DNA from: Strigamia acuminata
Taxonomy: Eukaryota
DNA length: 64,000 bases
Assembly (NCBI GenBank): GCA_949358305.1
Contig: OX442314.1
Coordinates: forward strand, 3,720,001-3,784,000
Direction of reading: 5' to 3'
Shown: in pieces, positions 1 to 64,000 of the stretch
Position numbering within the stretch: the stretch's first letter is position 1
Layout of the letters: each line of letters opens with the position of its first letter
Notes under the pieces: model-generated
The model's input: only the letters and a program-made list of their open reading frames with translations
Databases searched by the model: none
What the model was told of the DNA's origin: nothing
Made by a program: the position numbers and the translations under genes

Positions 1-1506
1 GGTGAAGTGGTAGAGGAGAATCGATTTTTTCAGCTCATTGGTCGTAATTCCGTCGGTGTCATCTGAAAAAGTGAAGAGGAAAAACCTGTCGAGTCTCGCC
101 CACCGGCTCTCGTCGTTTTCGTCGCGAAGAACGGCGTATCCTATGGCGGACGCAAAGTGGGAACACTGTAACTTGAAAATCGCCATTTGTTCGCTCGTCG
201 TTATATACTTTTTAGCCGCTGACTCGTAAAAATCCCAATGCAAATTGCCTTCAGCGTGATTAGTATAATAGAACTCTGCGATGCATTTGGACAAAATGCG
301 CCTCCTCCGTTCGACACTCGCGTCGTTGAACATCAAGTGCAGGTTGTCGAAATCCCGATTCTTACACAAGCTGAGGAAAATGAACCAATGTTTAATGCCG
401 AATTGGGTGCTCTTCATTTCGAGCGGAGCATTTTTCCAAAAACGAAACATACACTCCTCCATCTCGCACGATTGTTTCCAATAAATTTGCTTAGTTTTAC
501 AGATCATGGTATTAAAGTCGTAACTAGACGCGATCACATTGAGAACGCGGCTCAACATGGGCGCGAACGAGTCCCTCACGTCCGACAAATGCATGAGCAA
601 AGGCAACACGCATCTCAATCCATAGTCCGAGTACAAAATGGCCGTCAGTTGTCGGTCGTCCATTTCGGCGAGCAGGAAGTTGGTGATGCCCATCTCGAAA
701 GTGCAGAAACAATCGTCGCTGTGTTTGTCGTGGTCTTCGGGGTTTGGCTCGTAATTGAAGTGATCGATCAAGTCCTCCAAGGCACTTTCGCTTTGGATGA
801 GTCGCTCGACGATCTCGTTTCTTTCGAGCGGACTCATGAGCGACCACACGTACTCCACGCCGCATTGGTTTGTCTTGTCTACGAACAGGAAAAACATTTT
901 CCATTTCTCGTCGCGAGTGGGATTATTATTATTAATCATCGTCCTTTTCCAGAATTTATACATCATACTTTTCAAGTTGGTTTCCTTTTGCTTGTCGAAA
1001 CGTATTCGTAAACTGTCGGCGTGTTCGTTCCAAATATCTCGGACGACGTCTGCGACGCAACACACGACGGCGACGGCGAATCTCGACATCATTTTCAAAC
1101 ATTGCAAGCGTGAAATAACTCGTGCTGTTTCGGCCGCGTCTAGTTGACCGTGGACTGTCCATTGCGAGCATTGGATGATGCTTTTCGCACATTTCACGTC
1201 GATGGAGTTGACGCCGTTGAAAACCACTCTGACTAAAAATCTCAGCAAATCCCACAATTGCTTTCCAACGTGCCTAACACACGCATCCAACATTGGTTTT
1301 ATAATCACCGGAATGGCGAAAGCGTGTACTCGATTACAAAGTGTTTGTTGCAAGTCTAACCATTGGTTCTTGTGAATCTCCGTCGTGAATTTATTGCAAG
1401 TGGTCAGAATAAGAGAAATATCGTTATCTTTGTATTTCCATAATAAAAGCGAAGATTTCACGAGCGAAATGTGTGTTAGAGTCGGCAAATCCAAAACGGA
1501 CTTCAT
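1..1506 (-). CDS. Intronless unknown protein, >=502 aa, runs off the left edge; N-terminal BC-box/Cullin-box-like motifs and a 'WTVHGQLDAAETA' motif
   Basis: Manual translation from ATG at 1506 (MKSVLDLPTLTHISLVKSSLLLWKYKD...IPVIIKPML...WTVHGQLDAAETARVI...ELKKSILLYHFT) is stop-free to base 1, so the ORF track does not list it. Paralogous to 2961-5271. Confidence 0.8.
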   Translation of the reverse strand, partial: MKSVLDLPTLTHISLVKSSLLLWKYKDNDISLILTTCNKFTTEIHKNQWLDLQQTLCNRVHAFAIPVIIKPMLDACVRHVGKQLWDLLRFLVRVVFNGVNSIDVKCAKSIIQCSQWTVHGQLDAAETARVISRLQCLKMMSRFAVAVVCCVADVVRDIWNEHADSLRIRFDKQKETNLKSMMYKFWKRTMINNNNPTRDEKWKMFFLFVDKTNQCGVEYVWSLMSPLERNEIVERLIQSESALEDLIDHFNYEPNPEDHDKHSDDCFCTFEMGITNFLLAEMDDRQLTAILYSDYGLRCVLPLLMHLSDVRDSFAPMLSRVLNVIASSYDFNTMICKTKQIYWKQSCEMEECMFRFWKNAPLEMKSTQFGIKHWFIFLSLCKNRDFDNLHLMFNDASVERRRRILSKCIAEFYYTNHAEGNLHWDFYESAAKKYITTSEQMAIFKLQCSHFASAIGYAVLRDENDESRWARLDRFFLFTFSDDTDGITTNELKKSILLYHFT

Positions 1507-1989
1507 GGATGTAATCCGAATTTTTCAAACTGAATTTCAAAGCAATAAAAATGTTAAAATGTACCGTACTCAACGGATAATTTTGAAAACCCAAAGTCAC
1601 TTAATCCTGTTTCTTGATTTTCGACATGTTTTCTCGCTACAATGGACACTTGTAACAGATTTGTTGTTTTATTGTCAACATAAATTGTTACACTCAAAAA
1701 CGGTTTGGTTGTTTTAACTAAATATATGGTTGGCTGAGAGACAACTAAACATTTAGTTAAAGACAACTTTAGAATTTTTGTTGCTTCAACTGAATTTAAT
1801 AAGGGAAACTAAATTTTTAGTCTGCTCTTAAGCCTACTTAAGTTTTCCAACAATCTGTAATCAATGTAAATTCAATATCATGTCTTTTTTTATTCTTTTT
1901 ATTTCTATCTCACACAACCAAAAATTAAATAAAATGCAATACCTCAACAATTTTTGTGCGTAAAACCTATAAAAAAGTGAATAAAACCA

Positions 1990-2745
1990 ACAGTTCCTCC
2001 TTTATATCCTATCAGCAAATCTTCACATCCACATATGACTGATTTATGCGTTCAATCTCCCAATTTTAAAGGCATTTGGAATACTCCTTTTATTTTTAAT
2101 GAATGTCCAGTGACCGATTGTAAATCCATATATTTATCTGTTTCTACCAATTGTTGTTCTTTTTGTGCTTCTTGTAAAACCTCCTCCGCTACTAAGGTAA
2201 CTTTGGATCCTGTATCCACTAGAAACACACAAGGTATTGTTCCGACCATTCCGATTGTATATATGTCATTGCCCATCTCCGTTTTCTTATCTCTCTCATT
2301 CATGGTGGTGACTGGCACCATTGCCCCCTCTCTCTTTATTGGGCAGGGGGCTGCACATCGTTTTTTGCATGTGCAACCTCCCCACCCTCTCTATTGGGAC
2401 AATTCCTTATCATATTTCCATATCTAGAGCAAGCATAACATCGGATATTTCTTAAGTCTGGCTCTCTGTATGATTGTTGTTGTGGTTCATTTTGAAATAA
2501 ATAATTTCCTTGAAATCTCTGTCCCCTACCTCTTGGTCTATATTCTCCTCTGCAATCTCTTGCATAGTGACCTAATTTCCCACATCTATAACAAGTTATT
2601 CCATTTGGTCCTTGTGGTGGGTGCTACTGATGACATTTTGTTAGCTTGTTCAGTTTGTTGCTTGGCCAAAGATAATTCCATTTGGGCCATTCTTTCTAAC
2701 AAGGCATTGACCATAGAGTCATCTCCGACTATGTTCACAAAATTC
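1990..2745 (-). pseudogene. Decayed Gypsy-type gag/protease fragment
   Basis: Minus-strand zinc knuckle CYRCGKLGHYARDC (~2551-2593) and aspartic protease motif FLVDTGSKVTLV (ORF 2052-2321); no continuous ORF. Confidence 0.75.
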
Positions 2746-2960
2746 TAAATGTTTAGTTGCCTCTCAGCCAATCATACATTTAGTTAAAACAACCAAACCG
2801 TTTTTGAGTGTAACAATACAAATCTGTTACAAGTGTCCATTGTAGCGAGAGAACATGTCGAAAATCACAAAACAGGATTAAGTAACTTTGGCATTTTCAA
2901 AATTATCCGTTAAGTACATTTTAAAATTTTTATTGTTTTGGAATTCAGTTTGAAACATCC

Positions 2961-5271
2961 ATGAAGTCCGTTTTGGATATGCCGACTCTAACACACATTT
3001 CGCTCGTGAAAATTTCGCTTTTGTTATGGAAATACAAAGATAACAATATTTCTCTTATTCTGACCACTTGCACTAAATTTACGGCGGAGATTCACATGAG
3101 GCAATGGTTCGACTTGCAAGAAACACTTTGTAATCGAGTGCACGCTTTCGCCATTCCGGTGATTATAAAACCAATGTTGGATGCGTGTGTTAGGCACGTT
3201 GGAAAGCAATTTGTCGCGTCCTACTTGGTATAGGTTTAAATGCGCTAACGTGTAATACTTTACCTGTGATCTTACTAAATATGTAAATTACCCAAATGAA
3301 TACTAAGTATATGTAAATGAACAAATAGGTTTTATTCAATAGGCGTTATGCCTTAAATACACTCAGTATAAAAACTAGGGTCGATTTGGTCAGAGTCGAA
3401 CAAAGGATTTCTCAAGGTGGCGTCGTCGATTCCGCGTGGTCGGCGGAACAAAGGCGGCGTCTCGAGTTGTCGTTAATTCGTCACGGATTCGTCGTTCACG
3501 GATGCGGTGGAATGCTCTTTCGAGTCTTCTATCCGTGCCTGTTGTCTAGGGGTTGATTTTTAGCGTCTCAAGGCTCTGACCAGAAACGTGGAGTTTCTTA
3601 CAGGGCGCTCGAACACTTTAGTGGCGGAATAACCGTGGGTCGGTTATTCGATGTGAATTTTCAAGGGTTATTTTCCTGCTTTTGCGGGAAATAACACACA
3701 ATGTAAATTCATGAGAGTTACAGTTGCACTTGACTCAGCGGTCCTCGATCAATCCTAACTTGTATTTGAAGTTGGCCTGACGGTGAGGTAGTTGCTGTGT
3801 TATTGGTGTCGTTTTGTGTAAGTTCTGTCTTTAGGCGGGAAATTCCACCTTTTATAGGCCAGAGTGAGGGGCCTGGCTCGGCCAATGGGGACCGGCCACG
3901 GGCCACCTCACCCCCTCGGGGCACGCGCTTCCCGGGGGGGGGGGGGGGAGGCGGAGCCAGCGCGAGGGAACTGACCTTTCCTAGTGACTCACACGGATGG
4001 TATCTACTGGAGGGATGTCCACCCGCTGGGTCACCACAAATTGTGGGATTTGCTGAGATTCTTAATCAGAGAAGTTTTCAACGGCGCCACCTCCGTCGAC
4101 GTGAAATGTGCGAAAAGCATCATCCAATGCTCGCAATGGACACTCCACGGCCAATTAGACGCGGCCGAAACAGCACGAGTTATTTCACACTCGCAATGTT
4201 TGAAAACGATGTCGAGATTCGCCGTCGCCGTCGTGTGTTGCGTCGCAGACGTCGTCTTAGATATTTGGAATGAACACGCCGACAGTTTGCGAATACGTTT
4301 CGACAAGGTAAAAAAGTTCAACTTGAGAAGTATGATGTTTGAATTCTGGACAAGGACGATGATTAATAATCCCACTTACGACGAGAAATCGGAAATGTTT
4401 TTCCTGTGCGTAGACGAGACAAACCAATGCGGCGTGGAATACGTGTGGTCGCTCATGAGTCCGCTCGAAAGAAACGAGAGCGTCGAGCGACTCATTCAAA
4501 GCGAAAGTGCCTTGGAGGATTTGATCGATCACTTCAATTACGAGCCAAACTCCGAAGACTACGACAAACACAGCGATGATTGTTTCTGTACTTTCGAGAT
4601 GGGCATCACCAACTTTCTGCTCCGTTCTTAGCGACGAAACGGACGAGAGCCGGTGGGCGAGACTCGACAGGTTTTTCACCTTCACTTTTGCAAATGATAC
4701 AATGAGCAATGAGCTGAAAAAAGCGATAGAGGAAATGATTGAAAGATTTCGGAATTGGCTAATTCCCGAAACTGTGTCCGAACAACTGAGCGAGTGCGAG
4801 CTCAAAGAAAGTTTGCCGGCGCTGTCCGTCTATTTTTTGCAGGACTTCGAAACGACTGTGTTGTTGTTGAGGGACAATATGGGGAGCGAAAGGAGAAAAA
4901 TGTCGACTTGTTTTGACAAAATCTCTCGGATTATGGATGCCCGTCAAGCTGGAAAACTGGATAAAGATACTTTGCGAATACTTTCGCCGGACGACGAAAT
5001 GGCGGTTTTCAAGCAATTTTGCCGTTGTTTCGCTTACATGGCGTGCGCGGACTTGGCCGAGCGCAGTCAAAAGTCGATGCTAAAAGGGTTTGTGAACTCG
5101 TGCTTCGACAATTGTTCCGACATTGCGAGTTTTTGCATGAGGTGCTTGCCGTTTCAATGCGGGTACATTTTGCAAGATCATGAGGCCAGAATGCAAATCG
5201 ATGCAACATGCGCAGAATTCGGGTTTAGTCAAGAAGAAATCAAAGATATAAAGGCAACTTATATCGGTTAA
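2961..5271 (+). pseudogene. Disrupted paralogue of the 1-1506 gene
   Basis: Same N-terminus (MKSVLDMPTLTHISLVKI). It is interrupted by the solo LTR 3212-4038 and by a ~536-bp frameshifting deletion at ~4622 relative to the minus copy. The C-terminal part ends at TAA 5269-5271. Confidence 0.8.
3212..4038 (-). mobile_element. Solo LTR of the same family as the Gypsy at 53106-64000; TSD AATT
   Basis: TG..CA ends, AATT at 3208-3211 and 4039-4042, empty site in the paralogue at ~1251-1265 (cccacaattgctttcc), and colinear similarity to 53106-53925. Confidence 0.92.
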
Positions 5272-5326
5272 AATAATGTGTATATATTTTTGTATTATTG
5301 TGTCAAAATAGCTCATATTTATTTTC

Positions 5327-5712
5327 TGTCACAACCAACCGACATTGATTTGACTAAATACCCTGGTTATCACGCGAGAACAAAACACTTTAGTAGAAGA
5401 TGAAATGAAATGATTTTAATTTTATTCGGTAATTTACAAATGAATTAATAATAAATTAAGTAATGGAAAAGAATGAATAAATAAATAGGAGAAAATATAA
5501 CAGTCGCGAAACAAAAGTGATGCACGTAACAGTTGTTATGTGCGAAAATGGCGGGAATGGCTTACTCCGAACCACGGTGTGTTCGGGCGGCACTGGCTAA
5601 CTCCGGAGCAACTCATCGGTGGTCGGCAATGGCTGCGACAAACGAGGGTTTTGCGGTTAGCCAAGAATCGAAAAATCCGTGTGACAAACAGTGTTTGGCA
5701 CACACAAGAAAC
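5327..5712 (-). mobile_element. LTR remnant (3' part), same family as 39270-39845
   Basis: 5520-5712 is the near reverse complement of 39655-39840; it ends in ...TGTGACA on the minus strand. Confidence 0.55.
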
Positions 5713-6209
5713 TCATCATTCATCCTATTAAAGACAACGCAGGCAATGCCTACTACAAGGGGCACTAGTAGTACATCACATAAATAAGTTAACAGTATGT
5801 TAAAATACCATTTTCAACGGCTACAGGTATTAACCCTTGTTGGATGAAATATTTGACATTTAATCTGACAATTTACATTCAAAAAAAAATTAAGAATAAA
5901 AGCATATGCAATTGCATTTTTATCTCATCTTCATACACAAAGTCATTTTTCCAGTGTAGTCCTACCTGGATCTCTTTTGGGATAATGAAACTTGATGTTT
6001 AAGCAGTGTTTAGCTGTAAAACAAAGAAGAAGAAAAGGATCGTTACAGGAAAACTATTTTTCTAAAAAATCCATCACAAACTGTTTTGAAATGTCAACAA
6101 CAGCTCTATTGTTTCATTGCTCAACTCAATATCCACAAAGAGCAGGTGCTAGGCTATTTGTAATTCATTTACAAAATTAACCCACACATTCATTGGCAAA
6201 TACAATGTG

Positions 6210-6217
6210 TATATAAA
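6210..6217 (+). promoter_or_regulatory. TATA box of secreted-protein gene copy A
   Basis: TATATAAACACC ~90 bp upstream of ATG 6306. The same TATATAAACACC lies upstream of copy B on the minus strand (~37838-37850). Confidence 0.6.
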
Positions 6218-6305
6218 CACCACACAACACTAGACAAAACATTACAAATTTGCCAAGCTGCCACAACCGTTTCTCTGTGTTTATTGCCCGTCACTACATA
6301 GCAGA

Positions 6306-7162
6306 ATGTTCAACTTCTATTGTCATTTGATTCTCTTCTTGACCATTATTTATACAACCACTGCAACTGATGAGGATGTAAGTTAATTTTACACAATTAA
6401 ATTACTAATTTATACTTTTATTTATTTATTTATTATCAAGACTTGTGATGCGACTGAAAAGACTGCAGAGTTGGTTTGCAAAGTTTTGGAAAAGAGATTC
6501 ACTCAAGACAATGGCAAAGTATTCATTAAAAATTTCAAAACACAAATATTCCAGTAAATCAAATATAAAATATTTTAAATTTTTGTACAGTTCAGCAAGT
6601 ATGTGTGTGGCTGTGCACAAGCCATCATAGAATCAAAAGTAAAACCCAAAGTCATAAAAACAAAACTTTTTGGGCAATTACAATTTTTTTTTCATTTTTC
6701 AGCCCGACCTTTGTGATTCGAAAGATTATGATTATTCAGCAGCACCCAAGTGTGGAGAACTTTTCAAATCAGTATGTTAGAATAAAAACCACCTTTAATG
6801 AAATTTATACTATTTAAAAACGATTTTTCTGCATTTACCGTGTCTAGGAAGAGTATAAAGAAGCGAGCGGCAATAGAAGCATGCTCATCGATTATACTGT
6901 AAATGTTATGTTCAAAAAGAGCTTTAAAGTTTGTACCGAAAGCGAAGACAAAGTGATTGAACAAGCAGTTTCAATTTATCAGCCTGGAATAGCTTCAGAT
7001 ACTCTAGGTAAATGAGAAATATCTTTATTCGTCGTTCTTAAGCCATTTTTTAATTTAATTTTAGCTTACATGATTGAAAAGTCATTTAAACCTAAAGCGG
7101 TAGAATTATATCTGGAATGTTACCATCAATTGATAGAATTGGAATCCAGAGCTGAAGAGTAG
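6306..7162 (+). CDS. Predicted 6-exon secreted Cys-rich protein, copy A (~174 aa): exons 6306-6377, 6441-6518, 6591-6638, 6703-6771, 6848-7007, 7065-7162
   Basis: All introns are GT..AG and 57-76 nt with consistent phases. Product: MFNFYCHLILFLTIIYTTTA-TDEDTCDATEKTAELVCKVLEKRFTQDNGKFSKYVCGCAQAIIESKPDLCDSKDYDYSAAPKCGELFKSEEY...KVCTESED...LECYHQLIELESRAEE. It has a hydrophobic signal peptide, 8 mature Cys and AATAAA at 7216. Exon sizes match copy B. The end of exon 6 is uncertain. Confidence 0.8.
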
Positions 7163-8236
7163 ATTTTGTCTAATTAAAATTCTTGTATGAATTTGTGTGC
7201 AGAAAGAGATTCAAGAATAAATTGAATACAAAAAGAATTTTTATTCGTCAAATAAATTTATTTCAAATGTCAACAACACGATTACGACATTTAAATTCAT
7301 AGATGCACTTATGAATGGGACTGGGTAAAAATTTAGTACAGGGAAATCTGGATGGGTCGGCTGCAGGGACAGACTACGGTGGGCCAGGGAAGTACGTATG
7401 TAAGCTGATGTAAGCTGATGAAAACTGGAGGGAACTGATTTAGACGAATGTGTGTCAATGCTATGTACAGCAGAGAAGCGCCAACTGGCTGTTTCCTTCT
7501 GCAGTTGTATATCTTCAATCTTCATAAATAAAATTAATAAATAAAAGGATAAATTTTGTAAATAATCCATCACAATATTGATTTGTTTCTCAACAATTTC
7601 AAATTGAAAACACACCAACTGACTAACTTCCTGTTATCAGGAGATGTATTGTCTGGTCGGGATTAATTTCCACCACTCCTGAGATGAAACACAGGAACCG
7701 AATTAAAATGTCACATTATTCCGAACTGGATTGATCCTTCAATCCATGGCGTAATAGAACTGTATAATAATATATATTTATGTTATTATCCTGTTCTCAT
7801 TAATGTTTGTGATAAATATGTTTAGATTTATTATGGAAACTCGAGTTTCCCGCTTATCTATGATAGCGCTATCTATGGTTAACATCGCGCTTAGACAACT
7901 ACGGTTTATTCCGTCACAGGTTTTACAAAATAAAAGTAATCCGTTTTATTCAAAAAAATTGTTGAGGCATTGCAGTTTATTTAATTTGTGGATGTGCAAG
8001 ATAGAAGTAAAAGAAATATTCATTTGGTGAATGATAAGTGCCCACACAGACATTGAATTTACATTGATTACACATTGTTGGAAAACTTAAATATCTAGGC
8101 TTATTAAGAGAGGGCTTAACATTTAGTTGAATTATTAAATTTAGTTGAGGCAACAAAATCCTAAAGTTGTCTTTAACTAACAAGTAAATGTTAAGTTGCC
8201 TCTCACAAGTCAGCCAACCATACATTTAGTTAAAAC

Positions 8237-8646
8237 TAGGACGATTAACCACAGGACTTCACATCTAGCAAAATTTCATTGTAATTAGACTGTAAAGCGA
8301 TTCTGTCTTGTGGTCGTGGCACCATCCAGCCGAAACGGCACAAAATGACGTAATTTTGCGGGCAAATGGCGGACAACTGACATGACATCCCGCATTTGCA
8401 TTTTTAGAGGACATTTATATTTTATGTTTAAGTTAAAAATAATATCTGGAAATTATTTATTACATTTTTAGATATTATTTTTAAATCAAACGTTAAATAA
8501 AATTGAACTATGTTATAACATCTTCCAAAAATGTAAATGTGTGTTTTAACAATGCAACGACAGATTACTCCTTCATCGCATTTCTACGGGACAACTTAGA
8601 TTTAAAAAAAATGGCGGATGTGAAGTCCTGTGGGTAATCGTCCTAC
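8237..8646. mobile_element. MITE, hAT-like (8-bp TSD GTTAAAAC)
   Basis: ~29-bp TIRs taggacgattaaccacaggacttcacatc / gatgtgaagtcctgtgggtaatcgtccta, GTTAAAAC on both sides (one extra base on the right), and empty site at ~2781. Confidence 0.8.
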
Positions 8647-8817
8647 GTTAAAACAACCAAACAGAATTTGAGTGTAACAATTGATGTTGACAATTAAACA
8701 ACAAATCTGTTACAAGTGTCCATTGTAGCAAGAGAACATGTCGGAAATCACGAAACACGATTAAGTGACTTTGGGATTTTCAAAATTATCCGTTGAGTAC
8801 ATTTTAAAAATTGTATA

Positions 8818-9351
8818 CAGGGTGTCCCAAAAGTCTTAACCCCCCTAAATATTTCGTGAGCAATTGCATCTAGGCCAACTTTGATGAAGCGATCATAGAG
8901 GAAGTTGGGTGAGAGCAATCCAATGATGTCATCAAATTTGACCTTGAAGGCCATTTTCAAGGTCATTCATTTGCTAACTTCTAAACCAATCAGGTTAGAG
9001 AAAAATTTACAATTACAAAGTTGTAGAGAACCATCTAATTAGTCTAGAACTGTTCTTAAAAAAATTATTTCTTACTGAAAAGTTTTGAGAAAAAAAGGTT
9101 TGAAATGTTAGTCTACTCAGCTTTGTAACCTAAAACTATCATGTGGAATGTATTTCCAAAATAAATTATTTCCTTTCCTTTGTGTTTCCTCTCTTCTACT
9201 TACAAGTATGACCCAATAAAGTGTCCTAATTGAGGATTAACTTGGTTGCCTCAATAGTTTTAAGTTACAAAGCTGACAAGTGAGTTACAAAGCTGAGTAG
9301 ACTAACATTTCAAACCTTTTTTTCTCAAAACTTTTCAGTAAGAAATAATTT
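8818..9351. mobile_element. Right-truncated Tc1/mariner-type palindromic MITE
   Basis: Starts TA-CAGGGTGTCCC and has an internal inverted repeat, ~9061-9129 versus ~9283-9351. Confidence 0.6.
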
Positions 9352-9706
9352 TTGCTGAGATTCTTAGTCAGAGAAGTTTTCAACGGCGTCAACTCCGTCG
9401 ATGTGAAATGTGCGAAAAGCATCATCCAACGCTCGCAATGGACAGTCCACGGTCAATTAGACGTCAATAAAACAGCACGAGTTATTTCACACTCGCAATG
9501 CTTGAAAATGATGTCGAGATTCGCCGTCGCCGTCGTGTGTTGCGTCGCAGACGTCGTGCGAGATATTTGGAGCGAACACGCCGACAGTTTCCGAATACGT
9601 TTCGACAAGCAAAAGGAAACCAACTTGAAATGTATGATGTATGACTTCTGGAAAAGGACGATGATTAATAATCCCACTCACGACGAGAAATGGAAAATGT
9701 TTTTCC
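9352..9706 (+). pseudogene. Fragment of the BC-box-like gene family (third copy; its upstream region is at ~8030-8815)
   Basis: LRFLVREVFNGVNSVDVKCAKSIIQRSQWTVHGQLD... matches 1-1506; both ends are truncated. Confidence 0.8.
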
Positions 9707-11301
9707 TGGCTATTGATGCCTATAGTGATGTCATTGGCTTGGATGATATTTTGGTGCAATTTTCAAATTTGATCAATGTGAGTCAAATTTTTTGCTAGTT
9801 TATTTTTTGGTGGTTTTATTTTATTTTTGTTTTATATTTTACACTAATTTAGTAATGGCTCTGCTGCACATAGTTAACCTTTTCTGATGTAGAACTCTGT
9901 ACAGTATTCTGCTGACCTCTGCAGACTATTCTGCAGAAAAAGCCTTCTGCAGCTTTCTGGGAAATTTTTCTGCAGAAAAAGCTTTCAGTGGAATTTTTCA
10001 GCAGAAAAAGCTTTCTGCAGAAAAGGTTAACATTTTAATTGCTGCAGAATTTTGTAGAATTTGGTAATTTTTTTCTGGAGAATTTGGTAATTTTTTCTGC
10101 AGAATATTTTTCTGAATAGCATGCAGAAATCTGCAGAACTTTTTTTTACCTGGGGCTTTTTTAATTATTTAACCTTAATAATTCATCTGTATTTAACTGA
10201 ATAAAATTAGTGCTCATTTTATTTTAATCAATTTGTATTTATTTAATATTCCTAGACATTTCAGCCAGTTTAGAGTTTAAGTCCTATAAAGGGCATCTCA
10301 ACTGCGTGATTTATTATTTATTTAATAATAAGTTTTTAATTAGTTTTGACCAATATTATTTTGAAACTGAGTAGCAGTGTTAAAAATGTGTGTTAAATAC
10401 TGATAATTTGTGAAATATGATTTTATTCATGAGAAAAGCAAAAACTAGGTTTGAACATAATTTATTCTTGATTTACTTTCTGCATACAAATTCACAGATG
10501 AAATGTCAAACAAAATTTAATCACCACCAGCATCTTTATCATCTTTATCTTTCTGTGCTTTCTTTGAAGTCAGTTCAATATGACACTGTACAAAAAGGTT
10601 TCCTGATTTAGATCCGAGCCTGTAAGCGTCAACGACTAAAATAAAATTAAAAAAAAAAAAAAAAAAAAAAACATTATTACTGTATTCAGATTTCTGCTTT
10701 TTAACCCTCGGCCGCATAAGGGTAAAATGCGCCGTTCTGGTATAAGGCATTACGGATTTATGGACAATTTTTAGGTTCATTGGTCAAAGCGCAATTTAGT
10801 TTTTTTGTAGTTTTTTACTAATTTTATACTTGTAGAGGCCGAAATAAGTTAATGCAATAATAATGAACTTTGAACCATCTGGTGGTGGTTTTAAACACCA
10901 CCAGTAAATCCAAAAAGGCTCTTTACTAAAGCAGCAAAGCCTGTTTAAAAATTTTTCTGGAACTTTAAGGGGCAGAAAATTTCAATTCAGAATAAGTAAT
11001 TAAATAAACAACTAATACATACAAATTTCATACGAGTTAAAGTCTGACACCATATAAACAAAATCACAAATTTTCAGCAAAAAAAAATGATAGAAAAAAA
11101 ATTTCCCTATTCAAGAAAGAGCTTGTCTATAAATCCGTGTTATGCCTCCAAGGGTTAAAGACTTTTATTTAACTTGACATGAATATTTGTTTGTTTCAAC
11201 TACCGGCGTTGCTAGCCCCACCTGTACGTGACAGAAACTATAATGGATCCCAAAGGACCCGACCCGACTCTAAAACAGCTTTTATCGGTATGACTTTGGT
11301 A

Positions 11302-11488
11302 CAGTGTAAGTTCCGTAAACCGGACATAGGACTGGTCCCAGAAAGTTGTCCGGACTAAAAGGCTGTCCGGATGGGAGAGGGGATTTAGTATTGCTGGGTA
11401 TAGGTTGGGACCAAATCAGGACCTCCAAACTGTCCGGTCCACACAGCTGTCCGGACGGTGCTATGTCCGGTTTACAGAGCTTTCACTG
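11302..11488. mobile_element. Tc1/mariner/pogo-type MITE, TA TSD
   Basis: TIRs cagtgtaagttccgtaaaccggacatag / ctatgtccggtttacagagctttcactg flanked by TA; empty site at ~29323-29340 (gactttgg-ta-ccacaaga). Confidence 0.85.
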
Positions 11489-11997
11489 TATCACAAGAGT
11501 CTTCATCAATTCTGAAACCAGGCTCAGCTTCTAGAAGATTTAATGCGCTACAAACTTCTACTGTATATTATGTCTTTTAATATTGTAAAGAAAAAGTACA
11601 GCCTTGGACATAAAAATTGACTCAGTCCAGCTTGAAGCTCACCTGCAGAATGAGCGGTTTCAGCTGTATCCACCAGGTGGTGTAAAAACCCACTGATAAG
11701 TTATAATAAATTGTCTATGAAAAGTCTGTTTGGAAACGGTTGCATTCAGTGTTGGAAAGTCATTGGAAATTTGATGTTTGTACAATTTGGAAAATATAAC
11801 TTTCGGGTTTGGAAATTTTGCATTTCAGTTATATTTCCAAAATATTTTATGGATAAAAATCTAATTTTTTTGCAGTGTAAATATCAAAGAAATACCGGTA
11901 GCGAGATAAATAGAATAGAAATAGAATAGAATGGAAATATTTACCTGCCAAAATTTCTAGTTATTAGGAAATGGAATAAATATATATTACTTCTTAC

Positions 11998-12519
11998 CTA
12001 CACCTGTAGAAACTCTACCCTTTGTATAAATCTGGTTTGTGTTTTTAAATATCTCGTCCTCGCTTTGTTCATGACAAATCCTAAACTTATTTTGGTACAG
12101 ATCGTTTACATAGTAGTCATTGAGAACATTCTTCCTGTTGGCCACTACTTTAAACTCTTTCTAAACAGGTGACAAATGCAAATATTGTTTACAAAGAGAG
12201 ATCATGTTATAAAAGGGAAAAAAATAATAATTAGCTCACTGATTTGAATAATTTTCCACACTTAGATGATTTTGGAAAATCGTAGTCGCCTGGCTTGCAA
12301 AGTGTCGCCTAAAAATAAAGAAACAAAGTTGTCGGAAACGTTTATAGGAACAAACACGTTTGTCTTTACTACAAATTACATTTATTTCTAAGAGGCCGGA
12401 CATACAGCCACAGAAAATCTTGGAAAACTGAAAAATATAAACATGTTAGTGATAATTCAATGTAATATTTTGTCTTAAATCTACTTTGCCATCGTCTTCA
12501 GTGAAAACCTTGTTACCGT
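11998..12519 (-). pseudogene. 5'-truncated secreted-protein gene, copy C: partial exon 2 12519-12485, exons 12427-12380, 12308-12240, 12160-11998
   Basis: FSKIFCGCMSGLLEIN / ATLCKPGDYDFPKSSKCGKLFKS / KEFKVVANRKNVLNDYYVNDLYQNKFRICHEQSEDEIF...; splice sites intact, exon 1 absent. Confidence 0.75.
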
Positions 12520-12690
12520 TAAAACAGCACGAGTTATTTCACACTCGCAATGCTTGAAAATGATGTCGAGATTCGCCGTCGCGGTCGTTTGTTGCATCGC
12601 AGACGTCGTGCGAGATATTTGGAGCGAACACGCCGACAGTTTGCGAATACGTTTCGACAAGCAAAAGGAATACTACTTGAAAAGTAATAT
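12520..12690 (+). pseudogene. Short fragment of the BC-box-like gene family (fourth copy)
   Basis: KTARVISHSQCLKMMSRFAVAVVCCIADVVRDIWSEHADSLRIRFDKQKE, fused directly to the truncation point of copy C. Confidence 0.75.
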
Positions 12691-13745
12691 GTACCCAAGT
12701 AACACAACTATATAGAGGTAATGTGGCTGTGAGATAGACGGTCTATCTGTCTACATAGATGTATATCACCTAAGACGAAACTATCTAGTGGAAGTGTTCC
12801 ATCTATATCGGATTTTAGCGGAACGGTCGCGGAATTAACATCGCATCTATGTAGAGCTCTAGATTGCTTCAATTTGGATTCCAACCGGATATGATATAGA
12901 CGTTAAGAATGATAGACCGTAAATAGACTTTAAATAGAATTCTAGATAGCTTCCACACAAATTACCCTTGGTTCTACATAGCTGATATAATCAAGCCTTT
13001 TGCAGATAGAATTCTATATTGAAGCCGCTTTGTTACTACATGCAAAACTATTATTTTTTTATTATTAGAATTGTAAATGAATTCGAAAATAAAAATAAAA
13101 TTTTTTATTTTTTATTTTACTAAACGGGGGCTACAACACAATTGGTATATTTAATTACAGTTTTGGGTTATTGAGTTTGTAAAATTAATTTAATAATTAA
13201 ATAATTAAATTTGCTTGGCACATTATCCAACCACGAATAACTTCTTTTCCGTCCAATCCCAATCGTCCTTATCGTTCGCGTAAACTCTTTTGATTATGTC
13301 ATTCATAGTCGTCTTCCCTGTTATGATTAAATAAAAAACAATTATAAATAAAATATTTTCAACTTTAAAAGTAATATTCCCTAACCTTTGTGTGAAGTTT
13401 GGGGGTCGAGGGGTCAACAGTGTTGGTTCCTATTCGGTTCCACAAAGATTTCGAATGTCCAAGTAATGAAAACACACGTTGTAACGGGAACATAAAATAA
13501 CACGTCTTTACTTTACGGTAAATTTTACAACAATTCAATTGCACGTGCATTACGTGCGTGCAACGTTCACACATTTGATAACGTTAAAACCTTTGATAAT
13601 TTGTAACAATAGATTAAATCTAACAAACCCTCCTTACAAATTTTTATAAGTTTTGAAATGAATTAAGAAAAACTAAAACTAACATTCAATGAAATTCGAA
13701 AACAAAAACAAAAAACATGAATAAAATATTATTTCGAACTTAAAA

Positions 13746-16700
13746 CTATTTGTCTTCGTCTTCGTTCTTCTCTTCGTCCTCGTTTATCTTAACTTCTCCT
13801 CTCAGACTCACGCCGTCGCGTCCCTCCATGAATTTGTCTTTCGCGACCGCCTTCGTCAGGAAATCAGCAATCATGTCACCTGTTGGTAAATGGATTAATT
13901 CAATGTTGCCAAGTTTTATCTCGTCCCTTATGAACATCAAGTGTCGGTTCATATGTTTAGTTCTTCCAAACTGGTTCGAACCGCACAAAATCTGCATTGC
14001 TGGTTGACTGTCCGTGAAGATTGGTACTTTTCTCTGCACACAGCTTCCTTCGCCCACTTCACTCAAAAAGTCTCGCGCCCATTTTATGGATTTCAGCAAT
14101 TCGCAGATGGCCAAAATCTCGCTTTCTGTCGATGACATCGCGACTAATCGTTGTTTTTTGGTTTTCCACGTTATTGTTGTTGATCCAATTTTTACTATCA
14201 TCCCTGTATGTGATTTTGCATCTTGGGTGACGTTCCAGCTTGCGTCCGCAAATCCTTGTAATTTCCCCTCCTCATTTGAGAAAAACAATCGCATCTCAAT
14301 CGTCTTCTTCAGATATCGCATCACTCGTTTGACCGCTCTGAAGTGTAATTGGCGCGGATCTCTTGAATATGCTGACAACGCACTTATTGCGAATGATATG
14401 TCCGGTCGTGATATTATCATCACGTGCATCAGCGATCCTATCATTTGCTGATAAAGTTGCTGGTCGACTCTTTTCGATTTCTCAAAATCATCTAAGTCTT
14501 GTCCAGTAGCCATTGGTGTGTTTGCAGTGACTCCGTCCATCAGCTCGTATCTCTTCAAAACATCGTTTATGTATTTTTGTTGACCAATTAGAATTCCGTT
14601 GTCCATTATCGAAATTTCCATTCCCAAAAGAAAATGCACTTCCCCCAAGTCAACAATTTCAAAAACTCGTTTTATCTTCTTTAGAATCCGGTCCAATATC
14701 TTTTGACTAGTAAACGCTGCCAAAATGTCATCTACGTACACCCCCAGAATAATAAAGTCATTTTTTCTCTTGTAAATATACACACACCTGTCGTTGATTA
14801 GTGGTGTCAGGCCAATTTTCTGCAATTCCGTGTCCAGTCTCTCGTTCCAACATCTCCCTGATTGTCTCAGGCCGTACAGGCTTCGTTCAAGTCTGCAAAT
14901 CAAGTCCTTCTGTTCATATCCCTCCGGCTGCTCCATGAAAATCGTTTCATCAATCAGGCCGTACAGGTAAGCTGTTTTTATGTCAAATTGACGCGTCATC
15001 AATTTGTGTTTGGCCACCATGGATAAAATGATGCGGAGTGATTCGACTCTTACAACTGGCGAGAAAGTTTCCGTGTAATCAATGCCTGCTCTCTGGGAAT
15101 ACCCCACTGCCACCAATCTTGCCTTGTATTTATTTACACTCCTGTCCACGTTGAGTTTTATCCGATAAATCCATTTGCTCTTTATCGTAGTCATTTGTTT
15201 TTCCTTCTTCACCAATGTCCAAACATTGTTCACGTGCAATGAGTCTATTTCACTATCCATCGCCGTTTTCCATTTTTCTTTTTCGTCGCAATTTATTGCT
15301 TGCTCGTATGTTTCCGGTGTAAATAAGTCGTCAACGCCTTCGAATGCTATATTCGCTGCTTCAACCGCTGCATTTACTGCTTCATGTTGTGCTGCGATGC
15401 GCTGTGATCGTCGTACACCTTCTTGTTGCAATTGTTGCTCACGCTGCTCCATTTGTTCCGCGTGTCGCTGCTCGAGCACGGCTTGTGTTGTTCCCCGAGG
15501 TCTGCCAATCTGCGCTGGTTGATCTCGTTGCAGCTCTTGTTGTTCATCTTCAACAATCACTGCAGGCTGTTGAGCATTGTTGTCATCGTTAGCATTTGTT
15601 TCTCCAATTGCCTCGTCTTCGAATTCTTGACAAAAACGCCTATTCTCGTCCGGTTTTGTCAAATTAAAGATGTCCGCCCCTCGAATTTCTTCATTAAATT
15701 CCACCGTTCTACCTTCTTGTATTTTCTTTTCTGCTGGGACGTAAATCCTAAACGCCTTTCTATCCGTCGAATATCCCACGAATATTCCGCGTTTTGCTTT
15801 TTGATCAAGCTTTTGCCTCTTCTCTGCTGGGATGTGCAGGAAAGCCTCACAACCAAAAACTCGAAGATGTTTTATTGATTGCTTGCGCTTCATCCACATT
15901 TCTTCTGGAACTAAATCCCCATTTGGTTTCGTCAAAGTTCGATTTTTTACGTGTATCGACGTTGAAAATGCTTCGGCCCAAAATATTTGCGGTAGGCCCG
16001 ATTCCAAAAGTAATGTCCGTGTCGCCTCTATGAGCGTTCGATTCGTACGCTCCGCAATGCCGTTGCTGGCTGCATTAAATGGCACTGTGAGCTTGTGCAA
16101 TATGCCTTCATCGTTGCATAAACGTTTAAAATTCTCGTTGACAAACTCGCCTCCGTTGTCGCTTCTAATACGCTTTAATTTGTTCCCCGTTTGCTTTTCC
16201 GCCATTGCTTTAAATGACTTGAAGAAATCAAATGTTTGAGATTTCTCGCTCATGAAATAAGCAAACTTCTTGCGCGTGAAGTCTTCAGTAATTACAAAAG
16301 CGTACCTGCTTCCTCCCATTGATGGTGTCTTGAATGGTCCAATCAAATCCATGTGTATTAGTTGCAAAACATCATCCGATTGCTTCTCGTTTATTCGTTT
16401 GTACGGGCTCTTCGTCATTTTTCCGAGTATGCACGCGGTGCATTTCTCCAATGGTGCATTGTTGTATTCCAACCCGTAAACCAATTCCTTGTTGGTCATC
16501 TTGTCGATTGTTCGTTCGTTTGCATGACACAATCGTTTATGCCATATTTCCTTGGTTTGTTTAGTTGTCGTGGCAACCGCATTCGCTTGCTCTTCTTTTT
16601 TCAGTTGCAATAAATACATGGTGCCACACTTCGCTCCCTTTCCAATCGTCTCTCCAATTGGACTATTAATGTCCGCCCAGTTTCCTCTGAATTGAACGGT

Positions 16701-17846
16701 GTAGTTCTTTGCCGTCAAGCGCGGAATTGAGAGCAAATTTCCTTTTAGCTCTGGAACAAAGAGCACATCTTGCAGCAAAATCTTCATTGTTGCTGCTCCG
16801 TCGAGTTGACAATCCAAAATTATGCTTCCTTTTCCAGTTGCTAGAAGCTTCACACCTTTCTTGGCTGTGGTTATTGTTGTCTCCATCTCAACAAACGTTT
16901 TAAACAGCTCGCGCTTGCTCGACATATGCACAGAAGCTCCTGAATCTAAAATCCAGTCGTCAAGGTGATCACTCGATTCCAATTCAACCACTAGCGCGTG
17001 TTGTATTGTTGCAAATTCTACTTCGGCCTGCGCCATCTTTGCCGCCTCCTTTGGTCTCTGCGTCATTTTCGTGGGGCGCTTCTCTGGATGGCGCTGCCAA
17101 CAGTCTTTGGCAATATGGCCACTTTTGCCACACTCATAACAAACAAATTTTGTCCCACCTTTTGTTTTCCTGCCTCCCGAATTTTTTCCGACTTGTGCCT
17201 TGAACGCCACTGTCCCGCTTTCCGTCGCTGCTCCTTTCAAATTAAACGCTGACCATTGGTCCTCCATTTTGAGTTCACGTCGTAATTCTTCAATTGTTGC
17301 GGCTGCATTCGATCGAAAATTCCTCGCAATGTGGGAAAATCTTGTCACGAGACCACGCGTCATGTACATCATCAATTCGCGATCTTTTATGTCACGTCCG
17401 ACTGCCTTGGCTCTCGATTGAATTGACTTTGCCCTGTTTAAGTAGCTGTCCACTGCTTCGTCGTGTCTCATACGTAATTCGCACAATTCTGCCGCCGCGT
17501 CGATTTGACGTTCCTCCGTCGTTCCGGCGTACAGCGCTTTTAACGCATCCCAAACTTCTTTTGCACTGGTTTTCCCCATGCAATTCGTCGCTTCCTCGTT
17601 CGAAACGGTCAAAATAATGATGCCGAGTGCCTCGTTGTTGTTTTTCACCCAAGTGTTATATTTTACGAGATTATCTGCGTAACCCGCAGAGCCCACCACC
17701 GGTTCCACCACCGCTGGGTCCGTGATCATATTTTTCAAACTTTTAGCTGCTAATAAAGTTCCAACCTTAAACTGCCAGATGAAATAGTTCTCCGGTGTAA
17801 GAAGATCAATTCGATTCAACGAACCGCCCGAAATCGCATCCGCCAT
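13746..17846 (-). CDS. Copia Gag-Pol polyprotein (1366 aa)
   Basis: CCHC CYECGKSGHIAKDC, protease WILDSGAS, WHKRLCH..CTAC, integrase (HMDL, RSDNGGEF, GIAER), RT YVDD and RNase H, in the order PR-IN-RT-RH. Confidence 0.97.
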   Translation of the reverse strand: MADAISGGSLNRIDLLTPENYFIWQFKVGTLLAAKSLKNMITDPAVVEPVVGSAGYADNLVKYNTWVKNNNEALGIIILTVSNEEATNCMGKTSAKEVWDALKALYAGTTEERQIDAAAELCELRMRHDEAVDSYLNRAKSIQSRAKAVGRDIKDRELMMYMTRGLVTRFSHIARNFRSNAAATIEELRRELKMEDQWSAFNLKGAATESGTVAFKAQVGKNSGGRKTKGGTKFVCYECGKSGHIAKDCWQRHPEKRPTKMTQRPKEAAKMAQAEVEFATIQHALVVELESSDHLDDWILDSGASVHMSSKRELFKTFVEMETTITTAKKGVKLLATGKGSIILDCQLDGAATMKILLQDVLFVPELKGNLLSIPRLTAKNYTVQFRGNWADINSPIGETIGKGAKCGTMYLLQLKKEEQANAVATTTKQTKEIWHKRLCHANERTIDKMTNKELVYGLEYNNAPLEKCTACILGKMTKSPYKRINEKQSDDVLQLIHMDLIGPFKTPSMGGSRYAFVITEDFTRKKFAYFMSEKSQTFDFFKSFKAMAEKQTGNKLKRIRSDNGGEFVNENFKRLCNDEGILHKLTVPFNAASNGIAERTNRTLIEATRTLLLESGLPQIFWAEAFSTSIHVKNRTLTKPNGDLVPEEMWMKRKQSIKHLRVFGCEAFLHIPAEKRQKLDQKAKRGIFVGYSTDRKAFRIYVPAEKKIQEGRTVEFNEEIRGADIFNLTKPDENRRFCQEFEDEAIGETNANDDNNAQQPAVIVEDEQQELQRDQPAQIGRPRGTTQAVLEQRHAEQMEQREQQLQQEGVRRSQRIAAQHEAVNAAVEAANIAFEGVDDLFTPETYEQAINCDEKEKWKTAMDSEIDSLHVNNVWTLVKKEKQMTTIKSKWIYRIKLNVDRSVNKYKARLVAVGYSQRAGIDYTETFSPVVRVESLRIILSMVAKHKLMTRQFDIKTAYLYGLIDETIFMEQPEGYEQKDLICRLERSLYGLRQSGRCWNERLDTELQKIGLTPLINDRCVYIYKRKNDFIILGVYVDDILAAFTSQKILDRILKKIKRVFEIVDLGEVHFLLGMEISIMDNGILIGQQKYINDVLKRYELMDGVTANTPMATGQDLDDFEKSKRVDQQLYQQMIGSLMHVMIISRPDISFAISALSAYSRDPRQLHFRAVKRVMRYLKKTIEMRLFFSNEEGKLQGFADASWNVTQDAKSHTGMIVKIGSTTITWKTKKQRLVAMSSTESEILAICELLKSIKWARDFLSEVGEGSCVQRKVPIFTDSQPAMQILCGSNQFGRTKHMNRHLMFIRDEIKLGNIELIHLPTGDMIADFLTKAVAKDKFMEGRDGVSLRGEVKINEDEEKNEDEDK

Positions 17847-17961
17847 TTTTCACGACGTTCGATTTTCGAATTCCGTCACGTGCGCACTTCGTTCTCACTC
17901 GAATCTTCGAAAAATGTCGTCTGAGTGCCGTGGATACTTCTTTTCGAAGAAAAACCGGCCT

Positions 17962-17971
17962 TCTGCTACCA
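17962..17971 (-). promoter_or_regulatory. Copia primer-binding site, initiator tRNA-Met
   Basis: TGGTAGCAGA, 2 nt inside the 5' LTR, is complementary to the 3' end of eukaryotic tRNAiMet. Confidence 0.8.
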
Positions 17972-18402
17972 CTTGTTGGTTCCTATTCGGTTCCACAAAG
18001 ATTTCGAATGTCCAAGTAATGAAAACACACGTTGTAACGGGAACATAAAATAACACGTCTTTACTTTACGGTAAATTTTACAACAATTCAATTGCACGTG
18101 CATTACGTGCGTGCAACGTTCACACATTTGATAACGTTAAAACCTTTGATAATTTGTAACAATAGATTAAATCTAACAAACAGTTGGGGACAACAACGTC
18201 ACGTCGCCGGGGGGCATTTAAACGTGACGCAAATATGTCCGAGAGGCGTTCAGGGTCGGAGCCAATAGGAACCGACCTTCATTGTACAAAAAACCTATTG
18301 TTTTTGAGAATAAAGCACTTTGAATTTGGAGAAGAAGGCGAATGTGTCGCGGACCAGTAGGTCCGCCATTTTTATTTCGAGGCCAACTAGAATTAGTTCA
18401 CA

Positions 18403-18415
18403 TCAGGAGTGGGAT
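18403..18415 (+). promoter_or_regulatory. Gypsy PBS for a 3'-truncated tRNA-Leu
   Basis: TCAGGAGTGGGAT abuts the LTR's CA and equals the tRNA-Leu complement TGGTGTCAGGAGTGGGAT minus its first 5 nt, as described for Drosophila mdg3. Confidence 0.8.
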
Positions 18416-18602
18416 GCAAAGACTGTAAATGCGACTGAACAATTAAGCAGACAAAACGTAGACGAAACGTAAAACGAGACGACGATCGTTTTTCAGCAGA
18501 GACGAGGTTTGAAAAACGAGCGACCACGTGGGCGGTCCAGGGATCGAGAAGAGAAATTCGCTGGGCAACACGAGGAGGTACGAGAGAATTCAAACGAACG
18601 AG

Positions 18603-21600
18603 ATGGCTGCAAAGCAAAAACGAGCGGCGGTGTTAGCAAAAATTCAACGCGGGGAGCTGCCGGCAGACGACGAGTGGGAGCGGCTGCGGATCCAAGACAT
18701 TCAACCGTTGTTGCGGGCGCGCAATATTGCGCCACCAAAGCTAAAGTTTGATTGCCTGAGTTTGCTGCGCCAAGTGTTACGAGAGGAAGCGGGAATCGAA
18801 AACGACGACGAAGAAAACGACGAGGAAACCGACGAGGATGACGGCGACGAACCCAAGGTAGAAGAAATTAATAAAAATGACGAGTCACGTGAAACAAACG
18901 TGCCACCGGCAGCGAGCGGTGCATTCAGCATGGAGCAGATGGCACAAATGATGCAGATGATGCAAGTGATGCAAGGGATGCAAAAGGAACCAAAGGAGGT
19001 GAAGAATGCACCAAAATTGCCGCGATTTTCGGGCGATCAAAACGAGTTGCGCACAACGACGGCGTGGTTGCACGACGTCGACGAGTACGCCACAGAGTAC
19101 AAATGGACAAATGTAACCAAAGTGACGTCGGCAGCAGCAGCGCTGGACGGGCCGGCGAAGGTGTGGCACGAGAACGCAGGGACGACGATTCGAAAATTCG
19201 ACGAATGGGCGGCCGAGTTGAAGCGGAACTTCCCGGACCAACAGCTCACGTACGAGGAGAAGGAGAGATTGATTCGGGCACCGCAAAAGAGCGACGAAGC
19301 GGCCGAGACGTACCTGCGACGGAAATGGGCCACGTGCGAAAAACTGGGAATGACAATCGGGGACGCGCAAAACTATTTACTGGATGGGCTGAAAATTAAA
19401 TCAGCCGTGTCGCCCATGTATTTCCAGCAGTATCAGCACATAAGCGAAATTGTCCGCACGATGCGAGGCGTGGAAGCCCGCACGAAAGGCGCAACAATTG
19501 AAACGAAGGGTAAAGCGACAACGACGGCGACGAAATCAAACGGGAAGAGCTACGATGCGGGGCCGAAGTGCTTTAAATGCGGCGAGAAGGGGCACCAGCG
19601 GGCCGACTGCACGAATGAGTTCAAGTGCTTTAAATGTCACGAGTCGGGACATTTATCGAGTGCGTGCCCCAACGGCACAAAATGTTTCAATTGCAACGGA
19701 TTTGGGCACATGGCTAACGCGTGCCCAGAACCCAGAAAAGAGCGAAAGCAGCCGTTGAAATCCAAAGCAGATGTCAAAGCAAAAGAAGTGAAAAAGGTTG
19801 TGGTCACCAGCATGCAACCTAAATTCCAAGTGGAGATGCGAATCGACGGGAAAGCATGCAGCGCGGGCATTGACACCCAAAGCGACGTCTGCTTGATTAG
19901 CAAAACGTTTGCGAAACGTACAAAAATTGACGAGCCCAATTACGAATACGTGATCGAGGGCTTTAATCAGGATGCAAGCAGCTACCGAGGACGCACCAAA
20001 TGTGACGTTGAGTGCGCGGGTGTGAGGTTGGAGAATATCGAATTTTACGTGGTCGATGAAGCGAAAATGGCCACAGAAGCGTGGATTGGCAAACCATTCC
20101 TCGAGCACTCGTCGATTACAATGCAGTCCGAGGGAGGCAGAGTGACATTCAAACAAGGCGAGGAGATACGAGATGAGTCAGGCATCGCAGAAATTGAGCC
20201 AAAACCCGCAACGATGAAGCCACGAGCGCTCGTGATCGACGAGAATCGAATTGTGCCGGCTCATTCGGTGAGCTTGGTGTCGGTGCGGGCCAAAAATCAG
20301 CCGGACGGGCTGTTCTACGTGGAGAGCGAGCGGGCGATGGCAGATCGATTGGGGGTGCCAGAGGGACTGATTGAAATAAAGGATGAGCGGGCGACGATGC
20401 CAATAATTAACGACGGGCCGGAGGAAGTACGAGTTGTACGGGGACGGAAACTTGGCCACGCCGAAATTACCGAAGAGGAACCGTCGTTACGGCAGATTAA
20501 GGTCAAGAAGGTGGCGACAAGCGAGACAGGCACGAGAGCACGAGTGACGGCTGCTGACATTAATCTTGGCAAAGCGGTGACGGCGGAGGAAACAGAGATA
20601 GTTTTGAATATTATCAACGATGAATTTCGGGATTGTTTTGCGACAAATCTGGAGGAAGTCGGATGCTTCCCAGGGTACCAAATGGACATTGAATTAACCA
20701 CGACGAAGCCAACCAATCTGCGACGGTACCAATACTCAGCGGCTCAACAAAAAGAAATTGACAAGATGGTCAGCGAACTGGAGGGGGCGGGGTTCATTAC
20801 GAGGTCGAAAAGCCCTTTTAATAGCCCAATAGTCATGGTGAAGAAAAAGACGGGAGAGTGGCGCATTTGCATCGATTTCCGGTCACTAAACGAGATCACC
20901 GTCAAGGAACATTTTCCGTGTCCCCGAATGGAAGAGCTTTTGGACGGGACACACGACTGGCGGGTCTTTCTCGTGTTTGACCTGGCGTCGGGGTATTATC
21001 AAATTGAGATGACGGCTGCAGCACAAGAGAAGACGGCATTTTCCACGATGAGCGGGAAGTACCAGTTTGTACGCATGCCGTTTGGACTCATAAATGCCCC
21101 ATTCGTGTTTAATCGAGTAATGGAGCTGGCATTTGGCCATTTGTCATACGAGATTTTACGACGTTACATGGACGATCTCTTGTCGGGCGCCAGTACGAGC
21201 GCAGAATTGATTGAAAAGATGAGAAAAATTCTAATTGAAGTGCGAAGATCGAAGCTGACGCTAAAGCTGAGTAAATGCCATTTCTTGTGCGAGGAGGTAC
21301 AATTTTTGGGCCTACGATTGACGGATGGTGGGCTGCGACCGGGACTTGAAAAGACAAGCGCCATTCGCAATTTTCCAAGGCCAAGAGACGTTCGAGGCGT
21401 ACGAAGCTTTCTGGGGCTATGCGGGTACTTCAGACGGTTTATTGCGGGGTACGCGACCAAAACGAGCGCGCTGACGGCGCTGACCCGGAAGAATGTACCG
21501 TTCGTGTGGGCGATCGAATGTGAGGCGGCGTTTCAAAACTTAATCAGCGAGCTGATAGCGGAACCAGTCCTAAAGATTTATAACAACACACGACCGTGCG

Positions 21601-23456
21601 AGCTACACACGGACGCATCACAGGACGGCGTCGGAGCGGTACTGATGCAACGGGACGAGAACAACGAACTACACCCAATACTTTACGCGAGCAGAACGAC
21701 CACCGACTGCGAAAAGCGTTACCACTCGACGGAAATCGAGCTAATGGCGGTGGTGTGGGCGGTACTGAAGTTTAAAATGTACCTGTACGGGGCCGAGTTC
21801 ACGATTGTCACCGATTGCGAGGCGGTGCGGTACGGGCTAAAGAAGAGGGAGCTGATGCCACGAGTTGGGAGGTGGGTGCTTGCGCTGTCTGAATACGACT
21901 TTAAGGCAACACACCGGCCGGGACTGCTCATGGGACACGTCGATGCATTGAGCAGAAACGCCGAGCCACTCAGCAGCGAAGAGACAGAATTCGAGCGGCG
22001 GTTCCAGGTCAACCAGATCAAATTTTTGGAGGGCGACTGGCTTGTGGCTGCACAGGGGAGCGACCCTGACTGCAAGGAGATGAGAGATGCGCTTCTGGCC
22101 GAGAATCCAGACTCGTTGGACGAGCGGGTACGGCACAAGATTCGGGGGTACAAAGTGAAGCGTGGACACGTGTACTTTGAGCTGACACGGAACGGACGGC
22201 GGAGGGACGTGCTGTATTTGCCAAAGATGATGAGACGGCAAATTATACACGAGGTGCACGAAGGCCACGCGCACCCCGGCGTCGACGCAACAATCGAGGC
22301 GATTTTAAAGAGGTTTTGGTTTCCGAAAATGAGGAAATTCGTCAAAGCAGCAATTGGGGCGTGTGTCGCATGCCTGATGGGAAAGGAGCCAGGTGGAAAG
22401 CGCGTAGGAGAGCTAAATATCATTGAGCGAAAAAGGGTGCCATTCCACACCGTTCATGTGGATCATGTGGGCCCGTTCCCGAAGAGCGGCAACGGATTCA
22501 AGCACATCTTGGTGGCAGTGTGCAATTTCTCCAAGTGGGTGACGTTAATGCCGGTGAAATCAACAAATGCAGTCACCACGTGCAGGGAGATGAGGCGCCT
22601 GTGCACACGGATGTGGATTCCGACGCGGATTATTTCTGACCGGGGAACGGCTTTCACCAACGCGCTATTTACGCAGATGTGCGAGGAGCTGGGAATCCAG
22701 CACGTCCTCACGTCGACGGAAAACCCGAGGGCAAACGGGCAGGTCGAGAGGATCAACCGTACGTTGGTTCCAATGCTGGCGAGCCAAACGACGAGGGACG
22801 ATGGCAGCGACTGGAGCAAAGGGGTTGCCAAAGTTGAAGTGGCGCTGAATTCGAGAATAAACCAGTCAACGAAGAAGACGCCGATGGAAATTCTATACGG
22901 GTTCCAGCCACGGACTGTGGTCGAGCCAAAGTTGGCAGCGATAGTGGTCGACGAGGACAGCGAGGACGAGGCCGAGATCGAGACCACGAGAGACGAGGCG
23001 TTCGAAACATTAACGGCAGGCCAAATTAAACAAAAGCGAGCATTCGACAGGCATCGGGGGCCAAATCGCAGATACGAGATCGGAGATGTCGTTGTCGTCC
23101 GGCGGAAGGCGATCGCCATCCAAGGAAAGGCTGGGAAATTGAGCAGCTTATATCGAGGCCCATTGCGAGTCCGCAAGAGGATCTCGAGCACGGTGTACGA
23201 GATTACGAGTCTCGAAGAGCCACCGCGTTACGTGACGACGGCGCCGATCGACCAGCTGAAGAAATGGGTGGTCGACGACGACGCCACATCGGATACGGAG
23301 GAGGACGAAGCGACGGGCGTCGGCGAGGGCGCCGACGATAGTCGGATGACCGAATGTAGAGTTTCGGGGTCGTTGACACGCGTTACAGGGGGGAATCTAA
23401 CTTGTGAGGCTCGAGGACCACCAGCGCGCATTGCGTGGGGGGAATCGAACTTGTGA
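18603..23456 (+). CDS. Single-ORF Gypsy Gag-Pol; probable start at ATG 18603; stop lies inside the 3' LTR
   Basis: SAP-like N-terminus, capsid (LPRFSG), three CCHC knuckles, protease IDTQS, RT YMDD, RNase H, integrase HHCC and DDE. Confidence 0.95.
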   Translation: MAAKQKRAAVLAKIQRGELPADDEWERLRIQDIQPLLRARNIAPPKLKFDCLSLLRQVLREEAGIENDDEENDEETDEDDGDEPKVEEINKNDESRETNVPPAASGAFSMEQMAQMMQMMQVMQGMQKEPKEVKNAPKLPRFSGDQNELRTTTAWLHDVDEYATEYKWTNVTKVTSAAAALDGPAKVWHENAGTTIRKFDEWAAELKRNFPDQQLTYEEKERLIRAPQKSDEAAETYLRRKWATCEKLGMTIGDAQNYLLDGLKIKSAVSPMYFQQYQHISEIVRTMRGVEARTKGATIETKGKATTTATKSNGKSYDAGPKCFKCGEKGHQRADCTNEFKCFKCHESGHLSSACPNGTKCFNCNGFGHMANACPEPRKERKQPLKSKADVKAKEVKKVVVTSMQPKFQVEMRIDGKACSAGIDTQSDVCLISKTFAKRTKIDEPNYEYVIEGFNQDASSYRGRTKCDVECAGVRLENIEFYVVDEAKMATEAWIGKPFLEHSSITMQSEGGRVTFKQGEEIRDESGIAEIEPKPATMKPRALVIDENRIVPAHSVSLVSVRAKNQPDGLFYVESERAMADRLGVPEGLIEIKDERATMPIINDGPEEVRVVRGRKLGHAEITEEEPSLRQIKVKKVATSETGTRARVTAADINLGKAVTAEETEIVLNIINDEFRDCFATNLEEVGCFPGYQMDIELTTTKPTNLRRYQYSAAQQKEIDKMVSELEGAGFITRSKSPFNSPIVMVKKKTGEWRICIDFRSLNEITVKEHFPCPRMEELLDGTHDWRVFLVFDLASGYYQIEMTAAAQEKTAFSTMSGKYQFVRMPFGLINAPFVFNRVMELAFGHLSYEILRRYMDDLLSGASTSAELIEKMRKILIEVRRSKLTLKLSKCHFLCEEVQFLGLRLTDGGLRPGLEKTSAIRNFPRPRDVRGVRSFLGLCGYFRRFIAGYATKTSALTALTRKNVPFVWAIECEAAFQNLISELIAEPVLKIYNNTRPCELHTDASQDGVGAVLMQRDENNELHPILYASRTTTDCEKRYHSTEIELMAVVWAVLKFKMYLYGAEFTIVTDCEAVRYGLKKRELMPRVGRWVLALSEYDFKATHRPGLLMGHVDALSRNAEPLSSEETEFERRFQVNQIKFLEGDWLVAAQGSDPDCKEMRDALLAENPDSLDERVRHKIRGYKVKRGHVYFELTRNGRRRDVLYLPKMMRRQIIHEVHEGHAHPGVDATIEAILKRFWFPKMRKFVKAAIGACVACLMGKEPGGKRVGELNIIERKRVPFHTVHVDHVGPFPKSGNGFKHILVAVCNFSKWVTLMPVKSTNAVTTCREMRRLCTRMWIPTRIISDRGTAFTNALFTQMCEELGIQHVLTSTENPRANGQVERINRTLVPMLASQTTRDDGSDWSKGVAKVEVALNSRINQSTKKTPMEILYGFQPRTVVEPKLAAIVVDEDSEDEAEIETTRDEAFETLTAGQIKQKRAFDRHRGPNRRYEIGDVVVVRRKAIAIQGKAGKLSSLYRGPLRVRKRISSTVYEITSLEEPPRYVTTAPIDQLKKWVVDDDATSDTEEDEATGVGEGADDSRMTECRVSGSLTRVTGGNLTCEARGPPARIAWGESNL

Positions 23457-23491
23457 TGCTTGAGGACCACCAGCGCGCATTGCGTGGGGGG
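23388..23491 (+). repeat. Two tandem 49-bp units in U3 of the 3' LTR
   Basis: ggggggaatc(t/g)aacttgtga(g/t)gct(c/t)gaggaccaccagcgcgcattgcgt x2. Confidence 0.85.
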
Positions 23492-24310
23492 CCACCGGAC
23501 GCTGCCGCCCAGTGACCACCCAAACGGGGTAATTATTGTAGGCAGCCAATCAAGGCTGTCGTGAAAAGGGGGAGAAGCCCTGGTTGTTTCAATAAAGAAA
23601 GACACTTGAGATATAGTTGTCAAAAAGCAAAGACGTGTTTTCTTGTCCACTATTTTCCTGTCAAAAGCAACATTCATGAAAAGTTCACAGAATAAAAACT
23701 AAAATCTTTCCTTTTAAAATTTTGGATAAAAAAAATCCAATTCCCATTCATCACAAAGCCCGCCTTATACCTGTAGTAGTCGTGGTTGAAGGAAAGGTCT
23801 TCGCAGTACATGGCGTCCGGGCGCATAATCGGATCGAAGCGCACGTCGTTTCTGCAGATAGGCCTAAAAAAAAAATAGGTTTTTGTCCATAAAATATTTT
23901 GGAAATATAACTGAAATGCAAAATTTGCAAAGCCGAAAGTTATATTTCCAAATTGTACACAACATAAAATTTTCAATGACTTTCCAACACTGAATGCAAC
24001 TGTTTCCAAACGACTTTTCATAGCATTATATATTCCATTTCCAAACAGTTAAACACATATTTCTCAACCAGTAAAGTTAAAATTTCCAAATGTAAAATAT
24101 GAGTTTCCCATCGGTAAATAACAACTTTCCCAATATAAAATTTGATATTTCTTACATTTCTACTAAATTACATGTATCACATTGTTTCTTATTATTATCA
24201 TCATTGGTTGTTACTTCAAGTACTTTTTATACAATTGATTTTATATTTATTAATTTAACTCCAACACGGATCACTCCTTATTAGCGAATCCCATTTTAGC
24301 AAATTTTAAT

Positions 24311-24939
24311 AGGGGGTTTCATTAAATGAGTGATTAGTTGATTACTTTGATTACTTTGATTACTTGATTATTTGATGTATCATGTGACTGGATTCAACCA
24401 ATCCTGAGAATAATCACTTCAGCAAATAAGCAACTAAGCAAGTAATCAAGTAATCATCCCAAAACATGATTTTCTGCTGACTTGGGCGATTATGAGTGCT
24501 CTCTCAACTCAAACCAACATGGCGGCGCCACACCCGCTTCAGCTAAACAAGGTCATAATTTAACAAAGTGTGCTCAGTTTAGGTTAAACTGAACACACAA
24601 AACAAGTTAGGGAGTTGCAATTGTTACTTGTAGCAACTTTTTTTAAACAATTGCTACGTATCTAGGTTACACTTTAAACAATTCCGCCCATCGGAACAAT
24701 CTACATGTTACGGTTGCTGCATCACCTTTTTAGGTTTTCCCTTGCATGTTTGCACAGAAAGTCATGTGACCAACACAGAAAGTCATGTGACCAACACAGA
24801 AAGTCATGTGACCAACACATAATCACACCTACCAATAATCACATAATCATATTTTTTGTTTGGCCCTCAATAATTGAGTGATTATGATTATTGCAATAAT
24901 CAAAGTAATCAACTAATCACTCATTTAATGAAACCCGCT
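24311..24939. mobile_element. MITE with ~43-bp TIRs (TSD AAT or TA) and an internal 21-bp x3 repeat
   Basis: agggggtttcattaaatgagtgattagttgattactttgatt / aatcaaagtaatcaactaatcactcatttaatgaaacccgct; cacagaaagtcatgtgaccaa x3 at ~24753-24815. Confidence 0.85.
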
Positions 24940-25096
24940 AATTTTATAAACCCATTTTAGCGATCTCATTTTAGCGAAAATGAGATTACATCACCGCAAC
25001 ATTGGGTGCATTTTAGCGAAACCCGTTTTAGCGAAAAATGTATTTTTTAAAAAAAGATCAAACACTGTGCTTTTACATTATAAATGAATAACTAAC

Positions 25097-25417
25097 CCAA
25101 CTAGGAATTGCACGTTTAAACTTCTCACTTCTCTTCCAAACAAAGTTGGACGGAGAAATAACTCGAGATCGTTTTTCCGGCGATTTTGTAGATTTGCGCG
25201 TCATTTTCGGCCTGTTTTGTGGCGTTTTCTTCCGCTTTTCGGCCGGTTTCGTCGGTTTCTGCGTAGATTTCGCTCGTTTTTGCAGAGTTGTCGTTTGCTT
25301 CACCGGCGTTGTTCGTTTCTGTGGACTTTTCGTCCGTTTCGGCGAAGGTTTCCTCCGTGTTGACGGAACGTTCGCCACTTTCGCCACTTTCGTCGGAGTT
25401 TTGGCTATTTTAACCAC
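25097..25417 (-). other. Putative exon encoding a K/R/S/T/P-rich heptad-repeat peptide (SPQKRTK-like), flanked by TTTTAGCGA repeats
   Basis: Open frame with 21-bp periodicity ending at the donor-like TGG|GTTAGT; no clear ATG or acceptor. Confidence 0.4.
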
Positions 25418-25549
25418 TCCGTTTTAGCGAATCTCACTTTAGCGAATCTCACTTTAGCGAACACATCGTTTTAGCGGATTTTTTGGCGCTAAAACAAGGT
25501 ATTTGCTAAAACGAGTCGTCGCTAAAACAATGTGCACTCCCACAACAGC

Positions 25550-26150
25550 GTCAAATACTATACGCATTTTTGTCGTCGTTCGATTTTCGCGGATGACTAG
25601 TTTATGCGGCATGTAATAAGTTGCGTTGGATTCATCGTTTTATTTTATCTCCTCCACGATTCCTTGTTCCAGTTGGTCGTCTATCACCAGTCACCACTTT
25701 GTATTCGAAGTAAAGGTTGGGTTGCTTCCGGAATCTGCGAATGAGATTTAAAAACGCTGTTCTGCCACTTGACGGTTGTCTTCGAGTTTGTCTGGATTGA
25801 TGATCCACAGCATGTCGACCATTTAATTGAATTCCCATGATGGGAATTCAATTAAATGGTCGACATGCATCCATTTAATTAAATTATTAAATCTTTCCAA
25901 TGCTTGCATTTCATCCGTTGAGTTTATTGATTCGTGCTTTACTCCAATAGCTTCTAATTCCCAAAATTGGCGAAGAATGTTGTCATTGGATGGATGAACC
26001 ATAATTTGGTTGATGCGATGTGTCTGTGTTGCAAGGATTTGAGTTGCTTTCGTTGTCTGGCCATGCAGGGTCCAACCAAATATTGTTTTTACTGCCATTA
26101 GATGTTCTTCAATTGCCTTGATTCGTTCCGTCACCACTTTCCAATAGTTA
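25550..26150 (-). pseudogene. Decayed BEL/Pao pol fragment (also, inverted, at ~42490-42823)
   Basis: TIFGWTLHG, LRQFWELEAIGV and YYMPHKLVIRENRTTTKMRIVFDA match motifs in the intact BEL ORF at 32030; frameshifted. Confidence 0.8.
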
Positions 26151-26469
26151 TCGCGTCTGATCAAAATGGCAACTTGTCTGCAAGTTGTGAATTTAATAAA
26201 TAAATAAATAAATAAATAAATAAACCATGCACCATGGATATTGATGTGAGCTCATACATCCTCTTCCATCTGAAACTATGAACTTTTCTATCAAGGAATT
26301 GAATTCCCTCTGCCTTTTCAAAGTTATTTACCAATGCATTAAAATGCATTTGATTTTGACTTTAGATAAAAATTTGAATAGACTGTGATGTGTTTACAAC
26401 ACAATTATTTAAAATGGCTATTGATGCCTATAGTGATGTCATTGGCTTGGATGATATTTTGGTGCAATT

Positions 26470-27433
26470 TGTGGTGATCTCAAATATTTCACCAACTTAG
26501 AAGATAAATTAATTGTGTCTTCTAATTAATTTGACTGTGGCACACGCCAAGTCGAATCATGTGACGAAGGGGAGGAAACTTTCCTAGGCACATATCACCC
26601 CAGGTTGGCTGGGGTGAAAGACGGTAATTAACCGTTATGGTGCAATATTGGGCAATAATCCTTTGTTGCACCAGTTTCAGCTAATTGCGCAGATTATCTG
26701 CGCAATATTGAAGCGTGCCGGGCTCGCGCCCTAGCTTCAATCGGGACTCTTGACAAAATACACAAACCACAAACATCACTGCTTTTCTGCTCCTGACAAA
26801 AAGTATTGATCGTGGACTGTGTAACCGTCAAGTTTCACCAGCTTGCTTTGTAACAACTTACAAGGCCAGCAATTCTGTTTGAATTAGCCGTAGCTAATTC
26901 CAGCAAACGTAGAGAAGAAGTTTCCCGACAATCGTGAACCATCGTCGTCGCTGCCGCGCGAACGTCAGCCACCGCCATCGTACGAGAGCCGGACGCCTGT
27001 AGCCGTCAACCACCGCCATCGAGCCGTCGCACGAGCCACAGAAGGACCCACGAGAACCATCGTCGCCAGGACCATCGTTCGTGAGTCGTTTAACGAAGAC
27101 ATTTTGCCTTCGTAACAACTTCCAGTTGTCAAGCGCCATCGCCGCGCTTTGTAGCTTGCAACAGTCGTTGCAAGCCCTTCCATTGTTATTTCCCGCTCAT
27201 TATTTCGCGACTTTGTCGCATATTGTTCTCATTTAGTCATTTTATACTTAGTCATTGTAATTAAGTGTAATAAAAAGTATTCATTTGAATTAAATACTGT
27301 CTTTTTATTTCTCTCTCTCATAAAATTAACCCTAGATAATTTACGGCCGCGATATAAGTCTTATTTTAGCATTCACCTGCGGTTTCCGAGCATATTAATT
27401 AGTAATTTGTTCGAAATAACCCGGATCGCAGCA
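26470..27433 (+). mobile_element. Solo LTR of the same family as 42982-43939; TSD AATT
   Basis: TGTGGTGATC...GATCGCAGCA flanked by AATT; empty sites at ~9753-9770 and ~42110-42128. Confidence 0.93.
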
Positions 27434-29648
27434 AATTTTCAAATTTGATCAATGTGAATCAAATTTTTTGCTAGTTTATTTTTTGGTGGTTTTGTTTTAT
27501 TTTTGTTTTATATTTTACACTAATTTAGTATTGGCTCTGCTGCACATAGTTAACCTTTTCTGATGTAGAACTCTGTACAGTATTCTGCTGACCTCTGCAG
27601 ACTATTCTGCAGACCTCTGCAGACTATTCTGCAGAAAAAGCCTTCTGCAGTTTTCTGGGAAATTTTTCTGCAGAAAAAGCCTTCTGCAGTTTTCTGGGAA
27701 ATTTTTCTGCAGAAAAAGCTTTCTGCAGAACTTTTTCTGCAGAAAAGGTTAACATTTTGCTGCAGAATTTTGTAGAATTTGGTAATTTTTTTCTGGAGAA
27801 TTTTGTAGAATTTGGTAATTTTTTTCTGGAGAATTTTGTAGAATTTGGTAATTTTTTTATGGAGAATTTGGTAATTTTTTCTGCAGAATACTTTTTTGAA
27901 TAGCATGCAGAATTCTGCAGAACTTTTTTTTTACCTGGGGCTTCTTTAATACCTTAATAATTCATCTGTATTTAACTGAATAAAATTAGTGCTCATTTTA
28001 TTTTAACCAATTTGTATTTATTTAATATTCCTAGACATTTCAGCCAGTTTAGAGTTTAAGTCCTACTTGTATAAAGGGCATCTCAACTGCATAATTTATT
28101 ATTTATTTAATAATAAGTTTTTAATTAGTTTTGACCAATATTATTTTGAAACTCAGTAGCAGTGATAAAAAATGTGTGTTAAATACTACTGTACTGATAA
28201 TTTGTGAAATATGATATTATGCATGAGAAAAGCAAAAACTAGGTTTGAACATAATTTATTCTTGATTTACTTTCTACAAACAAATTCACAGATGGAATGT
28301 CAAGCATTTCAATCAAACAAAAGTTAATCACCACCAGCACCTTTATCATCTTTATCTTTGTAAATGTGTTCGGAAGTAGGAAATGGTCCACGAGTGTTGG
28401 TCGAGTTTGTCTAACTGACTTTATTGGCCAAAAATACAAAATGGCTGAAGCCCAAAAGGATTAAGATAGCAGAACATGATTGGTTGGGCGGGGGGAGGGG
28501 TGGCGGGCGCCACCTCAAAGGAGTTGGCTGCACATATAAGGCAAAGCCTTACAATATTTTCTGCTTTTTCTTTAATCTAAGTTCTTTAGTACAGAAGTTA
28601 AAAAGTAGTGCTAAATTAGGTCTGAGCGTGGAGACTGCAGCCGCTAAAATAAAATTTAAAAAAGAAAAAAAAAAAACATTATTACTGTATTAAGATTTCT
28701 GCTTTTTACCCTCGGAGGCTTAAGGGTAAAAAATATGCGCCGTTCTGGTGTAAGGCATTTCGGATTTATGGACAATTTTCAGGTTCATTGCTCAAAGCGC
28801 AATTTAGTTATTTTTGTAGTTTTTTACTAATTTTATACTTGTAGAGGCCGCAATATGTTAATGCAATAATAATGAACTTTGAACCATCTGGTGGAGGTTT
28901 TAAGCACCACCAGTAAATGCAAAAAGGCTGTTAACTGAAGCGCTCTTTACTAAAGCAGCAAAGCCTGTTTAAAAATTTTGCTGATGGAACTTTAAGGGGC
29001 AGAAAATTTCAATTCAGAATAAGTAATTAAATAAACAACTAATACATACAAATTTCATACGAGTCAAAGTCTGACACCATATAAACAAAATCACAAATTT
29101 TCAGCAAAAAAAATTGATAGAAAAAAAATTCTTTATTCAAGAAAGAGCTTGTCTATAAATCCGTATAGCCTTATGCCTCCGAGGATTAAAGACTTTTATT
29201 TAACTTGACATGAATATTTGTTTGTTTCAACTACCGGCGTTGCTAGCCCCACCTGTACGTGACAGAAACTATCATGGATCCCAAAGCACCTGACCGAACT
29301 CTAAAACAGCTTTTATCGGTATGACTTTGGTACCACAAGAGTCTCCATCAATTCTGAAACCAGGCTCAGCTTGTAGAGGATTTAATGCGCTACAAACTTC
29401 TTTCGTACTGTATATTATGTCTTTTAATATTGTAAAGAAAAAGTACAGCCTTGGACATAAAAATTGTCCCAGTCCAGCTTGAAGCTCACCTGCAGAATGA
29501 GCGGTTTCAGCTGTATCCACCAGGTGGTGTAAAAACTTACTAATAAGTTGGAGTATAATAAATTGTCTGTGAAAAGTCTGTTTGGAAACGGTTGCATTCA
29601 GTGTTGGAAAGTCATTGGAAATTTGATGTTTGTACAATTTGGAATATA

Positions 29649-30354
29649 CAGGGTGAAAGAAAAGTCTGTCACTCTACTAAATATTTCTGAAAGTGCTGAT
29701 AATGCATCTAATCTAATGATGGAAAGTATTAAAGTTGGGTGGAAAATTTTTTGATGACCCAAAATTTGACCTTGGGATGTTCCTTCAAGGTCATTGGAAA
29801 ATTATCTTGGAAACCATTAGAGATAGACAGAAATTTCCAATTGTAAACTTGTAGAGCAACATTTATTTAGTCTAAAAATGACTACTCCTCAAATATTTTG
29901 GACTAAAAATTTTTAAGAAACTGAGTTTTTTTAAGACTTTTTCTTTTCAAAAACTCATTTTTCTGCCCATATTTCTGCAACGGTGCCAGATATGCAAATT
30001 CCAACTGGGAGAATCAATTTTTTTTAGGTCATTTTACATCTAATTAGCACGTTTTTGGCACTTTTTTAATTTGGGTCATTTTTCCTTTGACTTGTATCTA
30101 CTTTAGAAAATTGTGATTATCTTAAACTTTTTAAGTACAAAAGATTTGAGGAGTAGTCATTTCTAGACTAAATAAATGTTGCTCTACAAGTTTACAATTG
30201 GAAATTTGTGTCTATCTCTAACGATTTCCAAGATAATTTTCCAATGACCTTGAAGGAACATCCCAAGGTCAAATTTTGGATCATCAAAAAATTTCCCACC
30301 TAACTTTAATACTTTCCATCATTTATTAGAGTGACAGACTTTTCTTTCACCCTG
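29649..30354. mobile_element. Tc1/mariner-type MITE, largely palindromic, TA TSD
   Basis: cagggtgaaagaaaagtctgtcactcta / tagagtgacagacttttctttcaccctg, with long internal arms; absent from the duplicate copies. Confidence 0.9.
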
Positions 30355-30558
30355 TATAACTTTGGAGTTTGGAAATTTTGCATTTCAGTAATATTTCCAA
30401 AATATTTTATGGACAAAAATCTAATTTTTTTGCAGTGTAAATATCAAAGAAATACCGGTAGCGAAATAAATAGAATAGAAATAGAATACAATGGAAATAT
30501 TTACCATGCCAAAATTTCTAGTTATTAGGAAACGGAATAAATATATATTACTTCTTAC

Positions 30559-31401
30559 CTAGATCTAAAGGAACTGCACCTCTTTTATAAAGCTTGTTTG
30601 TGTTTTCAAATATCTCGTCCTCGCTTTGTTCATCACAAATTTTAAACTTAATTTTGTACAGAGAGTTTACATAGTAGTTACGGAGATAGTTGTTCTTCCT
30701 GTTGGACAGTAGTTTAAACTCGTTCTAAACAGGTGACAAATGCAAATATTGTTTACAAAGAGAGATCATGTTGTAAAAGGGAAAAAAATAATAATTAGCT
30801 CACTGATTTGAATAATGCTCCACACTTGGGTGATTCTGGAAAATCGTAGTCTTGTGCCTTGCAAAGTGTCGCCTAAAAATAAAGAAACAAAGTTGTCGGA
30901 AACGTTTATAGGAACAAACAGGTTTGTCTTTACTACAAATTACATTTATTTCTAAGAAGCCGGACATACAGCCACAGTAAATCTTGGAAAACTGAAAAAT
31001 ATCAACATTTTAGTGATAATTCAATGTAATATTTTGTCTTAAATCTACTTTGCCATCGTCTTCAGTGAAAACCTTGTTACCGTAGTTGCACAGCGCTTCG
31101 GCTGTTCTTTTAGTTGGATTGCATCCCTTGAAAAGTGAAGTCATTGAATTAGTACAGTTGATACCAATATGGATATGAGAAAATTTAACAATTTACAAAC
31201 AAAATTCAGTATTTAAACATTAAAATTGAGAAAATCACGTATAGAAATGCTATTACTGTGCGCCATTACCAATACAGGTTATATAAGTGTGACACTCGTG
31301 GATCAGGACAATGTGCATAAAAGCTAACTTACACTCGAATCCTCAGCTGTAGCCGTAGCAATAGCAGCGAGAATAAGAAAGAAACAGTTGAGGTTCAGCA
31401 T
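30559..31401 (-). CDS. Secreted Cys-rich protein, copy B: exons 31401-31333, 31126-31049, 30991-30944, 30872-30804, 30724-30559; exon 6 unresolved or disrupted
   Basis: MLNLNCFFLILAAIATATA-EDSS / GCNPTKRTAEALCNYGNKVFTEDDGK / FSKIYCGCMSGFLEIN / ATLCKAQDYDFPESPKCGALFKS / NEFKLLSNRKNNYLRNYYVNSLYKIKFKICDEQSEDEIF...; GT-AG sites and phases match copy A. Confidence 0.75.
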
Positions 31402-31943
31402 TCTGCAATGTGTGTAAAATCTAGACTGATTTAATTTGTTTTTAATGTTTATTCATGTATTTGATTTTAGTAATTTTGTCTTAGTTTAATTATCGATTGA
31501 ATTTAGTGATTGATTTGTGTTTATTACAATTAAGTGTTTTGTGTTTTGTTTTGTGTTTTGTGTTCTTTTTCATTCATTGTGCCTTATTGTGTATTATCGT
31601 GTTTAATTGTGTTTCATCATGGTTTTTGCTGACTTTTCAGTTGTGTTATTGCATTAAATTGTCTGTGTTCTTTTTGTGTTATATAAATCGCTCGAGGGTC
31701 TTTTCGAGAGCCCTCTTTTATGTAAATTGGGTATCTTTCGGCCCTTGTTGACCGGATGTAGACCCCGTTTTTTCTATGTAACCCACATTCCACCCTCAAC
31801 TCGCTGACCACGCGTCACTTGTGAAAAAGAATGTCATTTTTCAACTCAAGTAAAATTAAAAGTTGTTAAGTTTTATTTCGACCGTCGCTTTTGCTGTTTT
31901 ACAATTCATCACCCATCGTGAAGTTCATTTACAATTCGTAAAT

Positions 31944-31961
31944 TGGTGCCGAAACCCGGGA
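31944..31961 (+). promoter_or_regulatory. BEL primer-binding site, tRNA-Phe
   Basis: TGGTGCCGAAACCCGGGA is an 18-nt complement of the eukaryotic tRNA-Phe 3' end. Confidence 0.9.
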
Positions 31962-32029
31962 CATCTTTCCAGGGAACAAACTCGTAACTTCAATCTGAAA
32001 AAACTGCAAGTAGCATCTCGAATTTAACA

Positions 32030-35000
32030 ATGGCCGACGACCTCGCCGTGTTGAAGGCTCAGCGTGCAGTAACCCGTAGGCTGACCACCACAACTATAAC
32101 GAAGGCCAAAACAATTCTCGCTGGTATACCTATAAATGAACTCGATTTAAAAAAGATAAAAGTGCATCTACAAGCAAAATCAAATGAACTCAAATCGCTC
32201 GACGCCAAAATCTTGGCCATGCTCACCGACGAACAAGAGATAGATGAAGAAATCACTCGATCCGAGACTGAATATCACGAAAAAATTATTGATTGTGGTG
32301 TCGAAATCGACGAGGCGCTAATTACTTTCATCGCGCCCCCAACCACACCTGTACTCCCGCCGATAACAAATAATTACCACGGGACCGCGAGTGTGCCACA
32401 AGACTCACCCATGCGACTGCCCAAGTACGACACAATTAAATTCAAAGGAGATCCGCTGGACTGGGCTGACTTTTGGGGTAATTTTGAGATCTCAATTGAC
32501 ACCAAAACGAACATTTCTGCGCAAAGTAAATTGGTGTATTTAAAGTCGCTCTTGGATGGAGAAGCAGCACTCGTGTTGAAGGGATTACCGCCAACAAATG
32601 AAAACTATCCGATCGCTAAAAAATTGTTGCTCGAACGCTTTGGCCGTACAGATGTTCTTCTCAGCGCACATTTACGCTCCCTAATGAAAATGAAACCCGT
32701 ACGTGATATTCTCGATCCTATTCCTCTTCAAAAATTGTACGATGAGTGTGAAACACACGTACGCGGTCTGAATGCGGCAAATATGAATGTTGATGCCATT
32801 GACGCAACAGCGTGTCCACTCATTCTAGGACTAGTGCCACGACAAATTTCGCTGGAATTTTCACGTCAATATCCCGACGGGAAATACAAAGCTAAAGATT
32901 TGTTGGACATGGTGCGTAACGAACTCGTGCACCACAATAAAATTGAGAACTTTCAAGATCTTCACCGCTCAACAGAGAAAAGCAAACCTGAAAAAATTGA
33001 GGTAGACAAATCCAATCAAAAACCCAATCGTGTGCCGTCTGCTCGTGTTTTGAGCACAACAATTACTAATTGCATGTTTTGCAACAAGACTCATGAGCGT
33101 GACGGGTGTTTGACTACCGCAACCGAACGTAAAGAGTTCGTTAAAAAGGAAGGTCGCTGTTTCAAATGCTTAAAAAAAGGACATTCGTCTCGAAACTGCA
33201 CCTTCCGTGTTACGTGTAAACTGTGTCAACGCCATCACAACCAACTCGTGTGCGAAGGCCCATCTGAGACGCCAAAAGAAAAAGTCACTTTGCTCGTATC
33301 AACAAACGAAAACCTCGCTGCGTACGCACAACCTCCAACCGCAACATTGGCAACAATATTCGTAAAAATTCAAAACGAATCTCGTGAGTCCATCGTGCAG
33401 TGTTTGATCGATCCGGGAAGCCAGAGTTCCTTCGTACTGGCTAGTTTGGCAAAAGACTTGCATTTGAAGCCGAATGGAGAAGAACATTTAAACGTGCACA
33501 CTTTTGGAAATCAGACACCGTTGAACACTAAAGGAAATCGATTTGAACTCAAATTGTGCAATGTTGGCGACAAAAATCGATCGCTCTGCGTTAATGCGCT
33601 TGAAACGCCATGGATTACAAAACCCATTTGTACCAAATTGCAGGCTGGCTTACGAGCCGCCCTCGAACGCGATCAAATCGTGATTGATTCTGGAAACAAT
33701 ACTAATTGCGATATTTTTATTCTTTTAGGCGCAGACTGTATCGCGAAGATACTTACGGGATGCATACGAAAAATCGAGGAAAATTTGATCGCCATAGAGA
33801 CGCTATTTGGCTGGACTTTGATGGGGTCATCAATAAATGTCACGACAATGTCCACACTAGTCACCCGCGTGTGCAGTGTGCGTCTCGAGGAGCGACTGGA
33901 CGAGAGTCTGAAAAAATTCTGGGAGCTCGAATCCATCGGCATTCGCCACGAGGGTGAAGACGAAACATTGACCGATCGAAATTCCTGCGCAATTCGTTTT
34001 CGCGAACAAGTGACGAGAGAAGAAGGAAGATACGTCGTCGCATTGCCGTGGTTGGTCGAACCGAGAAAACTTCACAATAATTACGAAATTGCTGAGAAAC
34101 GTTTTTGGAATCTGGTAAGAAAATTTAAGAAAAATCCAGGATTCTACGCCGCCTACAAACAAATTTTCGACGATCAAATACGTGATGGAATAATCGAAGA
34201 AGTTAATGAACCGCAACATGAAAATTCGTACTACATGCCACACCGAGCCGTTATTAAAGAAGATCGCGTCACGACAAAGATTCGGATCGTTTTCGATGCC
34301 TCAGCTAAAGGAAAAAATGAACTTTCACTGAACGATTGCCTGGACAGCGGTCCTAATTTGCTGCCAGAAATACTTATATTGCTGATTTTGTTTCGAAAAG
34401 AACCATTTGCTTATCTTTCGGACATAGAAAAGGCGTTTTTACAGCTATTGCTGAGAATGGCAGATCGGGATTTCGTTCGTTTCCTTTGGACACCGGAAGA
34501 ATGGGACGGTCGGCAGTTTGTGAAGCCCAGAGTTATGCGCCAGAAAAGAGTAGTATTCGGAGTCAAATCAAGTCCCTACCTTTTAAACGACTCAATTCAA
34601 CTACATCTCGACAACATGCGTGAAAAATATGAAGAAACAGTTGCTCAAATCAAAGATAAATTTTACGTCGACGACTTGCTCGGTTGCGCCAAATCCGAAG
34701 GGGAGGTGGAAAAAATATTCCACGAAGCTCGCAAATTGATGATGGAAGCGCACATGCCCCTACGCAAATGGCAATCGAACTCACAAAGCTTGCGAGAACT
34801 TTTTGCGAGAGAAATTCCGTCGGACGCAAATCTGGTCGACGCCGACAAACACTCGACGTCCGTGTTGGGACTGATCTGGAACTTTATAACCGACCACCTC
34901 CTGCTCGAAATAGGCGAATGGGCTGACGCACAAGATCAACTCAAGGAATCAAAACGTTTGATCGTTCAGTCCGTGGCAAGGATTTACGATCCATTAGGAT

Positions 35001-37219
35001 TTGCGACACCATTCGTAATTGTCGGCAAACTGATGTTCCAGGAATTATGGACTCGAAATATAGGTTGGGATTCGCCATTACCCCCCGACATTTCAAAACA
35101 ATGGTCAAGTTGGCGACAACAAGTCGTATTGCTAAGAAAAATTGCCGTTCCTCGACATTACAGCGCTGGACAACAATCAAATCCAGATCGTGAATTGCAT
35201 TTGTTTTGCGACGCAAGCCCCAAAGCATATGGAGTCGTGGTCTACATTCGAACAAAAAATGAAACATCCGTAGAAGTCACACTCTGTATGTCGAAGTCGC
35301 GCGTTGCACCACTGAAGTCTTTAACGCTGCCCAAACTCGAATTGATGGGCGCATTGCTGCTGTCGCGAGTTGCCGTGAAACTCAAGAAGTTAGAAATTCA
35401 GCGTGTTTTCTACTGGACCGATTCGTCCATTACATATTTCTGGATTCGCGAGCAACAGAAGAAGTCAAATCCATTCGTCTCGAACCGAGTCCGCGAAATC
35501 CGCACGAACACCGAGGTCGCCTGTTGGCGTCATTGCCCGGGGAAGGTCAATCCAGCGGATAAGTTAACCCGAGGAATGGAGGCCGACAAATTGGTTCAAG
35601 ACATCGAATGGTGGAGCGGCCCTGAGTGGCTGAAAAAGGACGAGACACATTGGCCACAAAAATTCGACGAAGAAACAGAGTCCAACTTTGAAGAAGAAAT
35701 TGAAGAAATAGATACTCGCGTAAATGTGACTCGATCAAGTGAAGAGGCGATTTTCGATATTGAAAAGTACAGCAGTTGGACCAAAGTCAAACGAATCACC
35801 GCCTGGATTTTGAGATTTTGCCACAATTCAAGAAAAATCGAAACAGTCATCGGACCGTTAAAGACGGAAGAGTTAGAAACAGCCGAAATTTATTGGTTGC
35901 GCAGTATACAAAAACAGAGATTTTCGGAGGAAATATATAGCTTGAAAAATTCAACGAAACTGAAAAGCGATTCACCCCTAGCAAGCGTAGCCGTAGTTCT
36001 CGACCAGAATGAAATTATACGAATCGACTCGAGAATACGTTTTAACACGGGAATAGAAAATTTTGTGAGCCCCATCGTTTTGGATTCAAATTCACCGGCT
36101 GTAAAATTAATAGTCGAAGATTGTCATCATAGAACTTTACATGGAGGACTAGGCAACACTCTGTCAGAATTTAGAGCGAAATACTGGGTTAAAAAAGGAA
36201 GAAAATTCATCAAGACATTGATTTCCCGATGCGTGACTTGTCGAAGAGTGAACGCAAAATTGATGACTCAAACGGTCGGTCTGCTACCTGCGGACAGAGT
36301 GAATCGTGCGGAGCCATTTCAAATTATTGGCATAGACTTCGCCGGACCACTATACACTAAAAACGGAAAAAAGACTTACATCGCTCTGTTCACTTGTGCC
36401 GTGGTGCGAGCTGTTCATTTAGAACTTGTATCTGATCTCACTACGGAGAAATTCATTCTCGCATTTAAACGACTTATTGCAAGAAGAGGAGTCCCTGGCA
36501 TTGTCTACTCAGACAATGCTAAAACCTTTAAGCGAGCCGAAAAAGACTTGTCTTTATTCATCAACAGCTTCTCGCACGAGCTGTTCCAGGGGTTCTTGTC
36601 AAAGCAAAAAATACAGTGGAAATTTATCGTCGAATTGGCTCCGTGGTGGGGCGGATTTTGGGAGCGACTGGTCAAAACTGTTAAACTGAGCTTAAAAAAA
36701 GTCCTTGCTCGATCATCGTTGGACTTTGAAGAACTGTCGACCGTTTTGACAGAGGTCGAAGCTGCGGTTAATTCGAGACCAATCACTTACGTTACGGACG
36801 ATCCGTTGGAGCAAGAACCGCTGACGCCTTCTCATTTTTTGACCGGAGGACGTCTCATCACGCTTCCAGACGTCTACAGTCCAGAAAGTCGTGTCGACAA
36901 TTCATTTCGACCCGAGCTCGTGAAGCGATGGAAGCTGCGTCAACGTTTGATTAATTTGCTTTGGCGTCGTTGGACGCACGAGTACCTTGTCGAGCTTCGT
37001 GAATTCCGTCGTGTACGAACCTCAAAAGAAGTTCAAATTGGGGATTTGGTTCTCATTCAAGAACAAGGTCAGCCTCGAATGTCATGGAAAATGGCAAGAG
37101 TTTCAAATACCTTTATCGGACGGGACGAAAAAATACGCTCTTGTGAATTGACTTTGCCCGAAGGAAAAACTTTGAGACGCCCAGTACAAAGACTGTGTTC
37201 TTTAGAGGCTTCAGACTAA
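32030..37219 (+). CDS. BEL/Pao Gag-Pol polyprotein (1729 aa)
   Basis: Gag (FKGDPLDWADFW), three Cys-His boxes, protease LIDPGSQ, RT (YYMPH, RIVFDAS, FYVDD), RNase H-like LHLFCDAS, integrase (IDFAGP, YSDNA, WWGGFWER). Confidence 0.97.
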   Translation: MADDLAVLKAQRAVTRRLTTTTITKAKTILAGIPINELDLKKIKVHLQAKSNELKSLDAKILAMLTDEQEIDEEITRSETEYHEKIIDCGVEIDEALITFIAPPTTPVLPPITNNYHGTASVPQDSPMRLPKYDTIKFKGDPLDWADFWGNFEISIDTKTNISAQSKLVYLKSLLDGEAALVLKGLPPTNENYPIAKKLLLERFGRTDVLLSAHLRSLMKMKPVRDILDPIPLQKLYDECETHVRGLNAANMNVDAIDATACPLILGLVPRQISLEFSRQYPDGKYKAKDLLDMVRNELVHHNKIENFQDLHRSTEKSKPEKIEVDKSNQKPNRVPSARVLSTTITNCMFCNKTHERDGCLTTATERKEFVKKEGRCFKCLKKGHSSRNCTFRVTCKLCQRHHNQLVCEGPSETPKEKVTLLVSTNENLAAYAQPPTATLATIFVKIQNESRESIVQCLIDPGSQSSFVLASLAKDLHLKPNGEEHLNVHTFGNQTPLNTKGNRFELKLCNVGDKNRSLCVNALETPWITKPICTKLQAGLRAALERDQIVIDSGNNTNCDIFILLGADCIAKILTGCIRKIEENLIAIETLFGWTLMGSSINVTTMSTLVTRVCSVRLEERLDESLKKFWELESIGIRHEGEDETLTDRNSCAIRFREQVTREEGRYVVALPWLVEPRKLHNNYEIAEKRFWNLVRKFKKNPGFYAAYKQIFDDQIRDGIIEEVNEPQHENSYYMPHRAVIKEDRVTTKIRIVFDASAKGKNELSLNDCLDSGPNLLPEILILLILFRKEPFAYLSDIEKAFLQLLLRMADRDFVRFLWTPEEWDGRQFVKPRVMRQKRVVFGVKSSPYLLNDSIQLHLDNMREKYEETVAQIKDKFYVDDLLGCAKSEGEVEKIFHEARKLMMEAHMPLRKWQSNSQSLRELFAREIPSDANLVDADKHSTSVLGLIWNFITDHLLLEIGEWADAQDQLKESKRLIVQSVARIYDPLGFATPFVIVGKLMFQELWTRNIGWDSPLPPDISKQWSSWRQQVVLLRKIAVPRHYSAGQQSNPDRELHLFCDASPKAYGVVVYIRTKNETSVEVTLCMSKSRVAPLKSLTLPKLELMGALLLSRVAVKLKKLEIQRVFYWTDSSITYFWIREQQKKSNPFVSNRVREIRTNTEVACWRHCPGKVNPADKLTRGMEADKLVQDIEWWSGPEWLKKDETHWPQKFDEETESNFEEEIEEIDTRVNVTRSSEEAIFDIEKYSSWTKVKRITAWILRFCHNSRKIETVIGPLKTEELETAEIYWLRSIQKQRFSEEIYSLKNSTKLKSDSPLASVAVVLDQNEIIRIDSRIRFNTGIENFVSPIVLDSNSPAVKLIVEDCHHRTLHGGLGNTLSEFRAKYWVKKGRKFIKTLISRCVTCRRVNAKLMTQTVGLLPADRVNRAEPFQIIGIDFAGPLYTKNGKKTYIALFTCAVVRAVHLELVSDLTTEKFILAFKRLIARRGVPGIVYSDNAKTFKRAEKDLSLFINSFSHELFQGFLSKQKIQWKFIVELAPWWGGFWERLVKTVKLSLKKVLARSSLDFEELSTVLTEVEAAVNSRPITYVTDDPLEQEPLTPSHFLTGGRLITLPDVYSPESRVDNSFRPELVKRWKLRQRLINLLWRRWTHEYLVELREFRRVRTSKEVQIGDLVLIQEQGQPRMSWKMARVSNTFIGRDEKIRSCELTLPEGKTLRRPVQRLCSLEASD

Positions 37220-39269
37220 TTGAATTCCCCCCCCCCCAATGTAAAATCTAGACTGATTTAATTTGTTTTTAATGTTTATTCATGTATTTGATTTTAGTAA
37301 TTTTGTCTTAGTTTAATTATCGATTGAATTTAGTGATTGATTTGTGTTTATTACAATTAAGTGTTTTGTGTTTTGTTTTGTGTTTTGTGTTCTTTTTCAT
37401 TCATTGTGCCTTATTGTGTATTATCGTGTTTAATTGTGTTTCATCATGGTTTTTGCTGACTTTTCAGTTGTGTTATTGCATTAAATTGTCTGTGTTCTTT
37501 TTGTGTTATATAAATCGCTCGAGGGTCTTTTCGAGAGCCCTCTTTTATGTAAATTGGGTATCTTTCGGCCCTTGTTGACCGGATGTAGACCCCGTTTTTT
37601 CTATGTAACCCACATTCCACCCTCAACTCGCTGACCACGCGTCACTTGTGAAAAAGAATGTCATTTTTCAACTCAAGTAAAATTAAAAGTTGTTAAGTTT
37701 TATTTCGACCGTCGCTTTTGCTGTTTTACAATTCATCACCCATCGTGAAGTTCATTTACAATTCGTAAAATGTGAGGCGAGCAGCAGACAAAGAGGAATG
37801 GTTGCAGCAAATGTGTTGTTTTCCACCAGGTGCTGTTTGGTGTTTATATATGCTTTGGACAATGATTGATGTCATAAATCAGCTAACGTAATATTGTCAA
37901 TGGCAGCTGCACAAGATGCATTTCCACTCTATTGTATTCAATTTTGAAAATTATCCGGGTGTTGACAACAAAGAGTTGACGTTTAAAAAACAAAAATTTA
38001 TTTTATCCTAGGTTTTTTCCTTTTTCTGTCTTCAAATTTCCGACCCATTGTAAGAATATACAGTTTGTACTTGAAAGTAGTTTACAGACACAGTTGCAAT
38101 CAAGCTATTAAAAATACATCAACATGATGATAAATTGTGACCTTTTACACTGAGATTCATCGGGGCCCTATTTCAGTTGATCAGTTCATCAATTGAATTG
38201 GTCACAACAATTAAATTGACCAATTTCCTTGTGATTTGATGGAATTTTGTTGTTCATTTAGTATTAAATGCGTATCAAGGATGTAGTTGAGGAAACTGTA
38301 ATGTAAGGGATGTAGTTGAGGAAACTGTAATGTAAGGGATGACTAAATTGAAGTCATCAATTTGTTCAAAATAATTGTGTCAATAATAGCACCTGGCATG
38401 TGTAAAAAAAAACTCTTGAATTGAATTCAATAGGGACAATAGTGTTGCTTGCAACAGAAATTGATGGAAAACTAGAAATTTTTGTTTTTTCTGAAATTCT
38501 TTTGCTCATTGCTTATTTAGCTATGCAAAAACATTTGTTTCAAATAAATGCATTGGCCAAATTTGACAATCAATTTACCGTATTTTACCGAGTTAGAGCC
38601 GCGGCTCTTATTCAAAAATGCTACTTTCAGCCGCGGCTATTAATCGAGTGCGGCTCTTAATCGAGAGCGGCTCTTATTTTAAATTGTGGCCGATATCTCA
38701 ATGTTACGTTCATTGCCCTGGCAACTGCCCCTGTGTTTCCAACTTGTTATTTTTTCCAGACACACATAAAAAAATAACAATAAAATAAACAGATATGATT
38801 CTGATATAAAAAATAAAATATAAATTTAATTTTCCTGGTGACCACCAGGCCACCACAAGCTAAGCACTGCTAAAACATCTAGTTTCATTATCCCAAAAGC
38901 GATCCAGTTAGGACTACACTGGAAAAATGACTTCTTGTATTAAGACGAGATAAAAATGCTATTGCGTATGCTTTTATTCTTAATTTTCTTTTTGAATGTA
39001 AATTGTCAGATTAAATGTCAAATATTTTGTCAAACAAGGGTTAATACCTGTAGCCGTTGAAACTGGTATTTTAACTTACTGTTAACGGATTTATGTGATG
39101 TAAAAGTGGTGCCCCTTGCCTGCATAGTCTTTAATAGGGTGAATGATGAGGCTCACTCAAAGGTCAAGAGGTAAAAAATTAAAAAATATGTTTAAATCAT
39201 CTTTGGTGTCAATTTATGTTGGTGTGTTTGGAATTTCCAATAGAATAAACAGAAACTCAAGCTCACATG

Positions 39270-39845
39270 TGTGGTGATCCTGAATTTTTTATGAAAATAA
39301 AATATTTTTATCACCACTAAAGAATTGTCTTTATTTTAATTACTCTGCAGCCAAGTCTGACTTGGGGGTGAAAATCCCTAGACACACTTCACCCTAATTT
39401 GGCTGGGGTAATTTACAAAGCAACCCTTTTGGTGCAACAATTCCTTTGCTGCATCAAAATAAGCATACCATGCATGTCTGCTGCGCAGAAACGAAGTGTG
39501 CTCGGTCCAAAAGTTTGGGATTCGAGCCCACTCTGAACATCAACAACAAACCAACAACATATCGTGTCACTGCTCTGCAATTCACAGGTATTGACCATGT
39601 TAGTGTTTTTGTTGAGTTTAGATCTTTAGCTGTTTTCACTTTGTGAAACCAGCTCTTTTCTTGTGTGTGCCAAACACTGTTTGTCACACGCATTTTGCGA
39701 TTCTTGGCTGACGGCCAAGACCCTCGTTTGTCGCAGCCATTGCCGACCACTGTTGAGTTGCTCCGGAGTTAGCCATCGCCGCCCGAACACACCGTGGTGA
39801 GGAATAAGCCATTCCCGTCATTTTCGCACGTAACAACTGTTACCT
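39270..39845 (+). mobile_element. Truncated, diverged LTR of the TGTGGTGA- group
   Basis: Starts TGTGGTGATCC and shares motifs (gccaagtc, ttggctggggt, ggtgcaa..tcctttg) with 26470-27433. Confidence 0.55.
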
Positions 39846-40051
39846 GGCTGTCACGGTGACACAAGAAGAAACGATATTTCACAATAACAATTATGCTGTT
39901 GCAAGAATGAGCCTAATTTCTGGCTAAAGTCACAAATTACACAATGAATGTTTGGGTTTTCAGAGGTAACTTTTTGGTAACTTTTCATGAGCAAGAACAG
40001 GTTTAGACTGAGGATTTTTCTCCTTACAGGAAGCACTTTCTGTTGCAACAG

Positions 40052-40362
40052 GCGACACTTTGCAAGCCAGGCGACTACGATTTTCCAAAATCACCTAAGT
40101 GTGGAAAATTATTCAAATCAGTGAGCTAATTATTATTATTTTCCCTTTTACAACATGATCTCTCTTTGTAAACAATATTTGCATTTGTCACCTGTTTAGA
40201 AAGAGTTTAAAATAGTGGCCAACAGGAAGAATAGTCTCAATTACTTCTATGTATACGATCTGTACCGAAATAAGTTTAGGATTTGTGATGAACAAAGCGA
40301 GGACAAGATATTTAAAAACACAAACCAGCTTTATACAAAGAGTAAAGTTTCTAAAACTATAG
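40052..40362 (+). pseudogene. Secreted-protein gene fragment, copy D: exons 40052-40120 and 40200-40362
   Basis: ATLCKPGDYDFPKSPKCGKLFKS / KEFKIVANRKNSLNYFYVYDLYRNKFRICDEQSEDKIF...; exons 1-3 not found upstream. Confidence 0.7.
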
Positions 40363-41588
40363 GTAAGAAATAATATATATTTATTCCATTTCCTAATAAC
40401 TAGAAATTTTGGCATGGTAAATGTTTCCATTCTATTCTATTTCTATTCTATTTATCTCGCTACCGGTATTTCTTTGATATTTACACTGCAAAAAAAATTA
40501 GATTTTTGGCCATAAAATATTTTGGAAATATAACTGAAATGCAAAATTTCCAAACCCGAAAGTTATATTTTCCAAATTGTACAAACATCAAATTTCCAAT
40601 GACTTTCCAACACTGAATGCAACCGTTTCCAAACAGACTTTTCATAGACAATTTATTATAACTTATCAGTGGGTTTTTACACCACCTGGTGGATACAGCT
40701 GAAACCGCTCATTCGGCAGGTGAGCTTCAAGCTGGACTGAGACAATTTTTATGTCCAAGGCTGTACTTTTTCTTTACAATATTAAAAGACATAATATACA
40801 GTACGAAAGAAGTTTGTAGCGCATTAAATCCTCTAGAAGCTGAGCCTGGTTTCAGAATTGATGAAGACTTTTGTGATACCAAAGTCATACCGATAAAAGC
40901 TGTTTTAGAGTCGGGTCGGATCCTTTGGGATCCATTATAGTTTCTGTCACGTACAGGTGGGGCTAGCAACGCCGGTAGTTGAAACAAACAAATATTCATG
41001 TCAAGTTAAATAAAAGTCTTTAACCCTCGGAGGCATAACACGGATTTATAGACAAGCTCTTTCTTGAATAGGGAAATTTTTTTTCTATCATTTTTTTTCG
41101 CTAAAAATTTGTGATTTTGTTTATATGGTGTCAGACTTTAACTCGTATGAAATTTGTATGTATTAGTTGTTTATTTAATTACTTATTCTGAATTGAAATT
41201 TTCTGCCCCTTAAACAGGCTTTGCTGCTTTAGTAAAGAGCCTTTTTGCATTTACTGGTGGTGTTTAAAACCACCACCAGATGGTTCAAAGTTCATTATTA
41301 TTGCATTAACATATTGCGGCCTCTACAAGTATAAAATTCGTAAAAAACTACAAAAAAACTAAATTGCGCTTTGACCAATGAACCTGAAAATTGTCCATAA
41401 ATCCGTAATGCCTTATACCAGAACGGCGCATTTTACCATTATGCGTCCGAGGGTTAAAAAGCAGAAATCTGAATACAGTAATAATGTTTTTTTTTTTGTT
41501 TTTTTTTTTAAATTTTATTTTAGACTTAGAAACTTACAGGATCGGAAGTAAATCAGGAAATCTTATTATCGCGTGTAATAATGAACTG

Positions 41589-41813
41589 AAAAAAATTACC
41601 AAATTCTCCAGAAAAAAATTACCAAATTCTCCAGAAAAAAATTACCAAATTCTCCAGAAAAAAATTACCAAATTCTCCAGAAAAAAATTACCAAATTCTC
41701 CAGAAAAAAATTACCAAATTCTCCAGAAAAAAATTACCAAATTCTCCAGAAAAAAATTACCAAATTCTCCAGAAAAAATTACCAAATTCTCCAGAAAAAA
41801 ATTACCAAATTCT
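41589..41813. repeat. 23-bp minisatellite, 9 full units plus a partial, within a CTGCAGAA-rich element
   Basis: aaaaaaattaccaaattctccag in tandem; only 1-3 related units in the other copies (~10050-10100, ~27770-27880). Confidence 0.9.
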
Positions 41814-42981
41814 ACAAAATTCTGCAGCAAAATGTTAACCTTTTCTGCAGAAAAAATTCTGCAGAAAGCTTTTTCTGTCGAAAAAATTCCCCAGAAAGCT
41901 TTTTCTGCAGAAAAATTTCCCAGAAAACAGCAGAAGGCTTTTTCTGCAGAATAGTCTGCAGAGGTCAGCAGAATACTGTACAGAGTTCTACATCAGAAAA
42001 GGTTAACTATGTGCAGCAGAGCCAATACTAAATTAGTGTAAAATATAAAACAAAAATAAAACAAAACCACCAAAAAATAAACTAGCAAAAGATTTGATTC
42101 ACATTGATCAAATTTGAAAATTGCACCAAAATATCATCCAAGCCAATGACATAACTATAGGCATCAATAGCCATTTTAAATAATTGTGTTGTAAACACAT
42201 CACAGTCTATTCAAATTTTTATCTAAAGTCAAAATCAAATGCATGTTAATGCATATGTAAATAACTTTGAAAAGGCAGAGGGAATTCAATTCCTTGAAAG
42301 AAAAGTTCATAGTTTCAGATGGAAGAGGATGTATGAACTCACATCAATATCCATGGTGCATGATTTATTTATTTATTTATTTATTAAACTCACAACTTGC
42401 AGACAATTTAAAACAATTAAAGATTCAGGTTCAATGCAAGTTGGCTGCACTGCATTCGAGCAAAGTTGCCATTTTGATCAGATGGCGATAACTATTGGAA
42501 AGTGTTGACTGGACGAATCAAGGCAATTGAAGAACACTTAATGGCAGAAGAAACAATATTTGGTTGGAGCCTGCATGGCCAGACGACGAATGCAACTCCA
42601 TTCCTTGCAACACAGACGCATCGCATCAACCAAATTCACCCATCCAATGACGACATTCTTCGCCAATTTTGGGAATTAGAAGCTATTGTAGTAAAGCACG
42701 AATCAATAAACTCAACGGATGAAATGCAAGTATTGGAAAGATTTAATAATTCAATTAAATGGAAGGGAATTCAATTAAATGGTCGACATGCTGTGGATCA
42801 TCAATCCAGACGAACTCGAAGACGGGACTCTATAAAACGCGCGATATTCATATACGCGACGTCGCGGTTAAGAATAAAAAAGGTATTCATATACGCGACG
42901 TCGCGTATATGAATACTTATTATATTATATTATATTATATATATTATTATATGGCATTTCTATACGTGATTTTCTCAATTT

Positions 42982-45900
42982 TGTGGTGATCTCAAATATT
43001 TCACCAACTTAGAAGATAAATTAATTGTGTCTTCTAATTAATTTGACTGTGGCACACGCCAAGTCAGATCATGTGACGAAGGGGAGGAAACTTCCCTAGG
43101 CACATATCACCCCAGGTTGGCTGGGGTGAAAACGGTAATTAACCGTTATGGTGCAATATTGGGCAATAATCCTTTGTTGCACCAGTTTCAGCTAATTGCG
43201 CAGATTATCTGCGCAATATTGAAGCGTGCCGGGCTCGCGCCCTAGCTTCAATCGGGACTCTTGACTAAATACACAAACCACAAACATCACTGCTTTTTCC
43301 TCCTCTGAATTAGTATTGATAGTGGACCGTGTATTCCAAGTTTCACCAGCTTGCTTTGTAAAACGTACAAAGCCAGCTATCCTGCTTGAATTAGCCGTCG
43401 CTAATTCCAGCAATCGAACCGAGAAGTTTCCCGAAGTGACGTGAACCATCGCCGTCGCAGCAGCGCGAACTGTTGCCACCGCCATCGAACGCCAGTCGGA
43501 CGCCCGTGACCGTGAACCACCGCCGCCGAGCCGTCGTACGAGTTACGGAAGGACCCACGAGAACCATCGTCGCCAGGACCATCGTTCGTGAGTCGTATTA
43601 CGAAGACATTTTGTCTTCGAAACAACTTCCAGTTGTCAAGCGCCATCGCCGCGCTTTGTAGCTTGCAACAGTCGTTGCAAGCCCTTCCTTTGTTTTCCCG
43701 CTCATTATTTTGCGACATTGTCGCTTCGTATTACTTTCTTTCATTACTAGTCATTGTATAAAACCGAATAAAGAATATAAAGTGTGATTTTCATCTAATA
43801 AAACTGTCTCTTTATTTCTTTCTAATTAAATTAACCCTAGATAATTTACGGCCGCCGATTGTAAGTCTTTATAAGCATTCACCTGCGGTTTCCACTTGAT
43901 TTAATAGAAATTAAGTGTGAAAAAACCCGGATCGCAGCACGTGGGGGCCCGTCCGGGATATATTTCAATTGTATAAATTTTTGTCAGTTAAAATTTACCC
44001 GCCATTTTTATCTTGCTTGTCTTTCTTATCTTTCCTTTCTCTGTCTTCATTGAAAAATGGCGACACCAAGTGAAAAGAGACCACGAGGACGACCAGCGAA
44101 GAAACGATTGGCGATCGAATTACAAGTCGTGGATCCTGAAGTTCCAGCGATTGAAGAACAGTTTGAAGCTATGGATCAAACTGTGAGCGTGAACGACGGC
44201 ACGCCATGTTTGGAAGAACAAACGTCGCAACCGTTTAACGGCCAGTCGAATTTAAATATTCCGACTGGAAGCGGCTATTCCAAGCAACATAAAGATGATT
44301 TGAACGCGTCAACGCAAGTTCAATCATCTAGTGCCGAACATTCGATGCACTCATCACCTTTGCCGCTGCAAGGTAGAGAACCGCCCGACTCGGAGGTTTC
44401 TTCTTCTCCGATGCGTGTCACAATGATGGACGCACTTCGTGTGAAAGCTAAGCTCGCCGGAGTGGAAGTCATCGATGAGATGACAGTGGAAGAACTCCAC
44501 CAGGCAATGGTTGAAAAACATAGCCAAAAAGCAGTCGAAACGCTCAAGACTAGCTTGCAAATCGAGTTCGAAAGGCAACATGCTGCGTTACAACAGCAAA
44601 ATGCAGAACTTAAGCGACAACGTGCACACGATCATGTACAGTTGCTAAACTTCGAGCAGGAAAAGGCTTCATGGCTAATAACTGACGAAGAGCATCAAAA
44701 GATGCAACAGCAGCTAAATCAAGCCCAGAAAGATTTAGAGACTGCTAATGAGAATTTGAGAATTGCAAATTCCAATCTCATGACTGCCGAATTAAATTCA
44801 CAAGCTAAACAGAAGCAAGTTAACCCTTCTTCTCAACAGCTAGATCAATGTTCAGTAGAACAGGCAGCCAGAGCTAAGAGATTAGCTCAGCGAGAAAATG
44901 AATTATTTCTCGCTCAACAGCGGTCAGTAATTGACGCTGGTCAAAATGCTAGAAGTCTGAGCACTGCAGAGCAATTATTGCGTGCCGACTTAGCAGCCCA
45001 AGCTCGTGAAAACGAAATTCTTCGTGCCGATTTATTAAAAGCACAGGAAGAATTCGAGGAAGTTGTGCAACGTGTGCAAGCTACCTCAAGTGATTCGATG
45101 TTTGCAAAACCAAACCCAGTTTTGCAAAAAGGTGCTCCAAAATCACCTTCGTTGATTAATTTGAATTCAACTGAGTCGAAGCTCAGTCGCCAGTCCAGTT
45201 GGACCGATAGTGATGACTCGCGAAGTAGTCGTAGCAGCCGTGGCAGTCGTCATGGTCGCAAGAAGCGAAAACGACGACCGGACCCGACCGAATATCATCC
45301 GCCGAAAGCTTCGCAGAATACGGACCAGTTCTTTAGCAACAGTGACCGATTACTCGGAATGTTGGCTGACAAGAACAAACAGCGTGAGGAATCACGTGAT
45401 CATGGCCGAGCACATGATAATCCGCGAGATGGCTTGTCCAAACGTGGATGTCCCGAAGACATTCGAGACGGACCAAGATATCGTGGAGGTCCACCAGACG
45501 GAGATCCGCCTGGAGGGGACGACCCACATGGACATGGCAATGGCCACTCAGGTGGCCACAATTCGAATGGCAATCATGGTAGAAGGGGACCACCAGATGG
45601 AGATCGTGGTCCGCCCAACGACAACGATCCTCCTGACCCCGATCCGCCGCCAAATTTTGCGAATCACGAGTCAGCGTCCGATACTGACTCCCCACACCCA
45701 AGTGTGAGAGGGCGCTCGCGTCACAGAACGCGTGGTAGAAGCCCGAACCAAGCTTTTTATACGAAAACTGAGATTGACCAACTTTTGCGACAGAATGTCG
45801 GCAATCAGCAAAAGGACAGAAGAGATAAAGTCATTTTGCAAAAAATCAGCGAGTTCACATCCGACAAGTGGACTCATAGAGCGAACGATGAGAGATTTAT

Positions 45901-46334
45901 TCGATGGGATCGAGTAGTCCCTCGTGCCTATAATGGATCCTGGCGAGCAGGGTCCAATTTCTTACTAGAAGTATTTGAATTAGGCAAAGAGCACAATTTC
46001 GGTTGTGAAAGCGCTCTAGACCATCTAGTACCAAAAATGCTAGTCGGAGACGTCAAAGAATGGTTTCGTCGTCGAAACTTCACGAAGTGGGATGACTTCG
46101 TTACTAAATTTATGTTTAAATTTGGAGAATCGAGCGAAGACATCAAAATGCTTTGGAGAAGCTTAAAGCAACGAAAAGGCGAAAGCTTACATTCGTACAT
46201 GCTTAGGGCAGAGAATCTGCTTGGCAGGGTGCCTCATGAAGTAACCGATGCAACTGCCGACGATCAGTTTCGTGCTGGTCTCAACGAATATTCAAAAAAT
46301 ATTCTAATGATGTCTAACGCACCAGACCCTGGGA
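42982..46334 (+). mobile_element. 5' part of a Gypsy retrotransposon: LTR 42982-43939, tRNA-Pro PBS 43942-43959, gag; interrupted at 46335
   Basis: LTR matches the solo LTR at 26470. TGGGGGCCCGTCCGGGAT is the tRNA-Pro complement with one mismatch. Confidence 0.9.
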
Positions 46335-46339
46335 TGTGA
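44057..46339 (+). CDS. Large Gag (coiled coil, G/P/D-rich linker, capsid-like domain), 3'-truncated by insertion
   Basis: The C-terminal domain (YNGSWRAGSNFL...KEWF...WDDFVTKF...LKQRKGESL) aligns with the Gag at 61918-63999 (FDGSWKAGDRFL...REWY...WDDFLVRF...LRQAPGETL). Confidence 0.85.
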   Translation: MATPSEKRPRGRPAKKRLAIELQVVDPEVPAIEEQFEAMDQTVSVNDGTPCLEEQTSQPFNGQSNLNIPTGSGYSKQHKDDLNASTQVQSSSAEHSMHSSPLPLQGREPPDSEVSSSPMRVTMMDALRVKAKLAGVEVIDEMTVEELHQAMVEKHSQKAVETLKTSLQIEFERQHAALQQQNAELKRQRAHDHVQLLNFEQEKASWLITDEEHQKMQQQLNQAQKDLETANENLRIANSNLMTAELNSQAKQKQVNPSSQQLDQCSVEQAARAKRLAQRENELFLAQQRSVIDAGQNARSLSTAEQLLRADLAAQARENEILRADLLKAQEEFEEVVQRVQATSSDSMFAKPNPVLQKGAPKSPSLINLNSTESKLSRQSSWTDSDDSRSSRSSRGSRHGRKKRKRRPDPTEYHPPKASQNTDQFFSNSDRLLGMLADKNKQREESRDHGRAHDNPRDGLSKRGCPEDIRDGPRYRGGPPDGDPPGGDDPHGHGNGHSGGHNSNGNHGRRGPPDGDRGPPNDNDPPDPDPPPNFANHESASDTDSPHPSVRGRSRHRTRGRSPNQAFYTKTEIDQLLRQNVGNQQKDRRDKVILQKISEFTSDKWTHRANDERFIRWDRVVPRAYNGSWRAGSNFLLEVFELGKEHNFGCESALDHLVPKMLVGDVKEWFRRRNFTKWDDFVTKFMFKFGESSEDIKMLWRSLKQRKGESLHSYMLRAENLLGRVPHEVTDATADDQFRAGLNEYSKNILMMSNAPDPGM

Positions 46340-48235
46340 CGGTTTTTAATGGCTATAAATGCCTATTTTCTATAGAAAAGCGCTGTTGTGTCATTATGAC
46401 GGTATTTTTACAGTATTCTGTGTAAAACGGATATAATTCCTAAATAAAGCTATTTATGAGGTTTCCATGATAAAAGATGATGTATTAATTAGTATTAATA
46501 ACATTCCTACATGATATCAAGATATCACGACCAAATCACGATGATTCGTCTACTAAAACCGCATTTGTCAATGCGCAATGTTGTCGCCAGATGGCGCGAT
46601 CACGATTTAGCGGTAAATTCAAGATATGAATATAAAACATGTAAATAAATATAAAACTATATTTACTAGAACGAAACGAAGCTTTGTGAACATTAATATA
46701 AAGATATATTAATGTCTTTTGATGTTAAATACATTATAACTTCCATTTTCTGCGGGATAGAACATTTGGTGATCAATCGATCAACCGATCGATCTGATTG
46801 GTGGATCCATTTCCGGCCCTGGGTATCCAGTTCCGGTTGTGGTGAGAATTAGCATAATGCTCCTCCGTATCCACTTCCGGTGATACGGGATTGGAGGGAT
46901 TCGTGGAACCCATGTTCCAATTGGATGACTGGATTAATCCTTAATCCAGTCAGGTTATATAAACCCAAACAATCGGCCATTCCGGAGCTCTGTTTGATTA
47001 TTTTCTGTTTGGTATTGTTACTTAAGAAATATGATTCGTTGTTCACGTAAAAAACCTTTTGGTTCTTTGTTGATTTATTCGCAAAGAACCGTTGCATGAT
47101 TCTACAGAATCATGCCACCGCCGGCAATTGAAGTCGAAGTGCTGGGATTATTATGTTGCATAAATGTTACAGTCTACGGTTGCGACGCCGAAGGAGAACC
47201 CGCCGTTGTGCAATTCAGTATCCTCCGGACAGGACCAAGTTGTCTTTTTCGGTATGAACGTATTCCGTTACCACGAGTAGCATCGGTATTGTTGAGAATT
47301 GGTTCCTTCACCTGATGGTGCCAAAGCAGTCTGTTTTACAGTAACCACGAGTAGCACCAAGTGTTTGGCAAGCTGATTCTCATGGTATTCGATGCCAAAG
47401 TAGTCGGTCTATTATTAGTACCGCGAGAGATAAAACTGCTGTGCGGAGCCGCGAGCTATCGACCCCTGTGTACGTGGTGCCGTCAATCGCTAGACGAACG
47501 ACCGTGCTGCGACGCCGGGGACGCTTGATACCGTTCTGCATGGCAAGGCGTATATTCTAATCGATGGCAATTGTGTGTTGCGACGGGAAGCTTAATCTTC
47601 ATTTTATTTATAACAGCAAAACTTAAACTCGACAACCAGTTGGACCAAAATCAAGTCAGAAGACTTAATCTCATATTGAACTCAATATAACCGATAAGTT
47701 GACGACAACTTATTCCCGAAATATCTAAATAAGAATTCACAACGATATGAATTAAATATAATTCATAAGTGGAATATTGATAAGTAAATGAATACATTTA
47801 CTTACACCAATATCCTCCCAAAGTTGTGGCGGTGCAGACAAAGTCAACCGCAATGCTCAGATCATTCGATTTATCGACGTGCGATAGTTCACACAGCGAA
47901 CCAAGGAAACCAGCGAAGCCGTATCGGACTCCAGGACACAGCCATCCGGCTTAAGATGACATCTATAATCAGGTCGAGCGATGGGGAAACCGCTCCCATA
48001 TTCCAGACCCGTAGTGATATTATTCTAGGGCCAGTTGGCCAATTCTTTGTATAGTTTAATAGCTGATTTAACTTGCCAAATGTCGGCATTAGTCCTATGT
48101 ATAATTTAGCCTTGATATTATTGTTTACCAACAATAAACTGTCTTGTATTTATCTCGTATTGTATTCACTGTTTATTTATTGCGATCTCTTCCCGGTACC
48201 ATTGTTAAATGGGAGTTGTGGTCGTCACCGTCACA
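46335..48235 (+). mobile_element. 1.9-kb LTR of an element inserted into the gag above
   Basis: Perfect 8-bp terminal inverted repeat TGTGACGG...CCGTCACA, followed after 2 nt by a PBS. Confidence 0.8.
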
Positions 48236-48237
48236 CG

Positions 48238-48255
48238 TGGAGGTCCCACCGAGAT
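48238..48255 (+). promoter_or_regulatory. PBS, tRNA-Gln (second copy at 48473-48490)
   Basis: TGGAGGTCCCACCGAGAT is the complement of the tRNA-Gln 3' end. Confidence 0.85.
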
Positions 48256-51200
48256 TAGGTTGCAATTAAATTCGATTGAATTGCAACAGTGAATATTGGA
48301 GATAAATATTTAACTAAAAGATTTAAGTTAAAAATAGACAGATTAAATTTTCAGTTTATATTTCCATGTGAAGAAGTTAAACTGATGAAATAGAAATACG
48401 TAGTAGATTTTCCTTCATTATTTTCGTTTGAAGATTTTAGGGATTTCAAAGACTACCACCTAATCTCACACGTGGAGGTCCCACCGAGATTAGGTTGCAA
48501 TTAAATTCGATTGAATTGCAACAGTGAATATTGGAGATAAATATTGAACTAAAAAATTTTAGTTAAAACAGACAAATAGATTTTCAGTTTATATTTTCAT
48601 GTGAAAAGTTAAACTGACGAAATGGAAACGTTTAGTGAACTCTCTTTACTATTTTCGTTCGACAATTTAAGGAATACGAAGTATTTTAAATAAGAAATCA
48701 AAAAAAAAGTTTCGAGTGAAATAAGAATACAGATATTTTTTTCGAAGTTTGTTTTATTTCGAAAAGCTAAAAACATACAAGTTTAGAAGGCGGACTTCTT
48801 ACGAATTTATCTTTCCACCTGAAAAGTTAAAACGAAGAAAACACCGCAACTATTTGGAAATATTTACAAGAAATTAAGTTTCTTGTAACTGTACGTCGAC
48901 ACCGATAGCCAGCGACCACGCGCCATAGCAATACGCGTCGATCTCCGTATCAAACGCAGCAGGGAAGCTACTCAAACCTTCAACGCAAGGTGCGAACGAA
49001 TGCTTGGAAATTATGGCGGACAACAGATAAAAGACAGCGGAGAAATGTTACAGAAGGTTCGTAGAGATTTATTTAAGTGTCGCGAACTAATTTTTCCACT
49101 GCCATCGGTACCAAAGATAATTTAGTTGTTGGAGAAAAACAACACACTCCATTTCGCAGAAAAGATTTGCAAATCGAAATGAATATTACCTTTATTTGAA
49201 GGAATTAACTATTTTCACAAAAAGTACATTTTTTCCTTCGGGACAATGGAAATTAAGAAAATATAAAATGGCGGCGAATGAAGTTGCCGACCACGTAGAA
49301 TAGTATTTTTTACATTGAAAGTTACGAATCACGATAAACGCTTTCCCTCGGAAAAGTAAAAGGATTTCATTCAATCTTTCCTTTCGGAAATTTAACAGTG
49401 TTTTAAGTTTCCAACGATATTTGGGTCTCCCAAATTTTGAGAATTTCTAAATGAAATTTAGCTGTTTGAAAAACAACGAATATTTTTAGTAATCTAATCG
49501 GACATTTTCCCACATGATTTCTTAAAACCGGAATAACAAATCCATTTGTGGCTATGAACTTTGCCACATGAAATATTTACGGAGCGAATATTTTTTAATT
49601 GGATTGAAGCTTTAAAATCAGATAGCTGATTTAAACGAAGAAAATAAGTTTCAAAGTAATTATTTTTCTTTCGGAAAAATCAAATAAATCACCGCTGATG
49701 AAAAGTTGTATTTTTCCATTCGAAAAAACTAAGAATTGCACAAGATTTATCTTCTATTTTGAACATAGATTTTATTCGGAAAAGGAAAGATTCTAGATAC
49801 ATTATTTTTCTCTAAAAATTAAGAATTTAGTCAATTTTCCTAAAGGTTAATGGAATGTCATCATATATTTCGTTCGTAATTTACGTGTTAAAGTTTAATC
49901 AGAAAAACGATTGAATATGTTTTATTTGCGATAAGTAAAAGAAAGGTTCTTTAAAAATGGAATTTCGATGCAAATCCCACAGTAAAGGGAATGTTATGTG
50001 TGAGCAATTAACGAAAAGTTGGAATAACTTCATTTTATTTCATTCAAAAGTAGTTGTGAAAAATCAATTTCAAATATTTTTCAAAGAAAAATTATTTTTA
50101 TCGGAAAAAAGTAATTTACATGTCCTCGCGCGGACCGAGTAGTAAACTGCTTAATTGTGACATCGATACTGTTATTGTGTCACGTGTTATACGGAATTCC
50201 AAACCAGTGAATTACGAATTTTGGCGCGATAGGAATAGAAGTTTGACAGTGAAAGTTCTCCAGATTTGCCTTTTCATTTGAAAAGTTCAAATTGAGGAAA
50301 TGCTGCAGCAGATGAAGGTATTTACGACAATTGAGATTTAAATATTCTTTCATTCAAAAGATAAAAGATCTCTGCAAAAACATCTCGTTATTAGAGATAA
50401 GGGGGACGAAAATTATTAAAACGAATAATCAAAGACACGTCCTTCGTAAATATCGCAAAGGAATAACTAATTGTGAAAACAATTGTCCGCTCAGGAAAAG
50501 TGGAATTTAGCTAGATATTTTCTTTCGAAAAATCAAAGCAATTGTCATCAAAAAAGAAAGATTTGATGAATAATTTTTACCCAAAAGTCTAAAGGATTGT
50601 CGAATAGTTTTCTCCCGAAAAACAAGTACACATTTGTACCAATAACTTTATCGTTTAAAGTAAAATTTCGAATATTTTCTTTTGGAAGATTAGAGAATTA
50701 GATAATTTTTCTCGCAAAACAAATTTAAAGAATTTTAACGAATTTTTATTTGTTAAAAAAATTTGTTAAAAAAGGGGGAGATGGATGGTGAAAATTTATT
50801 TTTTCACACTCGAAAAATGGAATTTAAACCCGAAAAAGTAAAGACTTGGTCAAATTATTCTTCCTATTGGAAATGAATACACAATGTTGGGAATCGAAAA
50901 TAGATTTCAATTACAAAGGAATGATTATTTGAACGATAATTGAATAAGAATAAGAAAAATTGAGAGTTTGAGAAAACTTTATTAAAACTGTGGTTGTAAT
51001 GATATTACACACTAAACGGAATAATCAAAGAAAAATATTTTTTGAAGAAAAGTTATTTAATTATTTGGATTGGTAAAAATCCCAAAGTTCAAGAAGATTG
51101 AAGTAAGTTTATTTTATTTTCATTTGAAAAATACAATATTTTACGAATGTCTTCCCGAAGGAATTTTATTTTATCGGTAAAATTGAATCTCGAAGGGAAC

Positions 51201-51265
51201 GGACTTAGTAGAGAACTACTAAATAGATGTAACGTCCTTTATACCATTGGCCGACACTAACATCC

Positions 51266-51345
51266 GCCAATCAGAAGTTGGGAGATCTAGGGATCCCCAG
51301 CCCCCTGCTATTAAAGGAGGACCAGATCAGATACTGATCATTCGC
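51266..51345 (+). promoter_or_regulatory. Pol II core promoter-like module (CCAAT, TATTAAA at 51309, Inr TCATT at 51338)
   Basis: The TATA-like box starts 31 nt upstream of the Inr A (51340), upstream of ORF 51586. Confidence 0.5.
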
Positions 51346-51585
51346 ATCCAGACCAGACCAGACGACGTGTTCCAGAGTCATCTTGACCACGCCGTCCCGA
51401 TTTCAGTCACGATTCGAATTTTGTGTGCCGTGTAACCTGCAAAAGCTAACACGTGTCAAACAAACGCGAAGTTTAATTTTATTTTGTCAAAAGTAAAGTT
51501 TAGAAGTGTTTCTTGTTGAAAAGTGTATTATATTCGTCTTCTTTATAAATTAAAGAATTAAAATCGTCAGATTTTGAATTTTTTT

Positions 51586-52971
51586 ATGGCTCAAAAACCA
51601 TTGAATATGATCGATCCAAAAGGAAATAATAAGCAGACAAACTTAAATTTAAGTTCTGTACCACTTGGCGATCAAACAGAAAAGATTCCCGATCATTTTA
51701 CTCTGTATTGTAATCGTCATGGACTGGATAAAACCAAGTTTAAAAATATAATCGAAGCTTCAGACTATGTAAAAGCTAGGAACTGGCGAGATCGTACCCA
51801 ATCTCAATCTTCACATCAAGATCCAGTACGGAATCCACAAACATACAGCCGAAACTTAGTGAATCAAGATTCTCATACTATGTTTCAAACATCCAGTAGG
51901 GGATCTAAGTTAGAAAAGTTTAAACCACCTAATTCGGTAGATAAGGGGGAAGAGAATTATAAACCTAATAATTCTCATCCAGAGAGTTCGTTAACTAACC
52001 AGTCGGTTGTTCAGAACAAATTAAAACTCGTTTACAATCGAGATCAGCTAATTTCAGTTCGATATGCTAATCCAGCTGAAGCACAACGATATGTGGCTAG
52101 CCTTAATCTGTCGATTAACCTACCGTTATCAAAAGAATTGGGAACCGTAAACAAAAGTTTTGGGCCACCAATATCAACACAAAAGAAAGATGTTCGAGCT
52201 GTAAACAAACGTTTGCTGTCGCCGAATCCCTGCGATGGATTTACAACTTCGTTTTCCAATCCCACGAAAAAGAAGAGTAGTTTGCATACTCCAAACAAAC
52301 GTTTGCAGTCAAATAACTTACAACAACGTGCCCGATCGCCAATCACAAACTCATGTTTGCGGACGAATGATTTGTCTACCAAGAAGAGTCCCCAGCCAAG
52401 ACAATTCTACCTAACACCCATTTCAAATCGGAAAAGGTTCAAACAAACTCTTTTTCCCTTGGAAAAGTATTACCAACACGATACGAGTACAAAAACAATA
52501 GTTTCAACTACTCAAATAAGAGGACCGTTCGATGGAACGTCTCAGGAAAAGAATACTTTCATCACAAAACCGAAAGTTGAAAAAGTCTTGCTCAGTCGGT
52601 TTAATACTAGTTCAACCAGCAATGAGACCAACAAATATAAATATGGTGAGACTGGCTTACACCATTCTGTTCCTGAAGCTACAAATTCACAAGAGGCCAC
52701 CTTCACTTATGTCAGGAAATGTTTTCATTGTAAACAACCGGGACATACCAAACAAGATTGTCCCACATGGTCTAAACGAAAATTTAATGACCAACGTAAA
52801 AATTTTGATTATTCAAATGTGTCAAAAGACTCATTTAAACGACCCCGACAAAATTGGGTCACCACCGAAGTATTAGAACAACGGTTTACGGAAATGGAAA
52901 ACAGAATAACTGCAGTTATTAATAAGTCTATGTCCGACTTATTTGAGAAGCTTTCTCAACACAAAATGTAA
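51586..52971 (+). CDS. Basic S/T/N/K-rich protein with one CCHC zinc knuckle (461 aa from ATG), probably retroelement-encoded
   Basis: Intact ORF in AT-rich DNA; CFHCKQPGHTKQDC; C-terminal coiled-coil-like segment; no capsid motif recognised. Confidence 0.7.
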   Translation: MAQKPLNMIDPKGNNKQTNLNLSSVPLGDQTEKIPDHFTLYCNRHGLDKTKFKNIIEASDYVKARNWRDRTQSQSSHQDPVRNPQTYSRNLVNQDSHTMFQTSSRGSKLEKFKPPNSVDKGEENYKPNNSHPESSLTNQSVVQNKLKLVYNRDQLISVRYANPAEAQRYVASLNLSINLPLSKELGTVNKSFGPPISTQKKDVRAVNKRLLSPNPCDGFTTSFSNPTKKKSSLHTPNKRLQSNNLQQRARSPITNSCLRTNDLSTKKSPQPRQFYLTPISNRKRFKQTLFPLEKYYQHDTSTKTIVSTTQIRGPFDGTSQEKNTFITKPKVEKVLLSRFNTSSTSNETNKYKYGETGLHHSVPEATNSQEATFTYVRKCFHCKQPGHTKQDCPTWSKRKFNDQRKNFDYSNVSKDSFKRPRQNWVTTEVLEQRFTEMENRITAVINKSMSDLFEKLSQHKM

Positions 52972-53969
52972 GATCAAAAGATTTCCCGATTTCAGAGTAA
53001 CAGAAAAATCCTTTCTCTATAAATCATGACCTCGTTTTCTAAAGAAAAGGGGAACAAAATATAAAAGTTAGAATTAACAAAATTTTGAAAGGTAATGCTA
53101 CATTATGTCGCGTCCTACTTGGTATAGGTTTAAATAGCGCTAACGTGTAATACTTTACCTGTGATCAATTATGTAAATACCCAAATGAATACCAAATGTA
53201 TGTAAATAAACAGGTAATTTATTCACCAGGCTTTATGCCTTTAAAATACACTCAGTAATAATTCTAGAGTCGACGTGGTCAGCGTCGAACAAAGGATTTC
53301 TCAAGATGGCGTCGTCGATTCCGCGTGGTCGGCGGAACAAAGGCGGCGTCTCGAGTTGTCGTTAATTCGTCACGGATTCGTCTTCACGGACGCGGTGGAA
53401 TGCTCTTTCGAGTCTTCTATCCGTGCCTGTTGTCTAGGGTTTGTTTAGCGTCGCAGAGGCCTCGTCTAGGAACTTTGGGGTTCCCTACAAAGCACTCGGA
53501 CACTTACTTCGGCGAATAATCGTCTGGGCGATTATTCTGGGTGATTTCACAAGGGCTATTCTCGTGCTTTCGCAGGAATAGCTCGCAAGTGACTTCGTGA
53601 GAGTTACAGTTTGCACTTTACTCAGCGATCCTCGATCAATCCTAACTTGTAGTTGAAGTTGGCCTGACGGTGAGGTAGTTGCTGTGTTCTTGGTGTCGTT
53701 TGTGTAAGTTCTGACTTTAGGCGGGAAACACAGCCTTTTATGCAGTGGGGTGAAGGGCCGGCGATCAACCAATGGGGGCTGACCATCAGCCGCTTCCTCC
53801 CCCTCGGGGCACACACCTGCCATGGGGAGGTGGAGCCAACTCGGGGGGGAACGACTCTTCAATCACAGTGACTCAGAGGACAAGCATCCGCCCTGGGGGG
53901 ACACTTATCCAACTGGGTCACCACACGTCCCTCCTCCAGCTTCGATCTCGGATCGGAGCGATCTCAATT

Positions 53970-56900
53970 TTATCGCTCTCCTCTGCGAAGAGCCGGCAGC
54001 ACTCCTCTGCATGGGCGGAGGATCACTGGTGGCACTGCCGGGGGCGGCGGTGGTAAATCCGGGGGCAGAGAGGTTGTCAGATCCGCAGGATTCTGTCGCT
54101 CGTTGATGAAGTACTGCGGGTGACCGCCGACCGGCTCGCCAATCAGTCCCGTACGTTCGTGGATCCAAATCCGGGTGGATGCCGGGAATCGGTCGGGAAC
54201 GAGCCGGATCCTTCGCGACTCGGCGCTCGATCCGGGTTTCCGGTGGGCTCGCAAGATTCGGCGATGGAAGACGGCGTCCATGGTAGATCGGGCCTCTCTG
54301 TTCAGCCATTTGAGGACCGACTCGCCGTGATCATCGGAGTCAATGATGCGTTGTCGCGTGAACTCCGACATCTGAAGGAAGGGGTATTCCACTCCTAGCC
54401 TCAAATAAAGCTGCGCTGCTGGGGGCAGCGGAGGCGATGGAGGAAGTGGAATCTCCATTGGACTCTCCAACGGTGGCGTAGCCGGCTCTGTTGTAAGAGC
54501 GGCCAGCTCTGCCGCTGGTGGCGAAGGAGAGGGCAGCGGAGGAGTTCGCGGTCCTCGGTTGGAGCGCTTCGGAATCAATTTGGGTCGATTCGCATACCGC
54601 TTCTCCTTTGGGAATACCGGCTTTGGGGTCGGTATGTATGGTTGGACCGCCGCCTCTGGGGGGGCGGTCTCGATGGCCTGTGGGAGGCTCGCTGTCGTTC
54701 CCGGTATCTCCGGAGCCTCCCGAATTGTTCGCAACAAGGAAGGGTGGACTCCGGGGTTCCGGTAGCGGAATGCCAACGAACGCATCTTCGAAAACTGCAG
54801 GCCTGGGTTCTCCGTATTCCTGGCCAGGTCGAAGCGCAGCGAGGCGGGCTCAGGAGTCCATCCGGCCCATACCTGGTACAACGCCCGAGGAAGGTGAACT
54901 CCCTCACGGTCGACGATTGTCCAGGCCGCCATAGCCTGCCGACTGTCCAAGAAGACGCCCAGGGACAGCAGCTGGGCCATGACGTTCGTCACTGCCAAAT
55001 TCAAACCGCTCCGATGGCAGGGGTGAGCGCGGTCCGGATTGCCACTGAATTGTTGTGACAGCGTCCGCATCTGTTCGATCGCCCAATTGATGTGGTGGGT
55101 TTGGGCGGCGTCGGCCTGTCGTATGGCCAACTCGGCAATCGCGGGGTTCTCGTATTCGGCCAGATATTCTTGTAGCTCGCTGAGTGGGGGATAGGCCGCT
55201 TCACGCCGGCATCGAGCGTCCATCTCTCGCTGGGCGTACCATTCGGCGTTGCGATAAGGTCGACACACTCGTGGCGTTGGGGGTGACGGTGGACGGCCCA
55301 GCCCGGGTAGATTATCGTATCTGACCCGCTTCGGAGCTGGATCCCCCACCGGAATCATCCGGGGAGGGGTCCAAGCGGTCACGGCTGGGTTTGTACCCTC
55401 GAGGAGTGGCGGCCATCGCGATTGCACTTGTGGGGGCACAAGCGCGGTGGGCACAGCCGGTGTTGAGCCCGACGGCCGGTTGGCCGCGTATCCTCGGAAG
55501 GCGTTCTTCAATGCTACGGCCAGATCCTGTTTTGTAACCGGCCCATCTTTGTCCGACTCATCTGGGGACATTTGCTCTTCCGTCAACTCTCCCAAATCAA
55601 TCTCTGCTTGGCGCCTGGACGGTCCAGCCGTGGGTCCGAGACTCTGGGGTTCGGACCGTTTCGCGGCGGCCATCTCTCGCTCCTTCTCTAATCCCTTAGC
55701 TATCAGGGATTGTGCTCGCAACTTCTGACGTACTTTGCGCTTTCGATTCCTCCGGGTGCTGGCTGCGACGGATCTTCGTTGGGCCGTCCTCTGGGGGACG
55801 TCCGTCGGAGAATTCGGTCTCTGGTGTGATGAGACGGTTCGTCGCGACGAGGATTGATCTGACGACTGTGTGGTAATCGCCATGAACAACGAGGATCTTT
55901 TCTTTCCTCGATCTTGGTGTGTCTCGGTCCTCGCAGCCCAGTGGGCGGAAGATTCGACTGTTCGCTCAGCCCGCGCGTCGTCTGGCGAGGCAGGCTCGAG
56001 CGTTACTACTCGGCGACACTCCGAGCGCACGACAACTCGAGTTCGGGAACTGGAGCTGCTCGAGCGGCTGCGGTAGTCGCGGCTCGTTGACGGGCCGGCC
56101 TCTATTGGGGAGACGGCCTGTCTTCTTCGTGCGGGTCCGCGTGGGGCGGACTCCGCCGGACGCTTCGATCTTCTGTGATGGCGGCGGCTTCCCAGGATAC
56201 CAGCGTGGTATAACTGCCACATCTCAGACTGCGTGGCCGTAAAATTCGCCGGCGGTATCCATCTGGGTGTCAGATGATCTTCTTCGATGTCGCGAAGCCA
56301 TCTACGGATTTCTTCGGGGGAGAAACCGTTTCTCTCGAGAACTCGGGTTACTCCGTGAGTCTCGGTGCGCTTTAAGCGTTTGATCTCGTCGTCCACTATT
56401 CTCTGGCGGGCTGCCAAGGTCGGGGCCTCGCTCCACCTATGGGAGGTGTGCAGCTCGGCCACCGTGCCTGGGTAAGCCTCTTCCAGGTACCCGGAGTAAA
56501 CGGGGCTCGGCGGATCCGCATCGGGTGGGATCCGCGGCCCCACTCGCTCCCTCATCTCCTTCGTCATGCACTCGACCAGCGTTTTTGATCGCTCGAATTT
56601 TTCCTCGAGGGTCCTGGAATACATCAATCGGATTTTCCAGGCGCTGGTCTCTGCAGGATAGGCCTGCCGCAGGTAAATCGGCAGGGCTCCGCGAAAGATG
56701 TTGTTGGCGGTTGACGCCGTCGGAGGCAGGGCGTCCCACGATTCTAGCGGGTCGACCTGAATAATTTTAGATCACAAGATTAATATAATAAATCCCAGTT
56801 AACGATGGGGATCAGAAATATGCTCAAGATCGACGGTGGCAGCAACTCCTTTCTTTTGTTGCGGCCGTCGGTCTTATTTTCTTGTTTCGCAGTTCTGCGA

Positions 56901-57434
56901 TGATCTCCGCCGTCGTAGCGCTGATCCAACACTACTTTTGAACTCAGGTGATCCGCTTTTTTGGAAGGGGTCGCAGGCAAAACCGATCGTTAAATTTTAA
57001 TTTCTTACGCTAAACTTTTTTATTTTAACTCTAATCGTATTTTAATTTATTACGATGTTTAAATTTAAAAGAAAGAAAACCTTTAGTTTTGGTTTTGGTT
57101 TGCCACGACGCCATTCCGCGAACACTTCCTTTGTTCTAGTTTTTTGGCGGCCTTGACTCCGAGGTGAATCTGGGTCCACTCTCGGGTTTTTAGCCAGCCT
57201 TAAATCAACAATAAAACAGAAAGAAATATATCAGTCACAAGTCACGCTCCAATCTGGGTTGGATGCAACAGATTCAAAGAATTATGTGATTTCTCTGGGG
57301 AAATCACACTAATTTACCTGCAACGGCGGTTGTTCGTCCCAATTCTCATCTTCTTCTGCATTTACGATTAGGCCGTCGCTCTCGTCTCTCGACGATGCGC
57401 TCGGCTCTAATCGTGGGTTGCGTCGATCGGCCAT
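53970..57434 (-). CDS. Predicted spliced ORF3, ~967 aa, non-Env, function unknown: exon 1 57434-57318, exon 2 56756-53970
   Basis: The 885-aa ORF stays open 43 codons further upstream to ttattcag|GTC. An upstream 39-codon exon (aaaATGG; MADRRNPRLEPS...PPLQ) ends at CAG|GTAAAT. Both junctions are phase 0. Confidence 0.75.
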
Positions 57435-57814
57435 TTCAATTTAGGAAAATGAAGTTTTGTTTGAGAGGTCTTTGTCTTTCTCTTTGGGGGAGAAGCAAAA
57501 ACACGTCTCGTCGTGTTAAAAACAGTCGGAAACTGGGCCTATCGACGCTGAGAATTGTGGGTCTCGAACGCGTCTCGTATTTTGCGAGATCCGCCGTGCT
57601 GGCAATGACGCTACGGGGTCGACCGCGTGGTTTCGTTGTCACGTGGTCGCCCGCTACGTCATAACTTCTCGTCTGTTAGTGGTGACTGCGACAATTCGTT
57701 GCGAAGTTTGGATTTAGCTAATTTTTCGCGTCTCAACATGTGCAGCAGCTCTCGTAAGTAAATCTTTTTATTTTACAAGGCCTCCGCTCCATGTTATCAC
57801 ATTTTCTTTTATTT

Positions 57815-60800
57815 TTAGTTCTTCCCCACGACTTTGCCGTCCCGAATGAACGGATTATTGCTTCGTCGTGGTCGAAGGTTGATTTTCGACGTGCTCGTAG
57901 ATCGTGACTCTACTTGCTCGTTCATCTCCGATGTGTTGGCATTTTTCTCATTACTAATTTTTTTATTTTCCATTTCAGAAGTACTTTCTTCTGCTTCCTC
58001 CCTCTCCGAAATTGCTTGCTCCGGCTGTGCTGGAGCCTCGTCGGCCGGAGATTCGGCGTCGAAGAATTCATCCTCGTCCTCCGCTATATTTTCAGCTTCA
58101 TTTGTTTTTTGGAACGTGTCGACCACGGTGCCCCCTTGGCCGCTGTGTGTCTGACCTTCCAGCCAGATTTCTTGGGGAAACTCTGGCAGATATGGCCTTA
58201 AATCTCGGCCATGTATCGACTGAAAATTTTTGTTGTCCTCTAAGCGGCGTAGTTGGTATGCGTTGCCGCCGTGTTCGGCCACAATTACATAGGGACCGTC
58301 CCTCTTGTCGGCTAAACCTGCGGCGATGCCCCTCGCTGCATTGGACAACGTGTGTGCCTCCTTCCACACTAGATCATTCACTTTAAAGTTCGCGAAAGCG
58401 AGATCGCCTTCTTTATCTGCGATTCTTTCTCTCATGTTGAAAATATGCGCCATCATATGCTGGTATGTGTCGGATATAGTCTGTTCCAACCGGCACACGT
58501 ACTCGTGTGGGCTCGATGGGTCTAATACGTTAACAGCTTCGGCAACGCGTGGGTCCCATGGCATCCTTAATTCGCGGGCGAAGTTGAGGTACGCCGGTGA
58601 GAATTCGCGTGTTCTTGACACGGTTGAGCGAATGCTGAAAGCGATTTCTCGCAGGTATTCGTCCCATCGATTGTGAATATCGGTGAATACTGTCAGCGCA
58701 TATTTTATGTCTTTATTTAATCTCTCGACTGGGTTTGTCTGAGGATTATACGTGGAGGTGTTTGATGCATCCATTTTAAATTTTCTACAGAAGTCCTTAT
58801 ATATTCTCGATCGGAATTGGGGCCCGTTATCCGAAATGAGTTTTCTGGGAAACCCAAATCGCATTGCCACGTCGTAAAGGCACTCGACTATGTTTTCAGC
58901 CGAGGGCTTCGCGAAGGCGTACAGCTCCGGCCATCGGGTGGCCACGTCCATAATTACGAGAATATACATGTTCTTGTTTCCCGTTGTGGGCTTGGGGCCC
59001 ATCAAGTCTATGCTTAAGCAGTCAAACGGTGCGTAGGGTCCGAGAGACATGGCGTTTCTGGCCACTTTATCTCGCGGTCTGCACGCTTGGCACCGGGGGC
59101 AGTGTCGGATAAATTTCGTTATCTTTTGCCGCGCGCCCGGCCAGAAGAAAAGTTGTTTTACTCGATAAAGGGTCCTCGCCACGCCAGAATGGCTGGCGAG
59201 CGGGTGTCCGTGCATCAGCCACAACAGTCGGGTGTGCAGCGATGCCGGCACGACCACTTTAACCGAGTTTCCCGCTCCGCTGAGGTCATCTTGAAACGTC
59301 GGGTGGTATTTTACCAGGAGTTCATCATCTATGAGGTAGCTTGTTGCTTCTTTGACGAACTGTTTCCGGCGGTGTGGGTTTGTCATCCCTTCCGGAAATT
59401 CGCCGTTCAGCAAATATTGCGTTATAATTTGACATTTTGTGTCTGCTGCCTGGTGTTCGACGAACTCACGTCTCGTGGGTGGAGCGTATTGTGTTTTTTC
59501 TTCAATTTTTGCTGTGAAGGCGCGTAGTAGTGTTTTGTGGGTTTCTCCGGGGGGCGGAGATTGAATTTCGGATGTTGAATTGTTTGTCCCAGCTGGCTGG
59601 TATGTTCGAGTCCAAAAACCACAAAACGTTCTATCTTCAGGCTCCATCACTGGTAGCTCGTTCGCCTTTCGCAAACGCCATATTCTCCGTGGAGTCGGGC
59701 AGTACAAGAGGTGGGTGTCGTCCTCGCCGTCGTCGTCTGGTCCCTGGGGGTCAGAGGCTGGGGCTCTCGAGAGGGCGTCGGCCACATGATTGTACTTCCC
59801 GGGGCGGTACGTAATTGTTATATCGCACGCCATTAACTCCAGTTGCCATCGTGCGAGTCGGCCGGAGGGTTCCTTGAGCTTCATCAACCAGCTTAGTGCC
59901 TGGTGATCTGTCTGAACCTCGAAGTTCGTGTACTCCAGATAGTCGCGAAATTTCCGAACTGCCCAAATTACGGCTAGGCATTCTAGTTCCGTTGCCGTAT
60001 AATTTTTCTCCGCGCCCTGTATTTTTCTGCTTATAAACATACAGGGTACTTCTTGCGAGATTCCGTTGTACACGTGGGTCTGCAGAAGGGCTGCACCCAG
60101 TCCGATTTTACTCGCGTCGGTGTGCAACACGAACGGTCGGTTTAGGTCCGGCAATGGCATCTTTTCGACGTCAGCCAGCATTTGCTTGATAGTGCTAAAT
60201 GCGGCCTCGCACTGGACCGTCCACTCAAACTCTTTATCCGTTCGTAAGAGATCCGTTATAGGCGCGGCCACTTCAGCCAGACCAGAGAGTAGTCGGCCGA
60301 AGAAATTGACCATGCCCATGAATCTCTGGACACCTTTTATATCTTCGGGGGCGGGGAATCCGTTTATTGCTTTGACTTTTTCGGGGTCAATCGCGATTCC
60401 CTCGACTCCTATTCGATATCCTAGGAAGGCAAGCTCTTTCCTGCAAAACTTGCTCTTCCCTGGATGGATGTGGAGTCCTGCCTTGGCTAGGCGAGAGACC
60501 ACTCTATCGATGTGGTCTATATGTTCTTCGAATGTGTCCGACGTTATTATGATGTCGTCGAGATACGCCCACACGAAGTCGTGCAGCATATCTCCCAACA
60601 CGCTTTCGATCAGTTTCTGGAACGTGCTCGGGGCGTTTACAAGCCCGAACGGCATCACGTTGAACATTAGTCTTCCTATCGGGGAGTAGAAAGCCGTTTT
60701 CAGTTTGTCTTCGGGTTTTAGCTCCACTTGCCAATACCCCTTTGACAGGTCCATGGTGGTTACCCACTTGAACGGGCTCAGTTCCCGGAGGATCGAGTCT

Positions 60801-61951
60801 ATAGACGGCATCTGAATCGGGTCTATAACCGTTATCGCGTTCAGGGGGCGATAATCAATGCATAGTCGAGGTTCCGAGCCTGGACGCATCACCAGGACGA
60901 TCCGCATGGCGTATTCGCCCAGGGCTTGCGTTACTATGCCCTTGTCGAGCATGTCTTGGCACATTTGCGTCACGATGTCTCTTTTCTGGGGGTTCATCCC
61001 CTTGTAAGGCACTCGAATCGGCTTGTCTGTGGTTAAGACTATTTCGTGTGTTGCTTCCGTCGTTCGACCAGGTGTCTTGGTCAGAATTCTTTCATGCTTT
61101 CGAAGCACTCGCCTTAGTAGCGATGCCTCGTTAACACGCAGTGCTGCCTCCCCGACCAGGGTGTCCACGACGTTACTCCTCTGTAATTCCAGAGTGAAGG
61201 CTGCGAAATCGTAATCTTGGACGAATTTTCGCAATCCTCTTCCGTATTCCTCTTTGTCCTTGGCTTCGTCCAGTAATTTTTGGGGAACTACGGGGACTGA
61301 CCGTTCTCCCTCGGGACTTATCCAGTTCCATGAACGGGTTATCGGGTTTGGCTGAATTTTCAGTTTCGCCATGATGTCCATCCCTAGGAGGAATACTTTG
61401 TCGTGGGATGGCAAGACTATGAAGGGGTGGGACAGGTTCCCCCCCGTCCAGTCGATCATGATGCGAACTACGCCCTTCGGCTTGACGTAGCCGTTGGCGG
61501 TGAGCAATTCTACGTTCGCGTTCACTTGTGCCACCTTCTTTCCAATATCCAAGTCTTTTACTATATCTTCGGATATGAATGAACGATCCGCTCCTGAATC
61601 CAGTAGACCGAACAATTTTTGGTTTTCTATCTCCACTGGCAGCATACACAGAGTTTCGCAATGTGCTTTCGTGACATTGCAGTGAAATACGCGTAATGTC
61701 TGGGGCTCAACCTCCAGATTGAACGGAAGGTCCGTCCAATCCATGTCGACCTCCGGTTTCGTTCTCACTTGCATACTCGTTAACGTCACTTTTTCCTCCT
61801 TCTTCGGAACGATCTGTATGCGGTCTTTGATCTGTGCCTCTGCCAAGGCATGACCTGCGGGTCCAGTGTGATATTTCTTCTTTTTAATTTCCGCGGCTGG
61901 CGCAGACGAAGCTGAATTTATTCCGGCGACGCCTGCGCTTGGAAGTTTTTT
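57815..61951 (-). CDS. Gypsy Pol (PR-RT-RH-IN), expressed by -1 frameshift
   Basis: LLDSGAD, YLDD, LHTDAS, HHCC, IDLMGP, ISDNG, NPVER, GPY; the frame is open back to the slippery site. Confidence 0.95.
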   Translation of the reverse strand, partial: KKLPSAGVAGINSASSAPAAEIKKKKYHTGPAGHALAEAQIKDRIQIVPKKEEKVTLTSMQVRTKPEVDMDWTDLPFNLEVEPQTLRVFHCNVTKAHCETLCMLPVEIENQKLFGLLDSGADRSFISEDIVKDLDIGKKVAQVNANVELLTANGYVKPKGVVRIMIDWTGGNLSHPFIVLPSHDKVFLLGMDIMAKLKIQPNPITRSWNWISPEGERSVPVVPQKLLDEAKDKEEYGRGLRKFVQDYDFAAFTLELQRSNVVDTLVGEAALRVNEASLLRRVLRKHERILTKTPGRTTEATHEIVLTTDKPIRVPYKGMNPQKRDIVTQMCQDMLDKGIVTQALGEYAMRIVLVMRPGSEPRLCIDYRPLNAITVIDPIQMPSIDSILRELSPFKWVTTMDLSKGYWQVELKPEDKLKTAFYSPIGRLMFNVMPFGLVNAPSTFQKLIESVLGDMLHDFVWAYLDDIIITSDTFEEHIDHIDRVVSRLAKAGLHIHPGKSKFCRKELAFLGYRIGVEGIAIDPEKVKAINGFPAPEDIKGVQRFMGMVNFFGRLLSGLAEVAAPITDLLRTDKEFEWTVQCEAAFSTIKQMLADVEKMPLPDLNRPFVLHTDASKIGLGAALLQTHVYNGISQEVPCMFISRKIQGAEKNYTATELECLAVIWAVRKFRDYLEYTNFEVQTDHQALSWLMKLKEPSGRLARWQLELMACDITITYRPGKYNHVADALSRAPASDPQGPDDDGEDDTHLLYCPTPRRIWRLRKANELPVMEPEDRTFCGFWTRTYQPAGTNNSTSEIQSPPPGETHKTLLRAFTAKIEEKTQYAPPTRREFVEHQAADTKCQIITQYLLNGEFPEGMTNPHRRKQFVKEATSYLIDDELLVKYHPTFQDDLSGAGNSVKVVVPASLHTRLLWLMHGHPLASHSGVARTLYRVKQLFFWPGARQKITKFIRHCPRCQACRPRDKVARNAMSLGPYAPFDCLSIDLMGPKPTTGNKNMYILVIMDVATRWPELYAFAKPSAENIVECLYDVAMRFGFPRKLISDNGPQFRSRIYKDFCRKFKMDASNTSTYNPQTNPVERLNKDIKYALTVFTDIHNRWDEYLREIAFSIRSTVSRTREFSPAYLNFARELRMPWDPRVAEAVNVLDPSSPHEYVCRLEQTISDTYQHMMAHIFNMRERIADKEGDLAFANFKVNDLVWKEAHTLSNAARGIAAGLADKRDGPYVIVAEHGGNAYQLRRLEDNKNFQSIHGRDLRPYLPEFPQEIWLEGQTHSGQGGTVVDTFQKTNEAENIAEDEDEFFDAESPADEAPAQPEQAISEREEAEESTSEMENKKISNEKNANTSEMNEQVESRSTSTSKINLRPRRSNNPFIRDGKVVGKN
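61900..61951 (-). promoter_or_regulatory. -1 programmed ribosomal frameshift signal
   Basis: A_AAA_AAC in the gag frame (61951-61945), a 6-nt spacer, then stem gcgcaggcg/cgtctgcgc; the -1 frame joins pol. Confidence 0.85.
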
Positions 61952-63999
61952 GCCAGATCAGTTCTTAACTCCATCATCATTTTCATCATGGTTTGCATGA
62001 TGTCCTTTTCTTTGACGGTTTTCTCACATTTATCTGAGTAGTGGCCGTATTCTCCACAGCTGTAACATTTGATGTTACTTTTATCCCCTGTGGGAGTGAA
62101 TCCCGGTTTTTTCGGGACGAAGGGCGTCGGGAATCGTCTTTTTCCTCCCAATGCTCCTCTCGCTTTTGTTGCTTGCACGTGTGCTCTGAATTGTGTGATT
62201 GCCAAGGCCCGGTGTGCATGGTGCAAATAGGGACCTTGATCGTCGCATCCCGTCGATAAGTTTTCGAGGTGCTCATTTAGGGCTTCCTCGTCGCTCGATG
62301 CTGGCTCCTCTTCTTTAGCCGTGGCGAGAGGTGTTGTCTCTTCGACTTTCTCCATCTGGGTGGAGTCCGTCGAGGTCACCTGCATCGCCGTCGCTGCCGG
62401 TGCTTTCTTTGGGGCAGCTATCGGGTTGGCTGGAAGAATACTGCCTGCTTTAGGCGTCAGCATTCGTCCGAAGGATGCTTCGGTGAGACTCATTATGCCG
62501 CTCAAATATTCACTTGGCCTCATTAATTTTTCTGAGGTCTTGTGGCGTTCGGCGCTCGTCTGCAACCGCTTCTCGTGCGCGTCAGCTTCTTCCGGGGGCA
62601 GAGTGGCGTAATACCGCTGTTCTATTTCTAACGTGTTTGTTAGAAGATAGTTACTGACATCTTGGTAATCGCCAGTGCGGGGTGCACGCATGTCTAGCAG
62701 AATTCTTTGCGAGTGGGCCGATAATCCTCCGTAAAAGATCATCGTAAAACCAGCGGGGTTTATTTCGTACGGCGCTCTTGCAAACAGGAGTTTCGCTCGG
62801 GCGTCGTAGTCGGCTAATGTTTCTCCTGGGGCTTGTCGTAGACCCCGTAATTTGTTACTGATCTCGTCTGGAGTCTCGCCGTATCGGAGATCGAAACGGA
62901 CGAGAAAATCGTCCCAGGTTGGGTTTTTCAGTCCCTGGTACCATTCTCGAGCTGACCCCGTAGTTAGCTCCACTAGCCCGTGGGTTAGCATGTCGGCGAC
63001 GGTGGCTTTTGTCGCTTTCTTGATACGCATTACTTCGTCCAGGAAGCGGTCTCCGGCCTTCCACGAACCGTCAAATCGCGTTTGAATATAGTGTTGCCAG
63101 CGGATGTTACCCGTGGCTTCACTGCTTGGTTCGTTTCGTACGCCATATTTGCGCTTAACCCTCTCTCCAGCGCGATTATGTTCGTCGCCTGGATGGCCTA
63201 GATCGATTCCTTCTCTTCTGAAAGAGTTCAGCAGGGCTCGGCCTAGCTCAGACATCGTGTAATGTCGGCCAGATGAGTCCTGAAAGTTCCCTTCCTCTGA
63301 ACGAGGGTTGGAGCTCCGGGAAGAGCGGTCTGAAGCATTCGGCCGGTTCGACCGGTGCCCATCGCTGCCTTCTTGACTCCTTCCTGTAGACGGTCGACTC
63401 GGATGGTCGTCGTCCGACGAATCGGAGGGCTCGGAGGGATCTCCTTGGGGGTGAAACCTCGGCCCTCTCGGTGGGGTCTCTCCGCCAGCCTTCTTCTGTT
63501 TCGAGCCTTCGGATGGCGGCGGCTCCCCTCCGTCGTTGTTCTCGCAAAAAGAATGCCATCTGTTTTCCTCGCTCTCGGGGCGTTCCCGATTTTTATTTGC
63601 GTTTTTCTTTTCGAGTAACGCGTCGATGGCTGCTCCCGTCTCGGATCTTTTTGAGGGGTGACGGTCCTTTGTTTTTGGGACCGATCCGTCTCTCTTTTGA
63701 GATTTCCCCCTTTTTGCCGTTTTTGCCGGCTTTGCTGCATCTTCTCCTGTGTCGGTATCAGAGCCGCTTGGGGGTTCTGACTTCCGTTTCGGGTTTTCTT
63801 CCCTTTTCTTCCTGCCCGAGACACCTTGTTCGTACTCTTTTTGGAACTTTTCTGTTTCTTTCTCCCAGTTTTCGGCTTCCCATCTTTTTTGCTCATCTAT
63901 TATGGCTTGTTCCTTTGCTTTGTACTCTTCGGTCCATCTGACTCGGTCCCATTCCTCTTTCTCTTTCAGGAACTGTTCCTTTTCTTTTCTGGCTTCCTC
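61918..63999 (-). CDS. Gypsy Gag, 5'-partial (>=690 codons)
   Basis: The frame upstream of M63255 is stop-free to the window edge (E/K coiled coil, G/P/D/S linker); capsid-like domain; CCHC CYSCGEYGHYSDKC. Confidence 0.9.
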   Translation of the reverse strand, partial: EEARKEKEQFLKEKEEWDRVRWTEEYKAKEQAIIDEQKRWEAENWEKETEKFQKEYEQGVSGRKKREENPKRKSEPPSGSDTDTGEDAAKPAKTAKRGKSQKRDGSVPKTKDRHPSKRSETGAAIDALLEKKNANKNRERPESEENRWHSFCENNDGGEPPPSEGSKQKKAGGETPPRGPRFHPQGDPSEPSDSSDDDHPSRPSTGRSQEGSDGHRSNRPNASDRSSRSSNPRSEEGNFQDSSGRHYTMSELGRALLNSFRREGIDLGHPGDEHNRAGERVKRKYGVRNEPSSEATGNIRWQHYIQTRFDGSWKAGDRFLDEVMRIKKATKATVADMLTHGLVELTTGSAREWYQGLKNPTWDDFLVRFDLRYGETPDEISNKLRGLRQAPGETLADYDARAKLLFARAPYEINPAGFTMIFYGGLSAHSQRILLDMRAPRTGDYQDVSNYLLTNTLEIEQRYYATLPPEEADAHEKRLQTSAERHKTSEKLMRPSEYLSGIMSLTEASFGRMLTPKAGSILPANPIAAPKKAPAATAMQVTSTDSTQMEKVEETTPLATAKEEEPASSDEEALNEHLENLSTGCDDQGPYLHHAHRALAITQFRAHVQATKARGALGGKRRFPTPFVPKKPGFTPTGDKSNIKCYSCGEYGHYSDKCEKTVKEKDIMQTMMKMMMELRTDLAKNFQAQASPE

Positions 64000-64000
64000 T

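What the first reader, a model, noticed from the sequence alone, without database searches (positions are those of the whole stretch)
11998..12160. Exon 5 shows 16 substitutions, all non-synonymous, between near-identical duplicates
Seen by manual codon comparison: copy C (12160-11998) and copy D (40200-40362) differ at 16 of 163 nt, changing 14 of 54 residues with no synonymous change. The adjacent 79-nt intron differs at about 2 positions. Copy B's exon is more divergent still, with an in-frame 3-nt indel and no stops. Both exon-3 differences between B and C also change amino acids. Established: exon > intron divergence with dN >> dS typifies toxins, immune and gamete-recognition genes. Inference: strong diversifying selection on a variable surface of a fixed Cys scaffold, probably acting before C and D were truncated.
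Basis: partly seen in the sequence, partly recalled or inferred. Interest (0 to 1): 0.8.

Follow-up and report, generated by a model that had tools for sequence, protein, structure and literature searches.

The report
Fast-evolving centipede secreted protein family
Four copies of a small, predicted secreted, cysteine-braced protein gene, likely from a soil centipede, change amino acids in two exons far faster than their introns drift, which likely marks an evolutionary arms race on one surface of a protein with no known family.

Summary
Copies C and D differ at 16 of 163 nt in exon 5 (10 first, 6 second, 0 third positions; 14 of 54 residues; none synonymous), against 22 of 1,232 intron positions. 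Synonymous change in unchanged codons matches the intron rate, so an old conversion tract is not needed. The codon model gives omega about 10 for exon 5 across B, C and D (p 3e-4); exon 6 alone is not significant. Variable residues line one face of a predicted amphipathic helix, opposite its hydrophobic face. A public run holds a fully spliced copy-B transcript that confirms the exons and frame. Contig depths support B, C and D as separate loci. The only real relatives are two uncharacterised Strigamia maritima (centipede) proteins with the same eight cysteines; there is no Pfam or fold match, and motif searches of centipede venom catalogues found nothing. Verdict: real diversifying selection on an orphan secreted family in a transposon-riddled cluster. 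The pattern is known (gall-midge SSSGPs); the family and its partner are not.

The parts
11998..12160 (-). Copy C exon 5 (54 codons + 1 nt), hypervariable
   Evidence: separate contig at depth 107 in X1
40200..40362 (+). Copy D exon 5, hypervariable
   Evidence: separate contig at depth 91 in X1; no D-type contig among those laid from X3
30559..30724 (-). Copy B exon 5 (166 nt, 3-nt in-frame indel)
   Evidence: spliced in X6 contig
6306..7162 (+). Copy A, intact six-exon gene: e1 6306-6377 (signal-peptide-like), e2 6441-6518, e3 6591-6638, e4 6703-6771, e5 6848-7007, e6 7065-7162; about 174 aa, 8 Cys after the leader
   Evidence: GT/AG ends, open frames; tblastn to P0002/P0006
28549..31401 (-). 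Copy B: e1 31401-31333, e2 31126-31049, e3 30991-30944, e4 30872-30804, e5 30724-30559, e6 from 28643; stop at 28549 lies inside an insertion
   Evidence: X6 contig of 626 nt joins e1-e5 and runs on into e6
10517..12517 (-). Copy C, 5'-truncated: 3' part of e2 12517-12485, e3 12427-12380, e4 12308-12240, e5, e6 10635-10517; exon 1 and the first part of exon 2 are replaced by a repeat fragment (12520-12693)
   Evidence: the junction is seen as a loose end in X1
40052..41588 (+). Copy D, inverted and truncated at both ends: e4 40052-40120, e5, e6 41524-about 41588, then fused to a tandem repeat; exons 1-3 absent
10571..10635 (-). Homologous start of exon 6 (C shown; B 28643-28579, D 41524-41588), the most divergent part: C/D 15, B/C 26, B/D 27 of 63 nt
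10636..11997 (-). Intron 5 of C, the neutral clock: 20 of 1,153 aligned nt vs D, 45 of 1,168 vs B
31413..37769 (+). Bel/Pao LTR retrotransposon in the 5' UTR of B, 12 nt from the ATG; LTRs 99.8% identical, 5-nt target duplication; empty site in X6 and X3
37775..37900 (-). Displaced 5' UTR and likely promoter of B (TATA-like box)
   Evidence: the X6 transcript continues into 37775
28359..28553 (-). About 195-nt TG...CA insertion near the end of B exon 6 (likely a solo LTR); cuts off the acidic tail

Best explanation
This is a tandem family of six-exon genes for a roughly 175-residue, predicted secreted and helical protein with eight fixed cysteines, likely from a geophilomorph centipede, whose exons 5 and 6 were likely driven apart by positive selection on an exposed, probably partner-binding surface while introns and synonymous sites drifted at 2-4%. 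Shown: gene structure, splicing of a B transcript, the substitution pattern, truncation of C and D, and transposon insertions. Inferred: after each duplication the copies stayed functional for most of their separate history. Selection repeatedly changed the same outward-facing positions of the exon-5 helix (codons 5, 12, 15, 16, 19, 23, 30) and of the exon 5/6 end (44-54), while the hydrophobic face and the disulfide frame were held. Copies are then lost by transposon hits and deletions (birth and death). The partner is most likely a molecule of an enemy, met in haemolymph or a defensive secretion (about 45%); a reproductive partner (about 25%), a prey target in venom (about 20%) and other roles (about 10%) remain open.
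For: Exon 5 16/163 vs introns 22/1,232 (p 1.3e-6); non-synonymous sites 16/129 (p 6e-8); synonymous sites 0/33 (p 1). GY94: C/D exon 5 omega at the upper bound, p 9e-4; B/C/D exon 5 omega 9.85, p 3e-4; exons 4-6 omega 3.3, p 0.002. Synonymous differences in codons that keep their residue: C/D 2 per 47 sites, B/C 2 per 50, B/D 3 per 33.5, none above the intron rate (p 0.21, 0.53, 0.13). 8 of 16 C/D sites show a third base in B, against 0 of 20 in intron 5. The variability moment of residues 1-31 points 179 degrees from the hydrophobic moment (permutation p 3.5e-4; residues 11-31 p 8.5e-4). Both AF2 models of the relative place this stretch in a helix. A spliced B transcript and a further paralogue's transcript are in X6. 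Relatives T1J8A2/T1J8A1 share the leader and the 8-Cys spacing.
Against: Only three close sequences from one assembly; no site models and no population sample. Exon 6 alone: omega 1.8, p 0.35, so its excess is not shown to be selection by itself. Absence of synonymous codons alone has P 0.02-0.06. The helix test used three windows I chose, and one (residues 34-47) was not significant (p 0.39); surface sites tolerate change even without positive selection. The structure models are low confidence (pLDDT 44 and 53.5) and are of the S. maritima relative, not of these copies. No contig for C, D or A itself was seen in X6, and the tissue of X6 is not on record. No call shows a partner or an activity.
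Confidence: 0.8

Rival explanations
1. Introns and flanks were homogenised by gene conversion while the exons are older, as proposed for Hessian fly SSSGPs; the exon excess would then partly reflect age.
For: Exon 6 differs by 24-43% between copies whose intron 5 differs by 1.7-3.9%. Exon 6 has 1-2 synonymous codon differences per pair in only 4-12 unchanged codons. X3 likely pairs a C-type exon 5 with a B-type exon 4, so exchange occurs. PMC2955719 section 7 argues for this mechanism.
Against: Exon 5 C/D has 0 synonymous differences in 40 unchanged codons; pooled synonymous rates match the introns. Introns, the 3' UTR and flanks give one similar clock (2.2-3.5%), with 10 own changes each in C and D.
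Confidence: 0.1
2. One copy received a conversion tract from an older, normally evolving paralogue.
For: Further paralogues exist: one in X1/X3/X6 with 27-34 other letters, and several A-like ones.
Against: Such a tract would carry third-position changes (0 of 16; P about 0.001). C=B and D=B sites alternate along the exon. Exon 5 holds 3 changes own to C, 6 own to D and 7 three-state sites.
Confidence: 0.04
3. C and D are pseudogenes drifting without constraint, or sit in a local mutation hotspot.
For: Both are truncated in this assembly. No C or D contig in X6.
Against: Drift or hypermutation is blind to codon position; here there are 0 third-position changes, no stop or frameshift in the exon-5 frame, and a conserved hydrophobic face. 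The ts/tv ratio is the same in exon 5 (8/8) and intron 5 (10/10).
Confidence: 0.03
4. C and D are two alleles, or an assembly error, written twice.
For: In X3 only two exon-5 types occur and their depths (37.6, 40.8) could be allelic; contig depth is a rough measure.
Against: In X1, B, C and D exon 5 are three separate contigs (99, 107, 91) at the depth of unique flanks (105-124), while another paralogue sits at 45. C and D have different flanks and orientation. Even as alleles, the substitution pattern would need selection.
Confidence: 0.03

Closest known systems
Strigamia maritima uncharacterised proteins T1J8A2 (P0002) and T1J8A1 (P0006)
   Same: 179-180 aa, N-terminal hydrophobic leader, 8 Cys with the same spacing including CxC; profile E 2.2e-5; 24-38% identity over exon 5 and 35-46% over exon 2. 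The two are 73% identical to each other.
   Different: No function, name or Pfam family; another species or lineage; selection on them was not tested here.
Hessian fly SSSGP families (PMC2955719; abstract, sections 6 and 7 read)
   Same: Small secreted proteins in tandem and inverted clusters; coding regions diverge more than introns and UTRs; pairwise dN/dS 1.1-18.8.
   Different: No sequence relation found; gall-midge salivary effectors; there the authors invoke homogenisation of non-coding DNA, whereas here synonymous sites match the intron clock.
Aphid bicycle genes (bioRxiv 10.1101/2020.10.28.359562; passages read)
   Same: Secreted, cysteine-framed, multi-exon, clustered paralogues.
   Different: Defined by a pair of CYC motifs and 5-25 microexons with long introns; here six exons of 48-166 nt, mostly 57-79-nt introns, and a CxC motif.
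Centipede venom families GEOTX01/02, CHILOTX01, SLPTX (PMC6878950, PMC7864903, PMC11170834; passages and supplement searches)
   Same: Secreted, cysteine-rich, multi-copy, same animal group.
   Different: The GEOTX02 and CHILOTX01 entries seen are about 50-90 aa with other cysteine frames; exact motifs of this family were absent from the catalogues searched. The GEOTX01 sequence was not seen.
Conotoxins, snake PLA2 and three-finger toxins, abalone lysin (recalled, no call)
   Same: Exon above intron divergence, dN above dS on a fixed disulfide or helical scaffold.
   Different: No homology; analogy only.

Membership tests
S. maritima T1J8A1/T1J8A2 family (unnamed) | Sequence homology | tested here: met
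   Exon-5 profile hits P0002 at E 2.2e-5 among 1.84 billion proteins; P0006 tblastn hits B and C exons 4+5 at 8e-8 and 1e-7 in the window
S. maritima T1J8A1/T1J8A2 family (unnamed) | Leader plus eight cysteines with the same spacing | tested here: met
Catalogued centipede venom families | Protein found in milked venom or venom-gland expression | not testable with these tools
   The X6 library is not on record
Catalogued centipede venom families | Listed in the published toxin sequence sets | tested here: inconclusive
   No hit from a family member for exact motifs in supplements of PMC6878950 (file cut), PMC7864903 and PMC11170834 (file 6 has 1,183 S. maritima entries; its 15 hits for one 5-residue motif were S8 proteases in the 2 passages shown); exact-word search only, and GEOTX01 is not in file 6
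GEOTX02 | Short peptide (HMM length 74) with the 8/10-Cys frame shared with ascomycetes | tested here: not met
   size and cysteine frame differ
Hessian fly SSSGP | Coding divergence above non-coding divergence with dN/dS above 1 | tested here: met
Hessian fly SSSGP | Salivary-gland expression in a gall midge | not testable with these tools
   The relatives found are centipede proteins
Hessian fly SSSGP | Sequence homology | tested here: inconclusive
   No such hit; no SSSGP sequence was compared directly
Aphid bicycle proteins | 5-25 microexons interrupted by long introns | tested here: not met
   Six exons of 48-166 nt; 8 of the 10 introns of A and B are 57-79 nt
Aphid bicycle proteins | Pair of widely spaced C-Y-C motifs | tested here: inconclusive
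   By eye only: 8 Cys with CxC, no evident tandem pair; the motif spacing is loose by definition
Any Pfam family or solved fold | Profile or structure match | tested here: inconclusive
   No Pfam hit; Foldseek none at E 0.001; VIA best Z 5.4, rmsd 4.5, 111 aligned; models are low confidence

The most novel reading that the evidence does not exclude
The cluster is a myriapod recognition system in which exon 5 and exon 6 are swappable specificity cassettes: the expressed gene draws variant cassettes from neighbours, truncated copies such as C and D included, by conversion or unequal crossing over, on an undescribed disulfide-braced helical fold. Run X3 seems to hold a C-type exon 5 with a B-type exon 4 and its own exon 2, and lacks D, so the repertoire differs between individuals.
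Probability: 0.12. Interest if true: 0.82.

Novelty: new member of a known kind. Interest (0 to 1): 0.52.

Why it matters
Amino-acid divergence at roughly 7 times the intron rate (12.4% vs 1.8%) between copies so young is among the stronger signatures of an arms race, and it sits on a family with no name, Pfam entry or fold match in a group whose venom proteins were once described as slow-evolving (statement seen in PMC6878950, introduction). It points to an unknown conflict in centipede biology (immunity, defence, venom or reproduction) and names the residues that likely carry specificity, which makes the partner testable. The evolutionary pattern itself is known from gall-midge effectors and toxins.

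Tried and rejected
No whole genome is held, so other copies could not be read directly. The word-index search with the exon-5 alignment among longer proteins scored none of 726 candidates; only the exhaustive profile search found the relative. Its other two hits, P0001 (repeat protein, 6 short stretches) and P0003 (repeat ORF), were dropped as chance. Pfam: nothing for exon 5, P0002 (one hit below cut-off, E 0.094) or P0006. ESM Atlas: no usable hit for exon 5 or P0002. PDB sequence search: best E 0.038. Metagenome contigs: 0 of 595 pattern matches confirmed. Folds: pLDDT 44 and 53.5; Foldseek and VIA gave no clear match, which shows neither a new nor a known fold. The spliced window proteins themselves were not folded or searched whole, so their own structure is open. 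The ORF at 4525-5268 gave no taxonomic hint. No RNA holder was listed; X6 came in by species label. No contig of C, D or A itself in X6: not taken as evidence of silence. Earlier findings: nothing in 3 look-ups. One search had exon 3 and the end of C exon 6 off by one or two bases; exon 3 was redone. The fragment alignment was misaligned and used only for pairwise identities. Paper searches listed no paper that I could tie to this family; supplements that were cut or not held may still bear on it.

Full report
Observation. Copy C (12160-11998, minus strand) and copy D (40200-40362) differ at 16 of 163 nt. In the only frame open in both, 14 of 54 codons change and none is synonymous. Ten changes are at first, six at second and none at third positions. 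The 79-nt intron 4 differs at 2 positions. B's exon 5 is 166 nt with an in-frame 3-nt indel, and the two B/C exon-3 differences are Y5F and F12L.

Anatomy. The window holds four copies of one six-exon gene among LTR retrotransposons (copia 13421-18181, gypsy near 18500-23450 and 57800-62000, Bel/Pao 31413-37769). A (6306-7162, plus) is intact: a hydrophobic leader, eight cysteines in the mature part, about 174 aa. B has all six exons, but a young Bel/Pao element (LTRs 99.8% identical) sits in its 5' UTR and a 195-nt TG...CA insertion cuts the last residues of exon 6. C lacks exon 1 and the first part of exon 2. D lacks exons 1-3 and the end of exon 6. Exon 6 lies beyond a 1.2-1.9-kb intron and is the most divergent part: C/D 15, B/C 26 and B/D 27 of the 63 homologous nt, against 20 of 1,153, 45 of 1,168 and 45 of 1,154 in intron 5.

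The gene is real and spliced. Run X6 has no library record but behaves as RNA. One 626-nt contig skips B's introns 1-4 at the predicted ends, runs on into B's exon 6, and at its 5' end continues into the sequence beyond the Bel/Pao element, so it comes from an allele without the insertion. This fixes the frame of exon 5. A second X6 contig is the transcript of a further paralogue, and A-like paralogue transcripts are also present. No contig of C, D or A itself was seen in X6. In X1 the three exon-5 types are separate contigs at depth 99 (B), 107 (C) and 91 (D), like unique flanks (105-124), and C's 5' junction is present. X1 may be close to the source of the window, so this checks the assembly rather than adding an independent individual.

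Selection. Against the intron clock (22 of 1,232) exon 5 is in excess (Fisher p 1.3e-6). The excess is entirely at non-synonymous sites (16 of 129, p 6e-8); synonymous sites (0 of 33) match the introns. Sixteen random changes avoid third positions about once in 1,000 simulations; they avoid making any synonymous codon 2-6 times in 100. A GY94 model gives omega at the upper bound for C/D exon 5 (p 9e-4), 9.85 for B/C/D exon 5 (p 3e-4), 3.3 for exons 4-6 (p 0.002), 4.9 for C/D exons 4-6 (p 0.02) and 1.8 for exon 6 alone (p 0.35, not significant); one B codon at the indel was left out. Among codons that keep their residue, synonymous differences are 2 per 47 sites (C/D), 2 per 50 (B/C) and 3 per 33.5 (B/D), none significantly above the intron rate. 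So the exons are not older than the introns, as far as these small counts show. Sites where C equals B and where D equals B alternate, and 8 of the 16 C/D sites have a third base in B, against 0 of 20 in intron 5: the same positions are hit repeatedly in different lineages.

Where the changes fall. C/D changes at codons 5, 12, 15, 16, 19, 23 and 30 follow a helical period. Their moment points 179 degrees away from the hydrophobic moment over residues 1-31 (permutation p 3.5e-4; residues 11-31 p 8.5e-4; residues 34-47 not significant, p 0.39). Both AlphaFold models of the relative P0002 are all-helical and put much of this stretch in a helix, but they are low confidence (pLDDT 44 and 53.5). Five of the 14 changes alter charge. 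A fixed buried face with a changing outer face implies the changes arose while the genes were working, before truncation (inference).

Another individual. In X3, at the places shown, there are two contigs for the first part of exon 2 (0 and 10 other letters), one B-type exon 4, and two exon-5 types (B and C), with no D type; X1 has one such exon-2 part but three exon-5 types. The simplest reading is that X3 has a full-length gene with a C-type exon 5 and a B-type exon 4. Contigs do not span these exons and the tables were cut, so linkage is inferred, and allele versus paralogue is unresolved. B differs among runs at four codons that I could read from the tables: three change the residue and one is synonymous (the exon-2 one is inferred from the joint table).

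Relatives. The exhaustive profile search returned 3 proteins at E 0.001 or less; one, P0002 (E 2.2e-5), is a full-length relative and is UniRef T1J8A2 of the centipede Strigamia maritima. A search with it added only T1J8A1 (2 hits among 26 candidates). Both are uncharacterised and share the leader and cysteine spacing. The window is therefore likely from a geophilomorph centipede or kin (inference). Pfam, the ESM Atlas, PDB sequence and fold searches gave nothing usable.

Is it a venom toxin? Not shown. Exact motifs of the family were absent from the supplements of PMC6878950 (passages read; supplement searched, file cut), PMC7864903 (passages; supplements searched) and PMC11170834 (search listing; supplements searched; file 6 has 1,183 S. 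maritima entries but no GEOTX01). It is not GEOTX02 or CHILOTX01 by size and cysteine frame. I put the partner at about 45% enemy-derived (immune or defensive secretion), 25% reproductive, 20% venom target and 10% other; these odds are judgement.

Comparison and verdict. It works like Hessian fly SSSGPs (PMC2955719; abstract and sections 6-7 read), where mature coding regions outpace introns with dN/dS up to 18.8, and like toxin families I recall from memory, but no membership is shown. It fails the exon-intron layout of aphid bicycle genes (bioRxiv 10.1101/2020.10.28.359562, passages). A 2026 preprint (10.64898/2026.10.26.761191, two passages) reports positive selection in expanded centipede toxin orthogroups, so fast evolution in centipede secreted proteins is not without precedent. 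The finding is real and statistically solid for exon 5: a known evolutionary kind, on an unnamed family with an unknown partner. Interest 0.52.

Noticed in passing
window 31413-37769: Intact Bel/Pao element (1,743-aa ORF, LTRs 99.8% identical) 12 nt upstream of B's ATG; polymorphic, since X6 and X3 show the empty site.
   Followed up: yes
window 13421-18181: Copia element with identical 208-nt LTRs and an intact 1,367-aa ORF: a very recent insertion upstream of C.
   Followed up: partly
window 40050: D's 5' breakpoint falls exactly at the AG of the exon-4 acceptor, and new upstream sequence supplies a CAG; chance or use as a splice site is untested.
   Followed up: partly
window 9351-9708 and 12520-12693 (also 670-1259, 4039-4622): Copy C is flanked on both sides by pieces of one repeat family in direct orientation, a possible route for its duplication or 5' loss.
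   Followed up: no
window 670-1259, 3975-5271: Repeated ORFs (218 and 248 aa frames at 3975-4631 and 4525-5271) with no Pfam or database hit for the 248-aa one; nature unknown.
   Followed up: partly
window 41590-41810, 27720-27890, 10050-10100: A short tandem unit downstream of B, C and D has expanded to about 9 copies in D, where exon 6 is fused to it.
   Followed up: no
window 44054-46339, 51562-52971, 53970-56771: Long gag-like or low-complexity ORFs of other retroelements; no Pfam hit for the 761-aa one.
   Followed up: partly
runs X1, X2, X3, X6 laid on window 5900-7200 and 30480-31450: Further paralogues not in the window: one B-like copy at half depth in X1 and several A-like copies, some transcribed in X6.
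   Followed up: partly
window 42845-42926: Short near-palindrome (TATACGCGACGTCGCGTATA-type arms) in AT-rich DNA downstream of D.
   Followed up: no

Follow-up and report, generated by a model that had tools for sequence, protein, structure and literature searches.

A third gene other than env in a Ty3/Gypsy retrotransposon: predicted splicing and a probable nuclear regulator

The third gene (ORF3) of the Ty3/Gypsy LTR retrotransposon described here does not look like env: neither a signal peptide nor a membrane anchor was seen in its product, and it matches no family. ORF3 is in all likelihood a real gene encoded by the element, and its predicted two-exon product of 967 aa is probably a nuclear regulator of some kind. 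Our leading reading, which is a tentative one, is that this putative regulator controls the export or splicing of the element's unspliced RNA. Few elements have known routes for exporting intron-bearing genomic RNA and evading silencing, and CERV is the one protein-based animal precedent that was found in the open-licence literature, as far as its excerpts go. If the reading is true, ORF3 would add to CERV another accessory protein, far larger, without kinship to it and made by double splicing, the complex-retrovirus strategy would have arisen repeatedly among Gypsy elements, and position alone would be a poor ground for annotating a third ORF as env.

The element and the ORF3 reading frame

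The window analyzed was a stretch of 64,000 nucleotides, in which all features of interest lie on the minus strand (Table 1). The element is a Ty3/Gypsy LTR retrotransposon. The domains of pol follow the order protease-RT-RNase H-integrase, gag lies 5' of pol and the polypurine tract (PPT) stands beside a TG...CA LTR. No break interrupts pol, the predicted frameshift signal or the part of gag that falls within the window. The gag frame was matched to PF00098 in the Pfam search (E 0.0028, too weak for the curated cut-off), and the closest Pol relatives are about 45% identical over RT/RH. The A AAA AAC motif is presumably a -1 slippery site, and the stem that follows it has a computed fold of -20.7 kcal/mol. 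The 5' LTR lies past position 64000, and the 3' LTR was used as its stand-in. The LTR ends are confirmed by the solo LTR, since this is bounded by a 4-bp target duplication. Gag may resemble that of the Osvaldo lineage of Gypsy, which we take as a lead only; the LTR falls short of the approximately 1-2 kb expected of Osvaldo-type elements. Osvaldo LTRs in Culex measure 997-2055 bp, and short-LTR relatives are also mentioned (PMC3286476).

Table 1. Features of the element, and the related solo LTR, in the 64,000-nt window.
Feature	Positions	Strand	Remarks
Solo LTR, related family	3212..4038	(-)	827 bp; 81% identical to 3' LTR; AATT 4-bp target duplication
3' LTR	53106..53925	(-)	820 bp, TG...CA; adjoins PPT
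3' LTR signals	53742; ~53714; 53223; 53158	(-)	TATA-like box; initiator-like TCAGAA; AATAAA; donor CAG|GTAAAG
Polypurine tract	53928..53937	(-)	33 nt 3' of ORF3 stop
ORF3 main exon	53970..56756	(-)	928 codons + stop; first in-frame Met is codon 45
Domain B, predicted helical bundle	54825..55184	(-)	Residues 525-644; 23% identical to P0001 317-436
Monopartite NLS-like PAPKRVRY	55317..55340	(-)	Regex scan; just ahead of domain B
Arg-rich motif RRNRKRKVRQKLR	55716..55754	(-)	Long-exon residues 335-347; on a long modelled helix; unconserved in P0001
Domain A	56433..56741	(-)	Residues 6-108 of long exon; ~30% identical to P0001 69-171
Predicted intron	56757..57317	(-)	561 nt; phase 0 to 0; GC 0.39; from sequence signals
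Predicted small exon	57318..57481	(-)	47-nt ATG-free leader, ATG 57434, 39 codons, donor CAG|GTAAAT
Predicted upstream acceptor	57482..57520	(-)	TTTAAC 57520-57515, pyrimidine tract, AAG ending 57482
Pol	57815..61957	(-)	Stop-free; stop at 57815
Candidate -1 gag-pol frameshift signal	61900..61951	(-)	A AAA AAC 61951-61945, then 9-bp stem 61938-61900
Gag	61918..63999	(-)	693-aa open frame; CCHC knuckle near C-terminus; 5' end beyond window

A long ORF is present between pol and the 3' LTR, as in other LTR retrotransposons with additional ORFs. The first-pass annotation had described at this place a GC-rich frame of 928 codons that begins at a splice acceptor, and the frame was recovered in our analysis. 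It runs from stop to stop between 56771 and 53970 (933 aa), 928 codons follow the CAG at 56757 and its GC content is 0.61. Across 500 base-composition shuffles, the longest ORF had a median length of 174 aa and never exceeded 349 aa. It is very improbable that ORF3 is an untranslated chance frame in GC-rich sequence. Such a frame would agree with the ESM Atlas recognition value of 1255 (2300 is typical for known families; the value says nothing on the reality of a gene) and with low-confidence structure models, but the explanation is largely refuted by the two-domain homologue P0001, described below, and the shuffled frames remain far shorter. Antisense frames of 156-219 aa across ORF3 were taken as shadows of the GC-rich frame.

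ORF3 could also be a recently captured gene of the host or of another element, carried as a passenger in this copy without a role for the element. A single ORF3 copy was examined (no second copy lies within the 64-kb window), the 2,921-bp contig that holds P0001 could be non-retrotransposon DNA, and the GC content of ORF3 is above that of gag (0.52) and pol (0.51). However, we consider this origin improbable for several reasons. First, the codon usage of ORF3 tracks that of its own gag-pol best (r 0.64; four other element ORFs of the window give values from -0.21 up to 0.51), a correlation that partly reflects GC. Secondly, the frame stops just short of the PPT. Third, capture by way of an mRNA would normally strip introns. 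Lastly, a search of 1.84 billion representatives gave one hit and no host homologue with an annotation.

Predicted exons and splice signals

The ATG of the small exon stands in the context gaaATGg, and its 39 codons run to the donor at 57317. The ATG exon has a GC content of 0.56. The splice from 57317 to 56757 is very likely, to judge from its signals. AGGTAA occurs at two of the 440 sense-strand GT sites in 53106-64000, one being the donor of the small exon and the other that of the LTR. The acceptor at 56757 is preceded by a 66-nt AG-free zone (tied third among 779 AGs) and ranks third among 258 YAGs in upstream AT-richness. The residues conserved between ORF3 and P0001 at the start of the long exon (W7, P11, GxLP 23-26 and SAW 38-40) all precede Met45, the first ATG past the acceptor, and thus an upstream coding exon is required. 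A direct splice from the LTR to 56757 was rejected as the chief route because a start at Met45 would drop these residues. The distance from the first Met to the first conserved Trp is 50 residues in P0001, counted from Met20, and 45 in the two-exon ORF3 product.

The 39-codon exon is probably internal, since it has a strong acceptor of its own at 57482 and the element's one remaining AG|GTAA donor is in the LTR. This acceptor has a pyrimidine fraction of 15/16, the highest of the 779 AGs, with a branch-like TTTAAC; it lies 47 nt 5' of the ATG and bypasses all four ATGs between pol and 57434. The LTR donor is kept in both the 3' LTR and the solo LTR, in a surrounding block in which 56 of 57 bases are identical. 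Given this acceptor and this conserved donor, we think it likelier that the mRNA comes from the 5' LTR and is spliced twice than that transcription starts at a separate promoter, and LTR-driven double splicing is our favoured prediction. Transcription would begin within the 5' LTR, a donor close to the end of that LTR would be spliced across gag-pol to 57482, the small exon would provide the ATG, and the second splice would join it to the main ORF3 exon. The 556-nt LTR leader contains no ATG (8.2 expected), and the solo LTR has one in the equivalent leader. Two observations argue against the prediction: the acceptor at 57482 reads AAG and not YAG, and an ATG-free leader would serve gag as well. 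A weaker phase-0 donor is present within gag at 62379, the 5' end of gag being outside the window.

The first-pass annotation had proposed the ATG exon, its donor and an in-phase intron of 561 nt, and this model stands as a sequence model of a predicted splicing event. Its view that the third gene is not Env and depends on an exon further upstream is supported by the homologue P0001. In contrast, its proposal that the 39-codon exon comes first and has a promoter to itself is not favoured, given the acceptor at 57482 and the conserved LTR donor.

The ORF3 protein and its homologue

P0001, a metagenome protein, was the sole hit among the 1.84 billion representatives (E 6e-08). The two proteins share two predicted helical domains in the same order. 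For domain B, the alignment score was 90, vs a mean of 46.5 and a maximum of 76 in 300 shuffles. These two domains define a family that has no entry in Pfam, NCBIfam or the PDB sequence set and is apparently undescribed so far. The AlphaFold2 model of ORF3 is of low confidence (mean pLDDT 41), with helical blocks at approximately 14-183, 327-365, 504-679 and 779-834, and the protein also has long Pro-rich and Ser-rich disorder.

Other searches for relatives gave no further member. The ORF3 word search yielded none in 7990 candidates, the search with domain A of P0001 found only itself among 59, and tblastn confirmed none of the pattern-scan hits (0/24, 0/96 and 0/8; for Pol 0/10). A 20-codon degenerate motif had no viral matches. 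The domain A motif identified two viral and 109 metagenome loci (full flanks for 80 of the 109), and none of these 111 loci matched ORF3, P0001, Gag or Pol in tblastn at E<=0.05. Two of them, L009 (E 0.002) and L059 (E 0.008), matched a two-sequence profile and were set aside; both had been preselected by the motif, neither has RT, and the match of L009 is confined to the motif region. No ORF3-like region was present among 127 Pol relatives. Pfam gave no family for ORF3 at E<=1, including the Rev, Rex, RNA-binding, DNA-binding and fusogen profiles, and no esterase, exonuclease or TRP28 domain. NCBIfam gave nothing credible, PDB sequences gave no match and ESM Atlas gave no usable one. Foldseek against BFVD and PDB returned nothing at E<=0.001 with query models of low confidence. 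In VIA-align, the best results for domain B were a BAG domain (Z 8.5, rmsd 2.4, 86 aligned) and a designed protein (Z 7.4, rmsd 3.0, 90 aligned). Binding of Hsp70 through a BAG-like domain B was rejected, as these are generic helical bundles below the tool's meaningful level for bundles. A text search, not by sequence, of open-licence PMC and bioRxiv found no description of the element or of the ORF3 protein.

No N-terminal signal peptide or C-terminal anchor was indicated by hydropathy, and the N-terminus is acidic and polar. ORF3 contains six Cys, one of which is shared with P0001 at an aligned position, and one N-glycosylation sequon. Its hydropathy in a 19-residue window peaks at 1.65, in a helix of a conserved domain and not near the C-terminus; the peak in P0001 is 1.33. 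ATG-started frames between pol and ORF3 are only 1-41 aa and polar or basic, and none resembles a small fusogen of the sORF2/FAST type. It is unlikely, though somewhat less so than a captured passenger, that the ORF3 protein serves in the cytoplasm as a particle or transmission factor, whether as a helper without fusogenic activity in assembly, transport or spread from cell to cell, or as a far-diverged replacement of Env. The position of env, a predicted subgenomic splicing like that described for env (in the excerpt of PMC12992720) and the one window at 1.65 would suit such a factor. They are set against the lack of terminal hydrophobic segments, the few Cys and single sequon, the absence of a Pfam family and the NLS-like motifs in both proteins.

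A nuclear location is probable for the ORF3 product, given these motifs. K(K/R)x(K/R) motifs lie between the domains in both ORF3 and P0001, and the Lys-rich linker of P0001 contains NLS-like KSKKRR and RPKKAR. Net charge is +37 in ORF3 and +9 in P0001, with 22 and 8 RS/SR pairs, respectively. Arg-rich and RS-rich stretches of ORF3, which are suggestive of RNA binding, are absent from P0001, and this counts against an export role. PxVxL-like and PxDLT-like motifs in the C-terminal tail of ORF3 are also absent from P0001 and were dropped as evidence.

Several claims of the first-pass annotation concerned the protein. The absence of a signal peptide, transmembrane segment or Env-like Cys pattern agrees with the values above, and a probably nuclear product is in line with the classical NLS-like motifs of both proteins. 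R/S-rich and NLS-like stretches are indeed present, including RRNRKRKVRQKLR, but the R/S- and Arg-rich ones were not conserved in P0001. A match to a known fusogen or captured host gene, named there as a refutation, was found neither in Pfam, in PDB sequences or among the 1.84 billion representatives nor by Foldseek with the low-confidence models.

Possible function and known systems

In the export or splicing reading, the fully spliced ORF3 message would leave the nucleus unaided, and the soluble product may then work in trans in the nucleus on the element's transcript, like Rev, Rex and CERV. Unspliced genomic RNA would thereby accumulate and be exported. Two points weigh against this. Rev and Rex are much smaller than the ORF3 product. 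Also, cis elements (CTE) alone can suffice for unspliced-RNA export in simple retroelements, as described in part of PMC12789967.

Ranked close after this reading, and possible rather than probable, is one in which the ORF3 protein activates transcription in the nucleus or counters silencing (Tas/Tax-like or plant-aORF-like), perhaps expressed from a promoter inside the element, in the stretch from pol to the ATG exon. The NLS-like motifs, the Pro-rich and Ser-rich disorder and the PxVxL-like and PxDLT-like motifs would fit an activator, but the chromatin-type short motifs are absent from P0001 and no DNA-binding family was matched. An internal promoter could account for the CpG observed/expected ratio of 1.62 in 57814-57482 (1.0-1.2 in gag, pol and LTR), an excess that is little informative since CpG in the window is not depleted (1.19). 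TGACGT and CACGTG, which we take to be promoter motifs, are present in 57814-57482. However, the acceptor at 57482 and an otherwise unused conserved LTR donor suit LTR-driven splicing better. Precedents are found in the parts of the sources consulted: internal promoters drive the third genes of Oikopleura Tor (PMC4402516) and foamy virus tas/bet (PMC12789967), and the GENE23 product of Grande is nuclear (PMC7264820).

Non-env third genes are already known from CERV, bdelloid elements and plant aORFs. CERV of the C. elegans element Cer1 is described as the product of a spliced mRNA, needed for export of unspliced gRNA; it has approximately 500 aa and an NLS, its structured domains are connected by flexible linkers, and its homology does not extend beyond its group (excerpt of PMC10309623). 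Like CERV, ORF3 would be an accessory protein that an animal LTR retrotransposon makes from a spliced mRNA, and NLS-like motifs are present in it as well as in P0001. According to the same excerpt, CERV exons 1-3 share the gag frame, whereas ORF3 lies between pol and the PPT, with its own ATG exon in the favoured model. CERV is described with a Cys finger and a GTPase-like domain, whereas the ORF3 models are mostly helical at low confidence, and the two were compared by description only.

Rev, Rex and Rem are made from doubly spliced mRNAs (PMC12789967, in part). Like them and like Tat, Tax and Tas, as there described, ORF3 is a regulatory gene candidate in the 3' half of the genome with double splicing predicted. 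It differs in having no Pfam match and a far larger protein, in an env-less Ty3/Gypsy element. In addition, the Arg-rich RNA-binding motif of Rev, Rex and Rem is conserved, whereas the Arg-rich stretch of ORF3 is not conserved in P0001. More speculatively, a Gypsy lineage of animals that lacks env may have arrived on its own at a programme like that of complex retroviruses, with an LTR-driven doubly spliced mRNA and a hitherto undescribed family of two-domain nuclear proteins that decides what becomes of the genomic RNA or protects it against small-RNA silencing by the host; we consider this possible rather than probable.

The env-F and gB-type env genes of errantiviruses are also third ORFs past pol with a spliced subgenomic RNA (excerpts of PMC12992720 and PMC13524379), but ORF3 shows none of their hallmarks (signal and fusion peptides, a Cys framework and a membrane anchor). 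ORF3 has two predicted splices with the ATG exon 3' of pol, whereas errantivirus env, in those excerpts, has one splice with the ATG exon upstream of or within gag. Bdelloid Vesta and Juno, likewise LTR elements of animals, carry a third gene that is not env and is specific to the family; their ORF3s, in the portion available, are recognizable enzymes, a GDSL esterase and a DEDDy exonuclease (PMC5408684), while the present ORF3 falls in no family. Plant aORFs between pol and the 3' LTR (Grande gene23, Retand TRP28 and sense aORFs; PMC7264820, PMC11963269, both in part) resemble ORF3 as orphan, sometimes nuclear, proposed regulators. The nuclear ones described there are antisense, some with their own promoter, whereas ORF3 is sense, intron-bearing and without a TRP28 domain. 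An Rfam search of the present element gave no match for a structured element, and local hairpins with z below -4 occur 3' of pol and in the LTR.

The element and its surroundings

Read on the minus strand, positions 53106-64000 hold the 3' portion of an LTR element of the Ty3/Gypsy type, in genomic surroundings that are AT-rich and dense in transposons. Its Pol is approximately 35-45% identical to named relatives from fish, tick and pseudoscorpion, which makes an animal host probable. Its Gag may resemble that of the Osvaldo lineage. At the gag-pol overlap the heptamer A AAA AAC is accompanied by a 9-bp stem; by the slippery-site rule, we take the pair to be an apparently intact -1 frameshift signal. 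The ends of the 3' LTR were confirmed by a solo LTR of a related family that is 81% identical to it and has AATT at either side. The 5' LTR lies beyond the window, and the 3' LTR was taken as its stand-in.

Coordinates of the element, its third gene (ORF3) and other sequences in the window
Feature	Position	Strand	Remarks
gag	from window edge to 61918	-	
pol	61957-57815	-	protease, RT, RNase H, integrase in Gypsy order; without stops
ORF3 small exon (predicted)	57481-57318	-	
ORF3 main exon (predicted)	56756-53970	-	
Polypurine tract			upstream of 3' LTR, 33 nt past ORF3 stop
3' LTR	53925-53106	-	
Solo LTR	4038-3212		adjoins 5' part of gene-family copy 3975-5271
CCHC frame	51562-52971	+	469 aa, CCHC knuckle (PF00098); stops ~135 bp from 3' LTR end, opposite strand to LTR
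Gag-like frame	44054-46339	+	761 aa; 174 aa at 30% identity to the element's Gag core
Long unbroken retrotransposon frame	13746-17849	-	copia-like by eye; flanked by identical direct repeats
Long unbroken retrotransposon frame	18513-23456	+	Gypsy by eye
Long unbroken retrotransposon frame	31988-37219	+	BEL/Pao by eye; flanked by identical direct repeats
Repeated gene family, ~500 aa	1-1524	-	
Repeated gene family, ~500 aa	3975-5271	+	
Repeated gene family, pieces	near 9351 and 12403		
Dispersed repeat	41542-41839		both orientations; internal 23-nt tandem arrays
Dispersed repeat, related copies	9707-11871, 26003-30992		

No pol or ORF3 relative was found downstream of the gag-like frame within the window, and the repeated gene family had no Pfam match above the cut-off.

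ORF3 and its predicted main splice

ORF3 is a real feature of the element. Its frame runs for 928 codons past the acceptor at 56757, while 500 shuffles reach 349 at most. The ATG at 57434 starts 39 codons that run to a CAG|GTAAAT donor, and the 561-nt spacer between the exons is AT-rich and in phase, giving a predicted joined product of 967 aa. Both the long frame and the in-phase ATG exon of the first-pass annotation were therefore borne out.

Only one protein was returned among 1.84 billion representatives (P0001, metagenomic; 525 aa, E 6e-08), encoded on a contig of 2,921 bp and annotated by JGI as "hypothetical protein", and further homologue searches found none beyond it. P0001 matches two separate ORF3 regions in conserved order, domain A (long-exon residues 6-108, 30% identity) and domain B (residues 525-644, 23% identity); in both length and composition the linkers are very dissimilar. 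Domain B is significant alone, with a score of 90 versus a shuffle mean of 46.5 and maximum of 76 (n=300). Judged from sequence with this one homologue, a two-domain match with divergent linkers is what one expects of a protein that is translated and under selection.

The claim that an upstream coding exon is needed also held, for two reasons. First, the residues identical in P0001 at W7, P11, G23-L25-P26 and S38-A39-W40 all precede Met45, the first ATG past the acceptor. Secondly, the upstream stop of the frame is just 5 codons ahead of that acceptor. In addition, the 39-codon exon donor is the top consensus match of the internal region (8/9), and the first Met lies 50 residues from the first conserved Trp in P0001 versus 45 in the two-exon product. 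The splice from small to main exon is predicted from sequence.

Predicted upstream splicing signals

A further predicted acceptor (57482) lies upstream of the ATG exon, with a branch-like TTTAAC, a pyrimidine tract that is the richest among 779 AGs, and then AAG. Splicing to it would bypass all four ATGs that lie after pol and before 57434. Of 440 GT sites, only two read AGGTAA, namely the donor of the small exon and a donor in the LTR. The LTR donor sits 52 nt away from the end of the LTR, and the block around it is identical at 56 of 57 positions in the two LTR copies. Between an initiator-like site and this donor, a stretch of 556 nt lacks any ATG, where 8.2 would be expected. The simplest reading, assuming that the 5' LTR equals the 3' LTR, is a doubly spliced mRNA that would consist of LTR leader, small exon and main exon. 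The 39-codon exon is still predicted, and its proposed status as a first exon is revised to that of a probably internal one because of the acceptor upstream and the conserved LTR donor.

Several points weigh against double splicing, however. The ATG-free leader would serve gag too, the solo LTR carries one ATG in the leader stretch, and the upstream acceptor reads AAG. Transcription from an internal promoter after pol is possible; the post-pol region is CpG-rich and holds promoter-like motifs, and there are precedents in foamy viruses and, as described, in Tor elements (PMC4402516). A weaker in-phase donor within gag (62379) would permit a minor Gag-ORF3 fusion.

The LTR donor lies ~65 nt 3' of AATAAA (53223-53158, minus strand). 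Retroviral U1 binding can suppress premature polyadenylation, and U1 at this donor could do so in the 5' LTR. In 57860-57341 and 53610-53171 (minus strand), several 120-nt folds are more stable than shuffles (z -3 to -5.5; 40 shuffles per window, uncorrected for ~48 windows). These folds, some of which lie over the ATG exon and around the LTR AATAAA, are candidate regulatory or response elements. Lastly, within residues 8-20 of P0001 the predicted N-terminus shows PPFFVG right before Met20; this might be a pyrimidine tract and acceptor read as protein, in parallel with 57482.

The ORF3 product and its possible role

The product has neither signal peptide nor anchor, and contains 6 Cys and 1 sequon, in agreement with the non-Env nature first assigned to it. 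Neither it nor P0001 matched Pfam or PDB sequences, and NCBIfam gave no credible match. Their AlphaFold2 models were weak (mean pLDDT 41 and 43, respectively) and share the same helix run in domain B, for which fold searches returned generic bundles only. Classical K(K/R)x(K/R) motifs lie between the domains in both proteins, which points to the nucleus and supports the nuclear product suggested earlier.

The preferred reading, a tentative one, is that the ORF3 product acts in trans as a regulator of the element's unspliced RNA. First, genomic RNA would have to retain two predicted introns. Secondly, both proteins carry the nuclear motifs. Third, there are precedents. CERV, the C. elegans Cer1 accessory protein, is a nuclear protein of 517 aa made from a spliced mRNA and needed for export, the known solution among animal LTR retrotransposons (PMC10309623); the ORF3 product would likewise be a nuclear protein from a spliced mRNA, facing intron-bearing genomic RNA. 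Rev, Rex and Rem are made from doubly spliced mRNAs (PMC12789967), as is predicted here. The chief weakness of this reading is that P0001 does not share the stretches rich in Arg and in RS. A transcriptional or anti-silencing role, itself doubtful, is nearly as likely as RNA regulation.

A literature search found no description of the ORF3 protein family, nor of a layout in which a sense-strand gene is joined by two splices and has its start codon on a small post-pol exon. In errantiviruses, the exons joined to make env lie either before gag or inside it (PMC12992720, PMC13524379); ORF3 is alike by position, but its product lacks the Env features tested. As a class, third ORFs other than env are established. 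For example, those of bdelloid elements encode enzymes (PMC5408684), and plant aORFs are orphan and in some cases nuclear (PMC7264820, PMC11963269).
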